Shown: piece after piece, positions 1 through 64,000 of the stretch | Numbering within the stretch: the first letter of the stretch is position 1 | How the letters are laid out: each line of letters opens with the position of its first letter | Source of the DNA: an uncultured Clostridia bacterium | GTDB taxonomy: Bacteria; Bacillota; Clostridia; TANB77; CAG-508 | Assembly (NCBI GenBank): GCA_944392425.1 | Contig: CALXWM010000002.1 | Coordinates: forward strand, 3,346-67,345 | Reading direction: 5' to 3' | Length of the DNA: 64,000 bases | Made by a program: the position numbers and the translations under genes | The notes under the pieces: model-generated | Seen by the model: only the letters and a program-made list of their open reading frames with translations | Told to the model about the DNA's origin: nothing | Databases searched by the model: none

Positions 1-174
1 AATTCAAAATTAAAGTTAACAGAAAAGGGAAAACAGTTATATACTGAAATTATCGAAAATAATGATATTATGGTACTTGAAAAAAACGAATTAAATATTA
101 TAAAGGATAAAATAAATGATGATGTTATAAAAAAAATATTAGAAAAATGGGGGGCATCTAATGTTAAAAATTAA
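1..174 (+). CDS. 3' end of a gene truncated by the window edge (57 codons visible, ...KILEKWGASNVKN*)
   Basis: Frame 1 is open from base 1 to TAA at 172-174. It overlaps the ATG at 161 of the next gene by 14 nt, which suggests translational coupling. Confidence 0.4.
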   Translation, partial: NSKLKLTEKGKQLYTEIIENNDIMVLEKNELNIIKDKINDDVIKKILEKWGASNVKN

Positions 175-2206
175 TCGAATTAAATGTATTATCATTACTG
201 CAAATGATGGAAATTTTGGATATGATTATAAATTTGAAACAGGCCTGAATTTAATTTCTAGTACAGAAAATACTAAAGGAAAAAGTTCAATTCTTGAGGC
301 TATTTATTACTGCTTAGGGGTTGAAGAATTATTAGGAGCAGTTGATGAAAAAGCACTGACCCCAGTATATAAGACAGCAATTGATTATAAGGAAAAGAAA
401 AATATAATACCATTGAAAACTATGTTTTATTTAGAGATTACAAATGAAAGAGGAGATATTGTTACTATTAATAGGAATATAGAAAGGTTAGTTAGTAACA
501 AATTAATTAATGTTTACTCTTGTAATTTAGATAATGCTACGAATGGTGAAAGAGATTTTCAAGAAATGTTTGTTAATACAGCAGGAGGAGCTACTTCTGA
601 TAAGGGGTTTCATAAGTTTTTAGAGAAATTTATAGGCTGGAGACTTCCAGTAGTTCCATCTTTTGAAGAGAAAGACAGAAAATTATATTTGCAAACTCTA
701 TTTTCTGCAATGTTTATTGAGCAAAAAAGAGGGTGGTCTAATTTACTGGCTACTATTCCAAATTATGGAATTAAAGACTCGAAAACTAAGGTTATTGAAT
801 ATATTTTAAATTTAGATACAATAGAAAACGAAAGACTTAAAATAGAATGTAAAATTGAAGAATCAATAATAAAACAAAAATGGAAAAAAGTCATAGAGAA
901 TATAACTGACTTATTAAGTTCAGAAAATTGTGTAATAAGAAATTTATTTGAAAATCCCAGAATAATAGATGAGAATAATTTAAAGCAAATGACTCTTTTT
1001 AAAAGATATAATGAAGAAGAAAAAGAGTTAAAAAAATATATTGAAGAAAGAAATAAAAAAGCTAAAAGTTTGTCTCAACAAAGTTTAAAGGTTGGAAAAA
1101 ATATTGAAGAATTAGAAGAAAATTTAAAGAAATTACAAAATGAACTTCAGGAGAAATTTGAAAGAAGACAACAAAAGAAAAGAGAATCAATATTAGAAGA
1201 GAAAGCAATAGATAAATTGATTGAAAGTTTAGAAATTATAAATAAGGATTTAAATTCTAACAAAGATATCAATAAACTAAAAGGATTAGGAGCTTTGAAA
1301 ACTAGTTGCTTATCAAAAGACATCTGTCCTACATGTAAACAAAATATCAAAGATTATTTATTAGAACAAAATTTAATTAATAGAATTATGAATGTAGATG
1401 AACAAATTCAACACCTTTCAGATCAAAAAAAGATGGTGGAATTCTCATTAAGGTCACACAAAAGTAATCTTTTAAATATTCAAGAAGATTTAAAAATTCT
1501 GGAAACTGAAATTACTAAAAAAACAAAAGATATTAGACGAATAGTTAATGACATATATTCAACAGATGAGTGCCTTTCAACTTCAATAGTATATGAAAAA
1601 TTGAATATAGAAAATGAAGTTGAAAGATTATTAGAAATGGAAAAGAGAATAGAATACTATAAAAAAGAATTATTAACAGTTTCTAATGATTGGGCAAGTT
1701 ATTTAGAAAAAAAATCAAAATTACCTAAAGGAATTTTTTCAGAGGATGATTTAAAAAAAATAAATGAATTGAAAAATGAGTTTATAAAGAAAATAGAAAA
1801 TTATAATTATTCAAGTAATCAAAACATATATGATATAGAGATTTCAAAGGACAAGTTAATGCCAACATTGAATGGGTTTGATTTGATAAAGGATGGATCT
1901 GGAAGTGATTTAATAAGAATAATTTGGGGATTTACATTATCATTATTAGCTGTTTCAAATAAAAATGATGGAAATCATTCAAAGCTAGTAATAATTGATG
2001 AGCCCGCACAACAAAGCATTGAAAATAAGGATTTATATAGCTTTATTGATGACTTAATTAATAATTTTGATAATTCGCAAATCATTATGGCAATCACATT
2101 AAATAATTTAGAATTACAAAATTATGTAAGAAATAAAGATAATTTAAATATAGTGTTGATAGAAGATAAAGCTGTAAAACCGTTGGATAAGCTTGAACAA
2201 GAGTGA
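161..2206 (+). CDS. SMC/Rad50-like ABC ATPase with central coiled coil and CxxC hook (LmuB/DUF3732-like architecture)
   Basis: N-terminal Walker A-like STENTKGKSS followed by ILEAIYYCLG. Long K/E/L-rich heptad-like middle with CPTC at aa 389-392. C-terminal GSGSD signature-like motif and Walker B LVIIDEPAQQ. Confidence 0.7.
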   Translation: MLKINRIKCIIITANDGNFGYDYKFETGLNLISSTENTKGKSSILEAIYYCLGVEELLGAVDEKALTPVYKTAIDYKEKKNIIPLKTMFYLEITNERGDIVTINRNIERLVSNKLINVYSCNLDNATNGERDFQEMFVNTAGGATSDKGFHKFLEKFIGWRLPVVPSFEEKDRKLYLQTLFSAMFIEQKRGWSNLLATIPNYGIKDSKTKVIEYILNLDTIENERLKIECKIEESIIKQKWKKVIENITDLLSSENCVIRNLFENPRIIDENNLKQMTLFKRYNEEEKELKKYIEERNKKAKSLSQQSLKVGKNIEELEENLKKLQNELQEKFERRQQKKRESILEEKAIDKLIESLEIINKDLNSNKDINKLKGLGALKTSCLSKDICPTCKQNIKDYLLEQNLINRIMNVDEQIQHLSDQKKMVEFSLRSHKSNLLNIQEDLKILETEITKKTKDIRRIVNDIYSTDECLSTSIVYEKLNIENEVERLLEMEKRIEYYKKELLTVSNDWASYLEKKSKLPKGIFSEDDLKKINELKNEFIKKIENYNYSSNQNIYDIEISKDKLMPTLNGFDLIKDGSGSDLIRIIWGFTLSLLAVSNKNDGNHSKLVIIDEPAQQSIENKDLYSFIDDLINNFDNSQIIMAITLNNLELQNYVRNKDNLNIVLIEDKAVKPLDKLEQE

Positions 2207-2249
2207 TATTATGTAAGTGAAAAATATTAGAATAAATATAGGAGTACGT

Positions 2250-2438
2250 ATGAAAATAAAATGTTTATTATGTGAAGATATAATTTAATCAAAAAGTGTG
2301 CATGATTTAGTAACTTGCAAATGTGAATCATGTTATATTGATGGCGGAAATTATTATTTACATATAGGAGCAAAATATTTTGACAAAGTAGTTAAAATAT
2401 TGCAAGATGGTAGTAAAGTTAAATTAAATAGAAAGTAA
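2250..2438 (+). pseudogene. Small zinc-ribbon protein gene interrupted by an in-frame TAA (MKIKCLLCEDII*SKSVHDLVTCKCESCYIDGGNYYLHIGAKYFDKVVKILQDGSKVKLNRK*)
   Basis: RBS GGAG lies 8 nt upstream of ATG 2250. TAA at 2286-2288 is followed by 49 further open codons in the same frame. The CxxC...CxCxxC pattern spans the stop. Confidence 0.5.
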
Positions 2439-2540
2439 ACTAAATAAAGCTAAATACTTAATAATTATTTTAATAATATTAGTTATTTTGTTTTTGGGGG
2501 AGTTAAATGGAAACAAAATTATTGTTGATTAGGAGAAAAT

Positions 2541-3209
2541 ATGAGTGTAGAAAGTATAGTAAATATAATAACATCTATTATAATGTGTGTGGCAACGGTA
2601 GTATCGGTTGTAATAGCGGTAATTGCAATAAAACAGACAAAAATTCAAATGGAGTTAAGTAATAAAAATAATTTATTTTCAAATAGAGTTAAAGGATACC
2701 TTATAATAAAAGGTTTATTAAATCTATATAACCAAAATAAAAAAGATATTGAAGAAGAAAAAGAAGATAAAATATACTTTAAAGTTGACCCTTTATTTTA
2801 TGGATTGATAAACAATTCATATCTTGAGAATATGGGCACTGTAATAGAAGAACCTTTACATGATCCTGAGCATAAAAATTTTTTGACATCACTAGAAAAA
2901 TTAAAGAATCAAGCTGAAAAAATGAGATTTTTATTTGAAAATAAAATTGGTATTTATGCAAAAAACTTTATATTAAAATATGCAGATGTATTAATGAAGT
3001 TATATCAATACAAAATATTAATTATAAAAATGAGAGAATATTCAACAACATATCCTATGGTAGATATAAAAAAAGCTGCGGAAGATATGAATGAAATAGA
3101 AAATAGAAAAGAATTATTTAAAGCTTTTGAGAAACTAAGTGAAGAATACAAATTATTAAATAATTATGATTTCGAAACAAAAATAATAGAGGAAATAAAG
3201 TTGAACTAA
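2541..3209 (+). CDS. Membrane-anchored helical protein of unknown function (single N-terminal TM helix)
   Basis: RBS AGGAGA precedes the ATG. Hydrophobic segment IVNIITSIIMCVATVVSVVIAVIAI, then about 190 aa of K/E-rich helical-looking sequence. It sits 41 nt upstream of the next gene. Confidence 0.6.
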   Translation: MSVESIVNIITSIIMCVATVVSVVIAVIAIKQTKIQMELSNKNNLFSNRVKGYLIIKGLLNLYNQNKKDIEEEKEDKIYFKVDPLFYGLINNSYLENMGTVIEEPLHDPEHKNFLTSLEKLKNQAEKMRFLFENKIGIYAKNFILKYADVLMKLYQYKILIIKMREYSTTYPMVDIKKAAEDMNEIENRKELFKAFEKLSEEYKLLNNYDFETKIIEEIKLN

Positions 3210-3250
3210 AAAATTTGTTTTTAAAAGTATAAATAAAAAAGGAGTTATTA

Positions 3251-5461
3251 ATGAATATTAAGTTTAGGAAGCTAGTCGTATCAAATCGATTTCACACTTC
3301 ATTTGAAGAATGGAATACTAATAATGAAATAGAATTTTCAAATTCTGGTTTCGCAGATATATATGCACCTAATGGCGTAGGAAAATCAAGTTTAGCGAAA
3401 GCCTTAAAAAATGAGATAAAATCGGAATATGAATATGAATATAACGGTAATATTTATACAGAAAAATCAAACGACAATCCTATAATTGTTATTGATGATT
3501 TTTTCTTTAGAAATATTGCATCACGAGAAAATGAAAAAATATCTGATTATATTTTAGGGTCTCAAATAAATAAGGAATTAGAATTAAAAGAAAAAATTGA
3601 TAATATAATAGAAGGAGTTAAGGGCAGTGTAATAGCATATTTAAAGGATGTGTATGGAATTAAAAGCAAAAACAGCAATTTGTGTAACTTGGTGGATGAT
3701 GAGAATTTTAAAAAATTTATTAGTGCACTAGCTAATAATAGAGATAAGGGAAAAGATTATGATGCTGAAAAAATATTAAAAGCAGTTAATGGGTTTAATG
3801 TTAATGATAATATGACATTAGAAGAAGATAAATTTTATTATGTAAAAACTAATTTAGAAGCGAATAATTCAATAATAAAGGATATTATAGAATTTGATAC
3901 AAGTAATTTTAATAAAATAGAACAGTTTAAAAAGATAGATATAGATAGTGATGCTATAAAGATATTGGAAAAGCACAAGGGAATTACTACATGTATTTTT
4001 GAGGAGAGTCACAAGTTGCCAAATGGTATAAAAGAACAGTTAGAAAAAAATAGAGAAACGATAGTAAGCCAACTAACACCAAAACAAAAAGAAATTACTA
4101 AAAAAATTTTAGAATTAAATAATAATGATCCATTTAATATAAAAGAAATATTTAATAGTGCTTTTGAAAAAGGAAATATAGAAGGAATTGAAAGTTTAAT
4201 TAAAGAATTTAAGTCATATGTTCTAAGTATAAAAAATGAAATATGTAAATATATTTTTAAATTACTGAAAGAAAGCCAGCTAAACGAATTATATTTCGAA
4301 TTAAAAGAATTAATTGATAAAAAAGTTGAGTTAACGGAAGAAGACGAAATTCTCTTAAAAAATATAATTGAGAATTGCTTAAATAAAGAAGTTAAATTCG
4401 AAAGAGATAATAATAAAAATATAATATTTAAATTAAATGATACAGATGTAATAGGTAAAAGTCGACAAGAACTTCCTTTATCGACAGGAGAACAAAATTT
4501 TATATCATTATATTTTGAATTGCTAGCAGCAAAAAATTCAACTAAAGAGATAGTTATAATTGATGATCCTATATCTAGCTTTGATTCAATATATAAAAAC
4601 AAAATAGTTTATGCAATTATAAAAGTTTTAGAAAAAAAGAATACGATTATATTAACCCATAATATTAATACTATAAAATTAATGCAACACCAGTATAAGA
4701 ATTGCTTTAACTTATACCTATTAAATAATGAAAATGACGAAGAAAATGGATTTATTAAAGTAGAGAGAAGATTAAATAATTCAGAAAATTATAGAGATTT
4801 AGATTTGATGCTTGAAATAAAAAATGTAATTCAATTATTTAAAGAAAATTCATTTTTAAATGATGTTAAAAATAAAGAACAATTTATATTATCATTAATA
4901 CCTTTTATGAGGAGTTATTTTAATTTAATACCACAAAAGGAAGAGCATTATAAAAAATTATGCAAGTTAATGCATGGTTATGAAAGTCAAATTATTGATA
5001 TCAATAATGAATATCAAGAATGCTTTGGACAAAATGTAATTGGAAATAACTATAATGTTTCAATAAATGATATATTGCAAACTGAAGTTTCAACTGAAAT
5101 AGTAGATAGAGAAAAATATCCAGTATTAAATAGAGCTTTATATCACTCTTTAAATTATTTAAAAATAAGATTAATGGTTGAAAACACACTATACAATACA
5201 GATTTAAATAAAATAGACAAGAATAAAAATTATCAATTACATCAAATAATAAGTATATATTTAAAGGATAATTATATTTTAAAAGCAATTTTAATCTCAA
5301 AGAAAACATTATTAAATGAATTTAATCATTTTGAATACGATATGTGTTTATTTATGCCTTCTTTAGATATATCTAATAGTAAGTTAAAAGAAGAAAGAGA
5401 GAGCATAATAAGAATATGTAATGAGATACGAACAAAAGGGATAAGTAATATAGATTCATAA
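3251..5461 (+). CDS. PrrC/RloA-like (AAA_13-type) ABC ATPase with an unassigned C-terminal domain of about 250 aa
   Basis: Walker A YAPNGVGKSSLAKAL. Helical insert of about 370 aa. Signature LSTGEQNFISLYFEL, Walker B IVIIDDPISSFD and H-loop IILTHN. RBS AAGGAG. Confidence 0.75.
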   Translation: MNIKFRKLVVSNRFHTSFEEWNTNNEIEFSNSGFADIYAPNGVGKSSLAKALKNEIKSEYEYEYNGNIYTEKSNDNPIIVIDDFFFRNIASRENEKISDYILGSQINKELELKEKIDNIIEGVKGSVIAYLKDVYGIKSKNSNLCNLVDDENFKKFISALANNRDKGKDYDAEKILKAVNGFNVNDNMTLEEDKFYYVKTNLEANNSIIKDIIEFDTSNFNKIEQFKKIDIDSDAIKILEKHKGITTCIFEESHKLPNGIKEQLEKNRETIVSQLTPKQKEITKKILELNNNDPFNIKEIFNSAFEKGNIEGIESLIKEFKSYVLSIKNEICKYIFKLLKESQLNELYFELKELIDKKVELTEEDEILLKNIIENCLNKEVKFERDNNKNIIFKLNDTDVIGKSRQELPLSTGEQNFISLYFELLAAKNSTKEIVIIDDPISSFDSIYKNKIVYAIIKVLEKKNTIILTHNINTIKLMQHQYKNCFNLYLLNNENDEENGFIKVERRLNNSENYRDLDLMLEIKNVIQLFKENSFLNDVKNKEQFILSLIPFMRSYFNLIPQKEEHYKKLCKLMHGYESQIIDINNEYQECFGQNVIGNNYNVSINDILQTEVSTEIVDREKYPVLNRALYHSLNYLKIRLMVENTLYNTDLNKIDKNKNYQLHQIISIYLKDNYILKAILISKKTLLNEFNHFEYDMCLFMPSLDISNSKLKEERESIIRICNEIRTKGISNIDS

Positions 5462-5480
5462 AAAGTAAGGAAAAAAGATA

Positions 5481-5936
5481 ATGAAATTTATAGAATATAA
5501 TTATGATAATAAAGTGCAATATTCAGATTTTATTAGAAAATATAATAAATCTAAATGTTTAAATTCTTTGAACATACAAACCTTTTGCGAAGGAAAAAAG
5601 ATATTTTTAATGGTTGATAAAGGACTTGTTAAAAAGTATAAAATAATAGGTTATGTAATAGTTTATGAGAAACTTAAAACAATATGCATGGTAAATGAAG
5701 TTAGTGAAAACTACGAAGATAATAGTAATGTTGTATTTATTTCAGACTTTATGATAGATTATATATATAGAAAGAAAGGTCTTGGGAAATTTTTGGCTAA
5801 ATACATAATAGATGAAGTATATAGAAAACGAAATATAATATTACAACCAGATGGAGATGGAAATTGGTTTTGGAAAAAGTTTGGATTTAAACCAGATGAG
5901 ATATCAAAGAAATTAACATTAATATTAAAAAGATAA
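5481..5936 (+). CDS. GNAT-family N-acetyltransferase
   Basis: Acetyl-CoA motif A region FISDFMIDYIYRKKGLGKFLAKYII and C-terminal FWKKFGFK. Starts 19 nt after the ATPase gene. Confidence 0.7.
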   Translation: MKFIEYNYDNKVQYSDFIRKYNKSKCLNSLNIQTFCEGKKIFLMVDKGLVKKYKIIGYVIVYEKLKTICMVNEVSENYEDNSNVVFISDFMIDYIYRKKGLGKFLAKYIIDEVYRKRNIILQPDGDGNWFWKKFGFKPDEISKKLTLILKR

Positions 5937-5989
5937 AATATAAAAATATATTTTGTAAAGTTTCTCGATAAATAAAAAAGTACATAAAA

Positions 5990-6027
5990 ATCCAAAGTTT
6001 TTTCAAGATTTTGAAAAAACTTTGGAT
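5990..6027. terminator. Bidirectional hairpin terminator between convergent genes
   Basis: Perfect 17-bp stem ATCCAAAGTTTTTTCAA / TTGAAAAAACTTTGGAT with a 4-nt loop, flanked by A- and T-runs. Confidence 0.6.
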
Positions 6028-6036
6028 TAATTTTAA

Positions 6037-6330
6037 CTATTTATATAGGCAACCACTAATTAATTCAACGCCATCCACAAATCCATTCCTATAATACTTC
6101 TCATTCCAATAGCAGATATAATCCATAAAATTCTTATCAAGTCTATCTAATTGACTTTTCACATATTTTTGATTCTGCTTAGGAACATTCTTTAAAATAC
6201 TTTCACAAATTTCATCAAAATAAATATAATGTTTTTTATCTTCTTTAGTAAGTGTTCCTAAAACCATTTCCTCTCTAAAACTTAACCAATCCCTTAAAAT
6301 ATCATCATTAACTTCTCTAAAATTATTCAT
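6037..6330 (-). CDS. Small hypothetical protein (97 aa)
   Basis: ORF with RBS GGAGG upstream (plus-strand cctcc at about 6343). No family recognised with confidence. Confidence 0.5.
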   Translation of the reverse strand: MNNFREVNDDILRDWLSFREEMVLGTLTKEDKKHYIYFDEICESILKNVPKQNQKYVKSQLDRLDKNFMDYICYWNEKYYRNGFVDGVELISGCLYK

Positions 6331-6714
6331 TAATATTAACCTCCATTTTTATAAATTTTTTAAATTCTACACATCAAAACACTAAAAAACTTACAATAAC
6401 AAACTAAAGAATAGATTGAAATTTCATATGTTTGATGCCTCAAAAAATTGGGGACAAATTGGGGACAATCATTGCAAAAAAGTACATTTTTTAACGATTT
6501 TCATAATCTCACCAATTTGCTATAACCCTATTAAAACCAATAAAAACTCAAGTTAACAAAATTCTTCACAAATTACAATTAAATTCTCATAACCCGAAGG
6601 TCACAAATTAATCCAACCAAATAATCGATAAATTTACAAAATAAACTATATTTCGTAACGAACTTATGCTATAATATACCTATAAAATCCAAAATCATAA
6701 AAGGAGAGAAAACT

Positions 6715-7476
6715 ATGATTTACATTACAGGAGATACCCATGCAGACTTTACCAGATTTTCAACAGATAAATTTCCAATACAAAAAGAAATGACGAAAAA
6801 TGATTATGTTATAATTTGTGGAGATTTCGGTGGAGTTTGGTCATATGAAAAAGAAAGTAATCAAGAAAAATATTGGCTCAATTGGTTAAATGACAAAAAT
6901 TTTACTACATTATTCGTAGACGGAAATCATGAAAATTTTACGCGTTTATATAGCTATCCAGTCCAAGCTTGGCATAATGGTAAAGTTCATAAGATAAGAG
7001 ATTCAGTATTTCATTTAATGAGAGGAGAAATCTTTGACATAGATAATAAAAAATTCTTTGCATTTGGAGGAGCTAAGTCACATGATATTCAAGATGGGAT
7101 TTTAAATATGGAAGAAGAAGAAAAAATCTACACATATAGAAAAAGAGGAGCTTATTTTAGAATTAGAAATTATTCGTGGTGGGACTTAGAGCTTTCAACA
7201 AAAGAAGAGATGCAAAATGGGTTAAATAATCTAGAAAAGGCAAATTATAAAGTAGATTATATTATAACTCATTGTGCCCCAACAAATGTACAAGCATTAC
7301 TTGGTGGAGGAGCATATAAAAAGGACTATTTAACAGATTATTTGCAAGAGATATCTGAAAAATGTGATTTCAAAAAATGGTATTTTGGGCATTATCATGA
7401 TAATAAACAAATTGACGCGAAGTACGTGGTTTTATATGAAGATATAGTGCCATTGGAATTTGAAAATATATTTTAA
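6715..7476 (+). CDS. Metallophosphoesterase (calcineurin-like)
   Basis: Motifs GDTHAD, CGDFGG, GNHEN and GHYH. RBS AAGGAGAG. Confidence 0.75.
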   Translation: MIYITGDTHADFTRFSTDKFPIQKEMTKNDYVIICGDFGGVWSYEKESNQEKYWLNWLNDKNFTTLFVDGNHENFTRLYSYPVQAWHNGKVHKIRDSVFHLMRGEIFDIDNKKFFAFGGAKSHDIQDGILNMEEEEKIYTYRKRGAYFRIRNYSWWDLELSTKEEMQNGLNNLEKANYKVDYIITHCAPTNVQALLGGGAYKKDYLTDYLQEISEKCDFKKWYFGHYHDNKQIDAKYVVLYEDIVPLEFENIF

Positions 7477-7491
7477 AAGGTAGGTGATTAT

Positions 7492-8034
7492 ATGATTTAT
7501 TTTATTTCGGACACTCATTTTAATCATACGAATATAATTAAATATTGTAATAGACCGTTTAAAGATGTCTATGAGATGAATGAAGTTCTAATAGATAATT
7601 GGAATAAAACTATAAATGAAGATGATGAAATTTTTCATTTAGGTGATTTGGCATTAGGTGGAAAAGCAAATTTTAAAGATATAGCTAGAAATCTAAATGG
7701 TAAAAAGTATTTGATAAGAGGTAATCATGATAATTGGAGTGTAGATACATATGAAAGCGTAGGATTTACAGTTCTAAAAAATCCCCCAATAAAACTATCA
7801 AATTATAAATTAGTACTGTCACACGTTCCTGTACAGGATAACCAAATGCCAGAAGGTTTTGTAAATGTTCATGGTCATATACACGATAAAAGTTTATATG
7901 AATGCATAGAAAAATATGATCCTCAACAATTTTCAATAAAGAAACATATAAATATTTCCTGTGATGTAACAAATTTTAAGCCTATTAGCATTGAAGCACT
8001 AAAAGAGAAATATGATTTTGAATTGCGAAAATAG
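7492..8034 (+). CDS. Metallophosphoesterase (small, phage/accessory type)
   Basis: Motifs SDTHFNH, LGDLALGG, RGNHDN and HGHIH. Starts 15 nt after the previous gene. Confidence 0.75.
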   Translation: MIYFISDTHFNHTNIIKYCNRPFKDVYEMNEVLIDNWNKTINEDDEIFHLGDLALGGKANFKDIARNLNGKKYLIRGNHDNWSVDTYESVGFTVLKNPPIKLSNYKLVLSHVPVQDNQMPEGFVNVHGHIHDKSLYECIEKYDPQQFSIKKHINISCDVTNFKPISIEALKEKYDFELRK

Positions 8035-8086
8035 AATATTTAAACTATAGATATCAAAGGCAAATTAGGCTTATGAAACTATAATG

Positions 8087-8118
8087 CTAGAGTGAGTTTT
8101 AAATAAAGCTCACTCTAG
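8087..8118. terminator. Hairpin between convergent genes
   Basis: 10-bp stem CTAGAGTGAG / CTCACTCTAG with a 12-nt loop. Confidence 0.4.
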
Positions 8119-8238
8119 TAATTCTAAGACAGCTCCTGTTTAAATAGTACTATCTAAAGATAATTCTTTCATATTAAACAATAAATATTTCAAGTAAAGT
8201 TTTAGAAGCGCAACACTCATATAAATAAATCTCTTATA

Positions 8239-9501
8239 TCACGCCAAATACTGTTCTTCCTCACTTTGCCAATCAATATATTTTAATATTTCCTTATTAT
8301 CAACATCTAAATGAATAAAATCCAAAATAGTATCATTAGGAAAACATGATTCACAATAAAATGGCATAATAAAGTGAGGAACAATGCCAATTCTATCTGT
8401 AGCAAGAACTCTGCTTAGTAATTCTTTTGCATCACTTAGAAATACAGGAATATCTGCTTTTTTCAAGGCAAGGAAAAATTTAATAGTTTCAATTGATCTA
8501 TTATAAGATTTTCCAGCTACTCTAAAGTAATATCCATATTCATCATGCATGACATATAATGAAACATGTGTCGAATTGCCTCCTCTGCAGACTTCCCAAG
8601 GGTGACCACCAAATCGAGTTTGGTCATTATACCATCTATCAAATTCTTCAAAGGAATTTTCATCAATATCTTTTAAACCATCATCTCTTCCATCAGCATT
8701 TTCATAATACAATTCTTTAGGTGTTAAAGTTTCACAATTCGGATAATTATTTGCCTTATAACCTAAATAACAATAATAATAAAACTTCCCCGATGTCATT
8801 TTAGATATTCTACCAATCAATTTACTTGCTCTATATTTTACTTTCATATCTTTTTGCATATTCTCTTGCAAGGATACGAAATATTTTAATTCATCTATTT
8901 CTGACTGTGAAAAGTTGCTAAAATAATCTTCCTTGGCATCAGGATATACTTTCCAAAAATCACTTCTTTTTATTGTACCATACCTATTTTCAAATGGTAA
9001 ATTGTTTTTAACATAATCATTGTAAAATTCTTTTTCCATCTTATCTAAACAATACTTAACAGAATGAATTATTGTCTCAATAAGATAACTTATATTCATC
9101 TCGAATCCAGTAGTTTCAATATTAGGAGATTGAGCAATTAGCTTGCTATTTAAAAAAATTGCTCTAAATTCTTTATCGTCCTTTTGCATAAAAGATATTG
9201 TGCTTAATTTGTACCAGTAAATATCATTTGGATAATCTCTTTTCCACATTGTTTCAAACTCTTTATAATTTGAAACAATTTCATCCTGAACGAATTCTTC
9301 ATAATTACCATAGTCAGAAATATTTCCTCTAGGTATAGTAATCCAAAGCTCATGCAAATTATCCTCTCCACAAGGTTTAATTTTATCTAAAATTTCATAC
9401 ATAGAATTTATTAAATCCCATGTATTTTTATCAAATCGCATTTTACTATGATTTAAGTAGTTAATGTAGTTGTCTATTTGTGGTGCTGAAAGTAAATTCA
9501 A
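8239..9501 (-). CDS. Hypothetical protein (420 aa), no recognisable domain
   Basis: Long ORF with RBS GGAGAGG upstream on the minus strand. Confidence 0.6.
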   Translation of the reverse strand: MNLLSAPQIDNYINYLNHSKMRFDKNTWDLINSMYEILDKIKPCGEDNLHELWITIPRGNISDYGNYEEFVQDEIVSNYKEFETMWKRDYPNDIYWYKLSTISFMQKDDKEFRAIFLNSKLIAQSPNIETTGFEMNISYLIETIIHSVKYCLDKMEKEFYNDYVKNNLPFENRYGTIKRSDFWKVYPDAKEDYFSNFSQSEIDELKYFVSLQENMQKDMKVKYRASKLIGRISKMTSGKFYYYCYLGYKANNYPNCETLTPKELYYENADGRDDGLKDIDENSFEEFDRWYNDQTRFGGHPWEVCRGGNSTHVSLYVMHDEYGYYFRVAGKSYNRSIETIKFFLALKKADIPVFLSDAKELLSRVLATDRIGIVPHFIMPFYCESCFPNDTILDFIHLDVDNKEILKYIDWQSEEEQYLA

Positions 9502-9931
9502 AATAATCCTCTCCTTTTTAAAAACTTAATAATGATTAACGAAATATAACATACAGTATAACGAAAAATAATAAAAATGTCAATGGATAAAGTTAAAATA
9601 ATATGAGAAGAAGTGCCAGTATTAGAATTAATTGGGGGATACTGACACTTCTTAAATGAATATTATGGAAGAATAATTTAAGTATTTAGCTTAAATTAAC
9701 ATAATTATAGCACATAACATTTGTCAAATGCTGTCGAAATTTGTCGAGGACAACAAAAAATAACAAAAAAATCTAGAGCTTTTGATAATATTACAAAAAA
9801 TATATTGCAAAAGTATTTGAATTGTTGTAATATAGTTAAGTACACATTGTACAGAGATTGCATGGCTTGAAATAATGTATTTTAAATCTATGCTAAACTC
9901 TAATTTAATAAAGTGATAGGGAGGTATTTTT

Positions 9932-10411
9932 ATGGAAGATATTTCTATTCAAGTTGGGCAGAGACTTTTTAATTATAGAGTGTCTGCTGTTTTTAAATGT
10001 GGAGATAAAATATTGCTACATCACGGATTAGACAAAGACCATTATACTTTACCAGGTGGCAGAGTTAAAGATGGTGAATCAACAGTTACAGCATTAAAAA
10101 GAGAAATTAAAGAGGAAATGGGATTAGATATTGAATATGTAAGACCATTTTCTTTTATTGAGAATTTTTTCGAAATGGACGGAAAATTGTATCACGAGCT
10201 ATTAGTTACTCACGAGTTAAAATTTAAAGACGAGTCAGTTTATTTTAAAGAAAAAATTATGCCTATTGAACCTGAAAAGCAAGGTAAACTTGAGTTTTTA
10301 TGGTTTGATATAAACAAGTTAGATAACATAGATTTTGTGCCTATAAAACTAAAGGAAGCAATAAAAAGAAATTCAAAAGATTTTTTGCATTTTATTAATT
10401 TTGAAAAATAG
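9932..10411 (+). CDS. NUDIX hydrolase
   Basis: Nudix box GGRVKDGESTVTALKREIKEEMGL. RBS GGGAGG. Promoter-like TTGCAA-17-TAATAT at about 9804-9832. Confidence 0.8.
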   Translation: MEDISIQVGQRLFNYRVSAVFKCGDKILLHHGLDKDHYTLPGGRVKDGESTVTALKREIKEEMGLDIEYVRPFSFIENFFEMDGKLYHELLVTHELKFKDESVYFKEKIMPIEPEKQGKLEFLWFDINKLDNIDFVPIKLKEAIKRNSKDFLHFINFEK

Positions 10412-10639
10412 CGGAACATTAAATTGGTTTAAGCTGTGAACATTAAATAGTTTTAAGCCTAGACAACCAAAAAAATTTTTTATATAATTATGAATAATAA
10501 AAATGTTAACTAACTACCGAATTAAAATCATCATAGGTTCTTATAAAAAATGCTAATAAACCATAGAACTAGAATAACAATAGCCTATTATCCAAGAAAG
10601 GAGGAAATGTTGTATTTTAAAATATAGCATAAAAGAAAA

Positions 10640-11692
10640 ATGAATGTTGATATAGAAATGGAACTCTTTGATATTTTTACTGAAGGATACAAAGATAAAC
10701 TAGACGAAAAAAAAGATTTGAAGGATTATTTAGAGGAAAAAACAAAAGATGAGCTAATTGGAATATATGGCAGATATTATCTTGCAGGAAATGTAAATGA
10801 TATTGATAAACTTAAAGAGATAAAAAGAGAATCAAAGGAAAATGTTATTAATAAAATAATCAATCTAATAGACACCCAATTAATATCAGTTTTTCAATTT
10901 ATGGATGACGATAGAATGGAGCAAATTAAAAATATAGCTAATGATGATGGCTTTTCGACATTTGAATTAGGTGGGATTAATAATTTTTCGATAGACATTA
11001 TGATGAAATTACATTTATTAGGATTAATTTATGCAAAAAAAGAAAACGAAAAGACAATTATTCATATGCCTAATTTTGTTAAAAATAAAATAAGAAATAT
11101 TGAAGGAAACTTTTATTTAGATTATTATGATGATTTACTTATATACTTAGAAGGTATGGTTTATACTTATGGAGTAATTGACATGAAAAAAGCGTATGAG
11201 TATATCAGTAGTGTAATTCCAATTAATTTTAATAAATTTAATTCTATAGTTCTGTTTACAGCATATATGGAATTAGATAAGATATATTTTAAAAGTCCGG
11301 AAATGGTGTTGGCAAATATAGAATTAACCGAAGACCAAATAAGTAAACTAGCAAATAAGAAAATAAAACTAGAAAAATATGATTTAAAATTTTTTAAATC
11401 TATGGCTGACGGAACTTATATGAAAAATCTTAAAGAATATAAATCTTTTAGAAACTATTTAAAAAACAATTTTAGATATGATTTAAATGATTATGAAAAT
11501 CTAAGGGGAGAGCTTATTCAATCGTATTCAGATATTGCTCAAGTAGATGAAAGAAAAGCATTACAAGTCTTAAAAATGATGATTTCTGATAATTTTGATA
11601 TAGATGATGATGAAGAGCAGATAATGATAGGCTACATAAATAATATTAGAGAGAAAATGCCTATTTGGAAAAAAGGTGGAAAAATAAATTAA
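10640..11692 (+). CDS. Hypothetical protein (350 aa)
   Basis: Long ORF. The 5' end is uncertain: an in-frame ATG at 10607 beside a strong AAAGGAGG is cut off by TAG at 10625-10627. Confidence 0.55.
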   Translation: MNVDIEMELFDIFTEGYKDKLDEKKDLKDYLEEKTKDELIGIYGRYYLAGNVNDIDKLKEIKRESKENVINKIINLIDTQLISVFQFMDDDRMEQIKNIANDDGFSTFELGGINNFSIDIMMKLHLLGLIYAKKENEKTIIHMPNFVKNKIRNIEGNFYLDYYDDLLIYLEGMVYTYGVIDMKKAYEYISSVIPINFNKFNSIVLFTAYMELDKIYFKSPEMVLANIELTEDQISKLANKKIKLEKYDLKFFKSMADGTYMKNLKEYKSFRNYLKNNFRYDLNDYENLRGELIQSYSDIAQVDERKALQVLKMMISDNFDIDDDEEQIMIGYINNIREKMPIWKKGGKIN

Positions 11693-11790
11693 AATATCTA
11701 ATTATAAATTTTTACACTTTACTTTTTGCATTTATTTATAATATAATTAATTTACTATCAACAAAAACTAAAGAAAGAGAGGAAATACAA

Positions 11791-12708
11791 ATGAAAGATT
11801 ATTTTGGATATAAAGATAAAGTATGTGTTGTAACAGGTGTTTCAAGTGGAATGGGAGAAGCTACAGCCAAAGTTTTGCTAAGTTTAGGAGCAAAAGTATA
11901 TGGCTTAGATATGAATTCTCCAAAAGTTAAAAACCTTACATCTTTTATAAAATGCAATTTAGCACATAAAAAAGATATTGATGAAGCTTTTAAGATAATT
12001 CCAGACCATGTTGATTCATTCTTTGGAGTAGCAGGTTTATCAGGAGCAAAAACTGATTATAGAACAACTTTTGATTGCAATTACACAGCAAATATGTATA
12101 TTACTTTAAAATATTTAACAAAAAGAATGACTAAAGGTGGTTCAATTGTTTATTGTACATCAACAGCTGGACAAGAGTGGAAGAGATTTAAAAGGGAGCA
12201 AAACAAGGTTGTACATTGCACAACTTGGAAAGAGGTTCAAGAAGCTACTAAAAAACTTGCTGATTCAGCACCATCTACTTTCGCATATATGTATTCTAAG
12301 AGATGCCTTTCACAATTTGCTTGTGAGCAAGCTGTAAATTTTGCAAAAAAGGGAATTAGAATAAATAATGTAATGCCTGGTTCAACTGACACAGGAATGA
12401 AACAAGAGTTTCAAGATATGGTAGGAAGTGAAGAAGGTCTAATTGCAGAGGCAGGTTTAGCTGGAAGACTTGCTACTTCAGATGAAATGGCGTTCCCAAT
12501 GGTTTTCTTAAATTCAGAAATGGCATCTTTTATTTCAGGTGTAGATTTGGCAGTAGATTATGTAGATACTTGCCTAAAAGAGTTAGGACTAAAGAAAAAT
12601 TTAGAAGCTGTTTCAGCTACAAATCCTATAATTTGTGCAATTGCTAAAAGAATGATGAACAAATCTGCAAATGAGTTGAAGGCTTTGAATGAGGGCAAGT
12701 CTGAGTAA
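11791..12708 (+). CDS. Short-chain dehydrogenase/reductase (SDR)
   Basis: TGVSSGMG cofactor motif, YxxxK (YMYSK) and NNVMPG. Start moved to ATG 11791 (RBS AGAGAGG), because the track's 42 extra N-terminal codons overlap the previous gene. Confidence 0.8.
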   Translation: MKDYFGYKDKVCVVTGVSSGMGEATAKVLLSLGAKVYGLDMNSPKVKNLTSFIKCNLAHKKDIDEAFKIIPDHVDSFFGVAGLSGAKTDYRTTFDCNYTANMYITLKYLTKRMTKGGSIVYCTSTAGQEWKRFKREQNKVVHCTTWKEVQEATKKLADSAPSTFAYMYSKRCLSQFACEQAVNFAKKGIRINNVMPGSTDTGMKQEFQDMVGSEEGLIAEAGLAGRLATSDEMAFPMVFLNSEMASFISGVDLAVDYVDTCLKELGLKKNLEAVSATNPIICAIAKRMMNKSANELKALNEGKSE

Positions 12709-12729
12709 ACTATATATTTTATGTAAGTA

Positions 12730-12763
12730 AAACCGTGAAGCGAATGCAAAAGAACATATATTG
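12730..12763. repeat. 3' fragment of the GC-rich TIR element family
   Basis: aaaccgtgaagcgaatgcaaaagaacatatattg matches the end of the copy at 15083-15221 (gcgaaaccgtgaggcaaatgcggaagaatgtatattg). Confidence 0.6.
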
Positions 12764-12811
12764 TTGCGTAAATGAGAAAGGTAAGTATTAAAAAAGGAGT
12801 TGTACAATATA

Positions 12812-13432
12812 ATGAATTTCAGTGTTAACTGTAATAACAGTATCAGGCTTATTGGAAGTAAAAAAATATACATAGACCCATATGAAATAAAAGAAGAAAC
12901 ACACGATGCAGATTATATATTTTGCACTCATTCTCACTATGACCATTTTTCGCCAGAGGATATTAAAAAGGTTCTAAAAAGTGATACCAAAATTATAACT
13001 GTTCAAGATGCTAAACTTGATGCAGAAAAACTTGTTGGAAAAGAAAATGTTATATTAGTAGAACCAAATCAAAATTATACAATTGATGATATCAGTTTTT
13101 CCACAACTTATGCATTTAATGTGGATAAGCCTTTCCATCCTAAAGACAAGAGGTGGGTTGGATATATTATTGAGCTTGATGGCACAAAATATTACATTGC
13201 TGGAGATACAGATAATATCCCTGAGATAAGAAAGATTATAGCTGATGTAGCATTTTTACCAGTTGGCGGAACTTATACAATGAACTATAAAGAGGCAGCA
13301 GATTTAGCAAATGTATTAAATGTAAATACAGTAGTTCCAACTCATTATGGAAGTGTAGCAGGTAAAAAGGAAGATGGCGAGAATTTTAAAAGATTAGTAA
13401 AAAATAAAGAAGTTGTAGTTTTTGATATATAA
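12812..13432 (+). CDS. MBL-fold metallo-hydrolase
   Basis: HSHYDH motif. ATG 12812 is preferred over the track's TTG at 12800 because of its spacing from RBS AAGGAG. Confidence 0.75.
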   Translation: MNFSVNCNNSIRLIGSKKIYIDPYEIKEETHDADYIFCTHSHYDHFSPEDIKKVLKSDTKIITVQDAKLDAEKLVGKENVILVEPNQNYTIDDISFSTTYAFNVDKPFHPKDKRWVGYIIELDGTKYYIAGDTDNIPEIRKIIADVAFLPVGGTYTMNYKEAADLANVLNVNTVVPTHYGSVAGKKEDGENFKRLVKNKEVVVFDI

Positions 13433-13457
13433 AGATTATAGATGTGTTTATATAATA

Positions 13458-13505
13458 AAAAGACCCTTATAAAGAAAAGATTCTTTATAAGGGGTCGACT
13501 TTTTT
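13458..13505. terminator. Bidirectional hairpin terminator
   Basis: GACCCTTATAAAGAA / TTCTTTATAAGGGGTC stem, preceded by an A-run and followed by a T-run. Confidence 0.6.
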
Positions 13506-13761
13506 ATGGAGTTTTGCATTTGCATACCCAAAGCAGATGCCGTTTTCCAATGATCACTCTTGCATCAAGAAGAGTGTCTTGCAGATTATCCTTTGTAAGA
13601 GCCAATGGATTATACTCTGCAAGTATTTCACAATCATTGTGGTAGTATTTTTCGAGCACTACGTCATCATAGCGCTCACGAATAACATATTGAACTCTTG
13701 GGGATGCAGGAATGTCTGTGTAATATTCTACGTACCGCACAGGCATGTATGGACACTTCAT
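13504..13761 (-). CDS. Small hypothetical protein (85 aa)
   Basis: Strong RBS AAAGGAG lies 8 nt upstream of the ATG on the minus strand. It is preferred over the two overlapping plus-strand ORFs, which lack an RBS. Confidence 0.5.
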   Translation of the reverse strand: MKCPYMPVRYVEYYTDIPASPRVQYVIRERYDDVVLEKYYHNDCEILAEYNPLALTKDNLQDTLLDARVIIGKRHLLWVCKCKTP

Positions 13762-13961
13762 AAAAATTCTCCTTTCTGAAAATATATAAAGTCTACATAA
13801 TTATTATATCATTAAAATTAGATTAATTCAACTTTTTTTAATTCTCTCCTTTTTAGAATTTTACTCTTGTATATTCTTACTTATGCGTGATAAAATATTA
13901 TGCAAAGGTTGTAATTCTTTTCTAATTAAATTTATATCTTTAGAAAGGAAAGAGATTAAAT

Positions 13962-14033
13962 ATGGTTAAAGTTTTATTTGTATGTTTAGGAAATATATGT
14001 AGATCACCAATGGCTGAATTTATTATTGTATAG
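13962..14033 (+). pseudogene. 5' remnant of a low-molecular-weight protein-tyrosine phosphatase/ArsC-family gene (MVKVLFVCLGNICRSPMAEFIIV*)
   Basis: The canonical N-terminal CX5R(S) P-loop VCLGNICRSP is present. The frame stops after 23 codons, exactly where the 144-nt repeat begins. Confidence 0.55.
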
Positions 14034-14166
14034 GAAAAATCAAGTTTTTCCTATACAATAAAAGCATTGCACACAATTTTACATTTGTAAAATTGGCGCA
14101 CGAACAAAGACGCGGACGATGTAAATTTAAAAGTAGAACAAAGTTAAAGGAGCCCGCTTTTGTTCT
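14023..14166 (+). repeat. 144-nt structured repeat, copy A
   Basis: Identical to 48807-48950 except for 2 substitutions. Contains a 17-bp hairpin TTATTGTATAGGAAAAA/TTTTTCCTATACAATAA, the palindrome AATTTTACATTTGTAAAATT, and AGAACAAA...TTTGTTCT. Confidence 0.85.
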
Positions 14167-14307
14167 TTAAGATTGAGAAGAATATATACAAAGATTTGAA
14201 AAATAAATGGTGGATAATTTAAAATAGAATAAAACTTTATAATTTGGTAAAAATTATGCAAGCATATAAATCTAGTTAAGTTTTATATAAAAGAGGAGAA
14301 TTAAAAA

Positions 14308-15072
14308 ATGAACATAGAAAAAGATTTATTTGAATTACAAGACAAAGAATATAGGGAATTTCAAATAAAATTATGTCCGGGTGTAAATAATATAATAGGA
14401 GTTAGAATACCAGAACTTAGGAAATATGCAAAAAAGATAAGCAAAACAGTTAATGTAGCGGACGTTCCAACTAAATATTATGAAGAAATAATGGTTAAAG
14501 GAATGTTGATAGGATTAGAAAAGGACTTGAATTTTGATCAAATAGAAAATTTTATACCATTAATAAATAACTGGGCTGTTTGCGATACATTTTGCAATGG
14601 ACTGAAAAAAATAAAGAATAACAAAGAGCAAATGTGGAACTTCATACAAAAATATTTAAAATCTAAAAAGGAGTTTGAAGTGAGATTTGCTGTTGATATT
14701 ATTTTACAATATTACATTGATGCAAATTACATAGATAAAGTCCTAAAAATACTTTCAAAAATAAAACACGAAGGTTATTATGCACAAATGGCAGTTGCTT
14801 GGGCATATTCAATTTGCTTTGTTAAGTTTTATGATAAGACAAAAAAATTTTTTGAGGAGAAATTGATTGAGAAGAAAGACATACCAATAAAACTTCAAAC
14901 TGAAAGTAGTGAGTCAACGCATACAAGTGATTTGAATGAAGTTGGAAAAACGCAAAATATAAGTTTAAAAATTGATAAATTTACATATAATAAATCAATT
15001 CAAAAGGCAATAGAATCTTATAGGTTAACAAAAGAACAAAAAACAGAACTACGAAAAATGAAAAAGTTATAA
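14308..15072 (+). CDS. DNA alkylation repair protein (AlkD-like HEAT-repeat family)
   Basis: N-terminal pattern YREFQIKLCPGVNNIIGVRIPELRKYAKKI and NNWAVCDTFC, recalled as typical of this family. RBS AGAGGAG. Confidence 0.65.
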   Translation: MNIEKDLFELQDKEYREFQIKLCPGVNNIIGVRIPELRKYAKKISKTVNVADVPTKYYEEIMVKGMLIGLEKDLNFDQIENFIPLINNWAVCDTFCNGLKKIKNNKEQMWNFIQKYLKSKKEFEVRFAVDIILQYYIDANYIDKVLKILSKIKHEGYYAQMAVAWAYSICFVKFYDKTKKFFEEKLIEKKDIPIKLQTESSESTHTSDLNEVGKTQNISLKIDKFTYNKSIQKAIESYRLTKEQKTELRKMKKL

Positions 15073-15082
15073 TAATAAAGAA

Positions 15083-15221
15083 CAATATATGTTCTGGAGC
15101 TTTTAGCGACCTGAGGCAGCGGGAGCACTTTTATTTGTAGAGAAGAAAAAATGCCAAAGTGAGCGTGCAAGCGTTTTCGCGTAAGCGAAACCGTGAGGCA
15201 AATGCGGAAGAATGTATATTG
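15083..15221 (+). repeat. GC-rich TIR element (MITE-like), orientation A
   Basis: Termini CAATATATGTTCT ... AGAATGTATATTG. The interior is homologous to the copies at 46108 and 58284, and in reverse complement to those at 31213, 38378 and 53171. Confidence 0.85.
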
Positions 15222-15360
15222 GACTTTGTAGAGTTATATCACTGGTATATAAAAAATATTACAATATTAGATGTTATATGTTTTGAATTTTTAAAAGTAT
15301 AATTTATCCACAAACCGGGAACAATATGTGTAAAAACATATTCGGGGAGTGGAATTTTTT

Positions 15361-18300
15361 ATGTATAAAATATTAAACACAAAAGAAATTGTACTAGATA
15401 AAAAATTACTAAAAGAATATTTAGCAAAATTTGCAGCAGATAGTATTATAAAAGAAAAATCGAATCTTGACACTTATCCAATTCCTAGGGTTTTGGATAA
15501 TTTTGAGTATATATCTTTAATATATACTTTATTAAATCAGCACGTTAAACTTGGAATACCAATACATCCAGCAGGAGAATGGCTTTTAGATAATTTTTAT
15601 TTAATAGAAAATACAGTAAAAATTCTACAAAAGAGTTTATCAAAAAATAAATATGAAAAATTTCCTAGAATTGCGAATGGAGTGGACGCAGGTTTTGCAA
15701 GAATTTTTGTGTTATGCAATGAAATTGTTATGAATACAGATGGTAGAATTGATGAAAGAGAGATAACGGAGTACATTCAGTCATATCAAACACAGAAAAA
15801 TCTTTATATGAATGAAATATGGAATATAGGTATTTTTTTGCAGATTGCAATTATAGAAAAAATTAGAGGTATTTGTGAAAAAATATTTATTTCCCAAATG
15901 CAAAAGTTCAAAGTTGAAAATATAGTTCAAAGAATTTTGGAAAATAAAGATGTTAAAAAGCTTAAATTAGATGTAGACTTATATTCTTTTATTGAATATA
16001 TGGCATATAGATTAAAAACTTATGGAAAAGAAGCGGCTCCATTTTTAGCTATTTTAGAGGAACAGGTTCAAAGAAATGGAATGACTTTAAGTGATGTTAC
16101 AAATAAAGAGCATTTTGACATTGCTTTGAAAAGAGTTTCTATGCAAAATTCCATTCTTAGTATAAAAGCGATTTCGAGGATGGATATTTTGTCTATTTTT
16201 GAAAATACAAGTATTGTTGAAAAAATGTTGAGTACAGATGAAGAATATAAAAAAATGGATTACCAGAGTAAAGCAAATTACAGAAATGCTATTGAAGAAA
16301 TTTCAAAAAAGACAAAACTTTCGGAAGTTTATATTACTCAGAAATGTCTTGAATTGTGTGGCTTAAAGACGGATGACACTGAAAAAATCTCGAATATAGA
16401 TGAAAGCAAGATAAAACAAATCAAAAATACTGTAAAAAATCAAAAGCAATCACATGTAGGTTATTATTTAGTTGCAGAAGGTAAATCGCAGTTACTTAGT
16501 AAATTATTAAATAAAAAGGTAAAAACTATTTCTGATAGTACAAAGTCAAAATTATATGTAGCAGGAGTATATATTCTAACAATTGCAATCACTATATTAC
16601 TATGCACAAGGTCTTGGCTTATGGGAATTTTATGTTTTATACCTATTCAAAATGTTGTAACTAAATTTTTGCAATATGTTTTAAGCAAAATCGTAAAACC
16701 AAAAGTACTCCCTAAATTGGACTTTCAAGATGAAGGTATTCCTAAAGAATATGCTACTATGTGCGTAATACCAGCACTTCTAAAAGAAGATAAGGATGTT
16801 ACAGAGTTTATGCACAAACTTGAAGTATACTACTTAGCTAACAAAACTGATAATTTATATTTTACACTTCTTGGGGATTGTACAAGTGAGAAGAGTGAGA
16901 GAAAAAGCACAGATGAAAAAATTGCTGAAACTGGTAAAAAATGTGTAGAAAAATTGAATAGTAAATATGGTAATGTATTTAATTTTATATATAGAAAAAG
17001 AGAATGGTCTAGTAGTGAAAGATGTTTTATGGGTTGGGAAAGGAAAAGAGGTATTTTAACACAATTAAATGAGTACCTAATAACTGGAAATAATCCATTT
17101 TGGATAAATACTTGTAAAGATTTACCTAAAATTAAATATGTTATTACAATTGATAGTGATACAAGTTTATCTTTAAATCAAGCAGAAAAACTAGTTGGAA
17201 CAATTGCACACGTACTAAATAAGCCAGAGATTAATAAAATTACCAATACAGTAGTTTCAGGGCACGCACTTATACAACCTAGAATTGGTGTAGGAATTAA
17301 AGATGAAAGAAAAACAGTGTTTTCTAGACTTTTTGCAGGTTCTGGAGGAACGGACCTTTATGCAAATGCAATTTCAGATGTTTACCAAGATAATTTTGAT
17401 GAAGGAATATATACTGGCAAAGGAATATATGATGTAGAAGTTTTTTATGATGTGCTTAAAGATACAATCCCAGAAAATAGTGTATTAAGTCATGACTTGT
17501 TAGAAGGAAGTTACTTAAGATGTGGACTTGCTTCAGATGTACTTTTGATGGACGGATATCCTTCAAACTACATTTCATACAGAAAGAGAAAACACAGATG
17601 GATAAGAGGAGATGTACAAATTTTACCATGGTTAAATTCTACATTAAATACTTTATCTAAGTATAAAATTTTAGATAATTTAGCAAGAGACCTAGAGGAC
17701 TTTTTTGAATTGCTACTAATAATAATTTGCTTTGTTTTAGCATGGCTAAATAAAGCAAATTCAGGACTATTTTTGACTTTAGCAATTATATTTTTAGCTT
17801 TTTCTAGCATACTTGAACTTTTGGATATTTTTATGAATTACAAAACAGAAGAGCAAAAATTAATTTCAAAAGAGTTTACAAAAATTCAAGGAAGTATATA
17901 TAGATTTTTTATCAAGCTTTCTATTTTGCCAGATATGGCATATTTGGAAATTAATGCATTTGTAAAAAGCATATATAGAATGAAAATATCTCACAATTTT
18001 ATGTTGGAATGGACTACTTCAAATGATGCGGAAAAAAATAGTCAAAAATCTGTAAAGGGATATTATTTATCAATGCTTCCAAATGTTATTTTAGGAATTT
18101 TACTAGCAGTTTTAGCAGGAGGATATTTGATACTTAATTTTGGCACATATTTTTCTAACAATGAAATAGCAGATGGTCTGAGACTAAATGCAGCTCTTTT
18201 GGGTCAAGGATTGGAATTAGGTTTTAGTATTATTTTTTTGAGTTTAGGTATAATTTGGCTAATAACACCATTAATCATGTACAAGTTAAGCATAAAAAAC

Positions 18301-21300
18301 GAAAAAACTTTATCACAGAAGATATCTCAAAATGACAAAGAATTTTTATTAGACAAAGCAAGAAAAACTTGGCAGTATTTCAAGGATAATATGGTAAATA
18401 ATTTGCCATCAGATAATTATCAGCCAGACAGAAAAATAAAAAGATCTGAAAATACATCTCCAACAAACATTGGCTTGGCTTTAATGTCTATGGTTTCTGC
18501 ACATGATTTGAAATTCGAAAGTTTAGAAGATACAATTTCAATGATTGAAAAAACTATAACGACTATTGAAAACTTACCAAAGTGGAATGGACATTTATAT
18601 AATTGGTACAACATTTACACATTAGAAGCGGTTAAGCCAGCATTAATTTCGTCAGTAGATAGCGGAAACTTGGTAGGGTATTTATATACTGTTAAGCAGT
18701 TTTTGATTGAGATAATAAATAAAAAGCAAAATAGCTCCTCTATAATTAGTGAAAAAGAAAACACACCAAATATTAATGAAAAAGAAAATGAAAAGATAGA
18801 AAATATTAACAAAAAAGAAATAAAATCTTTAATTAAGAAAATAGACACATTAATTTACCAAACAGATTTTAGTAAATTATATGATTACAAAATAGGACTA
18901 TTTTCAATAGGATATAACCTAGAAACAAACACTCTAATAAATTCATATTATGATTTACTTGCATCTGAAGCAAGACAAACCAGCATTATAGCAATTGCAA
19001 AAAGAGATGTGCCAAGTAAACATTGGAATAATTGTTCAAGGCTTTTAACAACTATGGGGCTATATAAAGGATTAATTTCATGGGGCGGAACAGCTTTTGA
19101 ATACCTAATGCCAACAGTAAATATACCATCATATGAAACCTCCTTGCTAGATGAATCTTGTAGATTTTCTATATTAAGCCAAAGAAAATATGCAAAAAAA
19201 CTAGGAATACCTTGGGGCATTTCAGAATCAGCATATAATACTAAAGATTTTAAAGGCAATTATCAGTATAAAACCTTTGGAGTACCATGGCTTGGATTAA
19301 AAAGAGATTTAGATGATGAAGTGGTAATAAGTCCTTATGCTACTGCTATAGCACTAACATTTTATCCAAATGAATCAATAGAAAATTTAAAAACAATAGA
19401 TAAAAATTTAGGTACAGGAAAATATGGATTTTATGAATCTATAGATTATAAGCCTAAAAAAGCAGTAAATAAAACATTTATGGCACATCATCAAGGCTTA
19501 ATTCTAACATCAATAAATAACTTGCTAAATGACAACATATTTCAAAAAAGATTTATGAAAAATGCAGAAATAGAAGGTGTAGAAATTTTGTTAGAAGAAA
19601 AAATGCCAAAAGACATGATTACAACTAAGGAGAGAAAAGAAAAAGTGGAAAAAATCAAATATAAAGATTATGAAGAATATACAGAAAGAACTTCTGGAAT
19701 AAATGTGCTCGCAAATGAAAAATATTCTATTGTAATGAAAGACGACGGAAGCAGTTATAACAAATTTGGAAATGATATTATAAGCAATAATATTCATATT
19801 TATATTAAAGATGTAAATTCTAAGAAGGTTTATGATACTGTATTTGATGCCAAAAATGATAACACCAATAAGCAAGCAGATCAAATAAACAATCCAAATT
19901 ATACAAATAATCAGGTCATATTTACAACATCAGAAGACAAAGTAATTATTCAAGATGGTAATTTAATGATAACAATGAAAGTCACAATTGCTCCAAATTT
20001 ACCAATAGAAATTAGAAAAATAAGTATTAAAAATACAGGAATGTCACCTTTAACACTAGAAGTAACAAGCTATATGGACATATTGCTTGCAGATTTTAAA
20101 GGATTTTATGCTCACCCAACTTTTAATAAAATGTTTATAGATTATGAGAAACTTGATGAGGGAATATTATTAACTAGAAGACGTAGAGAGGAAAAGAGAC
20201 AAAAAACTTTTATAGCAACAAATTTAGTTTATGATGAAGGTGATTTAGAATTTGAAATAGATAAAGAAAAATTTGTAGAAAGAGGAAATTTCGAGACAGA
20301 AAATAAAGCTTTAATTAGCAATTACGAAGATAAAATAAATAAAGATTTTAAAAATATGAATTCAAATATTCCTGAAACAATACAAAATTCAATTGGGCTA
20401 TCTAAAAAAATAGGTCAAACAATTAATCCTATTGTAGCAATGCGAAGACTTGTAAATATAAATCCTGATGAAGTAAAAGATGTATATCTAATAAACTCGG
20501 CGGGAGATAGCCGAGAAGAAGCGGTAAATAATTTACAAGAATATACTAAATCAGAAAGATTAAATACAATTTTTGATTTATCAAAAAATCACAGTTTTGC
20601 AGAGGCAAGATTTTTGGATGTTAAAGGAAAAGATATAGATATTTATCAAAAAATAATTAAAGAATTACTATTCCCAGACCATAAAGAATACGCTATTAGT
20701 TTAGACTTATCTAATGAAAAGCTATGGAAATATGGTATTTCAGGAGATAGTCCAATATTATTAGTCAAAGTAAGAGATAATAATGATACCTATTTATTAA
20801 ATGAAATATCAAAAGTAAAAGAATATTTAGATATGAAAAATATTGTAGCAGATATTGTTGTTTTGTCCAAAAATGAAATTACAAGTAAATTCAAAACATT
20901 AATTAACATTCCAACTGAAGACAAAAGAGTGTTAGAAGCAAGAGCAAATTTAATACTAGACTCAAAGTTAGGCTCTATATCTATTCAAATGAAAAATAAA
21001 AATAGTAATGATACTAAAAATATTGGAGCAAAATATTCAAGTAATTTAATGGAGAAAAATAATGAACAATTAAAACCAAAATCTAAAAAAGACTTTAAAG
21101 GACTAATATTAAAACATGAAGACTCAGAAAAAAATGTCGAATTTGATACAAGTAAATTATTATATTTTAATGGATATGGAGGATTTTCACAAGATGGTAA
21201 TGAGTATCACATAATAGTAAACAAAAATAAAAAAACACCTGCTGTATGGTGCAATATAATGGCAAATGATAAGTTTGGAACAGTAGTTACAGAAGGTTTG

Positions 21301-23628
21301 GGTGGTTACACTTGGTACAAAAATTGCAAAATGAATAGAATAACAGAGTTTTCAAATGATGCTTATTTAGACAAACCATCAGAAGTAATTATAATGCAGG
21401 AAATGAATGAAAAAGATGGAGAAGTAGTTAGCTCAAATCAAATATCTATGGACGATAAAAAGCATGCAAGCCAGATAATAAATAATTCTTTTGGAATTAG
21501 CCCAAATGTTTTGCCTGACACAGGAAACTACCACATAACTTATGGGTTTGGATATTCAAAATACCAACACATATATAAAGATATAGAAGAAGAACTAACT
21601 GTATTTGTTCCAATTAAAGATAGTTTAAAAATTAGCAAATTAAGCTTGAAGAACACAAGTTTAAATAAGAAAAAAATAAAAATATTTTATGATGTAGATT
21701 TTGTGCTTGGAGAAAGAAAAGATAAATTTATAAATTATTTGTATAAAGAAAATTATAATTTGTTATTTGTAAAAAACAATGTAAATCCAAAAACTTACGC
21801 ATATATAACAAGTAATGAAAAAATAATATATAACGGCAATTTAGTAGAAATAAATGTTGAAATAGACTCTTTAGAAACTAAAGAAGTAACAATAATATTA
21901 GGCACAGAAGAAACAGAAACTGCTTGTATGGAAAATGCAAGTAAATATTTACAAAAAGATAGCAAAGCTTTAGAAGAAGTAAAAAAATATTGGATGGATA
22001 AAGTCAAAATTGTGGAAGCAAAAACGCCATCAAAATCGTTTAACATTATGCAAAATGGTTGGACAATATATCAAACTATGGCATCAAGAAAGCTTGCAAA
22101 AACAGGATTTTATCAATCAGGTGGAGCAATTGGATATAGAGATCAATTGCAAGATGCAATGAACTTGAAATATATAGATAGTGATATATTAAAAAATCAA
22201 ATATTATTGCATGCAAAACATCAATTTAAAGAAGGAGATGTACTTCATTGGTGGCATAACTTTAATAATTTAGGAATTAGAGCAAGATATAGTGATGACC
22301 TTTTGTGGTTACCATATGCAGTCGTCACATATATAGATTTTACTGGAGATTTTAGAATACTAAATGAAGAAACAGAGTATTTAGAGGGAAGAACGCTGAA
22401 AGAAAATGAGCATGATTTTATGTTTAATTTTAAAAATGGAAAGGAAAAAGAAAGCATATACCATCATTGCATGAGAGCCATAAATAGATCTTTAAATTTT
22501 GAATATTTCCCAAAAATTCAAGGTGGTGACTGGAATGATGGTATGAACAAAGTAGGAATAAAAGGAAAAGGAGAAAGCATTTGGTTAGGTTTTTTCTTAT
22601 ACTCCATTTTAATAAAATTTGCTGAATACTCAAAATATATAACAAGATATGCAAATAAAGAAACAACTATAGCAATGCTTGCAGAAAAGAAAAATGTGGA
22701 TGTGAAAAATATAGATACAGACGAAAAATCTGATGAATATGAAAGACTAATGGAAATTGCAGAAAAATTAAGAAAGAATCTAAATACAGTAGGTTGGGAT
22801 GGCAGATGGTATAAAAGAGCAACCACAGATGATGAAAAAGTTCTTGGAAGTGCGGTAAATAAGGAATGTAAGATAGATAGCTTATCTCAAAGTTGGTCTG
22901 TTATATCAAATGCAGGAGATAATGATAAAAAATATATAGCAATGGAAAATATGGAAAAATATTTAATAGATAAAGAAAACAATATAGTAAAATTACTAAC
23001 ACCGCCTTTTGAAAACGAAGAATTTAAACCAGGATATATTGCATCATATGCACCAGGAATGAGAGAAAATGGTGGACAATATACACATGCAGCTATATGG
23101 GGTGCAATTGCAGAAACGATTTTGAATAAACCAGAAGAAGCAATGGAAATATATAAAATGATAAATCCAATAGAGCATAGCAAAACAGAAGAACAAATGG
23201 TTAAATATAAAGTTGAACCATATGTTGTTGAAGCGGATATATATGGTGAAAATGAATTTGCAGGCAGAGGTGGCTGGACATGGTATACAGGTTCTAGTGG
23301 ATGGCTATTTACACTTCAAACTGAATATATATTAGGTTTAAAGATTTATCATGGAGAATTAAAAATAAAGCCGTGTGTTCCTAAAGATTGGAATGAATTT
23401 GAAGTTAATCTTAAATGGAAAAATGCAAATTATCATATAAAGTATGAGAGAAAGAATTCAGGCATAAACAATAAAGATGAAAAACAAGAAAAAAATAATA
23501 ATCTTGATGAAAACAAACAAATATTAGATTTAAATAATGATAATGTTCAAATGTATTTAAATGGGGAAAAAGTAGATGAAATAAAACTAAAAGATGAAGG
23601 AGAGTTTGAGGTAAAGGTGGAATTTTAG
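15361..23628 (+). CDS. Cyclic beta-1,2-glucan synthase-like giant protein (GT84 glycosyltransferase + TM regions + alpha-barrel cyclisation-like domain + GH94 phosphorylase-like domain)
   Basis: GT motifs ITIDSDT, GKGIYDV, LSHDLLEG and HRWIRGD. The region SPTNIGLAL...WNGHLYNWY. C-terminal GH94-like GGDWNDGMN, ENGGQYTHAA and GWTWYTGSSGW. ATG 15361 is preferred over GTG 15349 (RBS GGGGAG 11 nt upstream). Confidence 0.85.
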   Translation: MYKILNTKEIVLDKKLLKEYLAKFAADSIIKEKSNLDTYPIPRVLDNFEYISLIYTLLNQHVKLGIPIHPAGEWLLDNFYLIENTVKILQKSLSKNKYEKFPRIANGVDAGFARIFVLCNEIVMNTDGRIDEREITEYIQSYQTQKNLYMNEIWNIGIFLQIAIIEKIRGICEKIFISQMQKFKVENIVQRILENKDVKKLKLDVDLYSFIEYMAYRLKTYGKEAAPFLAILEEQVQRNGMTLSDVTNKEHFDIALKRVSMQNSILSIKAISRMDILSIFENTSIVEKMLSTDEEYKKMDYQSKANYRNAIEEISKKTKLSEVYITQKCLELCGLKTDDTEKISNIDESKIKQIKNTVKNQKQSHVGYYLVAEGKSQLLSKLLNKKVKTISDSTKSKLYVAGVYILTIAITILLCTRSWLMGILCFIPIQNVVTKFLQYVLSKIVKPKVLPKLDFQDEGIPKEYATMCVIPALLKEDKDVTEFMHKLEVYYLANKTDNLYFTLLGDCTSEKSERKSTDEKIAETGKKCVEKLNSKYGNVFNFIYRKREWSSSERCFMGWERKRGILTQLNEYLITGNNPFWINTCKDLPKIKYVITIDSDTSLSLNQAEKLVGTIAHVLNKPEINKITNTVVSGHALIQPRIGVGIKDERKTVFSRLFAGSGGTDLYANAISDVYQDNFDEGIYTGKGIYDVEVFYDVLKDTIPENSVLSHDLLEGSYLRCGLASDVLLMDGYPSNYISYRKRKHRWIRGDVQILPWLNSTLNTLSKYKILDNLARDLEDFFELLLIIICFVLAWLNKANSGLFLTLAIIFLAFSSILELLDIFMNYKTEEQKLISKEFTKIQGSIYRFFIKLSILPDMAYLEINAFVKSIYRMKISHNFMLEWTTSNDAEKNSQKSVKGYYLSMLPNVILGILLAVLAGGYLILNFGTYFSNNEIADGLRLNAALLGQGLELGFSIIFLSLGIIWLITPLIMYKLSIKNEKTLSQKISQNDKEFLLDKARKTWQYFKDNMVNNLPSDNYQPDRKIKRSENTSPTNIGLALMSMVSAHDLKFESLEDTISMIEKTITTIENLPKWNGHLYNWYNIYTLEAVKPALISSVDSGNLVGYLYTVKQFLIEIINKKQNSSSIISEKENTPNINEKENEKIENINKKEIKSLIKKIDTLIYQTDFSKLYDYKIGLFSIGYNLETNTLINSYYDLLASEARQTSIIAIAKRDVPSKHWNNCSRLLTTMGLYKGLISWGGTAFEYLMPTVNIPSYETSLLDESCRFSILSQRKYAKKLGIPWGISESAYNTKDFKGNYQYKTFGVPWLGLKRDLDDEVVISPYATAIALTFYPNESIENLKTIDKNLGTGKYGFYESIDYKPKKAVNKTFMAHHQGLILTSINNLLNDNIFQKRFMKNAEIEGVEILLEEKMPKDMITTKERKEKVEKIKYKDYEEYTERTSGINVLANEKYSIVMKDDGSSYNKFGNDIISNNIHIYIKDVNSKKVYDTVFDAKNDNTNKQADQINNPNYTNNQVIFTTSEDKVIIQDGNLMITMKVTIAPNLPIEIRKISIKNTGMSPLTLEVTSYMDILLADFKGFYAHPTFNKMFIDYEKLDEGILLTRRRREEKRQKTFIATNLVYDEGDLEFEIDKEKFVERGNFETENKALISNYEDKINKDFKNMNSNIPETIQNSIGLSKKIGQTINPIVAMRRLVNINPDEVKDVYLINSAGDSREEAVNNLQEYTKSERLNTIFDLSKNHSFAEARFLDVKGKDIDIYQKIIKELLFPDHKEYAISLDLSNEKLWKYGISGDSPILLVKVRDNNDTYLLNEISKVKEYLDMKNIVADIVVLSKNEITSKFKTLINIPTEDKRVLEARANLILDSKLGSISIQMKNKNSNDTKNIGAKYSSNLMEKNNEQLKPKSKKDFKGLILKHEDSEKNVEFDTSKLLYFNGYGGFSQDGNEYHIIVNKNKKTPAVWCNIMANDKFGTVVTEGLGGYTWYKNCKMNRITEFSNDAYLDKPSEVIIMQEMNEKDGEVVSSNQISMDDKKHASQIINNSFGISPNVLPDTGNYHITYGFGYSKYQHIYKDIEEELTVFVPIKDSLKISKLSLKNTSLNKKKIKIFYDVDFVLGERKDKFINYLYKENYNLLFVKNNVNPKTYAYITSNEKIIYNGNLVEINVEIDSLETKEVTIILGTEETETACMENASKYLQKDSKALEEVKKYWMDKVKIVEAKTPSKSFNIMQNGWTIYQTMASRKLAKTGFYQSGGAIGYRDQLQDAMNLKYIDSDILKNQILLHAKHQFKEGDVLHWWHNFNNLGIRARYSDDLLWLPYAVVTYIDFTGDFRILNEETEYLEGRTLKENEHDFMFNFKNGKEKESIYHHCMRAINRSLNFEYFPKIQGGDWNDGMNKVGIKGKGESIWLGFFLYSILIKFAEYSKYITRYANKETTIAMLAEKKNVDVKNIDTDEKSDEYERLMEIAEKLRKNLNTVGWDGRWYKRATTDDEKVLGSAVNKECKIDSLSQSWSVISNAGDNDKKYIAMENMEKYLIDKENNIVKLLTPPFENEEFKPGYIASYAPGMRENGGQYTHAAIWGAIAETILNKPEEAMEIYKMINPIEHSKTEEQMVKYKVEPYVVEADIYGENEFAGRGGWTWYTGSSGWLFTLQTEYILGLKIYHGELKIKPCVPKDWNEFEVNLKWKNANYHIKYERKNSGINNKDEKQEKNNNLDENKQILDLNNDNVQMYLNGEKVDEIKLKDEGEFEVKVEF

Positions 23629-23629
23629 T

Positions 23630-23668
23630 ATGTCAATTGGGACGTGTCAATGGGGCGTCCCCATTGAC
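23630..23668. repeat. TGTCAAT-GGGG/CCCC-ATTGACA hairpin (plus an adjacent half-site) directly after the cgs-like stop
   Basis: Perfect 11-bp stem TGTCAATGGGG/CCCCATTGACA with a 3-nt loop at 23644-23668, preceded by TGTCAATTGGGACG. Confidence 0.7.
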
Positions 23669-23800
23669 ACAATTGAAAGGTAATTTTAAAAAAATATTTC
23701 AACTAGCGATTGACAAATATAAAAATTAAATGTATAAAATTATTATAGGAAAAAGAAAGGTAGATAGCAAATATGAAAATCGCTGAAAGCCTTGAGGCTG

Positions 23801-23820
23801 TATATATATATATATATATA
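23801..23820. repeat. (TA)10 microsatellite
   Basis: Read directly: tatatatatatatatatata. Confidence 0.9.
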
Positions 23821-24018
23821 TCGTAGGATTTAATAGAATAAATTTATGTGAACATAGAAGAAAAACTATGCTTTTTAGATGTATGAAAAATGTCTAATTA
23901 GGCATAGTTTTTTTGTGCTTTGTGTCAATTAGGAGCGTCTCTATTGATTGACAAGTTCTAAAAAAATCAATAACAAAAATGAAAAGCTTAAGACAAAATG
24001 AAGGGAGAAGTATAGTAT

Positions 24019-25059
24019 ATGAAAAAACTAAGTAAAAAGCAAAAGATAATAGGCTTTATAGCCATACTGCTAGTTGCAGTAATAATAGCCATAATAATAG
24101 CCACAAACATAATAAAAAACAACAATCAAGTTGCAAGTGAAAGTTATTCAGCCACAACAGCAAATGCAGGATCAAGCTTAGTTGCAAGTTATATTAAAAA
24201 AGGAATAACAATAGGAGGAATTACTGGAACTTTAGAAGTATTAGATACTTCAGATGCCACAGCAACCCCAGAAGATATAGCAATGGGAAAAACAGCATAT
24301 GTAAAAGGAGAAAAAATAGTAGGAACAAGAATGAATTTAGATGAAGACTTACAAATAAGTGCAAAAAATGTATAGTATGCAGATTTAGATAGTAGCGGAG
24401 AAATAACAGTAGACGGAGTAATATTTGCTGATTTAGCAGGAGAAGAAGAAAGAGGAGAATGGGGTAGTAATGGCTGGGGAGTTTATACAATCCCAGCAGG
24501 AACAGGACTTAAACAATATTATGTAAAGGGAGAGTATACAGACTCATACTTTGGAACGGGAAAAGTAATAGCGCCAATGGAAGGGACAAGTGGAAACGAT
24601 AGATTTTATGTAATGGCACTAGAAGATATAAATGAGAGAAAAACTTTTTGTTGGTATTATGCAGCATTAGGGAAATTGGATAAAACTGTCGGTGGTTCTG
24701 AAAATGATTTTGGAGAGGGAAGAGGAAACACAGAATATGTAAATCTAAAATGGAATGACCCAAATCTTCCATGGGGGGCACATAGTAATAATCCTAATGT
24801 AGATGATATTTGGGAAGAAATACAGGAAGAAATAGCTGATGGATGGTTTATTCCATCAAAATCAGAATGGTCAGCTTTTAGAGAAGCATTTGATATTACA
24901 GAAAGTAATTATTTTGGCACATTTGGGCTTAAAGATAACTACTGGTCTTCTTCACAGAGCGATACTAGTTATGCTTACCACGTTGACTTTATTAATTGTA
25001 GTATCGGCCGATACAGTGTGTACAACGTTCGCTACGTTCGCCTAGCCACGACTTTCTAA
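24019..25059 (+). pseudogene. Membrane-anchored DUF1566-like (Lcl C-terminal-type) surface protein gene interrupted by an in-frame TAG
   Basis: Both the 118-aa and the 160-aa ORFs are in frame 1. TAG at 24373-24375 is followed by 67 stop-free codons before the first ATG. N-terminal TM anchor. C-terminal GWFIPSKSEW...NYWSSS...RYVRL pattern. Confidence 0.55.
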
Positions 25060-25116
25060 AAATATTTTATTTCAAGCTTTTGTCAATAGGGACGGTTCTA
25101 TTTGACAATATTGACA

Positions 25117-25151
25117 TAAAAACCTGGCACAGGAAACCCTGTGCCAGGTTT
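25117..25151. terminator. Bidirectional hairpin terminator
   Basis: 13-bp stem AACCTGGCACAGG / CCTGTGCCAGGTT with loop AAAC. Confidence 0.7.
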
Positions 25152-25155
25152 GCGG

Positions 25156-25449
25156 TTAATTTTTAAGTGCTACATCAACCATGGTAGCTATAGAGATGGC
25201 TACGCATGTACCCAAAACAATGATGAAGATTTGGTTTATATTTGTTGGACCAAACATTGTATCAAAGAATAAAGTGAAATTTGCTATGGCCAAACTCCCA
25301 TACCATATTATGCCAAGACCTGTTATGACCAACTTCCGTTTCTTGCATTCCCTCTTTCTCAATTCTACTATGAAGTTATAACATGAATCCGAGCAAAATA
25401 TTATGAAGGCGATGCAACAAACTAACCACAATACAATTTCCTTAGTCAT
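25156..25449 (-). CDS. Small integral membrane protein (97 aa, about 3 TM segments)
   Basis: ORF with RBS GGAGG on the minus strand (plus-strand cctcc at about 25458) and hydrophobic segments. Confidence 0.5.
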   Translation of the reverse strand: MTKEIVLWLVCCIAFIIFCSDSCYNFIVELRKRECKKRKLVITGLGIIWYGSLAIANFTLFFDTMFGPTNINQIFIIVLGTCVAISIATMVDVALKN

Positions 25450-25700
25450 ACAAAAACCTCCTGACTGAAATTGCTTAAAATAAAAATCGGATTACCTTTT
25501 ATTATATCATAAAATCATATTTATGTCAAATTAAAAAAATTTTACTTTTTGATTGATAAATTCCCATATTTGTGATATAAATATAACTATGAGAAAATTG
25601 GCTTAGTGTATGTCTTAAAATATACCTAATATAAACCAGTAAAAAACACTTAAAGCAATGAAACTAAAATTTGCTAGAAATATAGAAAGGTGGGACTTTT

Positions 25701-26447
25701 GTGCAAAATACCGTAACAAACACAAATACATACGATGATTCAAAAAAGAAAATTTTAATAGTAGATGATGAGCCATCAATTCAAGATTTATTAGTATTTA
25801 ACCTAGAAAAAGAAGGATATAAAACAATGACAGCAAGTGATGGAGAAGAAGGAATAACACTTGCACTTTCACAAAATCCTGATTTAATCTTACTAGATGT
25901 CATGCTTCCAAAAGCAGACGGGCTTACTGTTTGCAAAAGAATAAGACAAACAATGAGTAAAGTTCCTATAATTATGCTATCTGCAAAAGGAGAAGAAATA
26001 GACAAAATACTTGGATTGGAAATTGGTGCAGATGATTATATGACAAAGCCTTTTAGTATTAGAGAATTAATTGCTAGAGTTAAGGCAAATTTGCGCAAAA
26101 TGGATCAAAGTGATGATCTATCTCAAGCAGGTATTAGAAGCAATAAAGTAGTGGTTGGAGATTTAAAATTAGACTTAGATAAGTTCGAGGTAGAAGTTAG
26201 AGGACAAAAAGTCACTGACCTTACAAGGCGTGAATTTGAAGTATTAAGATATTTGGCACAAAAACCTGGACAAGTTGTTACTAGAGAAGACTTACTAGAA
26301 AAAGTATGGGGATATGAATATTACGGCGATATTAGAACTGTAGATGTAACAATTAGAAGAATAAGAGAAAAAATAGAAAAAAATACAGCAAACCCAAAAA
26401 TTCTTATAACAAAAAGAGGAGTAGGATATTACATAGAGTCAAAATAG
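25701..26447 (+). CDS. walR: OmpR-family response regulator, WalR(YycF)-like
   Basis: ILIVDDE, DLILLDVMLP, GLEIGADDYMTKPFSIRELIARVKANLRK and VWGYEYYGDIRTVDVTIRRIREKIE closely resemble my recollection of Bacillus WalR. GTG start after AAAGGTGGG. Confidence 0.75.
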   Translation: MQNTVTNTNTYDDSKKKILIVDDEPSIQDLLVFNLEKEGYKTMTASDGEEGITLALSQNPDLILLDVMLPKADGLTVCKRIRQTMSKVPIIMLSAKGEEIDKILGLEIGADDYMTKPFSIRELIARVKANLRKMDQSDDLSQAGIRSNKVVVGDLKLDLDKFEVEVRGQKVTDLTRREFEVLRYLAQKPGQVVTREDLLEKVWGYEYYGDIRTVDVTIRRIREKIEKNTANPKILITKRGVGYYIESK

Positions 26448-26543
26448 CTTGAACTTGTAAGTATAAATAATTTAGTTTTGCTAATGCTAAAGCATAAATG
26501 AAAACTTAATAAAAAATTAATCGGTATATTGGAGGCATAATTT

Positions 26544-35022: not shown

Positions 35023-38000
35023 ATGATTGTAAATGATGAGGTTTTACATGAACTAGAGATTTCGGCGGGAAACAAAAGAGCAGAAAAAGCAAATGATATT
35101 AAATCAAATAATAATGTTAAAATCACAAAAGTTAATTATGAAAATTCAAATAATTTTTCGATTCATGCAGAAGTTAAGGGAAAAAATGACACTTACCACA
35201 CATATATAGAAGTAAAAAATGGAGAAATAGAAAATTTAAACTGTACATGTCCAGATTACGAATCAACATATGGTACATGTAAGCATATTTTAGCAACCGC
35301 TTTAGAATTCAATAGTAACCCATCATATATTCAAATTATTAAAAATCAAACAAATGCAATAAAAAATACTCATAGTAAAAATCAAAATAATGAAAAATAT
35401 AGAATTTATAGACAGATGATAAATTCATTTTACCTAGATGAGCAAAATGATGAAAAAGGAAATTTGGTATATTCAGAAAAAGTAAAAATTGAGCCAAGAT
35501 TAATATATAAAGATAATTTAAAAACTTTTAGATTAGAAGTTAGAATAGGCAATAAGCAAATGTATAAAATAAAGGATTTAACTGAATTTTATACTAGAAT
35601 GCAAAATGCCGAAAGCTATAAATATGGCGCAAAACTAGAATTTGTGCATGTTAGGGAGAATTTTGAGGAAGAAAGCCTTCCAATTTTAGATTTTATTTTA
35701 AAATATGCAGAAATAATAAAATATGCAAATGAAGCAGAAGATAGATATTATACTACTCCACTAGATAAGGCATATATTGTTTTGTCTAATACAGGTTTAG
35801 ATGAATTTTTCAAAATTTTAAAAGAGAAAACAATAGAAATATATGGCGATTATTCCACAGAAAGTGTACAATTTGTGGATAACGAACCTGATATAAAGTT
35901 TGAACTAAAAAATAAAAATGATACAGATTATGCGCTTGCTACTAATATAGATGTTTTCAATTATGTTATTGTAGAAGGTAAAGAATATGCATACTTTTGG
36001 CAAGATGATAAAATGTATAAATGTTCAAAGGATTTTGAAAAGACTGTAATAAAATTACTTAACACATTTAAAGTTAATTTTACAAAGGAAATTATTCTTA
36101 GAAAAGATGAATTTGCCGACTTTTATTCATTAATCATGCCACTTATGAAAGACAAGGTAAATATAAATAATGTAGATAGTGAAGAATTATCTGAATATTT
36201 ACCTAAAAAATTGAAGGTTAAAGTTTTCTTAGATTACAATAAGAAAAATTATATTACAGCAGATTTAAAATTTATATATGATGACTTTGAATTTAGCCCA
36301 TTTGAGCAAGTAGATAAAAAAATTCCAAGAAATGCTGTAGAGGAATCAAAAGCATTAGATATGTTCAGTAAATCTGGATTTATGTATGACCAAAGAAATA
36401 ATAAGCTGGTGCTTGTAAAAGATGATGATATATTCAATTTCTTACAAAAAGGTATAGAAGAATATGTTTCAAAATTCGAAGTTTTGGCAACTGAAGATTT
36501 TAGAAATAAGCAAATAATGAGACCAAAAATCAACTCAATTGGTGTTAAAATTGAGAATAATTTGCTTAGTATAGATTTATCGAATATAGATATAGACAGA
36601 AAAGAAATTGCTGAAATAATGAGAAAATACAAACTAAAAAAGAGATATCATCGTTTAAAAAATGGTGAGTTTGTTGACTTAGAAAATTCAGAAACAATGG
36701 ATATACTAGATAAAATTTCAGACAGTACCAATGCAAGTTATGAGGAATTAATTAGCGGAGAGTTAAAACTTCCTATATATAGAGGAATGTACTTAGACAA
36801 AATCCTTAAAAAGAACGAAAATATTGTTGTTAAAAAGGGAGAATCTTATAGACAACTTATAGATGATGTATATAATAGGCAAATTTCAGATAAATTTGTA
36901 TTGCCAAAAGGACTCAAAGCGAACCTAAGAGAATATCAACAAGTGGGATTTGACTGGTTAAAAACTTTGGATGAATATAAATTGGGTGGAATTTTAGCAG
37001 ATGACATGGGTCTTGGAAAAACAATTCAACTATTAGCAGTTATAATGTCTTATGTTGAAAATACTAATGAAGAAGAAAGAAAACCAGTTTTGGTTGTATG
37101 CCCAAGCTCACTTACTCTAAACTGGAAAGAAGAGGCAAGCAAATTTACACCAAGTCTTAAAACTGTTGTAATTAGTGGAGATTCAAAGGCAAGAGAAAAC
37201 ATTATAAATAATATTCCTGATTATGACATAGTTATAACATCATATGATTTGTTAAAAAGAGATATTAATTTATATAAAGAGAAAAACTACAATTTTAGAT
37301 ATATTATAGCTGATGAAGCTCAATATATTAAAAATAATAATACCCAAAATGCAAAAGTAATAAAGGAAATTAATGCAGATACAAAATTTGCATTAACAGG
37401 TACGCCAATAGAAAACTCACTTTCAGAATTATGGTCAATATTTGACTTTATAATGCCAGGATATTTATACTCATACAATAAATTTAAAATACTTTATGAA
37501 ACACCAATAAGTAAAGACGAAGACAAAGAGGCTATGGCAAAATTAAAAAGTATGATTGAACCATTTATTTTGAGAAGAATAAAAGAAAACGTACTTACAG
37601 AACTTCCTGAAAAAACAATTACTGTGCTAAATAATGAAATGACAGGTGAACAATTAAAAATATATTTATCATATATGCAAAGTGCTAAAAAGCAGGCTAA
37701 AGAAGAAATTGAAGCAAATGGCATAGCTAATAGTCAAATTAAAATACTAGCTTTACTTATGAGGTTAAGACAAATATGTTGTCATCCGGGATTGTTTATA
37801 GAAAATTATGAAGGAGAAAGTAGCAAGCTAAATCAATGTATGGAAATAGTAAAGGATGCAATAAATGGTGGACACAAAATTTTACTATTTTCAGGCTACT
37901 CATCTATGTTTACTTACTTAGAAAGAGAATTCGAAAAAGAGAATATAAAATATTTTAAATTAACAGGACAAACAAAAGTAGAAGATAGAATGGATTTAGT

Positions 38001-38331
38001 AAACGAATTTAACAATAATGACGATATAAAAGTGTTTTTAATTTCTCTTAAAGCTGGTGGAACAGGTCTTAACTTAATTGGCGCTGATATGGTAATACAT
38101 TATGACCCATGGTGGAATTTATCTGCTGAAAATCAAGCAACAGATAGAACATATAGAATAGGTCAAAAAAGAAATGTTCAAGTATACAAATTAATTACTA
38201 AAAATTCAATTGAGGAAAAAATATATAATTTGCAAGAAAGAAAGGCGAAACTTGCAGAAGATATGCTTTCAATGAATGAAACATTTATTAGTAAGTTGTC
38301 TAAAGATGAGATTATGGATTTATTTGAATAG
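35023..38331 (+). CDS. SNF2-family helicase with N-terminal SWIM zinc finger
   Basis: SWIM CTCPDYESTYGTCKHILA. Helicase motifs DDMGLGKT, DEAQYIKN, TGTPIEN and QATDRTYRIGQ. ATG 35023 is preferred over the upstream GTG. Confidence 0.85.
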   Translation: MIVNDEVLHELEISAGNKRAEKANDIKSNNNVKITKVNYENSNNFSIHAEVKGKNDTYHTYIEVKNGEIENLNCTCPDYESTYGTCKHILATALEFNSNPSYIQIIKNQTNAIKNTHSKNQNNEKYRIYRQMINSFYLDEQNDEKGNLVYSEKVKIEPRLIYKDNLKTFRLEVRIGNKQMYKIKDLTEFYTRMQNAESYKYGAKLEFVHVRENFEEESLPILDFILKYAEIIKYANEAEDRYYTTPLDKAYIVLSNTGLDEFFKILKEKTIEIYGDYSTESVQFVDNEPDIKFELKNKNDTDYALATNIDVFNYVIVEGKEYAYFWQDDKMYKCSKDFEKTVIKLLNTFKVNFTKEIILRKDEFADFYSLIMPLMKDKVNINNVDSEELSEYLPKKLKVKVFLDYNKKNYITADLKFIYDDFEFSPFEQVDKKIPRNAVEESKALDMFSKSGFMYDQRNNKLVLVKDDDIFNFLQKGIEEYVSKFEVLATEDFRNKQIMRPKINSIGVKIENNLLSIDLSNIDIDRKEIAEIMRKYKLKKRYHRLKNGEFVDLENSETMDILDKISDSTNASYEELISGELKLPIYRGMYLDKILKKNENIVVKKGESYRQLIDDVYNRQISDKFVLPKGLKANLREYQQVGFDWLKTLDEYKLGGILADDMGLGKTIQLLAVIMSYVENTNEEERKPVLVVCPSSLTLNWKEEASKFTPSLKTVVISGDSKARENIINNIPDYDIVITSYDLLKRDINLYKEKNYNFRYIIADEAQYIKNNNTQNAKVIKEINADTKFALTGTPIENSLSELWSIFDFIMPGYLYSYNKFKILYETPISKDEDKEAMAKLKSMIEPFILRRIKENVLTELPEKTITVLNNEMTGEQLKIYLSYMQSAKKQAKEEIEANGIANSQIKILALLMRLRQICCHPGLFIENYEGESSKLNQCMEIVKDAINGGHKILLFSGYSSMFTYLEREFEKENIKYFKLTGQTKVEDRMDLVNEFNNNDDIKVFLISLKAGGTGLNLIGADMVIHYDPWWNLSAENQATDRTYRIGQKRNVQVYKLITKNSIEEKIYNLQERKAKLAEDMLSMNETFISKLSKDEIMDLFE

Positions 38332-38377
38332 ATCCGTTGCTTTTAATAAATCATCATATAGCATTAAATAGTAAGTT

Positions 38378-38519
38378 CAAATATACATTCTCTCTCATTT
38401 CGCTTCGCGGGTCGCTATTCGCTCCAGCTCGCACGTTCCACTCGGCAGATAAACCATATTGCAAACTTTAAGTATGCCCGCTGCCTACGCTCACTTGAAA
38501 TGTTCGAGAACATATATTG
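38378..38519 (-). repeat. GC-rich TIR element (MITE-like), orientation B
   Basis: CAAATATACATTCT ... AGAACATATATTG. The interior is homologous to 31213 and 53171. Confidence 0.85.
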
Positions 38520-38553
38520 GAACTTTTATTAAAAAGAAAGGAAGTTAATCAAA

Positions 38554-40146
38554 ATGGAAGATTACATTAATATAATAGGCGCAGGCTTAGCTGGAAGCGA
38601 AGCGGCATACCAAATAGCAAAAAGAGGAATAAAAGTAAGACTATATGAAATGAAGCCAGTAAAGTTTTCACCAGCACATTCTAATAGTAATTTTGCTGAA
38701 ATAGTATGTAGTAATTCTTTTAAGTCAAATTTGCTTACAAATGCCTGTGGATTGCTAAAAGAGGAATTAAGAAGACTAGATTCTTTACTTATAAAAATTG
38801 CAGATGATACAGCAGTTCCAGCAGGGCAAGCTTTGGCAGTGGATAGAGAAGAGTTTGCTAAAAAAGTTACAGAAAATTTAAAAAATAATCCTAATATAGA
38901 AGTGATAAACAAAGAGGTAGTAAGCAAATATGATGAGACAATAACTGATGAAAATGAAAAAACAAATGTAAATCCAATCTTTTTTGAAGACCTAATAAAT
39001 GAAGATGCAATAACAATAATAGCAACCGGACCACTTACATCTGATTCATTATCCATAGGAATAAAAAAGTTGACTGGAGAAAATGATTTGCATTTTTACG
39101 ATGCAGCAGCTCCAATTATAGAAAAAGACAGCATAGATTTTAACATTGCTTTTTATGGGGATAGATATGAGCAAGAAAAGAAAAAAGATGAAACGCTTGA
39201 AGAATGGCATAATAGAATTGAAAATTACAACAAAGTAAATACCAATATTAGTAGAGGCTCTTTAGATAATAAAAAAGAAGATAGAATAAACACTAATAGT
39301 TATATTAATTTACCAATGAATAAAGAAGAGTATGAAAATTTTGTTCAAGAACTAATAAATGCAGAAGTAGTAACACTTCATGATTTCGAAAAAGGAGAAA
39401 TATTTGAAGGCTGTATGCCAGTAGAAGTAATGGCTAAAAGAGGAATAGAAACATTAAGATTTGGTCCACTAAAACCAGTAGGATTTGACGACCCTAGAAC
39501 AGGTAAAAGACCATATGCAGTTGTACAATTAAGGCAAGATAACTCTGACGGAACACTATATAATATGGTGGGTTTTCAAACAAATTTAAAATATGGTGAA
39601 CAAAAAAGAGTATTTTCAATGATACCAGGGCTAAAGAATGCAGAATTTGTAAAGTATGGTGTAATGCATAGAAATACTTTTATAAATTCACCAGAATTAT
39701 TGGATAATACATACAATTTAAAGAAAAAAACAAATATATATTTTGCAGGACAAATAACAGGTGTAGAAGGCTATGTTGAGTCGATTTCATCTGGATTGGT
39801 AGCTAGTTTAAACGCTGTAAAAAAGTATAATAATTCTAGCAAAGAATTAGTAGAAAGCAAAGCTAAAATTAATGTTTCAAACGTAGAAAACGTAAATTAT
39901 AAAATAGAAGAATGCGAACCTACAAGTGGTACAAAAATTATAGGAAAGATTACGTTACCAAAAGAAACAATGATAGGAGCACTCGCGGATTATATTTCAA
40001 CACCAAAAGATAACTTTCAACCAATGAATGCAAACTTTGGAATTTTACCACCTCTAGAAGGAGAAAAAATAAAAGATAAAAAGAAGAGATATGAAAGTTT
40101 AAGCAAAAGAGCCCTTAAGAAAATTGAAGAATTAAATAAATTTTAG
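38554..40146 (+). CDS. trmFO: Methylenetetrahydrofolate--tRNA-(uracil-5-)-methyltransferase TrmFO (Gid), with K/N/E-rich insertions
   Basis: N-terminal FAD motif [19 protein letters not shown]. Also CSNSFKS, GPLKPVG and [14 protein letters not shown]. Confidence 0.85.
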
Positions 40147-40306
40147 GGCGTAAAGCTAAAAACAGCGAATATAAAAAACAACATTTACTAGCAATAGAAT
40201 ATTAAATTTATATTACAAATTTAATAATTCTATTGCATATTTTTTGTGATTATTGTAAATTTATATTCAAGATAGATTAATATATAGCAAAAAAATTAAC
40301 ATAATC

Positions 40307-40335
40307 TTGAAACACCTATGAAAATGTGCTATAAT
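40307..40335 (+). promoter_or_regulatory. Sigma-A promoter with extended -10
   Basis: TTGAAA, 17-nt spacer, TGcTATAAT. It lies inside the 5' extension given in the ORF track, which supports the ATG 40369 start. Confidence 0.55.
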
Positions 40336-40368
40336 AAACTTATGATTAAAAATAAAAGGAGGATATCT

Positions 40369-42483
40369 ATGCCTAGAACAATAGATGTAAATAGAATTTA
40401 TACTAATGAAGAATTGGATGCAATGCTTAATGTTGTAAATGAAGAAATAACATTAGCAAGCGATTTAGTTCAATCATATCAAAGAGATTTAGATGAATTA
40501 GAGGCTAATACAACAATGGCAGAGGAACAAAAGAGTCAAAGAAGAGCTTTCTTGCAAAATGCAATTAGAGAAAGTGAAGACCTTAGAAATATGAGAACTA
40601 AGCAATTTGGCGCTATACAGGTTGAAAAGATTGACAGAGAAGTTTCTAATAAGATAATACAAAATCAAGAAATGAACAGAATATGGAATGACACTACATT
40701 AAGAAGCAGAGGCATGGACACAATAATGCGAGAAGCTGAAGAAGAGAGAAACACTGCAATGAATAATGCAGCTTCAGTATTAGCATCAGCAGCTAGAAAA
40801 CTAGCAGAAGAAAGACAAGCAGAGCAAATAACAGCTCAGCCTAATCAAGGTGCAGAATTAAATTCAACCACTAATATACCTAGACCAACATATATGAAAG
40901 AATCAGACAAATGGGAGGTCGTAGATACTTCAAAAGCACCGATTATAAAATTTAAAGATGAAAATGGGATAATATATAATTACGAACCTAATACCGAAAA
41001 CATTACTAAGGCTGAAACAATAGGCAAACATGTGCTAGAAGCATATTGGGTTATGAAAACAAATTCTTGGAATCAAATACCAGATGAAGTAAGGGATTCA
41101 AACAAATTTTACAATCAACTAACAGGTAAATGGCAAGATTGGAAAATCGTCAAAGCTCAAATGGATGAAGAAAAATCAAAATACGAAAATGCTCAAGAAA
41201 ATGGTGATTGGTCAGTTCCTTTAATAGATAAAAATGGCAATTACATATTAGATGAAAATGGAAGAGTAATGCTTAAAAATATGACAGAACCAGAATTTTT
41301 AGCAACACTTGGAACACCTATACCTGAAAAAAGTGAAGCAGAAAAAGCAGCTCTTGCGGAAAAAATACATTCTAAAATAGAAAGTGAAACTACAGAGATA
41401 AATGATAGCAACATTGACCCAGTAGCCATGGGAGAATGGGCAAAAACATCTCAAAAAGACGATTATGGGGAGTTTGGACCATCAAAAGCAGACTCAGTTA
41501 TACAAAAAGCTATACTTACCCCAAAGCTAAACATATTTCAAAAAATTAAATTATGGTTTATGAGATTATTTAATAAAAACTATATTTTACCTGAAATGGT
41601 AGATAACACATTCTATATGAATGCTTCACCAGAAATTCTAAAACAAAAAGAAGAGGCATTAAAAGAAAGTGAACGTATACAAGAATTACAAAAAGAAGAT
41701 AAAAAACATAAAAGAGAAGAACTTATAGAATCAATTAAACATCCAATAAAAACTATAAGAAACATACGAAACAAACCTTCAACAAAGAAACAAAAATTAA
41801 AAGATCCAAAGAAAACTTTATTAAAAGCTGGAGCTGTAGGATTAGCACTTACAATAGCTGGAGCAGGTGGAGTTGCGATATATAATGCATATACAAAGGC
41901 TCAATTAGAAAAACAAGCTCAAGAAGAGGCTCAAAAACAAGCTGAACTAGAAGCTCAAAGAGAAGCAGAAGAACAACAAGCATTGCAAGAAGCTTTGGCA
42001 CAGCAACAAGAGGCCGAAGAGCAAGCTGATGATGTGCTAGTACAACATAGTGGTAATGAATTAACAACAGGTTCAGAAGATAGACAATACCTTGCACCAT
42101 CAGGCTTAGAATATACAGAAAATTCATTAGGCCAAGGAAAAAGAGGAACATTATCACAAGATACGGTTGTAAACGTGTATAATAGAGCAATTGTAAATGA
42201 CGACGAAATATTGTTGACATCTAATGAACAAACTTGGGAAGACTATGCACAATCTCAAGGAATGAGTATGGAAGAACTAGAAAAAATACTAAATGAAGAT
42301 GGCAATCGTGAAATGGTAGCTATACAAGTTGCTGATACAAATCATAATATATTCAATGTATATGGTTGGGTAGATGCTACTGAACTAGAGGAAAATAAAG
42401 AAGGAAAAATAGAATTAGTACAGGGTGATAATACAGAAATGCTTGAACAATTGCAGAATCAAGAACAAGAAGGCGAAAGATAA
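40369..42483 (+). CDS. Coiled-coil protein with one internal TM helix and a Q/E/A-rich low-complexity tract; unknown function
   Basis: RBS AAAGGAGG lies 6 nt upstream of ATG 40369. TM segment LLKAGAVGLALTIAGAGGVAIYNAY. The tract QAQEEAQKQAELEAQREAEEQQALQEALAQQQEAEEQ. Confidence 0.6.
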   Translation: MPRTIDVNRIYTNEELDAMLNVVNEEITLASDLVQSYQRDLDELEANTTMAEEQKSQRRAFLQNAIRESEDLRNMRTKQFGAIQVEKIDREVSNKIIQNQEMNRIWNDTTLRSRGMDTIMREAEEERNTAMNNAASVLASAARKLAEERQAEQITAQPNQGAELNSTTNIPRPTYMKESDKWEVVDTSKAPIIKFKDENGIIYNYEPNTENITKAETIGKHVLEAYWVMKTNSWNQIPDEVRDSNKFYNQLTGKWQDWKIVKAQMDEEKSKYENAQENGDWSVPLIDKNGNYILDENGRVMLKNMTEPEFLATLGTPIPEKSEAEKAALAEKIHSKIESETTEINDSNIDPVAMGEWAKTSQKDDYGEFGPSKADSVIQKAILTPKLNIFQKIKLWFMRLFNKNYILPEMVDNTFYMNASPEILKQKEEALKESERIQELQKEDKKHKREELIESIKHPIKTIRNIRNKPSTKKQKLKDPKKTLLKAGAVGLALTIAGAGGVAIYNAYTKAQLEKQAQEEAQKQAELEAQREAEEQQALQEALAQQQEAEEQADDVLVQHSGNELTTGSEDRQYLAPSGLEYTENSLGQGKRGTLSQDTVVNVYNRAIVNDDEILLTSNEQTWEDYAQSQGMSMEELEKILNEDGNREMVAIQVADTNHNIFNVYGWVDATELEENKEGKIELVQGDNTEMLEQLQNQEQEGER

Positions 42484-42520
42484 TTTGAAACTTAAAGCCC
42501 AAAAAACAATAAAAAATCCA

Positions 42521-42549
42521 TTGACTTTAAGTAAAAATCATGGTAAAAT
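42521..42549 (+). promoter_or_regulatory. str-operon promoter candidate
   Basis: TTGACT, 17-nt spacer, TGgTAAAAT. Followed by a leader of about 140 nt with two hairpins. Confidence 0.5.
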
Positions 42550-42689
42550 AATACTGTTATTTAAGATGCCATTATAGGCTCTTCAAGTAACAGTATTATT
42601 TTGACTTTGCAAAATGAATTAAATAATATAATTTAATTCATTTAGGCAGGCAAAATATTCTAAAAATTAAATCAGGAGGTGAAATTTAA

Positions 42690-43103
42690 GTGCCAACAAT
42701 TAATCAATTAGTAAGAAAAGGAAGAAAATCATCAAAAGCAAAATCAAAGTCACCAGCTTTACAACATGGATTCAACTCTATGAAAAATAGAGAAACATCA
42801 GCAAGATCTCCACAAAAAAGAGGAGTTTGCACAGTTGTAAAAACTGTTACACCTAAAAAGCCAAATTCAGCTTTAAGAAAGGTAGCAAGGGTTAGACTTT
42901 CAAATGGTTATGAAGTTACTTCTTATATTCCTGGTGTAGGACACAACCTACAAGAACACAGCGTTGTTCTAATTAGAGGTGGAAGGGTAAAAGATTTACC
43001 TGGTGTTAGATACCACATTATAAGAGGAACACTTGATACAGCAGGTGTTAAAGACAGAATGCAAGCTAGATCTAAATATGGTGCAAAGAAACCAAAGAAA
43101 TAA
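42690..43103 (+). CDS. rpsL: 30S ribosomal protein S12
   Basis: [11 protein letters not shown]...[10 protein letters not shown] is an unmistakable S12 sequence. GTG start after AGGAGGTG. Confidence 0.97.
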
Positions 43104-43379
43104 AATTAAAATTTATTTTAAATTTGGTCAAATATTAAAGCTTTTTTAATAATAAAAAAGCCAAGCAATATTTAGATTAGCAAATCAAGCAAGGTGCAAT
43201 AATTGATAATTTAGGACTTAAATTATACATAGATTGCACTATGCGGAAACGGAACAATATTTGCATTTAAAATGCAAAATCGTAATACAAACTAAAATTA
43301 AGTATTACAATAAGATGTTTACGTTTCAGAGTACCTAGATGTAAGGTTTACATCAAATAATAATAAGGAGGGAAGAATA

Positions 43380-43850
43380 GTGCCAAGAAAAGGATTTATA
43401 GCAAAAAGAGACGTATTACCAGACCCAATGTATAACAGCAAAGTTGTTACAAAATTAATCAACAATGTTATGCTTGATGGTAAGAAAACAGTTGCACAAA
43501 AAATAGTATATGATGCATTTGACATTATAAAAGAAAAATCTGGAAGAGACCCATTAGAAGTTTTCACAGAAGCTTTAAATAATGTAATGCCAGTTCTTGA
43601 AGTTAAAGCAAGAAGAGTTGGTGGTGCAACATACCAAGTTCCACTAGAAATCAGACCTGAAAGAAGACAAACATTAGGTTTAAGATGGTTAGTAAAATAT
43701 GCTAGAACAAGAAATGAAAAAACAATGTCTGAAAAACTAGCAGCAGAAATACTAGATGCTATAGCAAACAATGGTGGAGCATTCAAGAAGAAAGAAGATA
43801 TGCATAAAATGGCAGAAGCTAACAAAGCTTTCGCTCACTACAAATTCTAA
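43380..43850 (+). CDS. rpsG: 30S ribosomal protein S7
   Basis: PRKG...[14 protein letters not shown]...[19 protein letters not shown] start after AAGGAGGG. Confidence 0.97.
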
Positions 43851-43969
43851 TAATATTAAAACATTTGCAAAACGCAAACGTTTTAATAAATTATTTGAAA
43901 ATAGTAATTGCATAAAAATATTTAAGCAGGTTGCTTAAAACAAAATCTTAACAGAAAGGGGAAAAATAT

Positions 43970-46060
43970 ATGGCCGGAGACGGAAGAGAATTTCCTTTAG
44001 AAAAAACAAGAAATATAGGAATTATGGCCCATATAGATGCGGGCAAAACTACCACAACGGAAAGAATACTTTTCTATACTGGTAGAACACATAAAATAGG
44101 TGAAGTTCACGACGGTGCTGCTACTATGGACTGGATGGTTCAAGAGCAAGAAAGAGGTATAACAATTACATCAGCTGCTACAACATGTCACTGGTTAGGT
44201 AATAGAATAAACATTATCGATACACCAGGTCACGTTGACTTTACAGTTGAAGTTGAAAGATCTTTAAGAGTTCTTGATGGTGCAGTTTTAGTATTAGCTG
44301 CAAAAGGTGGAGTTCAACCACAATCAGAAACTGTTTGGAGACAAGCAGACAAATACCAAGTACCTAGAATGGCATATGTAAATAAAATGGATATTACAGG
44401 TGCTGACTTCTATGGTTGTGTTGACCAAATGAAAGAAAGACTAGGATGTCATCCTGTTCCAATTCAACTTCCAATAGGAGCTGAAGATAATTTCCAAGGG
44501 ATAGTTGACTTAATAAAAATGAGAGCTTTCATTCACAAAGATGATTTAGGAAAAGAAATTGAAGAAACAGACGTTCCTGAAGATATGAAGGCAGACGCAG
44601 AAAAATATAGAGCAGAAATGGTAGAAGCAGTTGCTGAACAAGACGATGAATTAATGATGAAATACTTAGAAGGTGAAGAACTAACTGAGGAAGAAATCAA
44701 AAAAGGTCTTAGAAAAGGAACAATTGCTAATACATTAGTACCAGTAACTTGTGGTTCATCTTACAAAAATAAAGGTGTACAAGAGTTATTAAACGCTATT
44801 GTAGACTATTTACCATCTCCACTAGATATTCCACCAATCAAAGGTATTGATGAAGCAGGAAATGAAGTAGATAGAAAGACTGATGATAAAGAACCATTCT
44901 CAGCTTTAGCATTTAAAATTATGACAGACCCATTCGTTGGAAAACTATGTTTCTTTAGAGTTTACTCAGGAACAATTACAACAGGTTCTACAATATTAAA
45001 TGCTACAAAGGATAAAAAGGACAGAATCGGTAGAATTCTACTTATGCATGCAAATCATAGACAAGACGTTGAAAAAGTATATGCTGGAGATATTGCAGCA
45101 GCAGTTGGTTTAAAAGATGTATCAACAGGTGATACACTATGTGATATAGATCACCCAGTTATACTAGAATCAATGGAATTCCCTGAACCAGTTATAGATA
45201 TAGCTATTGAGCCAAAAGATAAGGCAAATAGTGAAAAAATGGGTGTTGCTTTAGCAAAACTTGCAGAAGAAGATCCAACATTCAAAACATGGACAGACCA
45301 AGAAACAGGTCAAACAATTATAGCAGGTATGGGTGAATTACACTTAGACATTATCGTAGACAGATTAAAGAGAGAATTTAAAGTTGAATGTACAGTAGGT
45401 AAACCTCAAGTTTCTTACAAAGAAACAATTAGAAATAAGGTTAGAGTACAAGGTAAATTCGTTCGTCAATCTGGTGGACACGGACAATATGGTGATGTAT
45501 GGTTTGAAATGGAACCATTAGAGCCAGGTTCAGGTGTTCAATTTGAAAGCAAAATCGTTGGTGGTGCTGTACCAAAAGAATATATAAAACCAGTAGAAGA
45601 AGGAATGAGAGAAGCAGCTATGAGTGGTGTTCTAGCAGGATATCCAGTTATAGACTTCAAAGCAACATTAGTTGATGGTTCATATCACGAAGTTGACTCT
45701 TCAGAAATGGCATTCAAAGTAGCAGCATCTATGGCTTTCAAAGAAGGTTGTAGACAAGCAAAATCTGTTTTACTAGAGCCTATCATGAAAGTTGAAATAA
45801 CAGTTCCAGAAGAATACATGGGAGATGTTATTGGAGATATAAATGCTAGACGTGGTAGAATGGAAGGAATGGAAGCAAGAAGTGGTAACCAAATAATAAG
45901 AGGATTTATTCCACTTTCAGAAATGTTTGGTTATGCAACAGACTTACGTTCAAAAACACAAGGTAGAGGAACATATTCAATGGAACCTTCTCACTATGAA
46001 GAAGTACCAAAATCTATCTTAGACCAAATAGTTTCTTCAAGAACAAAGAAACAAGACTAA
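43970..46060 (+). CDS. fusA: Elongation factor G
   Basis: [25 protein letters not shown] and other canonical EF-G sequence throughout. Confidence 0.97.
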
Positions 46061-46107
46061 TTTATTGAAAATTTCAAATTTTACAGTGCTTTGACTTGAA
46101 TAAGCTC

Positions 46108-46223
46108 CAATATATGTTCTGGAGCATTTCAGCGAACGCAGGCGACTCCGGAGCGGAGTGGCAGCGAGCGAGAGTTTTCGCGAATAGCGAAACCTCGAAG
46201 CAAATGTGGAAGAATGTATATTG
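46108..46223 (+). repeat. GC-rich TIR element (short variant), orientation A, between fusA and tuf
   Basis: CAATATATGTTCTGGAGCATTTCAGCGAACG ... TTTTCGCGAATAGCGAAACC ... AGAATGTATATTG. The flanks extend the inverted repeat (TAAGCTC / GAGCTTA). Confidence 0.85.
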
Positions 46224-46431
46224 GAGCTTAAGCTAAAGTAATTAAACTGAAATTAAAATAAAAAATGAATAAGACTTGCATTTTTTAGTAAAATGATATA
46301 GAATGTAAATACTAAATTTAATCAATTAGTAATAAACACCATAGCTAATGAATAAAATTAAATTTAGCAATAGTCTTAAATAGTTATTAATGTTTTAAAT
46401 TAATAAAATAAAAATAAGGAGGATTTTAAAT

Positions 46432-47634
46432 ATGGCTAAGGAAAAATTTGTAAGAAGTAAGCCACACGTTAACATTGGTACAATCGGACACGTTGACCAT
46501 GGTAAAACAACAACAACAGCAGCTATTACAAAATGGCTAAGCTTAAAAGGACAAGCACAATTCGAAGATTACAGTGCAATCGATAGTGCACCAGAAGAAA
46601 AAGCAAGAGGAATTACAATTAACACAGCTCACGTTGAGTATGAAACAGATAACAGACACTATGCTCACGTTGACTGCCCAGGACACGCAGACTATGTAAA
46701 GAACATGATTACAGGTGCTGCTCAAATGGATGGAGCAATATTAGTTGTTTCAGCAGCTGATGGTCCAATGCCTCAAACAAGAGAGCATATACTACTTGCT
46801 AGACAAGTTGGTGTAAAATACATCGTTGTATTCTTAAATAAATGTGATATGGTTGATGATCCAGAATTACTAGAACTAGTTGAAATGGAAGTTAGAGACT
46901 TATTATCAAGTTATGGTTTCCCTGGAGATGAAATTCCAGTTGTAAAAGGATCAGCATTAAAAGCATTAGAATCAGCATCTAAAGATCCAGAAGCTCCAGA
47001 ATATCAATGCATCAAAGAATTAATGAATGCTGTTGATAGTTATATCCCAACACCTGAAAGACCAGTTGATCAACCATTCTTAATGCCAATTGAGGATGTT
47101 ATGACAATTTCAGGAAGAGGTACAGTTGTTACTGGTAGAGTTGAAAGAGGAGCTTTAAAATTATCTGACGAAGTTGAAATAGTAGGTCTTTCAAAAGACA
47201 GAAAGAAAACTGTTGTTACAGGTATTGAAATGTTCAGAAAAACTCTTGACCAAGCAGAAGCTGGAGACAACGTAGGTGTTCTATTAAGAGGAATTCAAAG
47301 AGAAGAAGTAGAAAGAGGTCAAGTTCTTTCAAAACCAGGAACTATACATCCACATACAAAATTCAAAGCACAAGTATACGTTCTAACAAAAGAAGAAGGT
47401 GGACGTCATACACCATTCTTCAATGGATATAGACCACAATTCTATTTCAGAACAACAGACGTTACAGGATTAATTGATTTACCAGCAGGAACAGAAATGG
47501 TAATGCCTGGAGATAACGTAGATATGACAATCGAATTAATTACACCAATCGCTATCGAACAAGGATTAAGATTCGCTATTCGTGAAGGTGGAAAAACAGT
47601 TGGCAGCGGTGTTGTATCAGAAATAATTGAGTAA
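46432..47634 (+). CDS. tuf: Elongation factor Tu
   Basis: [17 protein letters not shown] and NKCD. Own promoter-like TTGCAT-17-TAGAAT at about 46275-46303. Confidence 0.97.
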
Positions 47635-47662
47635 TAATATACAATTTAGTATAATATAAAAT

Positions 47663-47695
47663 AAGGTAGGCAATAGTTTTGCTTACCTTGTTTTT
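47663..47695 (+). terminator. tuf intrinsic terminator
   Basis: AAGGTAGGC / GCTTACCTT stem followed by GTTTTT. Confidence 0.6.
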
Positions 47696-47856
47696 ATGAA
47701 ATCAATTTATATTTTTGTTAGCAAGATATTGACAATATCTCCTACTGTGATAAAATTAAAAGGAACAATGAACAAATATATAATATTGAAATTTACATAA
47801 AAATGTGATATAATATATTATATGTTCATATAATATGAATAAGGAGGTAGAATGTC

Positions 47857-48339
47857 ATGATAACTGCAAAAGAAGTTGCAAAGTATTTTTTATCTAAAGA
47901 TAATGATAAAAAAATGTTTAACACAAATTTAGTTGAATTTCATAATAGAAAAGCATATGAAGGCAATATCAGATTAAACAAGTATTTATATTTTGCACAA
48001 ACAGTATATCTAGCAAAATATGGCAAGTTATTGTTTGAAGATGATTTTGTAGCATATGACAATGGACCAGTTATAAAAGAAATAGTTGAAAATTATCCAT
48101 CAATGCAAGCAAACAGAGAAGAAATAATCTTACCAAAAGAAATAGAACAATTTTTAGACAAAATATATGAATCACTTGCAGATGCAAGTTGTGAAGAATT
48201 GATAGAAATAACACATGAAGATACAGCTTGGAAAGAAGTAAGTGATAAGACATATTATGCTCCAGTAATAAATTTAGAGAAGTATAAGGCTAAATTTGAA
48301 AAACAATATAAAGGATTAATAAAAGTAATGGAGATATAA
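47857..48339 (+). CDS. Panacea-domain (DUF4065, SocA/PanA-like) antitoxin candidate
   Basis: The pattern NKYLYFAQTVYLAKYGKLLFEDDFVAYDNGPVIKEIVENY matches the DUF4065 core as I recall it. RBS AAGGAGG. The stop overlaps the next start (TAATG). Confidence 0.65.
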   Translation: MITAKEVAKYFLSKDNDKKMFNTNLVEFHNRKAYEGNIRLNKYLYFAQTVYLAKYGKLLFEDDFVAYDNGPVIKEIVENYPSMQANREEIILPKEIEQFLDKIYESLADASCEELIEITHEDTAWKEVSDKTYYAPVINLEKYKAKFEKQYKGLIKVMEI

Positions 48340-48767
48340 TGGATTTAGAAGTAGGACAAGTATTATGGTTAAAGGTAAGATATAAAACTAATTTGATTGC
48401 AGATAAAGTTCATCCAATGTTAGTTGCTGTAATAGACATTGATGAAGATAAGATTGAAGTTATAGCGATTGATAAAGCAAAGGACAAAATCTCACAACTA
48501 TATAGCGAAGCAAATTATTTTTTAGATAGTGATAATCCAAAAGAAAAAGTGATATATGTTGATAGTTATGCTCAATTAAATAATACATTAACCATTGAGT
48601 ATTTTCCGGAACTAACAAAATATAGGAAGACGACAGCAAAATTGTCATATAATAAATTAACAGATTTGATAAATGATTATAGAATATACCATAAAAATAA
48701 TTTTATACCGGATGAAAGAAAAGTTCATATGACAAAAGAAGAAATATTACAATTAAATGAAAATTAA
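48339..48767 (+). CDS. Cognate toxin candidate (142 aa), weak PemK/MazF-like N-terminal pattern
   Basis: Translationally coupled to the Panacea gene. VGQVLWLKVRY...HPMLVAVI resembles the G-x-I/V-W...RP-x-LV motif of the PemK/MazF fold, but this is suggestive only. Confidence 0.45.
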   Translation: MDLEVGQVLWLKVRYKTNLIADKVHPMLVAVIDIDEDKIEVIAIDKAKDKISQLYSEANYFLDSDNPKEKVIYVDSYAQLNNTLTIEYFPELTKYRKTTAKLSYNKLTDLINDYRIYHKNNFIPDERKVHMTKEEILQLNEN

Positions 48768-48806
48768 CTAAATGAAAATTTATAAACGTTGAGAAATCAA
48801 CGTTTT

Positions 48807-48950
48807 TTATTGTATAGGAAAAATCAAGTTTTTCCTATACAATAAAAGCATTGCACACAATTTTACATTTGTAAAATTGGCGCACGAACAAAGACGCGGG
48901 CGATGTAAATTTAAAAGTAGAACAAAGTTAGAGGAGCCCGCTTTTGTTCT
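48807..48950 (+). repeat. 144-nt structured repeat, copy B
   Basis: Differs from 14023-14166 at only 2 positions (A/G in cgcggAcgatg, A/G in gttaAagg). Starts right after the toxin-gene terminator (48784-48808). Confidence 0.85.
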
Positions 48951-49168
48951 AATATAGGGAAAAATAATGATTTTTAGATATTAATTTGGAGCGGAATACA
49001 ACAAATATTACAAAATTGTTACAAATATCTTGACTTTGAAGGGCATTAGTTATAAGATAATTATGAATATTTTTATAAATAATAAGATATAAAAAATTTC
49101 CAAGTTGTGTGAAAGAAAACACAAAAAAGCTATGAATAAAAGTAATAATAGGACATAGGAGGAACTAA

Positions 49169-49954
49169 ATGAAAAAACTGCTAAATATATTATCAATAAT
49201 TATAATATTTGCCTTAATAATGGCAAGTGTTAGTTTTGCAAATACAGGAACTTTAAAAGATACAGACTTTTTGAATGTAAGAGAAACTCCATCAACATCA
49301 TCAAACATAGTAACAGTTTTACCTGCAAATGCTTCATTTGATATTATTGCAGAAGAAGGAGATTGGTACCAAATTAAATATCAAGACTATACAGGTTATG
49401 TAAGCAAACAATATGTTAAAGTAAGTGAAACTACTGCAAATACTAGCATTCCAGCAAAAGCAAATTCAAATGGGATAATAAATAGCAATTCAAACATATA
49501 TATTTTACCATTAATTAATTCAACAGTAATAGGAACAGTAAATAGTGGCTCAGAGGTTTTAGTTGTTTCTATAACTGGTAAATGGGCATATATTCAAACA
49601 GATACAGCTTCTGGATGGGTGTTTACTAATAATGTTAACGGTACAGAAGAAACTGCTAGTGAAACTAATAATAACGATACAAGTTCAGAAAATGGAAACA
49701 GTGATGTTGTAGATAATAACGAGGCAGATACAAACTCATCAGCCAATTCAGAAGATTATCCAAAAACAATGTATGTAAATGTTGATGCTGTATATATTAG
49801 GGCACAAGCAACAACTTCATCAGACATTGTAGCAAGTGTAGGACTTAATACGCCAGTTACTGTAAGGGGAGAAGAAGGAGACTGGTATAGAGTATCTGTT
49901 ACTGATGGCGATGGATATATGATGAAGCAATATTTATCAGATAGTAGACAATGA
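49169..49954 (+). CDS. Secreted protein with bacterial SH3 (SH3b) repeats
   Basis: Signal peptide MKKLLNILSIIIIFALIMASVSFA. Repeats of the form LNVRETPSTSSNIVTVLPANASFDIIAEEGDWYQIKYQDYTGYVSKQYV. Confidence 0.7.
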   Translation: MKKLLNILSIIIIFALIMASVSFANTGTLKDTDFLNVRETPSTSSNIVTVLPANASFDIIAEEGDWYQIKYQDYTGYVSKQYVKVSETTANTSIPAKANSNGIINSNSNIYILPLINSTVIGTVNSGSEVLVVSITGKWAYIQTDTASGWVFTNNVNGTEETASETNNNDTSSENGNSDVVDNNEADTNSSANSEDYPKTMYVNVDAVYIRAQATTSSDIVASVGLNTPVTVRGEEGDWYRVSVTDGDGYMMKQYLSDSRQ

Positions 49955-49985
49955 ATTAAATAGTGGGGGCACAGAAAGGAAGTAT

Positions 49986-52424
49986 ATGAATAGGCCAATT
50001 TGTGTTCTCACTATTATTGTAATTGTGGCAATAATAGGACTGCACTCTTGTGGTGTAGTCTTTTTTGACTATGATAAAGTTTATGAATTAGATGAAGCTA
50101 CCCAAGATTTTGAGGGAATCATATTAGGCAAAAAATCTGAAACTGACTATAAAGCAACCTATATTATAGAAATAAATGAAGCACAAAATATTTATGAGCA
50201 AAAAGATAATTCACAAAGCAGTAGAACTGCCAAAACAAATGAGAATATGCAAAATGAAAATGAACAAGAAGAGACTAAAAAAACTGCAGATACACAAATT
50301 TTTGTAGGTAAAAAATTCCTACTAGATGTTAAAAAGAAAGATTATAGCAAAGAATTAGAATATGGTGACATTATTACTTTTAACGCCATATACAATAAGC
50401 CAAATGCTCAAAGAAACTATGGTGGGTATGATTATTCTCTATATTTAAAAACTCAAACCATATATGGAACTTTTGAAGGGTCACAATTACAGCTTAAATC
50501 GAAAAATAAAGGGAGTTTTATACAAAAAGGTATAATTTCATTTGAAGAATATATAAAAGGCATTTTAAAGGCAAATTTAGATGAAAACGAGGCTGAACTA
50601 TGTATAGGATTGGTTATTGGTGATAGAACAAATTTATCAGAAAATATACAAGAAGATTTTAAAACTTCAAATTTAACTCATATGCTTGCAGTATCAGGCT
50701 CTCATTTTGTATATATTATTTTAGCAGTAACTTATATAAACAAATTTTTAAAACGTAAACGATTAGGACAAGTATTAATGCTAATAGTTATAGTATTGTT
50801 TATGAATTTAACCGGTAATACAGGTTCGGTGGTTAGGTCTGGAATAATGGCAGCTTTGGGAATAATAGCAAGCATAATACATAGAAAAGCTGATATATGG
50901 AACAATATGGCTATAGCACTGCTGATTCAAATTTTATTAAATCCATATATAATATTTGATGTAGGAGTACAGCTATCTTATGGTGGAGTTATAGGAATAG
51001 TTGCTTTTAATAAAATTGTAACAAATCAAATAGAACAATTGAGCAATAAAATAAGAGAAAAATTTGCTAATTTAATAAAAGGAAAAAATAAGAAAAATGA
51101 AATTATAAAAATACAAAACTATGAAGATAAAAAAGAAATTGCTAATAAAAGTTGGAATTTATGTGAAAGTATATGCAATTACATTAAAGAATCAATTAGT
51201 GTAACAATTTCAGCAAATATAGTAATTATTCCAATAATGATGTATACTTTTAATACCATTTCATTTTCATTTGTAATTTCAAATTTAATTGCGGGAGCGA
51301 TACTTGGCATAATAGTGCTTTATGCTTTTGCATTAATATTTTTATATATGGTACTACATAATTTTATTTCTCCATTATTTATAATACTTAATTTAATGCT
51401 CAAAATACTAATATCTATTGCTCACATATGTAGTTTAATTCCATTTTCAAAAATATATGTTGTTACTCCAAATGTGGTTTTAATAATATTCTTTTACTTG
51501 TTTTTGCATCTACTTGTAAAGAAGCAAAATAGCATGATATTAAGTAAAAAAACAATAGCTTTTTTTACCATAGCAATAGTAATTTTAAATTTCATTTATC
51601 CTGTAATAACTTCAAAAAGAGATAACTTAGAAATTAATTTTATAGATGTAGGACAAGGAGACAGTACTTTAATTAGAGTTAGTAATAAAACAATTTTGAT
51701 AGATGGAGGAGGTAGCTCATATGGAGAAACATTTGATGTAGGAGAACAAACTTTGTTTCCGTATCTTTTAGATAGAGGAATTAAAACAATAGACTATGTT
51801 ATAGTCTCTCATTTTGACTCAGACCACTGCCAAGGACTTAATTTTGTGATGGAAAATATGAAAGTAAAAAATGCTATTATTTCAAGCTTAGGGCAGGAAT
51901 CTAACGAATATGACACGTTTATAAATTTAGTTCAAAAACAGGAAACGAATTTAATATATGTAAAAAAAGGAGATATTATAAAAATAGGGGAAGCTATTAT
52001 AAAAATTTTATTTCCAGATAATGACCCTATACCGGATAATGAAAAAAATAATAATGCAATAGTTTTTAAATTTCTGTGGAAAAATGTATCAATATTATTT
52101 ACAGGAGACATTGAAGAAAAAGCAGAAAATAAGATATTAAACTTATATGAAGATAATTTAGAAGAGTTAAAATCTACTATATTAAAGGTTGCACATCACG
52201 GTTCAAAAACCTCTACAACAAAGGTATTTTTAGAAGCGGTAAAACCTCAAATTGCACTAATTGGAGTAGGAGAAAATAATAACTTTGGACATCCAAATAG
52301 TGGAGTAATTGAAAGACTTGAAAGCATAGGGTGCAAAATATATAGGACAGACAAATGCGGAGAAATTAATTTTAAGTTTAAAAATAAAATTTCAGTAAGT
52401 ACAAAAATATCTAGCATATTGTAG
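49986..52424 (+). CDS. comEC: DNA internalisation competence protein ComEC/Rec2
   Basis: Polytopic competence domain (HMLAVSGSHF) plus a C-terminal MBL domain (DVGQGDSTLI, SHFDSDH, VAHHGS). Confidence 0.85.
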   Translation: MNRPICVLTIIVIVAIIGLHSCGVVFFDYDKVYELDEATQDFEGIILGKKSETDYKATYIIEINEAQNIYEQKDNSQSSRTAKTNENMQNENEQEETKKTADTQIFVGKKFLLDVKKKDYSKELEYGDIITFNAIYNKPNAQRNYGGYDYSLYLKTQTIYGTFEGSQLQLKSKNKGSFIQKGIISFEEYIKGILKANLDENEAELCIGLVIGDRTNLSENIQEDFKTSNLTHMLAVSGSHFVYIILAVTYINKFLKRKRLGQVLMLIVIVLFMNLTGNTGSVVRSGIMAALGIIASIIHRKADIWNNMAIALLIQILLNPYIIFDVGVQLSYGGVIGIVAFNKIVTNQIEQLSNKIREKFANLIKGKNKKNEIIKIQNYEDKKEIANKSWNLCESICNYIKESISVTISANIVIIPIMMYTFNTISFSFVISNLIAGAILGIIVLYAFALIFLYMVLHNFISPLFIILNLMLKILISIAHICSLIPFSKIYVVTPNVVLIIFFYLFLHLLVKKQNSMILSKKTIAFFTIAIVILNFIYPVITSKRDNLEINFIDVGQGDSTLIRVSNKTILIDGGGSSYGETFDVGEQTLFPYLLDRGIKTIDYVIVSHFDSDHCQGLNFVMENMKVKNAIISSLGQESNEYDTFINLVQKQETNLIYVKKGDIIKIGEAIIKILFPDNDPIPDNEKNNNAIVFKFLWKNVSILFTGDIEEKAENKILNLYEDNLEELKSTILKVAHHGSKTSTTKVFLEAVKPQIALIGVGENNNFGHPNSGVIERLESIGCKIYRTDKCGEINFKFKNKISVSTKISSIL

Positions 52425-52539
52425 ATTATTTTAATATTTTGTATAAATTTTAATATTTTGGAAAAAATATACTCATAAAATAATTTGGACAAACTTACCA
52501 AAAAAATATGTGTTAGTCCAAAAATTTGGAGATGAGTGT

Positions 52540-53142
52540 ATGAAAAAATCAACAATTATTATTTTAATTTGTATAGCTATAGTTTTAGGAATGGTCAGCG
52601 GAATTGTATATGCCATAATAGATAGAAACAATTTGCAAGAAGCTCAAATAAATGAAATTAGAAAAGTTAATGAATTAATAGAATCAAATATAGTAAATAT
52701 TAATGGCTTAAATAATGGTATAGTAGCAACAAGCGGATCGGATATAAAGCTTTCACCTAATGCCTATATAATTTTTGAAAAACATTATACAGATTGTGGA
52801 CATACTATTATTCAAAAACAGCAAATTGAAGCATCGGAAGTAAATAAAGATGAAGAATATTTTAAAAATGCATATAGCGATTGGGAGATAAAAAACTTTA
52901 CAGCAGATGAAGTAAAGTTATATAAGGAATTTCCTGGCTCTTGTAATGAACACTATTTAATAACTGTAGGAGAAGAAAACATAGTAGTTTACTCAATAGA
53001 TAGTGAGGGAAACAAAACTTTAAAAGAAGAAACAGATATACCTGTGCAGTATTTGCCAGAAGAAGATGTGGAACTTTTAAAACAAGGAATAACAGCCTAT
53101 GGTCAAAATGAATTAGCCAAGAAATTAGAAGATTTTGAATAA
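52540..53142 (+). CDS. Membrane-anchored protein, possibly with a BofC C-terminal-like domain
   Basis: ATG 52540 with RBS GGAGA is preferred over GTG 52510. N-terminal TM helix. The C-terminal IVVYSIDSEGN...LPEEDVELLKQGI pattern was recalled from BofC_C-type proteins, so the assignment is low confidence. Confidence 0.45.
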   Translation: MKKSTIIILICIAIVLGMVSGIVYAIIDRNNLQEAQINEIRKVNELIESNIVNINGLNNGIVATSGSDIKLSPNAYIIFEKHYTDCGHTIIQKQQIEASEVNKDEEYFKNAYSDWEIKNFTADEVKLYKEFPGSCNEHYLITVGEENIVVYSIDSEGNKTLKEETDIPVQYLPEEDVELLKQGITAYGQNELAKKLEDFE

Positions 53143-53170
53143 TAGCTAAATTTAATAGTGCATAAAGTAC

Positions 53171-53310
53171 CAAGATACATTCTTCCGCATTTCGCCACGC
53201 GGGTCGCTAGTCGCTCCAGCTTGCACGCTCCACTTCGCAGATAACACATATTGCAAGCCATAAATGCTGTGACTGCTCTCGTTCGCTGAAATGCTCTAGA
53301 ATGTATCTTG
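53171..53310 (-). repeat. GC-rich TIR element (MITE-like), orientation B
   Basis: CAAGATACATTCT ... AGAATGTATCTTG are perfectly complementary termini with a compensatory T>G/A>C change relative to the other copies. The flanks GTAC/GTAC extend the stem. Confidence 0.85.
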
Positions 53311-53349
53311 GTACTTTTGGTACTTTAATTTATTTAATTTTAACTATTA

Positions 53350-53940
53350 TTACTTTTTGTTTCTAACATTTTTTTCAGGCACAGTTTTTGATTGCTTTTT
53401 TAATTCTTCTTTATTTGGCAAATATCCATTTCCATAGAAATATATGAAATACATAATAAGTGAGAATATAGCAAATAAAACAGCCAATGCGTAAATATAT
53501 ATATCAAATCTATAGAAACCATATATTTTAATAATACAAGAGCTTACTACAGCAATATATATTAAAACTGTTGTAAGTTTTCCATACCATTTACTTGAAA
53601 CTACTAGGCTTTTTCCATATAGGAATGAAGCACCAGCAATCATAACAGTTTCTTTTAATACTAGTATAACGACAATCCACCAAGGTATAACATTTTTTAT
53701 TGCTAAAGTTAATAAAATAGAAAGTTGAGTTAACTTATCTGCTAATGGGTCCATTAATTTTCCAAAATCGGATATTGCATTATACTTTCTTGCAATCTTC
53801 CCATCTAATACATCTGTAAATGATGATAGGGTAAAAAGTATTAATGCTAGTAAATAATTATCATATATAAGTGCTAATACAATTGATGGTATAAATATAA
53901 ATCTAATTACTGTTAAAATATTTGGTATGTGTTTTATCAT
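53350..53940 (-). CDS. pgsA: CDP-diacylglycerol--glycerol-3-phosphate 3-phosphatidyltransferase
   Basis: CDP-alcohol phosphatidyltransferase motif DGKIARKYNAISDFGKLMDPLADK and multiple TM segments. Confidence 0.85.
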   Translation of the reverse strand: MIKHIPNILTVIRFIFIPSIVLALIYDNYLLALILFTLSSFTDVLDGKIARKYNAISDFGKLMDPLADKLTQLSILLTLAIKNVIPWWIVVILVLKETVMIAGASFLYGKSLVVSSKWYGKLTTVLIYIAVVSSCIIKIYGFYRFDIYIYALAVLFAIFSLIMYFIYFYGNGYLPNKEELKKQSKTVPEKNVRNKK

Positions 53941-53960
53941 TAAAATCGTTTCCTTTCTGC

Positions 53961-54028
53961 GTCAATGGGGCCCCCTTATTGACACAAGAGTTTTGTTAGT
54001 GTGTCAATAAGGAGAGTCCTTACTGACA
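53961..54028. repeat. Two tandem TGTCAAT-type hairpins downstream of clpE
   Basis: GTCAATGGGGCCCCCTTATTGAC and TGTCAATAAGGAGAGTCCTTACTGACA. Confidence 0.6.
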
Positions 54029-56392
54029 TTACTCTTTTACGCTAAAACTTAGCTTGTCCTCTTTTAAATCAATGTATACTTTTTGTCCGTTTTTTAGTTC
54101 ATTTCTTAGTAACATATCTGAAAGCTCATCTTCAACATATCTTTGTACAGCTCTTCTTAAAGGTCTAGCACCATATTTAATATCTGTTCCTTTTTGTAAT
54201 AAATATTTTTTTGCTTCATCAGAAACGTACATTTTTATGTTTCTGTCATTTAAAACCTTTTGTGTATCTGCAAGCATTAAATTAACGATTTGAGTTAATT
54301 CATCATTACTTAAAGAATCAAATACTACAATTTCGTCCACTCTGTTTAAAAATTCAGGTCTAAATGTTTCTTTTAAACTATCTAAAACTTTATTTTTAGC
54401 ATATGTACTGGTGCCAAAACCTATAGAGTTCATGTTTTGATTAGAGCCTGCATTTGATGTCATTATAATAATAGTATTTTCAAAGCTTACAGTATTTCCT
54501 TGAGCGTCTGTAAGTCTACCATCGTCTAATACTTGAAGTAAGATATTAAATACATCACTATGTGCTTTTTCTATTTCGTCTAATAAAACTATAGAATATG
54601 GATGTCTCTTGACTTTTTCAGTTAATTGACCAGCATCATCATAGCCTACATATCCTGGAGGTGCACCTATAAGTTTCGCTGTTGAGTTACTTTCCATATA
54701 TTCAGACATATCTATTCTAATTATACTTTCTTCACTACCAAAAACTTCTGAGGCAAGTGCTTTTGCTAGTTCTGTTTTACCAACACCAGTAGGACCAACA
54801 AATATAAATGAAGGTGGTCTTTTTGTACTTTTTAGTCCTGCTCTATTTCTTCTAATAGCACGTGCAACAGCTGATACAGCTTCGTTTTGACCAATAACCC
54901 TTTTATGAAGATTGTCTTCCAAAGATAATAGTTTTTGAGTTTCCTCTTCTGTAATTTTTTGAACAGGTATTTTTGTCCAATTTTCAATTACTCTAGCTAT
55001 ATCCTGAATGGTTAAAACTACTGGTTTCATACGTTTTTCAATTGCCTCAATTTGTTCTGTTAAAGAACATTCTTGGGTTTTTAGTTCAGCAGCTTTTTTA
55101 TAATCTTCTGTAGAATCAGCTTCGGCAGCAGCTTCTTTTTGGGCTTGTATATCAGATAATTTATTTCTTAGTATTTCTAAGTCGTATAAATCTTTATTAT
55201 TTAGATTAATTCTTGAGCAAGCTTCATCTAAGACGTCTATTGCTTTGTCTGGTAAAAATCTATCATGTATATATTTTTCAGACATAATTACTGTTTGGCG
55301 AATAACATCATCTGGTATTTGAACTTTGTGGTAATCTTCATAATAGCTTTTTATGCCTTTTAATATTTCAATACTATCAGAAACAGTTGGCTCTTCAACC
55401 ATTACAGGTTGAAATCTTCGCTCGAGAGCAGTGTCTTTTTCAATATATTTTCTGTACTCATTTAAAGTAGTTGTACCAATTAACTGAATAGTGCCATCTG
55501 CTAGTGAAGGTTTTAAGATATTTGCTGCATTCATAGAATGGTCTGCATCTCCAGCACCGATTATATTGTGTATTTCATCAATTACTAGTATAATATTTCC
55601 TGCTGTCTTACATTCTTCTATAATAGACTTCATTCTAGCTTCAAATTGTCCTCTAAACTGTGTACCAGCAACAACTGCAGTCATATCTAATAAAAATACT
55701 TCTTTTGTCAAAAGCTTAGCTGGAACATTGCCTTCTGCAATTCTTAAAGCTAGTCCTTGAGCTATGGCTGTTTTACCAACACCGGGCTCTCCAATTAAAC
55801 AAGGATTATTTTTAGTTCTTCTATTTAATATTTGAATAACTCTTGCAATTTCTTTTTCTCTGCCAATTACTTTATCTATTTCATTATTTCTGGCTTTATT
55901 AGTTAAGTTGGTTCCATATGTATAAAGTGTTTTTAATTTCTTGTTGGCTTTTTTATCTTCTTTTACAGCTTGGCGAGTTTGAGAATTATTATTGTTGTTA
56001 TTGTTTGATCCACTTCCACCAAACATGCCAGAAAAAATTGAACCAAGTGGAATAGCAAATCCTTTAGGACCATCTGCATTTTCGTCTATATCTTCATCAG
56101 TTGCCATATCTTCTGCCATTTTGTTTAAATCCTCTGTAGAAATGCCTTGAATAGCAAGGTTACCAGATAAATCTTTAAACATAGAGTTTAATTGCTCTGT
56201 CATATTATTTATATCACTTTCAGAAAGGTTTGAAGTATTAGAAAATGCGTTTAGGGGGTTAATACCTCTTTTTTTAGCACAGTCATAACAGTAACCTTCT
56301 GTTTTCATTTGACCGTCTTTATCTTGTTTATTAACAAAAATGACAGCCGTATTTTTTTTACAATCTGAACATAACATATTTGTCTTCTCCAA
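54029..56392 (-). CDS. clpE: Hsp100/Clp ATPase of ClpE type (N-terminal zinc ribbon, two AAA+ modules, UVR-like linker, IGF loop)
   Basis: CSDCKK...CYDCAKK zinc ribbon in place of Clp_N repeats. GEPGVGKTAI and GPTGVGKTELAK Walker A motifs. IGF tripeptide NSIGFG. Confidence 0.75.
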   Translation of the reverse strand: MEKTNMLCSDCKKNTAVIFVNKQDKDGQMKTEGYCYDCAKKRGINPLNAFSNTSNLSESDINNMTEQLNSMFKDLSGNLAIQGISTEDLNKMAEDMATDEDIDENADGPKGFAIPLGSIFSGMFGGSGSNNNNNNNSQTRQAVKEDKKANKKLKTLYTYGTNLTNKARNNEIDKVIGREKEIARVIQILNRRTKNNPCLIGEPGVGKTAIAQGLALRIAEGNVPAKLLTKEVFLLDMTAVVAGTQFRGQFEARMKSIIEECKTAGNIILVIDEIHNIIGAGDADHSMNAANILKPSLADGTIQLIGTTTLNEYRKYIEKDTALERRFQPVMVEEPTVSDSIEILKGIKSYYEDYHKVQIPDDVIRQTVIMSEKYIHDRFLPDKAIDVLDEACSRINLNNKDLYDLEILRNKLSDIQAQKEAAAEADSTEDYKKAAELKTQECSLTEQIEAIEKRMKPVVLTIQDIARVIENWTKIPVQKITEEETQKLLSLEDNLHKRVIGQNEAVSAVARAIRRNRAGLKSTKRPPSFIFVGPTGVGKTELAKALASEVFGSEESIIRIDMSEYMESNSTAKLIGAPPGYVGYDDAGQLTEKVKRHPYSIVLLDEIEKAHSDVFNILLQVLDDGRLTDAQGNTVSFENTIIIMTSNAGSNQNMNSIGFGTSTYAKNKVLDSLKETFRPEFLNRVDEIVVFDSLSNDELTQIVNLMLADTQKVLNDRNIKMYVSDEAKKYLLQKGTDIKYGARPLRRAVQRYVEDELSDMLLRNELKNGQKVYIDLKEDKLSFSVKE

Positions 56393-56437
56393 TCTATATA
56401 AAACGATAAATTCTTAAATATTATTTTATTTTTAGTT

Positions 56438-56466
56438 CCAATATATATTTTCCTCACATATATTGG
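56438..56466. repeat. Mini-hairpin resembling the bare termini of the GC-rich TIR element
   Basis: CCAATATAT-attttcctcac-ATATATTGG. Confidence 0.4.
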
Positions 56467-56656
56467 AGTGAGAAATAACTATTAATATAATACATTAAAA
56501 TGCCAAAATAGTCAAATATTTTAGCACTTTTCGAATGTAAATTTTGTGTGTATAAATTATATAAAAGTTTTAATAGAAGTTCTAAAACAATTTTACTACT
56601 AAATATTTACTAAAAAAATTTTAAATGGTATAATTTTAAGCAGAAAGGATGAAATT

Positions 56657-64000: not shown

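Follow-up and report, generated by a model that had tools for sequence, protein, structure and literature searches.

The window, by which we mean the whole stretch of 64,000 nucleotides of DNA that was analysed, carries near its start three ORFs on the + strand, encoding a membrane protein of 222 aa anchored by its N-terminus (2541-3209), a 736-aa RloC-like ABC ATPase (3251-5461) and a 151-aa acetyltransferase with a GNAT fold (5481-5936). Each is preceded by an AGGAG-like ribosome-binding site, and the spacers are 41 nt and then 19 nt. The first-pass annotation had described a tight same-strand cassette, in which a membrane-anchored protein precedes the ATPase gene and a GNAT trails it; positions and spacers were confirmed, and both the anchor and the GNAT fold were borne out. 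Upstream lie two further + strand genes, namely LmuB (161-2206; PADLOC PDLC03863, E=1.1e-94), an SMC-like ATPase that belongs to a complete Lamassu system and is context outside the unit considered here, and a DUF7695 zinc-ribbon gene (2250-2438) inactivated by a nonsense codon. The TAA at 2286-2288 corresponds to GAA by alignment, and the homologues (PF24749) are intact at loci L019 (62 aa) and L001 (61 aa).

Downstream, a hairpin of 18 pairs with a 4-nt loop (5989-6028) sits at the convergent junction with a 97-aa gene on the - strand (6037-6330), along with which it is kept in L019 and L001. It had been taken for a perfect-stem terminator closing the cassette. The hairpin exists where it had been placed, but in L001 a different gene precedes it, and it thus belongs to the convergent junction and not to this cassette. 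Its T-run is clearer on the - strand, and it probably terminates transcription in both directions. The 97-aa gene forms the right edge of the island cargo region in most related contexts. Its relatives, found by tblastn at 44-88% identity in L019, L001-L003, L005-L012 and L105-L114, are often adjoined by TnpV; no convincing homologue was seen in L147.

What is conserved at this locus is the ATPase. It contains YAPNGVGKSS (Walker A, with K45; 3362-3391), LSTGEQNFISLYFEL, IVIIDDPISSFD and ILTHN, in agreement with the motif order of an AAA_13/PrrC-RloC-type ABC ATPase proposed earlier, and it matches Pfam AAA_13 above the gathering score (54.3 bits against 36), over residues 407-576 only. A search of 1.84 billion proteins gave 339 representatives at E<=1e-3, the best-scoring of which nearly all match over their full length, including the C-terminal domain. 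They form a discrete family of 700-760 aa, composed of an ABC head, a long insert and an all-helical C-terminal domain of 240 aa, in taxonomically scattered hosts ranging from Veillonella and Aliivibrio to Methanosarcinaceae. Among 64 homologues, at 28-64% identity, the ABC motifs are invariant or nearly so: N41, G42, G44 and K45 never vary in Walker A, nor do S411, G413, D438, D439, P440, S442, S443, D445, S446 and H470 in the region that spans the ABC signature LSTGEQ, the Walker B/D-loop and the H-loop (4472-4660). C248, at the centre of the insert, is also invariant, and a CxxC motif (C-[IV]-V-C) occupies the insert midpoint in 57 of the 64. The window's own clade lacks the second hook cysteine and has histidines at 242 and 254, giving a variant of this hook-like motif (H242...C248...H254; 3974-4012).

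That no named system corresponds to the locus agrees with the PADLOC search, whose nearest catalogued models are two candidates, PDC-S06 (2.5e-14) and PDC-S46 (9.8e-8), both matched weakly. Both are likewise predictions from defence islands and consist of one large AAA_13-type ATPase. The PDC-S46 profile (18-710 of 719) is collinear with residues 24-714 of the 736 in the window ATPase, C-terminal domain included, and reaches residue 705 in another family member, P0127. However, PDC-S46 scores 29 bits for the window ATPase and at most 66 bits within the family, far below family level, and we therefore regard the present proteins as a sister family and not as members of PDC-S46. A literature search yielded no experiments on this family or on either candidate.

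Among characterised proteins, the closest parallel in architecture is RloC of Geobacillus kaustophilus and Acinetobacter baylyi, a Rad50-like anticodon nuclease. RloC is also a single polypeptide of 700-800 aa, with its ABC head in the identical motif order, a long helical insert bearing CxxC at its midpoint (PMC2610378), as in our family consensus, and a C-terminal region with an invariant R-x3-E, followed (in our family, 44-59 residues on) by N-x-x-[S/N]-H and a tail of about 40 aa. It also stands alone, often beside restriction-modification (R-M) genes and on mobile elements. On the other hand, canonical RloC-like proteins match AAA_13 from end to end with 370-635 bits, as compared with 54 bits here, and the window protein has C-x5-H instead of CxxC. 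The likeness to PrrC of the E. coli prr locus lies in the ABC ATPase with a C-terminal effector, the R-x3-E...H triad pattern, the genomic tie to R-M and the match of the PADLOC PrrC model to 20 of the 64 family members. PrrC, however, has about 400 aa without a coiled-coil insert and is flanked by the hsdS and hsdR genes of a type I system, whereas no hsd genes are present here and the R-M systems nearby are mostly type II. The Pfam and PADLOC PrrC alignments end near residue 575, the PrrC model covering the ATPase part only (to about residue 574 at most).

The C-terminal domain (approximately residues 500-736; 4748-5458) was predicted with confidence by AF2 (pLDDT 90.3), and eight of its residues, R554, H575, R640, E644, N689, F691, H693 and D706, are invariant in the 64 sequences. 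R640-x3-E644-x48-H693 fits the published anticodon-nuclease motif of RloC, Arg-X3-Glu-X36-52-His (PMC2610378). In the family as a whole, R-x3-E-x44-59-[LLNEFNH] parallels R-x3-E-x34-52-[FINxYSH] of canonical RloC-like proteins, with a similar tail of about 40 aa. The distance from the H-loop to the R-x3-E motif is about 165 residues, as compared with 66-90 in RloC-like proteins, and an extra subdomain of about 90 aa, to which the invariant R554 and H575 belong, lies in between. The first-pass annotation had recognised nothing in the last 250 residues or so, and indeed no homology emerged by profile, HMM or fold comparison. The family's C-terminal profile aligned with 22 canonical RloC-like proteins at a probability below 1% (hhalign), an HMM built from those proteins aligned the ATPase head and not the C-terminal domain, and only the region from signature to H-loop aligned significantly with them. 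Foldseek searches of the C-terminal model against PDB and BFVD gave no match (best E 0.38-0.79, TM <0.25). The absence of a clear HEPN Rx4-6H motif also held up, since no Arg occurs 4-6 residues before H693; upstream there are Lys at -8 and Lys or Arg at -9. The domain is a putative RNase-like effector by analogy, and is not demonstrably a PrrC/RloC nuclease.

We consider that the 736-aa gene alone is the functional unit, and that its product is a divergent, stand-alone abortive-infection protein of the PrrC/RloC kind with a putative effector in cis, a reading to which we assign a probability of about 0.6. It builds on a Rad50-like ABC head, to which the C-terminal domain is fused, and on a helical insert whose centre bears a hook-like motif built on Cys. 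This reading goes beyond the family, architecture, conserved residues and gene neighbourhoods that we observe, to a nuclease activity, a trigger and a defence phenotype that we infer. By analogy with RloC, the head and hook would hold the effector silent until the state of the ATPase changed in response to foreign DNA, to DNA damage caused by a phage or to the failure of neighbouring restriction systems. The C-terminal domain might then be released and disable translation, the likeliest route being cleavage of tRNA or another RNA by the invariant R640/E644/N689/H693 cluster. Alternatively, the protein may be a defence gene product whose C-terminal domain is a new effector or sensor, DNA- or protein-directed or non-catalytic and regulatory, and whose likeness to the RloC triad is coincidental. 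The lack of profile or fold likeness to RloC/PrrC, HEPN or any solved structure despite a pLDDT of 90, the missing Rx4-6H motif and the invariant R554, H575 and D706 outside the triad all speak for this. However, an invariant R-x3-E together with N-x-F-N-H at RloC-like spacing and distance from the C-terminus is unlikely to arise by chance, even though the motif was matched post hoc, and the architecture as a whole follows that of RloC, CxxC hook included. Moreover, sequence and fold searches are known to miss small all-helical HEPN domains (PMC3710099). On balance, we find a non-RNase domain unlikely.

The three genes had been proposed to form one system, with the ATPase as a sensor of infection that governs a translation toxin (the GNAT) and/or a membrane effector (the membrane protein). 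In its favour are the shared strand, the short spacers, the lack of a recognisable promoter in the first of these, and the recurrence of the trio behind different upstream genes, namely MazG and an SLFN helicase in L019 (the two partners being 95/92% identical) and a HinfI R-M system in L105/L106 (57/74/61% identity). The ATPase-GNAT pair also occurs in L108/L109, where the ATPase is 79% identical, the GNAT intact and the membrane protein absent, and in L017/L018 a homologue of the membrane protein (64%) is followed by another P-loop ATPase. Nevertheless, the co-occurrence test went largely against the proposal, as the trio was seen only in the window's own contigs, L019 and L105/L106. In L001, L005, L009, L108 and L147 the ATPase is intact (79%, 74%, 64% or 61% identity) but has no membrane protein beside it, and a functional GNAT is missing from four of these loci, being absent in L005 and L009 (the 64% and 61% ATPases) and decayed to a pseudogene beside the intact ATPase in L001 and L147. 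Neither partner was found at about 20 more distant loci of the family. Conversely, the GNAT occurs without the ATPase in L110-L114 and remains intact next to a truncated ATPase in L107, and unrelated island genes can lie equally close, as does the gene 18 nt ahead of the GNAT in L110. We therefore consider a single three-gene system quite unlikely. On our reading only the ATPase stays constant, with the membrane protein and the GNAT as independent modules of the island, or at most facultative accessories, that ride along in one sub-lineage. Some functional tie to the neighbours may nonetheless exist, because the second hook cysteine is missing in this clade, the trio is kept in L105 and a membrane-protein homologue precedes another ATPase.

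The sequence gives the GNAT weak support, just above the cut-off of 20.7 bits for Acetyltransf_1 (22.6 bits), but its AF2 model (pLDDT 94.7) confidently adopts the GNAT fold, with 311 PDB matches at E<=1e-3 in Foldseek. Among the best structural matches are the toxins KacT, TacT and AtaT (E ~2e-6, TM 0.52-0.64), which would suit a one-system reading; PaiA, a Lactobacillus GNAT, Naa50/60 and GCN5, however, match equally well. Like TacT, AtaT, KacT and ItaT, the protein has the GNAT fold with a motif A, which here reads YRKKGLGKF. Unlike GNAT toxin-antitoxin systems, it has no RHH/DUF1778 antitoxin gene beside it, and its sequence profile is nearest to small-molecule GNATs. By inspection of the sequence, W131 lies in a conserved C-terminal FWKKFGF stretch, where GNAT toxins would be expected to have their catalytic Tyr. 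The model indicates a generic GNAT, not specifically nearer to TacT/AtaT than to other GNATs. The 222-aa protein has a hydrophobic segment at about residues 6-29 (19-residue Kyte-Doolittle mean 2.91), a hydrophobic N-terminus recurring in nearly all of 26 checked relatives, and it gave no match in Pfam, NCBIfam or PADLOC. Its family resides mostly in type I R-M operons, a further point against one system: 15 of 27 further relatives are in type I R-M loci, 13 of these 15 directly upstream of hsdR, and the position is between hsdS and hsdR wherever the contig shows both.

The surroundings are those of a defence island, as had been suspected. The adjoining SMC-like ATPase previously noted is LmuB, and on contig L013, which shares 12 kb of identical sequence with the window, LmuA (9.5e-29) and LmuC (2.1e-21) lie directly upstream of it, with a type II R-M pair (Dcm and Bsp6I) a few kb upstream of LmuB, just beyond the window start. 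No hsd genes flank the cassette, as first reported. The ATPase gene is the last cargo of this mobile defence island, downstream of the R-M pair and Lamassu. Type II R-M also lies directly upstream in L001, L005, L009, L105, L108 and L147, and distant loci carry HaeIII R-M, an EcoRI methyltransferase with a GmrSD-like system, HsdR with TIR, SNF2 with DUF4391 and a methyltransferase, a SAVED-metallophosphatase or a Ymh (HEPN) protein, as well as integrases and recombinases. Since its neighbours change, the ATPase gene does not belong to the fixed backbone of the element. A Rad50/SbcC-like protein of DNA maintenance or mobile-element housekeeping, merely carried along, would account for the Rad50-like head and hook, the constant presence on or near mobile-element genes and the ordinary neighbours at some distant loci (aconitase, sugar epimerase, subtilase). 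We nevertheless judge such a role highly improbable, as no Mre11/SbcD-like partner was found, each of the nearest models is either a defence candidate or a defence ATPase, and the family is patchy across phyla and repeatedly located beside R-M and other defence genes. The GC content of window positions 1-6000 is 21-26%, below that of most of the remaining window (mostly 25-35%).

Three ORFs on the + strand were found where the first-pass annotation had placed them, encoding a 222-aa membrane-anchored protein (2541-3209), a 736-aa RloC-like ABC ATPase (3251-5461) and a 151-aa GNAT (5481-5936). They are separated by spacers of 41 and 19 nt, and each is preceded by an AGGAG-like ribosome-binding site. 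That annotation had proposed the trio as one three-gene defence system. Homologues on other contigs (designated by L numbers) did not show the expected co-occurrence, since the ATPase gene stands alone or beside a decayed GNAT gene in L001, L005, L009 and L147. The trio was seen in three contexts only: in the window and L013-16 (ATPase 100% identical), with Lamassu upstream; in L019-22, where the ATPase gene is accompanied by the membrane protein (95%) and the GNAT (92%), with MazG and an SLFN helicase upstream; and in L105/106, where the three proteins are 74%, 57% and 61% identical, respectively, with HinfI R-M upstream. Also behind HinfI R-M genes, in L108/109, the ATPase (79%) and the GNAT (62%) are retained and an Mrr-like nuclease takes the place of the membrane protein. 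The membrane protein is likewise absent from L107, in which the ATPase is truncated to 527 aa beside an intact GNAT, and from L001-4 and L147-149, which carry type II R-M genes upstream, an intact ATPase (79% and 74%, respectively) and a GNAT pseudogene with frameshifts and stops. Both partners are absent from L005-8 and L009-12, where ATPases of 64% and 61% identity lie behind R-M and defence genes.

About 20 more distant loci of the ATPase family, from GTDB genomes and IMG/VR, lack homologues of both partners and of the 97-aa gene that follows the trio in the window. The neighbours at these loci include HaeIII R-M, an EcoRI methylase with a GmrSD-like protein, HsdR with TIR, and SNF2 with DUF4391 and an MTase, as well as a SAVED-metallophosphatase, a Ymh (HEPN) protein, integrases, recombinases and a few ordinary genes; one distant homologue (L034) stands behind hsdR. 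This distribution identifies the ATPase as the constant unit, in surroundings that are defensive and mobile throughout. The data do not support an obligate three-gene system. Most economically, the other two genes are read as independent modules of the island, whose adjacency to the ATPase was passed on within a single sub-lineage and repeatedly broken up while the ATPase itself was kept. A facultative functional tie among the genes may exist, since the trio has persisted in the window and in L105 despite sequence divergence of 26-43%. Tight same-strand spacing within a defence island is thus weak evidence for a multi-gene system, the three genes having separate distributions.

The ATPase family comprises 339 proteins at E<=1e-3 in an exhaustive search of 1.84 billion representatives, and nearly all of the best-scoring members have lengths of 700-760 aa and align with the entire query, including the C-terminal domain. 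The ATPase motifs quoted in the first-pass annotation were found in the 736-aa protein, which has a complete ABC head (Walker A, signature, Walker B/D-loop and H-loop). The motifs are invariant among 64 aligned members sharing 28-64% identity, including N41, G42, G44 and K45 of Walker A, H470, and the signature, Walker B and D-loop residues; R87 is invariant as well. The lineage occurs in gut Bacillota, Veillonella, Aliivibrio, spirochaetes and even one Methanosarcinaceae genome; tblastn searches of PLSDB plasmids and INPHARED phages with the ATPase gave no match.

The Pfam AAA_13 profile (PF13166) matched the window ATPase with 54.3 bits (gathering score 36), over residues 407-576 only and profile positions 497-668 only, whereas canonical RloC-like proteins aligned with the profile end to end (positions 1-713), scoring 370-635 bits in the five scanned of 22 that were taken from weaker hits of the genome scan. 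The hhalign comparison with these canonical proteins gave 99.6% probability over residues 378-484. NCBIfam returned generic ABC matches only, and sequence searches of all PDB chains with the ATPase and its family profile returned generic ABC and Rad50 head matches only. In PADLOC, weak matches to the candidate models PDC-S06 (E=2.5e-14, 51 bits) and PDC-S46 (E=9.8e-8, 29 bits) were obtained, the latter collinear with residues 24-714. No member of the ATPase family scored above 66 bits with either model, short of a family-level match. The two candidates are the closest catalogued entries, at superfamily-level scores. No named system was matched, in agreement with the earlier impression that none corresponds to the trio. 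Literature searches found no functional study of AAA_13, PDC-S46 or PDC-S06.

In RloC, an ABC head is combined with a C-terminal nuclease and a coiled-coil insert that bears a CxxC zinc hook (PMC2610378). In the family studied here, the insert that separates Walker A from the signature motif has C248 at its midpoint. This residue is invariant in all 64 aligned members, 57 of which share the RloC hook feature in the form C-[IV]-V-C. The window protein, in contrast, has no second Cys, and instead carries C248-x5-H254 together with H242 (residues 242-254, window 3974-4012). In the clade of the window protein, the second hook Cys (C251) has been lost together with the appearance of His at positions 242 and 254. 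The C248/H242/H254 set may represent a Cys/His variant of the zinc hook.

The C-terminal domain resembles that of RloC in motif. Residues R554, H575, R640, E644, N689, F691, H693 and D706 are invariant in the 64 sequences, and R640-x3-E644-x48-H693 fits the RloC nuclease motif Arg-X3-Glu-X36-52-His (PMC2610378) as a pattern match only; the Glu-to-His spacing ranges from 44 to 59 across the family. Both the family and the canonical RloC-like proteins display R-x3-E, in which the intervening residues are hydrophobic, followed after 34-59 residues by [hydrophobic]2-N-x-[F/Y]-[S/N]-H and a tail of about 40 residues. However, some 165 residues separate the H-loop from the motif in the window ATPase, as compared with 66-90 in RloC-like proteins, and the intervening subdomain carries its own invariant R554 and H575. 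All homology tests of the domain against the PrrC/RloC (HEPN) nuclease were negative: the family C-terminal profile aligned to canonical RloC-like C-termini by hhalign with 0.2-0.3% probability, and an hmmsearch of family members with the canonical RloC-like HMM aligned the ATPase head only. A structure model of residues 476-736 (pLDDT 90.3) consists of two strands followed by an all-helical region, for which Foldseek detected no significant neighbour in PDB or BFVD. Together with the PDB sequence searches, these results uphold the earlier observation that the C-terminal region matches nothing recognised. The HEPN Rx4-6H motif is also absent, as had been noted, there being no Arg 4-6 residues before H693. 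Because of the failed homology tests and these differences, we call the protein RloC-like in architecture and do not file it in the RloC/PrrC family.

Other assignments of the domain were considered. The Pfam and PADLOC PrrC alignments stop near residue 575, which prompted a mapping of R554/H575 onto the RloC Arg/His pair; it was not adopted, though it may still hold, as a Glu at +4 is lacking and the two residues are only 21 apart. Readings as PD-(D/E)xK, HNH or HD were rejected by inspection, since the domain is all-helical and has none of those motifs.

PrrC, RloC and other ABC-HEPN proteins are described examples of systems in which an ABC ATPase is fused to a suicide effector, often beside R-M genes (PMC3710099). 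With a probability of roughly 0.6, we propose that the 736-aa gene acts on its own in abortive infection, as RloC does, and encodes a divergent effector domain that is possibly new. By analogy with RloC, the ATPase and its hook would gate a putative C-terminal RNase upon DNA damage or restriction failure. If this proposal is correct, the lineage would widen the PrrC/RloC class of ATPase-gated suicide nucleases by members whose effector domain has diverged beyond the reach of current sequence and fold searches, and would provide a natural test case for a Rad50-like hook ATPase gating a toxic domain. Unlike PrrC, which is embedded in an hsd locus, the ATPase has no hsd genes in the window, as previously reported, or on L013, a contig identical to the window over 12 kb that extends it upstream; type II R-M and Lamassu genes are found upstream instead.

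The 222-aa protein matched no entry in Pfam, NCBIfam or PADLOC and belongs to an unannotated family. An initial search recovered five clusters, and profile-guided scans added 27 loci, 15 of which are type I R-M loci (L117, L119, L122-L134). In 13 of these 15 the gene lies just upstream of hsdR (at 5-13 nt where the junction is intact), and between hsdS and hsdR wherever a contig displays both, a location comparable to that of prrC. In the other two it directly precedes hsdS. AbiH or a Shedu-like protein is encoded nearby in other loci, and six loci belong to viral contigs; a tblastn search of INPHARED phages gave no match. The N-terminal membrane anchor recurs in nearly all relatives checked, and one homologue (39%, L023) has nothing coding downstream. 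On L017 (5955-6188) and L018 (1609-1818), a 64% homologue lies 131 nt ahead of a different P-loop ATPase, whose N-terminus has the motif GYNGIGKSS and weak AAA_15/AAA_23 matches, and both contigs end within that ATPase gene.

An alternative, which we consider unlikely, joins two proposals. The 240-aa C-terminal domain of the ATPase would be a new, non-HEPN effector fold under a Rad50-like hook ATPase, and the 222-aa protein would belong to an undescribed 'restriction-linked' family just upstream of hsdR, perhaps supplying a plug-in membrane effector or regulator to different DNA-dependent ATPase motors (HsdR in most loci; in the window and L017, RloC-like or other ABC ATPases). The trio would then exemplify a modular association that the ATPase can do without. 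We prefer the reading of the ATPase as a stand-alone gene; the hsd-nested membrane-protein family may nevertheless deserve separate attention.

The 151-aa protein matched GNAT weakly by sequence. Its structure model (pLDDT 94.7) retrieved 311 GNAT-fold structures at E<=1e-3, including PaiA, a Lactobacillus GNAT, KacT, TacT, AtaT, Naa60 and GCN5 (E 1e-7 to 1e-5, TM 0.5-0.64), so that in terms of the predicted fold it is a generic GNAT. The fold and acetyl-CoA motif A are shared with TacAT/AtaRT-type modules; in contrast to these, no RHH/DUF1778 antitoxin is adjacent, the neighbours in the window being the ATPase upstream and the convergent 97-aa gene, which has no such domain. The GNAT family comprises 81 clusters (45-99% identity), and an IMG/VR scan returned no members. 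A literature search by title and abstract returned no relevant study of GNATs in defence islands.

In other contexts, the GNAT is found beside DpnII-MboI-like, T5orf172 or unannotated 163-aa proteins. On L110-L114, a 66% homologue (6001-6471) begins 18 nt after a DpnII-MboI-like gene. That island carries Gabija, DpnII-like, T5orf172 and AbiJ-like (PDC-S32) genes and has the GNAT near the 97-aa gene and TnpV, without an AAA_13 ATPase. The GNAT may be carried along repeatedly in this hot spot and have a role of its own. We also considered whether the GNAT and the 97-aa gene form the backbone of the element, with the ATPase merely its last cargo; the identity patterns across contexts spoke neither for nor against this view. 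At the loci with a decayed GNAT, a 289-aa gene matching PDC-S32 (1.6e-46) lies behind the ATPase in L001 (8710-9579), and a same-sized gene occupies the corresponding place in L147 (8692-9561).

Downstream of the trio, the terminator described in the first-pass annotation is present as a hairpin of 18 bp with a 4-nt loop (5989-6028); its proposed role in closing the cassette did not hold. The hairpin lies at the convergent junction with the 97-aa gene (6037-6330, - strand), which has no family assignment and forms the right edge of the cargo region. Both occur together in L019 and L001, and in L001 the same hairpin trails a different + strand gene, so that it marks the junction and not the end of the cassette. 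The hairpin and the 97-aa gene may constitute the boundary of an insertion hot spot, in a Tn4451-like or integrative element. In most of the related islands sampled, the cargo region is bounded on the right by a homologue of the 97-aa gene (44-88% identity), often beside TnpV; no convincing homologue was seen in L147. The GC content is 21-26% across positions 1-6000 and mostly 25-35% in the remaining window. Rfam and tRNA scans of the whole window gave no matches.

The Lamassu operon upstream is complete, with LmuB in the window (161-2206; PADLOC 1.1e-94) and LmuA (9.5e-29) and LmuC (2.1e-21) immediately upstream on L013, outside the window. The order across L013 1-8956 and window 1-2206 is an IstB/DnaC-like replication gene, ASCH, a Dcm methylase, HTH, a Bsp6I endonuclease, two unknown genes, LmuA, LmuC and LmuB, the Dcm and Bsp6I genes forming the type II R-M pair. 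A DUF7695 (PF24749) zinc-ribbon gene at 2250-2438 carries a nonsense codon (GAA to TAA, 2286-2288) in the window, and is intact in L019 (62 aa, before the membrane-protein gene) and L001 (61 aa, directly before the ATPase). Just beyond the other edge of the island, two tandem calcineurin-like metallophosphoesterases are encoded at 6715-8034, the first with a weak PDC-S10 match (1.6e-8), and metallophosphatase genes are also found inside related islands, in L040 (fused to SAVED) and L147.

Follow-up and report, generated by a model that had tools for sequence, protein, structure and literature searches.

A probable family of non-autonomous, hairpin-targeting mobile repeats in gut Clostridia

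A truncated phosphatase gene and two copies of a structured repeat

The window analysed here is a 64-kb stretch of DNA (64,000 nucleotides) from an uncultured Clostridia bacterium. At 13962..14033 on the plus strand it carries a truncated LMW-PTP gene of 23 codons plus a TAG stop (14031-14033), which encodes MVKVLFVCLGNICRSPMAEFIIV and contains the motif CLGNICRS, a CX5R(S/T) P-loop. A first-pass annotation, made by reading the letters alone, had taken this frame for a phosphatase N-terminus, and comparison with relatives confirms it: syntenic 158-aa orthologues with PF01451 have identical first 22 residues. These relatives (L030 and L032-L034) encode MVKVLFVCLGNICRSPMAEFIF(R/K)DLVKKEG... and are annotated as PF01451 LMWPc. 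Homology to the intact orthologues covers 13962-14024 (21 codons), and the TT at 14026-27 is also common to the window and the relatives; the left break in homology lies at ~14024-14027, within codon 22 (...GAA TTT ATT).

In the relatives the gene order is Lactamase_B, LMWPc (158 aa), Pyr_redox_2+Rhodanese (592-635 aa), DNA_alkylation and GH94, the second gene of the intact locus being CoA-disulfide-reductase/rhodanese-like and ~600 aa long. More distant relatives lack the phosphatase gene pair altogether. In the window, homology resumes at ~14247, 20 nt before the stop of the Pyr_redox gene, and the last ~20 nt of this deleted Pyr_redox/rhodanese gene together with the intergenic spacer (14247..14307, plus strand) mark the right edge of a ~2.25-kb deletion. 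The DNA-alkylation-repair protein encoded downstream has relatives at 81-93% identity. A 2,759-aa open reading frame (15349-23628) adjoins the locus here and in the relatives too; it carries Glycoamylase and GH94 supersandwich and catalytic domains and resembles a cyclic beta-1,2-glucan synthase or phosphorylase.

Some 2.25 kb of the relatives' locus is replaced here by 221 nt, consisting of a structured element and ~80 nt of other sequence. As had been noticed at first sight, a 144-nt unit at 14023-14166 recurs on the same strand at 48807-48950, and pairwise alignment gives two differences, at 14116 and 14147 (A versus G in both cases), between copies whose flanking DNA is unrelated. The 17-bp hairpin (14023-14039 / 14045-14061), the palindrome and the GC-rich core described for this unit are all found in the sequence. 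A 39-nt core occurs exactly twice in the window, with 0 occurrences expected from 100 shuffles, and the folding is far more stable than that of shuffled controls (z = -6.1 and -7.4 for the two strands). While the repeat itself stands, 14023 and 14166 do not serve as the limits of the element, since they include bases of a T-rich target. Drawn from empty sites and other copies, the element proper is 14025-14165, and the TT at 14023-24, perhaps with the T at 14166, comes from the target.

So delimited, copy A (14025..14165, plus strand) is 141 nt long and scores 100.7 bits (E = 2.4e-19) with a covariance model of the family. On the plus strand it comprises hairpin 1 (14025..14059; ATTGTATAGGAAAAA / TCAAG / TTTTTCCTATACAAT, with flanking T/A runs that lengthen the stem), the P1 hairpin (14068..14100; TGCACACAATTTT...AAAATTGGCGCA), which is nearly invariant family-wide and forms the conserved core together with the linker C-GAACAA, and P2 (14102..14165). 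The last of these has a base helix GAACAAAG / CTTTTGTTC, an upper stem GCGGAC / GCCCGC with A14116 mismatched and a 34-nt variable loop, and is terminator-like on either strand. Copy A is slightly degenerate, because the A at 14116 breaks a conserved G-C pair. The 3' TTTTGTTC had been thought to pair with an internal AGAACAAAG; its conserved partner is the upstream GAACAAAG (14102-14109), and AGAACAAAG is confined to this subtype.

Copy B (48809..48949, plus strand; 102.2 bits, E = 1.1e-19) has every P2 pair intact, with hairpin 1 at 48809-48843, P1 at 48852-48884 and P2 at 48886-48949. It starts directly 3' of the T-run of an intrinsic terminator (48784..48808, plus strand, or more narrowly 48784-48805; a 9-bp stem plus T-run). 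This terminator ends a two-gene cassette that lies directly 3' of tuf (47857-48767) and encodes a SocA/Panacea-domain antitoxin (160 aa) and an overlapping 142-aa open reading frame, which has no Pfam match and is the probable toxin. Some metagenomes show zero depth immediately to the right of copy B, which indicates that this junction varies among strains.

The two copies are direct repeats, 34.8 kb apart, both upstream of plus-strand genes. Direct repeats could be the att sites of an integrated island, and a structured element ahead of genes could be a riboswitch or leader; we regard both ideas as extremely improbable. The Pfam matches in the interval include a giant GH94 protein, a two-component system, a signal peptidase, holB, a 2-oxoacid:ferredoxin oxidoreductase (PFOR) operon, an SNF2 helicase, a GidA-family gene, rpsL-rpsG-fusA-tuf and the Panacea-domain antitoxin pair. 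Housekeeping genes of this kind contradict prophage or ICE att sites, and copies elsewhere are solitary or tandem. As for a leader, the genes downstream of the copies are unrelated, about one third are convergent, and they lie from 5 to >600 nt away, with no tie to particular downstream genes. No transposase gene was found anywhere in the 64-kb window. Four large open reading frames of 350-721 aa in the window (161-2206, 8239-9501 on the minus strand, 10640-11692 and 40318-42483) have no Pfam match at E <= 0.001.

How, then, did the phosphatase gene come to be truncated? The proposal that the element or a related rearrangement disrupted it holds in so far as the breakpoint falls exactly at the element. 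It was not a simple interruption: ~2.25 kb including the whole of the next gene is gone, and to the right of the element lies ~80 nt of foreign sequence. This filler (14166..14246, plus strand) is single copy by depth in four metagenomes, has no second copy in any locus fetched and no significant similarity to the deleted 2.3 kb of the relatives; a sigma-70-like site within it (14196-14225) precedes the DNA-alkylation-repair gene. A remainder of the phosphatase, which the first-pass annotation had not recognised, probably does follow: ~12 nt directly 3' of the element, TTTAAGATTGAG, resemble the continuation of the gene, TTTA[A/G]AGATTTGG (p about 0.005). This resemblance suggests a plain insertion at GAATTTATT^TTTA, with a separate deletion afterwards. 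Copy A would then have struck a T-run in codon 22, and the remainder of the gene and its neighbour would have been lost later. Near-identical strains all have the same arrangement, their short contigs ending inside the element, and none of the relatives compared has the 23-codon frame without the element.

A structured repeat family in gut Clostridia

An exact 21-mer of the GC-rich core was found at 22 loci in about 7 gut Clostridia MAGs, with 3-8 copies in each. A degenerate pattern for P1 and the linker returned 44 metagenome loci, of which ~32 are true copies and the others GC-rich chance matches. The covariance model, R1, built from 17 sequences, gave 66 matches over the loci from gut Clostridia MAGs and metagenomes; in the window it finds the two copies only (100-102 bits), and the next match has 16.5 bits. 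The hosts are very low-GC uncultured Clostridia from chicken, deer and human gut. In metagenomes, DNA depth over the element exceeds that of its flanks by 10-30x at P1 and by 3-5x at the subtype-specific P2, and from the P2 ratio we estimate about 4-5 copies of this subtype in each genome. The element breaks assemblies, which explains contig ends in MAGs.

From 5' to 3', a copy consists of a variable AT-rich hairpin 1, P1 with its linker GGCGCACGAACAA, and the long helix P2, which ends in TTGTTC and beyond which conservation stops abruptly. Hairpin 1 differs in sequence between subfamilies, with its pairing kept, and is missing or truncated in about ten loci. P1 and the linker form a nearly invariant core of ~45 nt (TGCACAC...GGCGCAC GAACAA). 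The base helix of P2 is conserved in sequence, GAACAA(A/T)x / x(T/A)TTGTTC, and its upper stem takes more than ten unrelated sequences that are always complementary, e.g. GCGGGC/GCCCGC, GTGGCGCAT/ATGCGCCAC, GGAAAGCC/GGCTTTCC, GTGACAT/ATGTCAC, GAGGCATG/CATGCCTC and TGAAAAAT/ATTTTTCA. P2 has the stem and TTTTGTTC that a terminator would have; its loop is 16-36 nt in most copies, and a terminator consensus scan does not call it. Some copies carry optional small hairpins of the UUCG type.

This structure is supported by the pattern of substitutions. In the family alignment, 96% of cells are paired. Double-change cells number 137 in this alignment, which is fitted to the model, versus 42.5 in shuffles (0 of 500 shuffles reach 137), and the covariation score is 0.241 versus 0.01-0.04 when partners are slid by 1-3 columns; single-sequence folds yield the same helices as the model alignment. 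Wobbles in P1 and P2, counted on the plus strand in the same fitted alignment, show a modest strand preference (57 G.T versus 13 A.C), and those in hairpin 1 show none (23 versus 20). Copies inside one genome are near-identical including their loops, and it is genomes that are separated by compensatory changes.

The family is, by all the searches we made, undescribed. Rfam 15 gave 0 matches at the gathering threshold, either in the window or in 10 loci that represent all subtypes, and no family around the element even at E <= 10, while the T-box, 6S and tRNA genes that served as positive controls were detected. BLAST against 72,556 plasmid and 50,697 phage records found no match to the element. 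A literature search turned up no Clostridium repeat of this kind.

Insertion sites and empty alleles

At least 21 of ~33 solo or first copies start 0-9 nt 3' of a stable stem-loop, usually right after its T-run. The stem-loops include intrinsic terminators, a T-box attenuator, a 6S RNA terminator and a hairpin upstream of mob. Left flanks are T-rich (..TTAT, ..TTTT, ..CTAT, ..GTTC) without a fixed word. Of 41 distinct loci, about 35 have their upstream gene on the same strand as the element; for downstream genes the share is only about two thirds. With terminator T-runs as the usual site, copies pile up at the 3' ends of genes, on the sense strand. Such targeting could come in part from selection, if insertions behind terminators alone survive. 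That said, the base-level adjacency to stem-loops argues for mechanistic targeting.

In one MAG, copies of two unit types form head-to-tail arrays, hairpin 1 of one unit directly adjoining the ...TTGTTC of the unit before it, and the joint in a metatranscriptome contig that 'goes back 140' is the same arrangement. Since P2 and TTTTGTTC are themselves target-like, new copies may land behind old ones and so build these arrays. No recurrent protein family neighbours the copies, from which we take the element to be non-autonomous; no tnpA, tnpB, iscB, HUH gene or autonomous partner was found within ~2.5 kb of some 45 loci.

Locus L008 has a 6S RNA gene (2774-2959, minus strand; Rfam 104 bits), and a 5'-truncated copy begins at the last bases of its terminator T-run, with a second, full copy next to it. 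In L015 (about 4150-4180) the last ~17 nt of the element (AAAGATGTCCGCTTTT) stand alone between a terminator T-run and a hairpin-less copy, and 8-9-nt fragments of the 3' end precede copies in L001, L004 and L020. These short fragments are either extreme 5' truncations or chance.

Filled and empty alleles give evidence for mobility. Six contigs have a variant of the element 20 nt ahead of a Mob_Pre gene (PF01076, E = 8.6e-13), within a Tn4451-like integrative mobilisable element (IME) that carries a gene for a large serine recombinase as well. Without the insertion (empty allele) the site is AAGTCCTAT^GCTACGAAG (longer, AAGTCCTAT^GCTACGAAGAAATTTC), and with it (filled allele) AAGTCCTAT[134 nt]GATGAAG, i.e. 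AAGTCCTAT[AAAAAATAC...CACTTTTGTTC]GATGAAGAAATTTC; the Mob of the empty-allele IME is 84-86% identical to that of the filled IME. The host element is itself a very abundant gut mobilisable element (L082-L097, e.g. L082 407-4207; 7,926 Mob homologues at E <= 1e-15). It resembles Tn4451/Tn4453, with a large serine recombinase, a Mob_Pre relaxase, a 100-aa open reading frame and a variable cargo of HD-domain protein, KilA-N, Bro-N and TnpV. A scan of viral contigs recovered just this mobilisable element with Mob_Pre, and tblastn of the Mob protein against plasmids found relatives at <=42% identity only.

Its place in front of a relaxase gene raises the question of whether a MobV (Mob_Pre) relaxase has the element as its origin of transfer (RSA/oriT), in which case the chromosomal copies would be orphan oriTs. 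In MobV systems the oriT lies ahead of mob and consists of a hairpin with a nick site behind it (PMC5863519). The empty alleles contradict this identity and leave it very improbable: the same mobilisable element is far commoner without the repeat, one such Mob being present on 108 contigs, where the places shown for that protein are without the element. The IME moreover retains its own upstream hairpin, and the repeat is a clean 134-nt insertion behind it.

A second pair was found in the pheS leader of one MAG, where the element sits between the T-box terminator and the pheS start codon. Contigs that encode the same PheS (99% identical to that of the MAG) are either filled (...GCCCGCTTTTGTTC^TTTATGAATTAG) or empty (...GGTTCGTTTTTGTTA^TTTATGAATTAG). 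In the filled allele in L099 the left flank is unlike the T-box, so this pair is clean on the right side only. Neither pair has a target duplication or terminal inverted repeats. Codon 22 of the phosphatase gene is a third independent case of insertion. The mobility proposed in the first-pass annotation is thus borne out, both by many near-identical copies dispersed at unrelated loci and by two independent pairs of filled and empty alleles.

Two further candidate pairs were rejected. Between L007 and L010, after pheT, divergence was too great. An apparent empty site at 62.5 kb of the window, compared with L021, proved to be a different dispersed repeat or terminator-like palindrome (window 62535-62598; L021 about 4900-4970, minus strand). 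This second palindrome family is built on GGGGACG...CGTCCCC, e.g. TTTACTTTGGGGACGGAGCAAAACGTAAAATTTTACAAAAAGGACCGTCCCCAACGTAAAAAG, shows 95% identity between its copy in the window and one at an unrelated locus in another MAG, and has related palindromes at 23640-23690, 31150-31200 and 59760-59800 of the window. The pheST region has other repeats of its own. Between pheS and pheT lies what looks like a classical MITE, about 170-200 nt long and bounded by the terminal inverted repeats CAATATATATTCTTCCGC...GCTCCAGAATATATATTG (L010 about 3700-3950, minus strand; L099 1272-1505; L105 2236-2400), which is absent in some strains, the spacer in L098 being 59 nt. Downstream of pheT in L007 (about 4380-4520, minus strand), tandem ~32-nt units TGTCAAT(A/G)GGGACGTTCTTGTTTGACACACTC lie directly upstream of a copy of the element.

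Could the family instead be a multi-copy functional RNA module, i.e. a 3'-UTR, a terminator or stabiliser, or an sRNA gene family, retained for a role in the cell and only secondarily spread? Its structure is conserved with covariation, G.U wobbles favour the sense strand, copies sit at gene 3' ends in sense, P2 with its A-tract and U-tract looks like a terminator, and the element is found in metatranscriptome contigs. We nevertheless consider this unlikely. The near-identity of copies within a genome, loops included, and their difference between genomes is a pattern of recent amplification, and filled and empty alleles both occur. Promoter scans found no conserved or convincing promoter in the element. 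In assembled metatranscriptome contigs its depth excess is 5-10x, not above the 10-30x DNA excess at P1, so the depth does not point to a strongly expressed sRNA. The element has also inserted ahead of the essential pheST genes and of mob, which implies that P2 is not an efficient terminator in context. A functional RNA and mobility are not exclusive.

Proposed mechanism and relation to known elements

The reading we prefer, and think probable, is an undescribed family of ~140-nt non-autonomous, hairpin-targeting mobile repeats of gut Clostridia, one copy of which hit the phosphatase gene. A copy inserts in one orientation, 0-9 nt 3' of an existing stem-loop and usually at a terminator T-run, with neither terminal inverted repeats nor a target duplication. 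The invariant P1-linker module may be the recognition and cleavage site of a trans-acting enzyme. We favour a strand-specific, hairpin-reading mechanism acting on single-stranded nucleic acid. The candidate enzyme would be a nuclease of the HUH type, working by rolling circle or by peel-and-paste; a reverse transcriptase that uses terminated element RNA seems less likely. The 5'-truncated or hairpin-1-less copies at about 10 loci are not predicted by two-ended cut-and-paste; an RNA or rolling-circle route, or secondary palindrome deletions, would fit them.

A bolder idea, to which we give a rather low probability, is that the mechanism which mobilises the family has yet to be described in bacterial non-autonomous elements. 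Such a mechanism might take two forms. The first would be a SINE-like retroposon whose RNA stops at the P2 terminator of the element, is copied by a reverse transcriptase acting in trans and becomes attached to terminator DNA or to other terminated transcripts at their 3' ends. The second would be a Helitron/IS91-like rolling-circle parasite, with a nuclease for which 'stem-loop + T-run' serves as origin as well as target. Both routes would account for the constant 3' end, the variable or truncated 5' end and the head-to-tail arrays, as well as for sense orientation behind terminators, 6S RNA and a T-box attenuator, and for the foreign 80 nt at copy A.

The first-pass annotation had tentatively linked the hairpins to IS200/IS605-type ends, and a PATE-like derivative, an orphan end or an omega-RNA remnant of such an element (TnpA-Y1 / TnpB) would indeed lack terminal inverted repeats and target duplications. 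Strand-specific insertion, subterminal hairpins and a sharp conserved 3' end with a variable 5' part point the same way, and so does orientation on the lagging-strand template (GC skew is positive along the entire window). Even so, the link is unsupported and we judge it distinctly unlikely. The element has three mutually unrelated hairpins, whereas the left and right ends of known members have one TnpA-binding hairpin in common. Its target appears to be a stem-loop plus a T-rich run rather than a fixed 4-5-nt word. Full-length partners with tnpA, tnpB or iscB were found neither in the neighbourhoods searched nor in the window, the Rfam searches gave no omega-RNA match, and the phage and plasmid records gave 0 matches.

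The element belongs to the small structured non-autonomous repeats, and its genomic behaviour appears closest to that of REP/BIME-type repeats. REP/BIME repeats (REPINs, in Proteobacteria) and the bcr-type repeats of the Bacillus cereus group are short extragenic non-coding hairpin repeats with many near-identical copies. They are enriched behind genes, form tandem mosaics, conserve structure more than sequence and depend on an enzyme encoded elsewhere. Like REP/BIME, the element is extragenic, palindromic, clustered behind genes and often tandem. Unlike them, it has three distinct hairpins and an invariant 45-nt core in place of one 20-40-nt palindrome, no GTAG-type 5' motif and no RAYT gene identified near its copies, and it occurs in uncultured low-GC Clostridia with base-level adjacency to terminator T-runs.

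Like MITEs such as Correia, RUP and bcr1, the element is small and dispersed, is non-coding, and can disrupt genes or change transcripts. Classical MITEs, though, are defined by terminal inverted repeats and target-site duplications; the ends of the element, ATTGTATAGG... and ...CTTTTGTTC, are not mutually inverted, and its filled and empty pairs show no duplication. These absences and its strand specificity are also features of IS91/ISCR, Helitron-type elements and IS200/IS605 PATEs. Further likenesses to the rolling-circle and PATE elements are a subterminal hairpin on the 3' side, a few nt short of a sharp end, AT- or T-rich insertion points, head-to-tail arrays, 5'-variable copies and possible capture of flanks (the 80-nt filler). 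The element differs from them in apparently targeting a stem-loop and not a fixed tetranucleotide and in its dissimilar hairpins; no HUH gene was found near its copies, and to our knowledge its ends are unlike those of any described member.

In target choice and sense orientation the element agrees with the group IIC (class C) introns; no other mobile elements are known to insert, in sense orientation, behind terminator stem-loops or attC hairpins (PMC4424553). It differs from these introns in being ~140 nt long, without ribozyme domains I-VI and without an open reading frame, and no match to Intron_gpII or group II was found even at E <= 10.

In summary, the element adds a structure-conserved repeat family for uncultured gut Clostridia and offers a useful marker for MAG assembly. 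It may affect host gene expression, by disruption of the phosphatase gene with the adjacent 2.25-kb deletion and, elsewhere, by insertion ahead of a relaxase gene, at the 6S RNA 3' end and in the gap that separates a T-box riboswitch from pheS. Insertion at the foot of stem-loops and terminators has so far been known solely for group IIC introns. As the repeat has no ribozyme, transposase, terminal inverted repeat or target-site duplication, the enzyme that moves it could reveal a new mode of reading hairpins in DNA or RNA.
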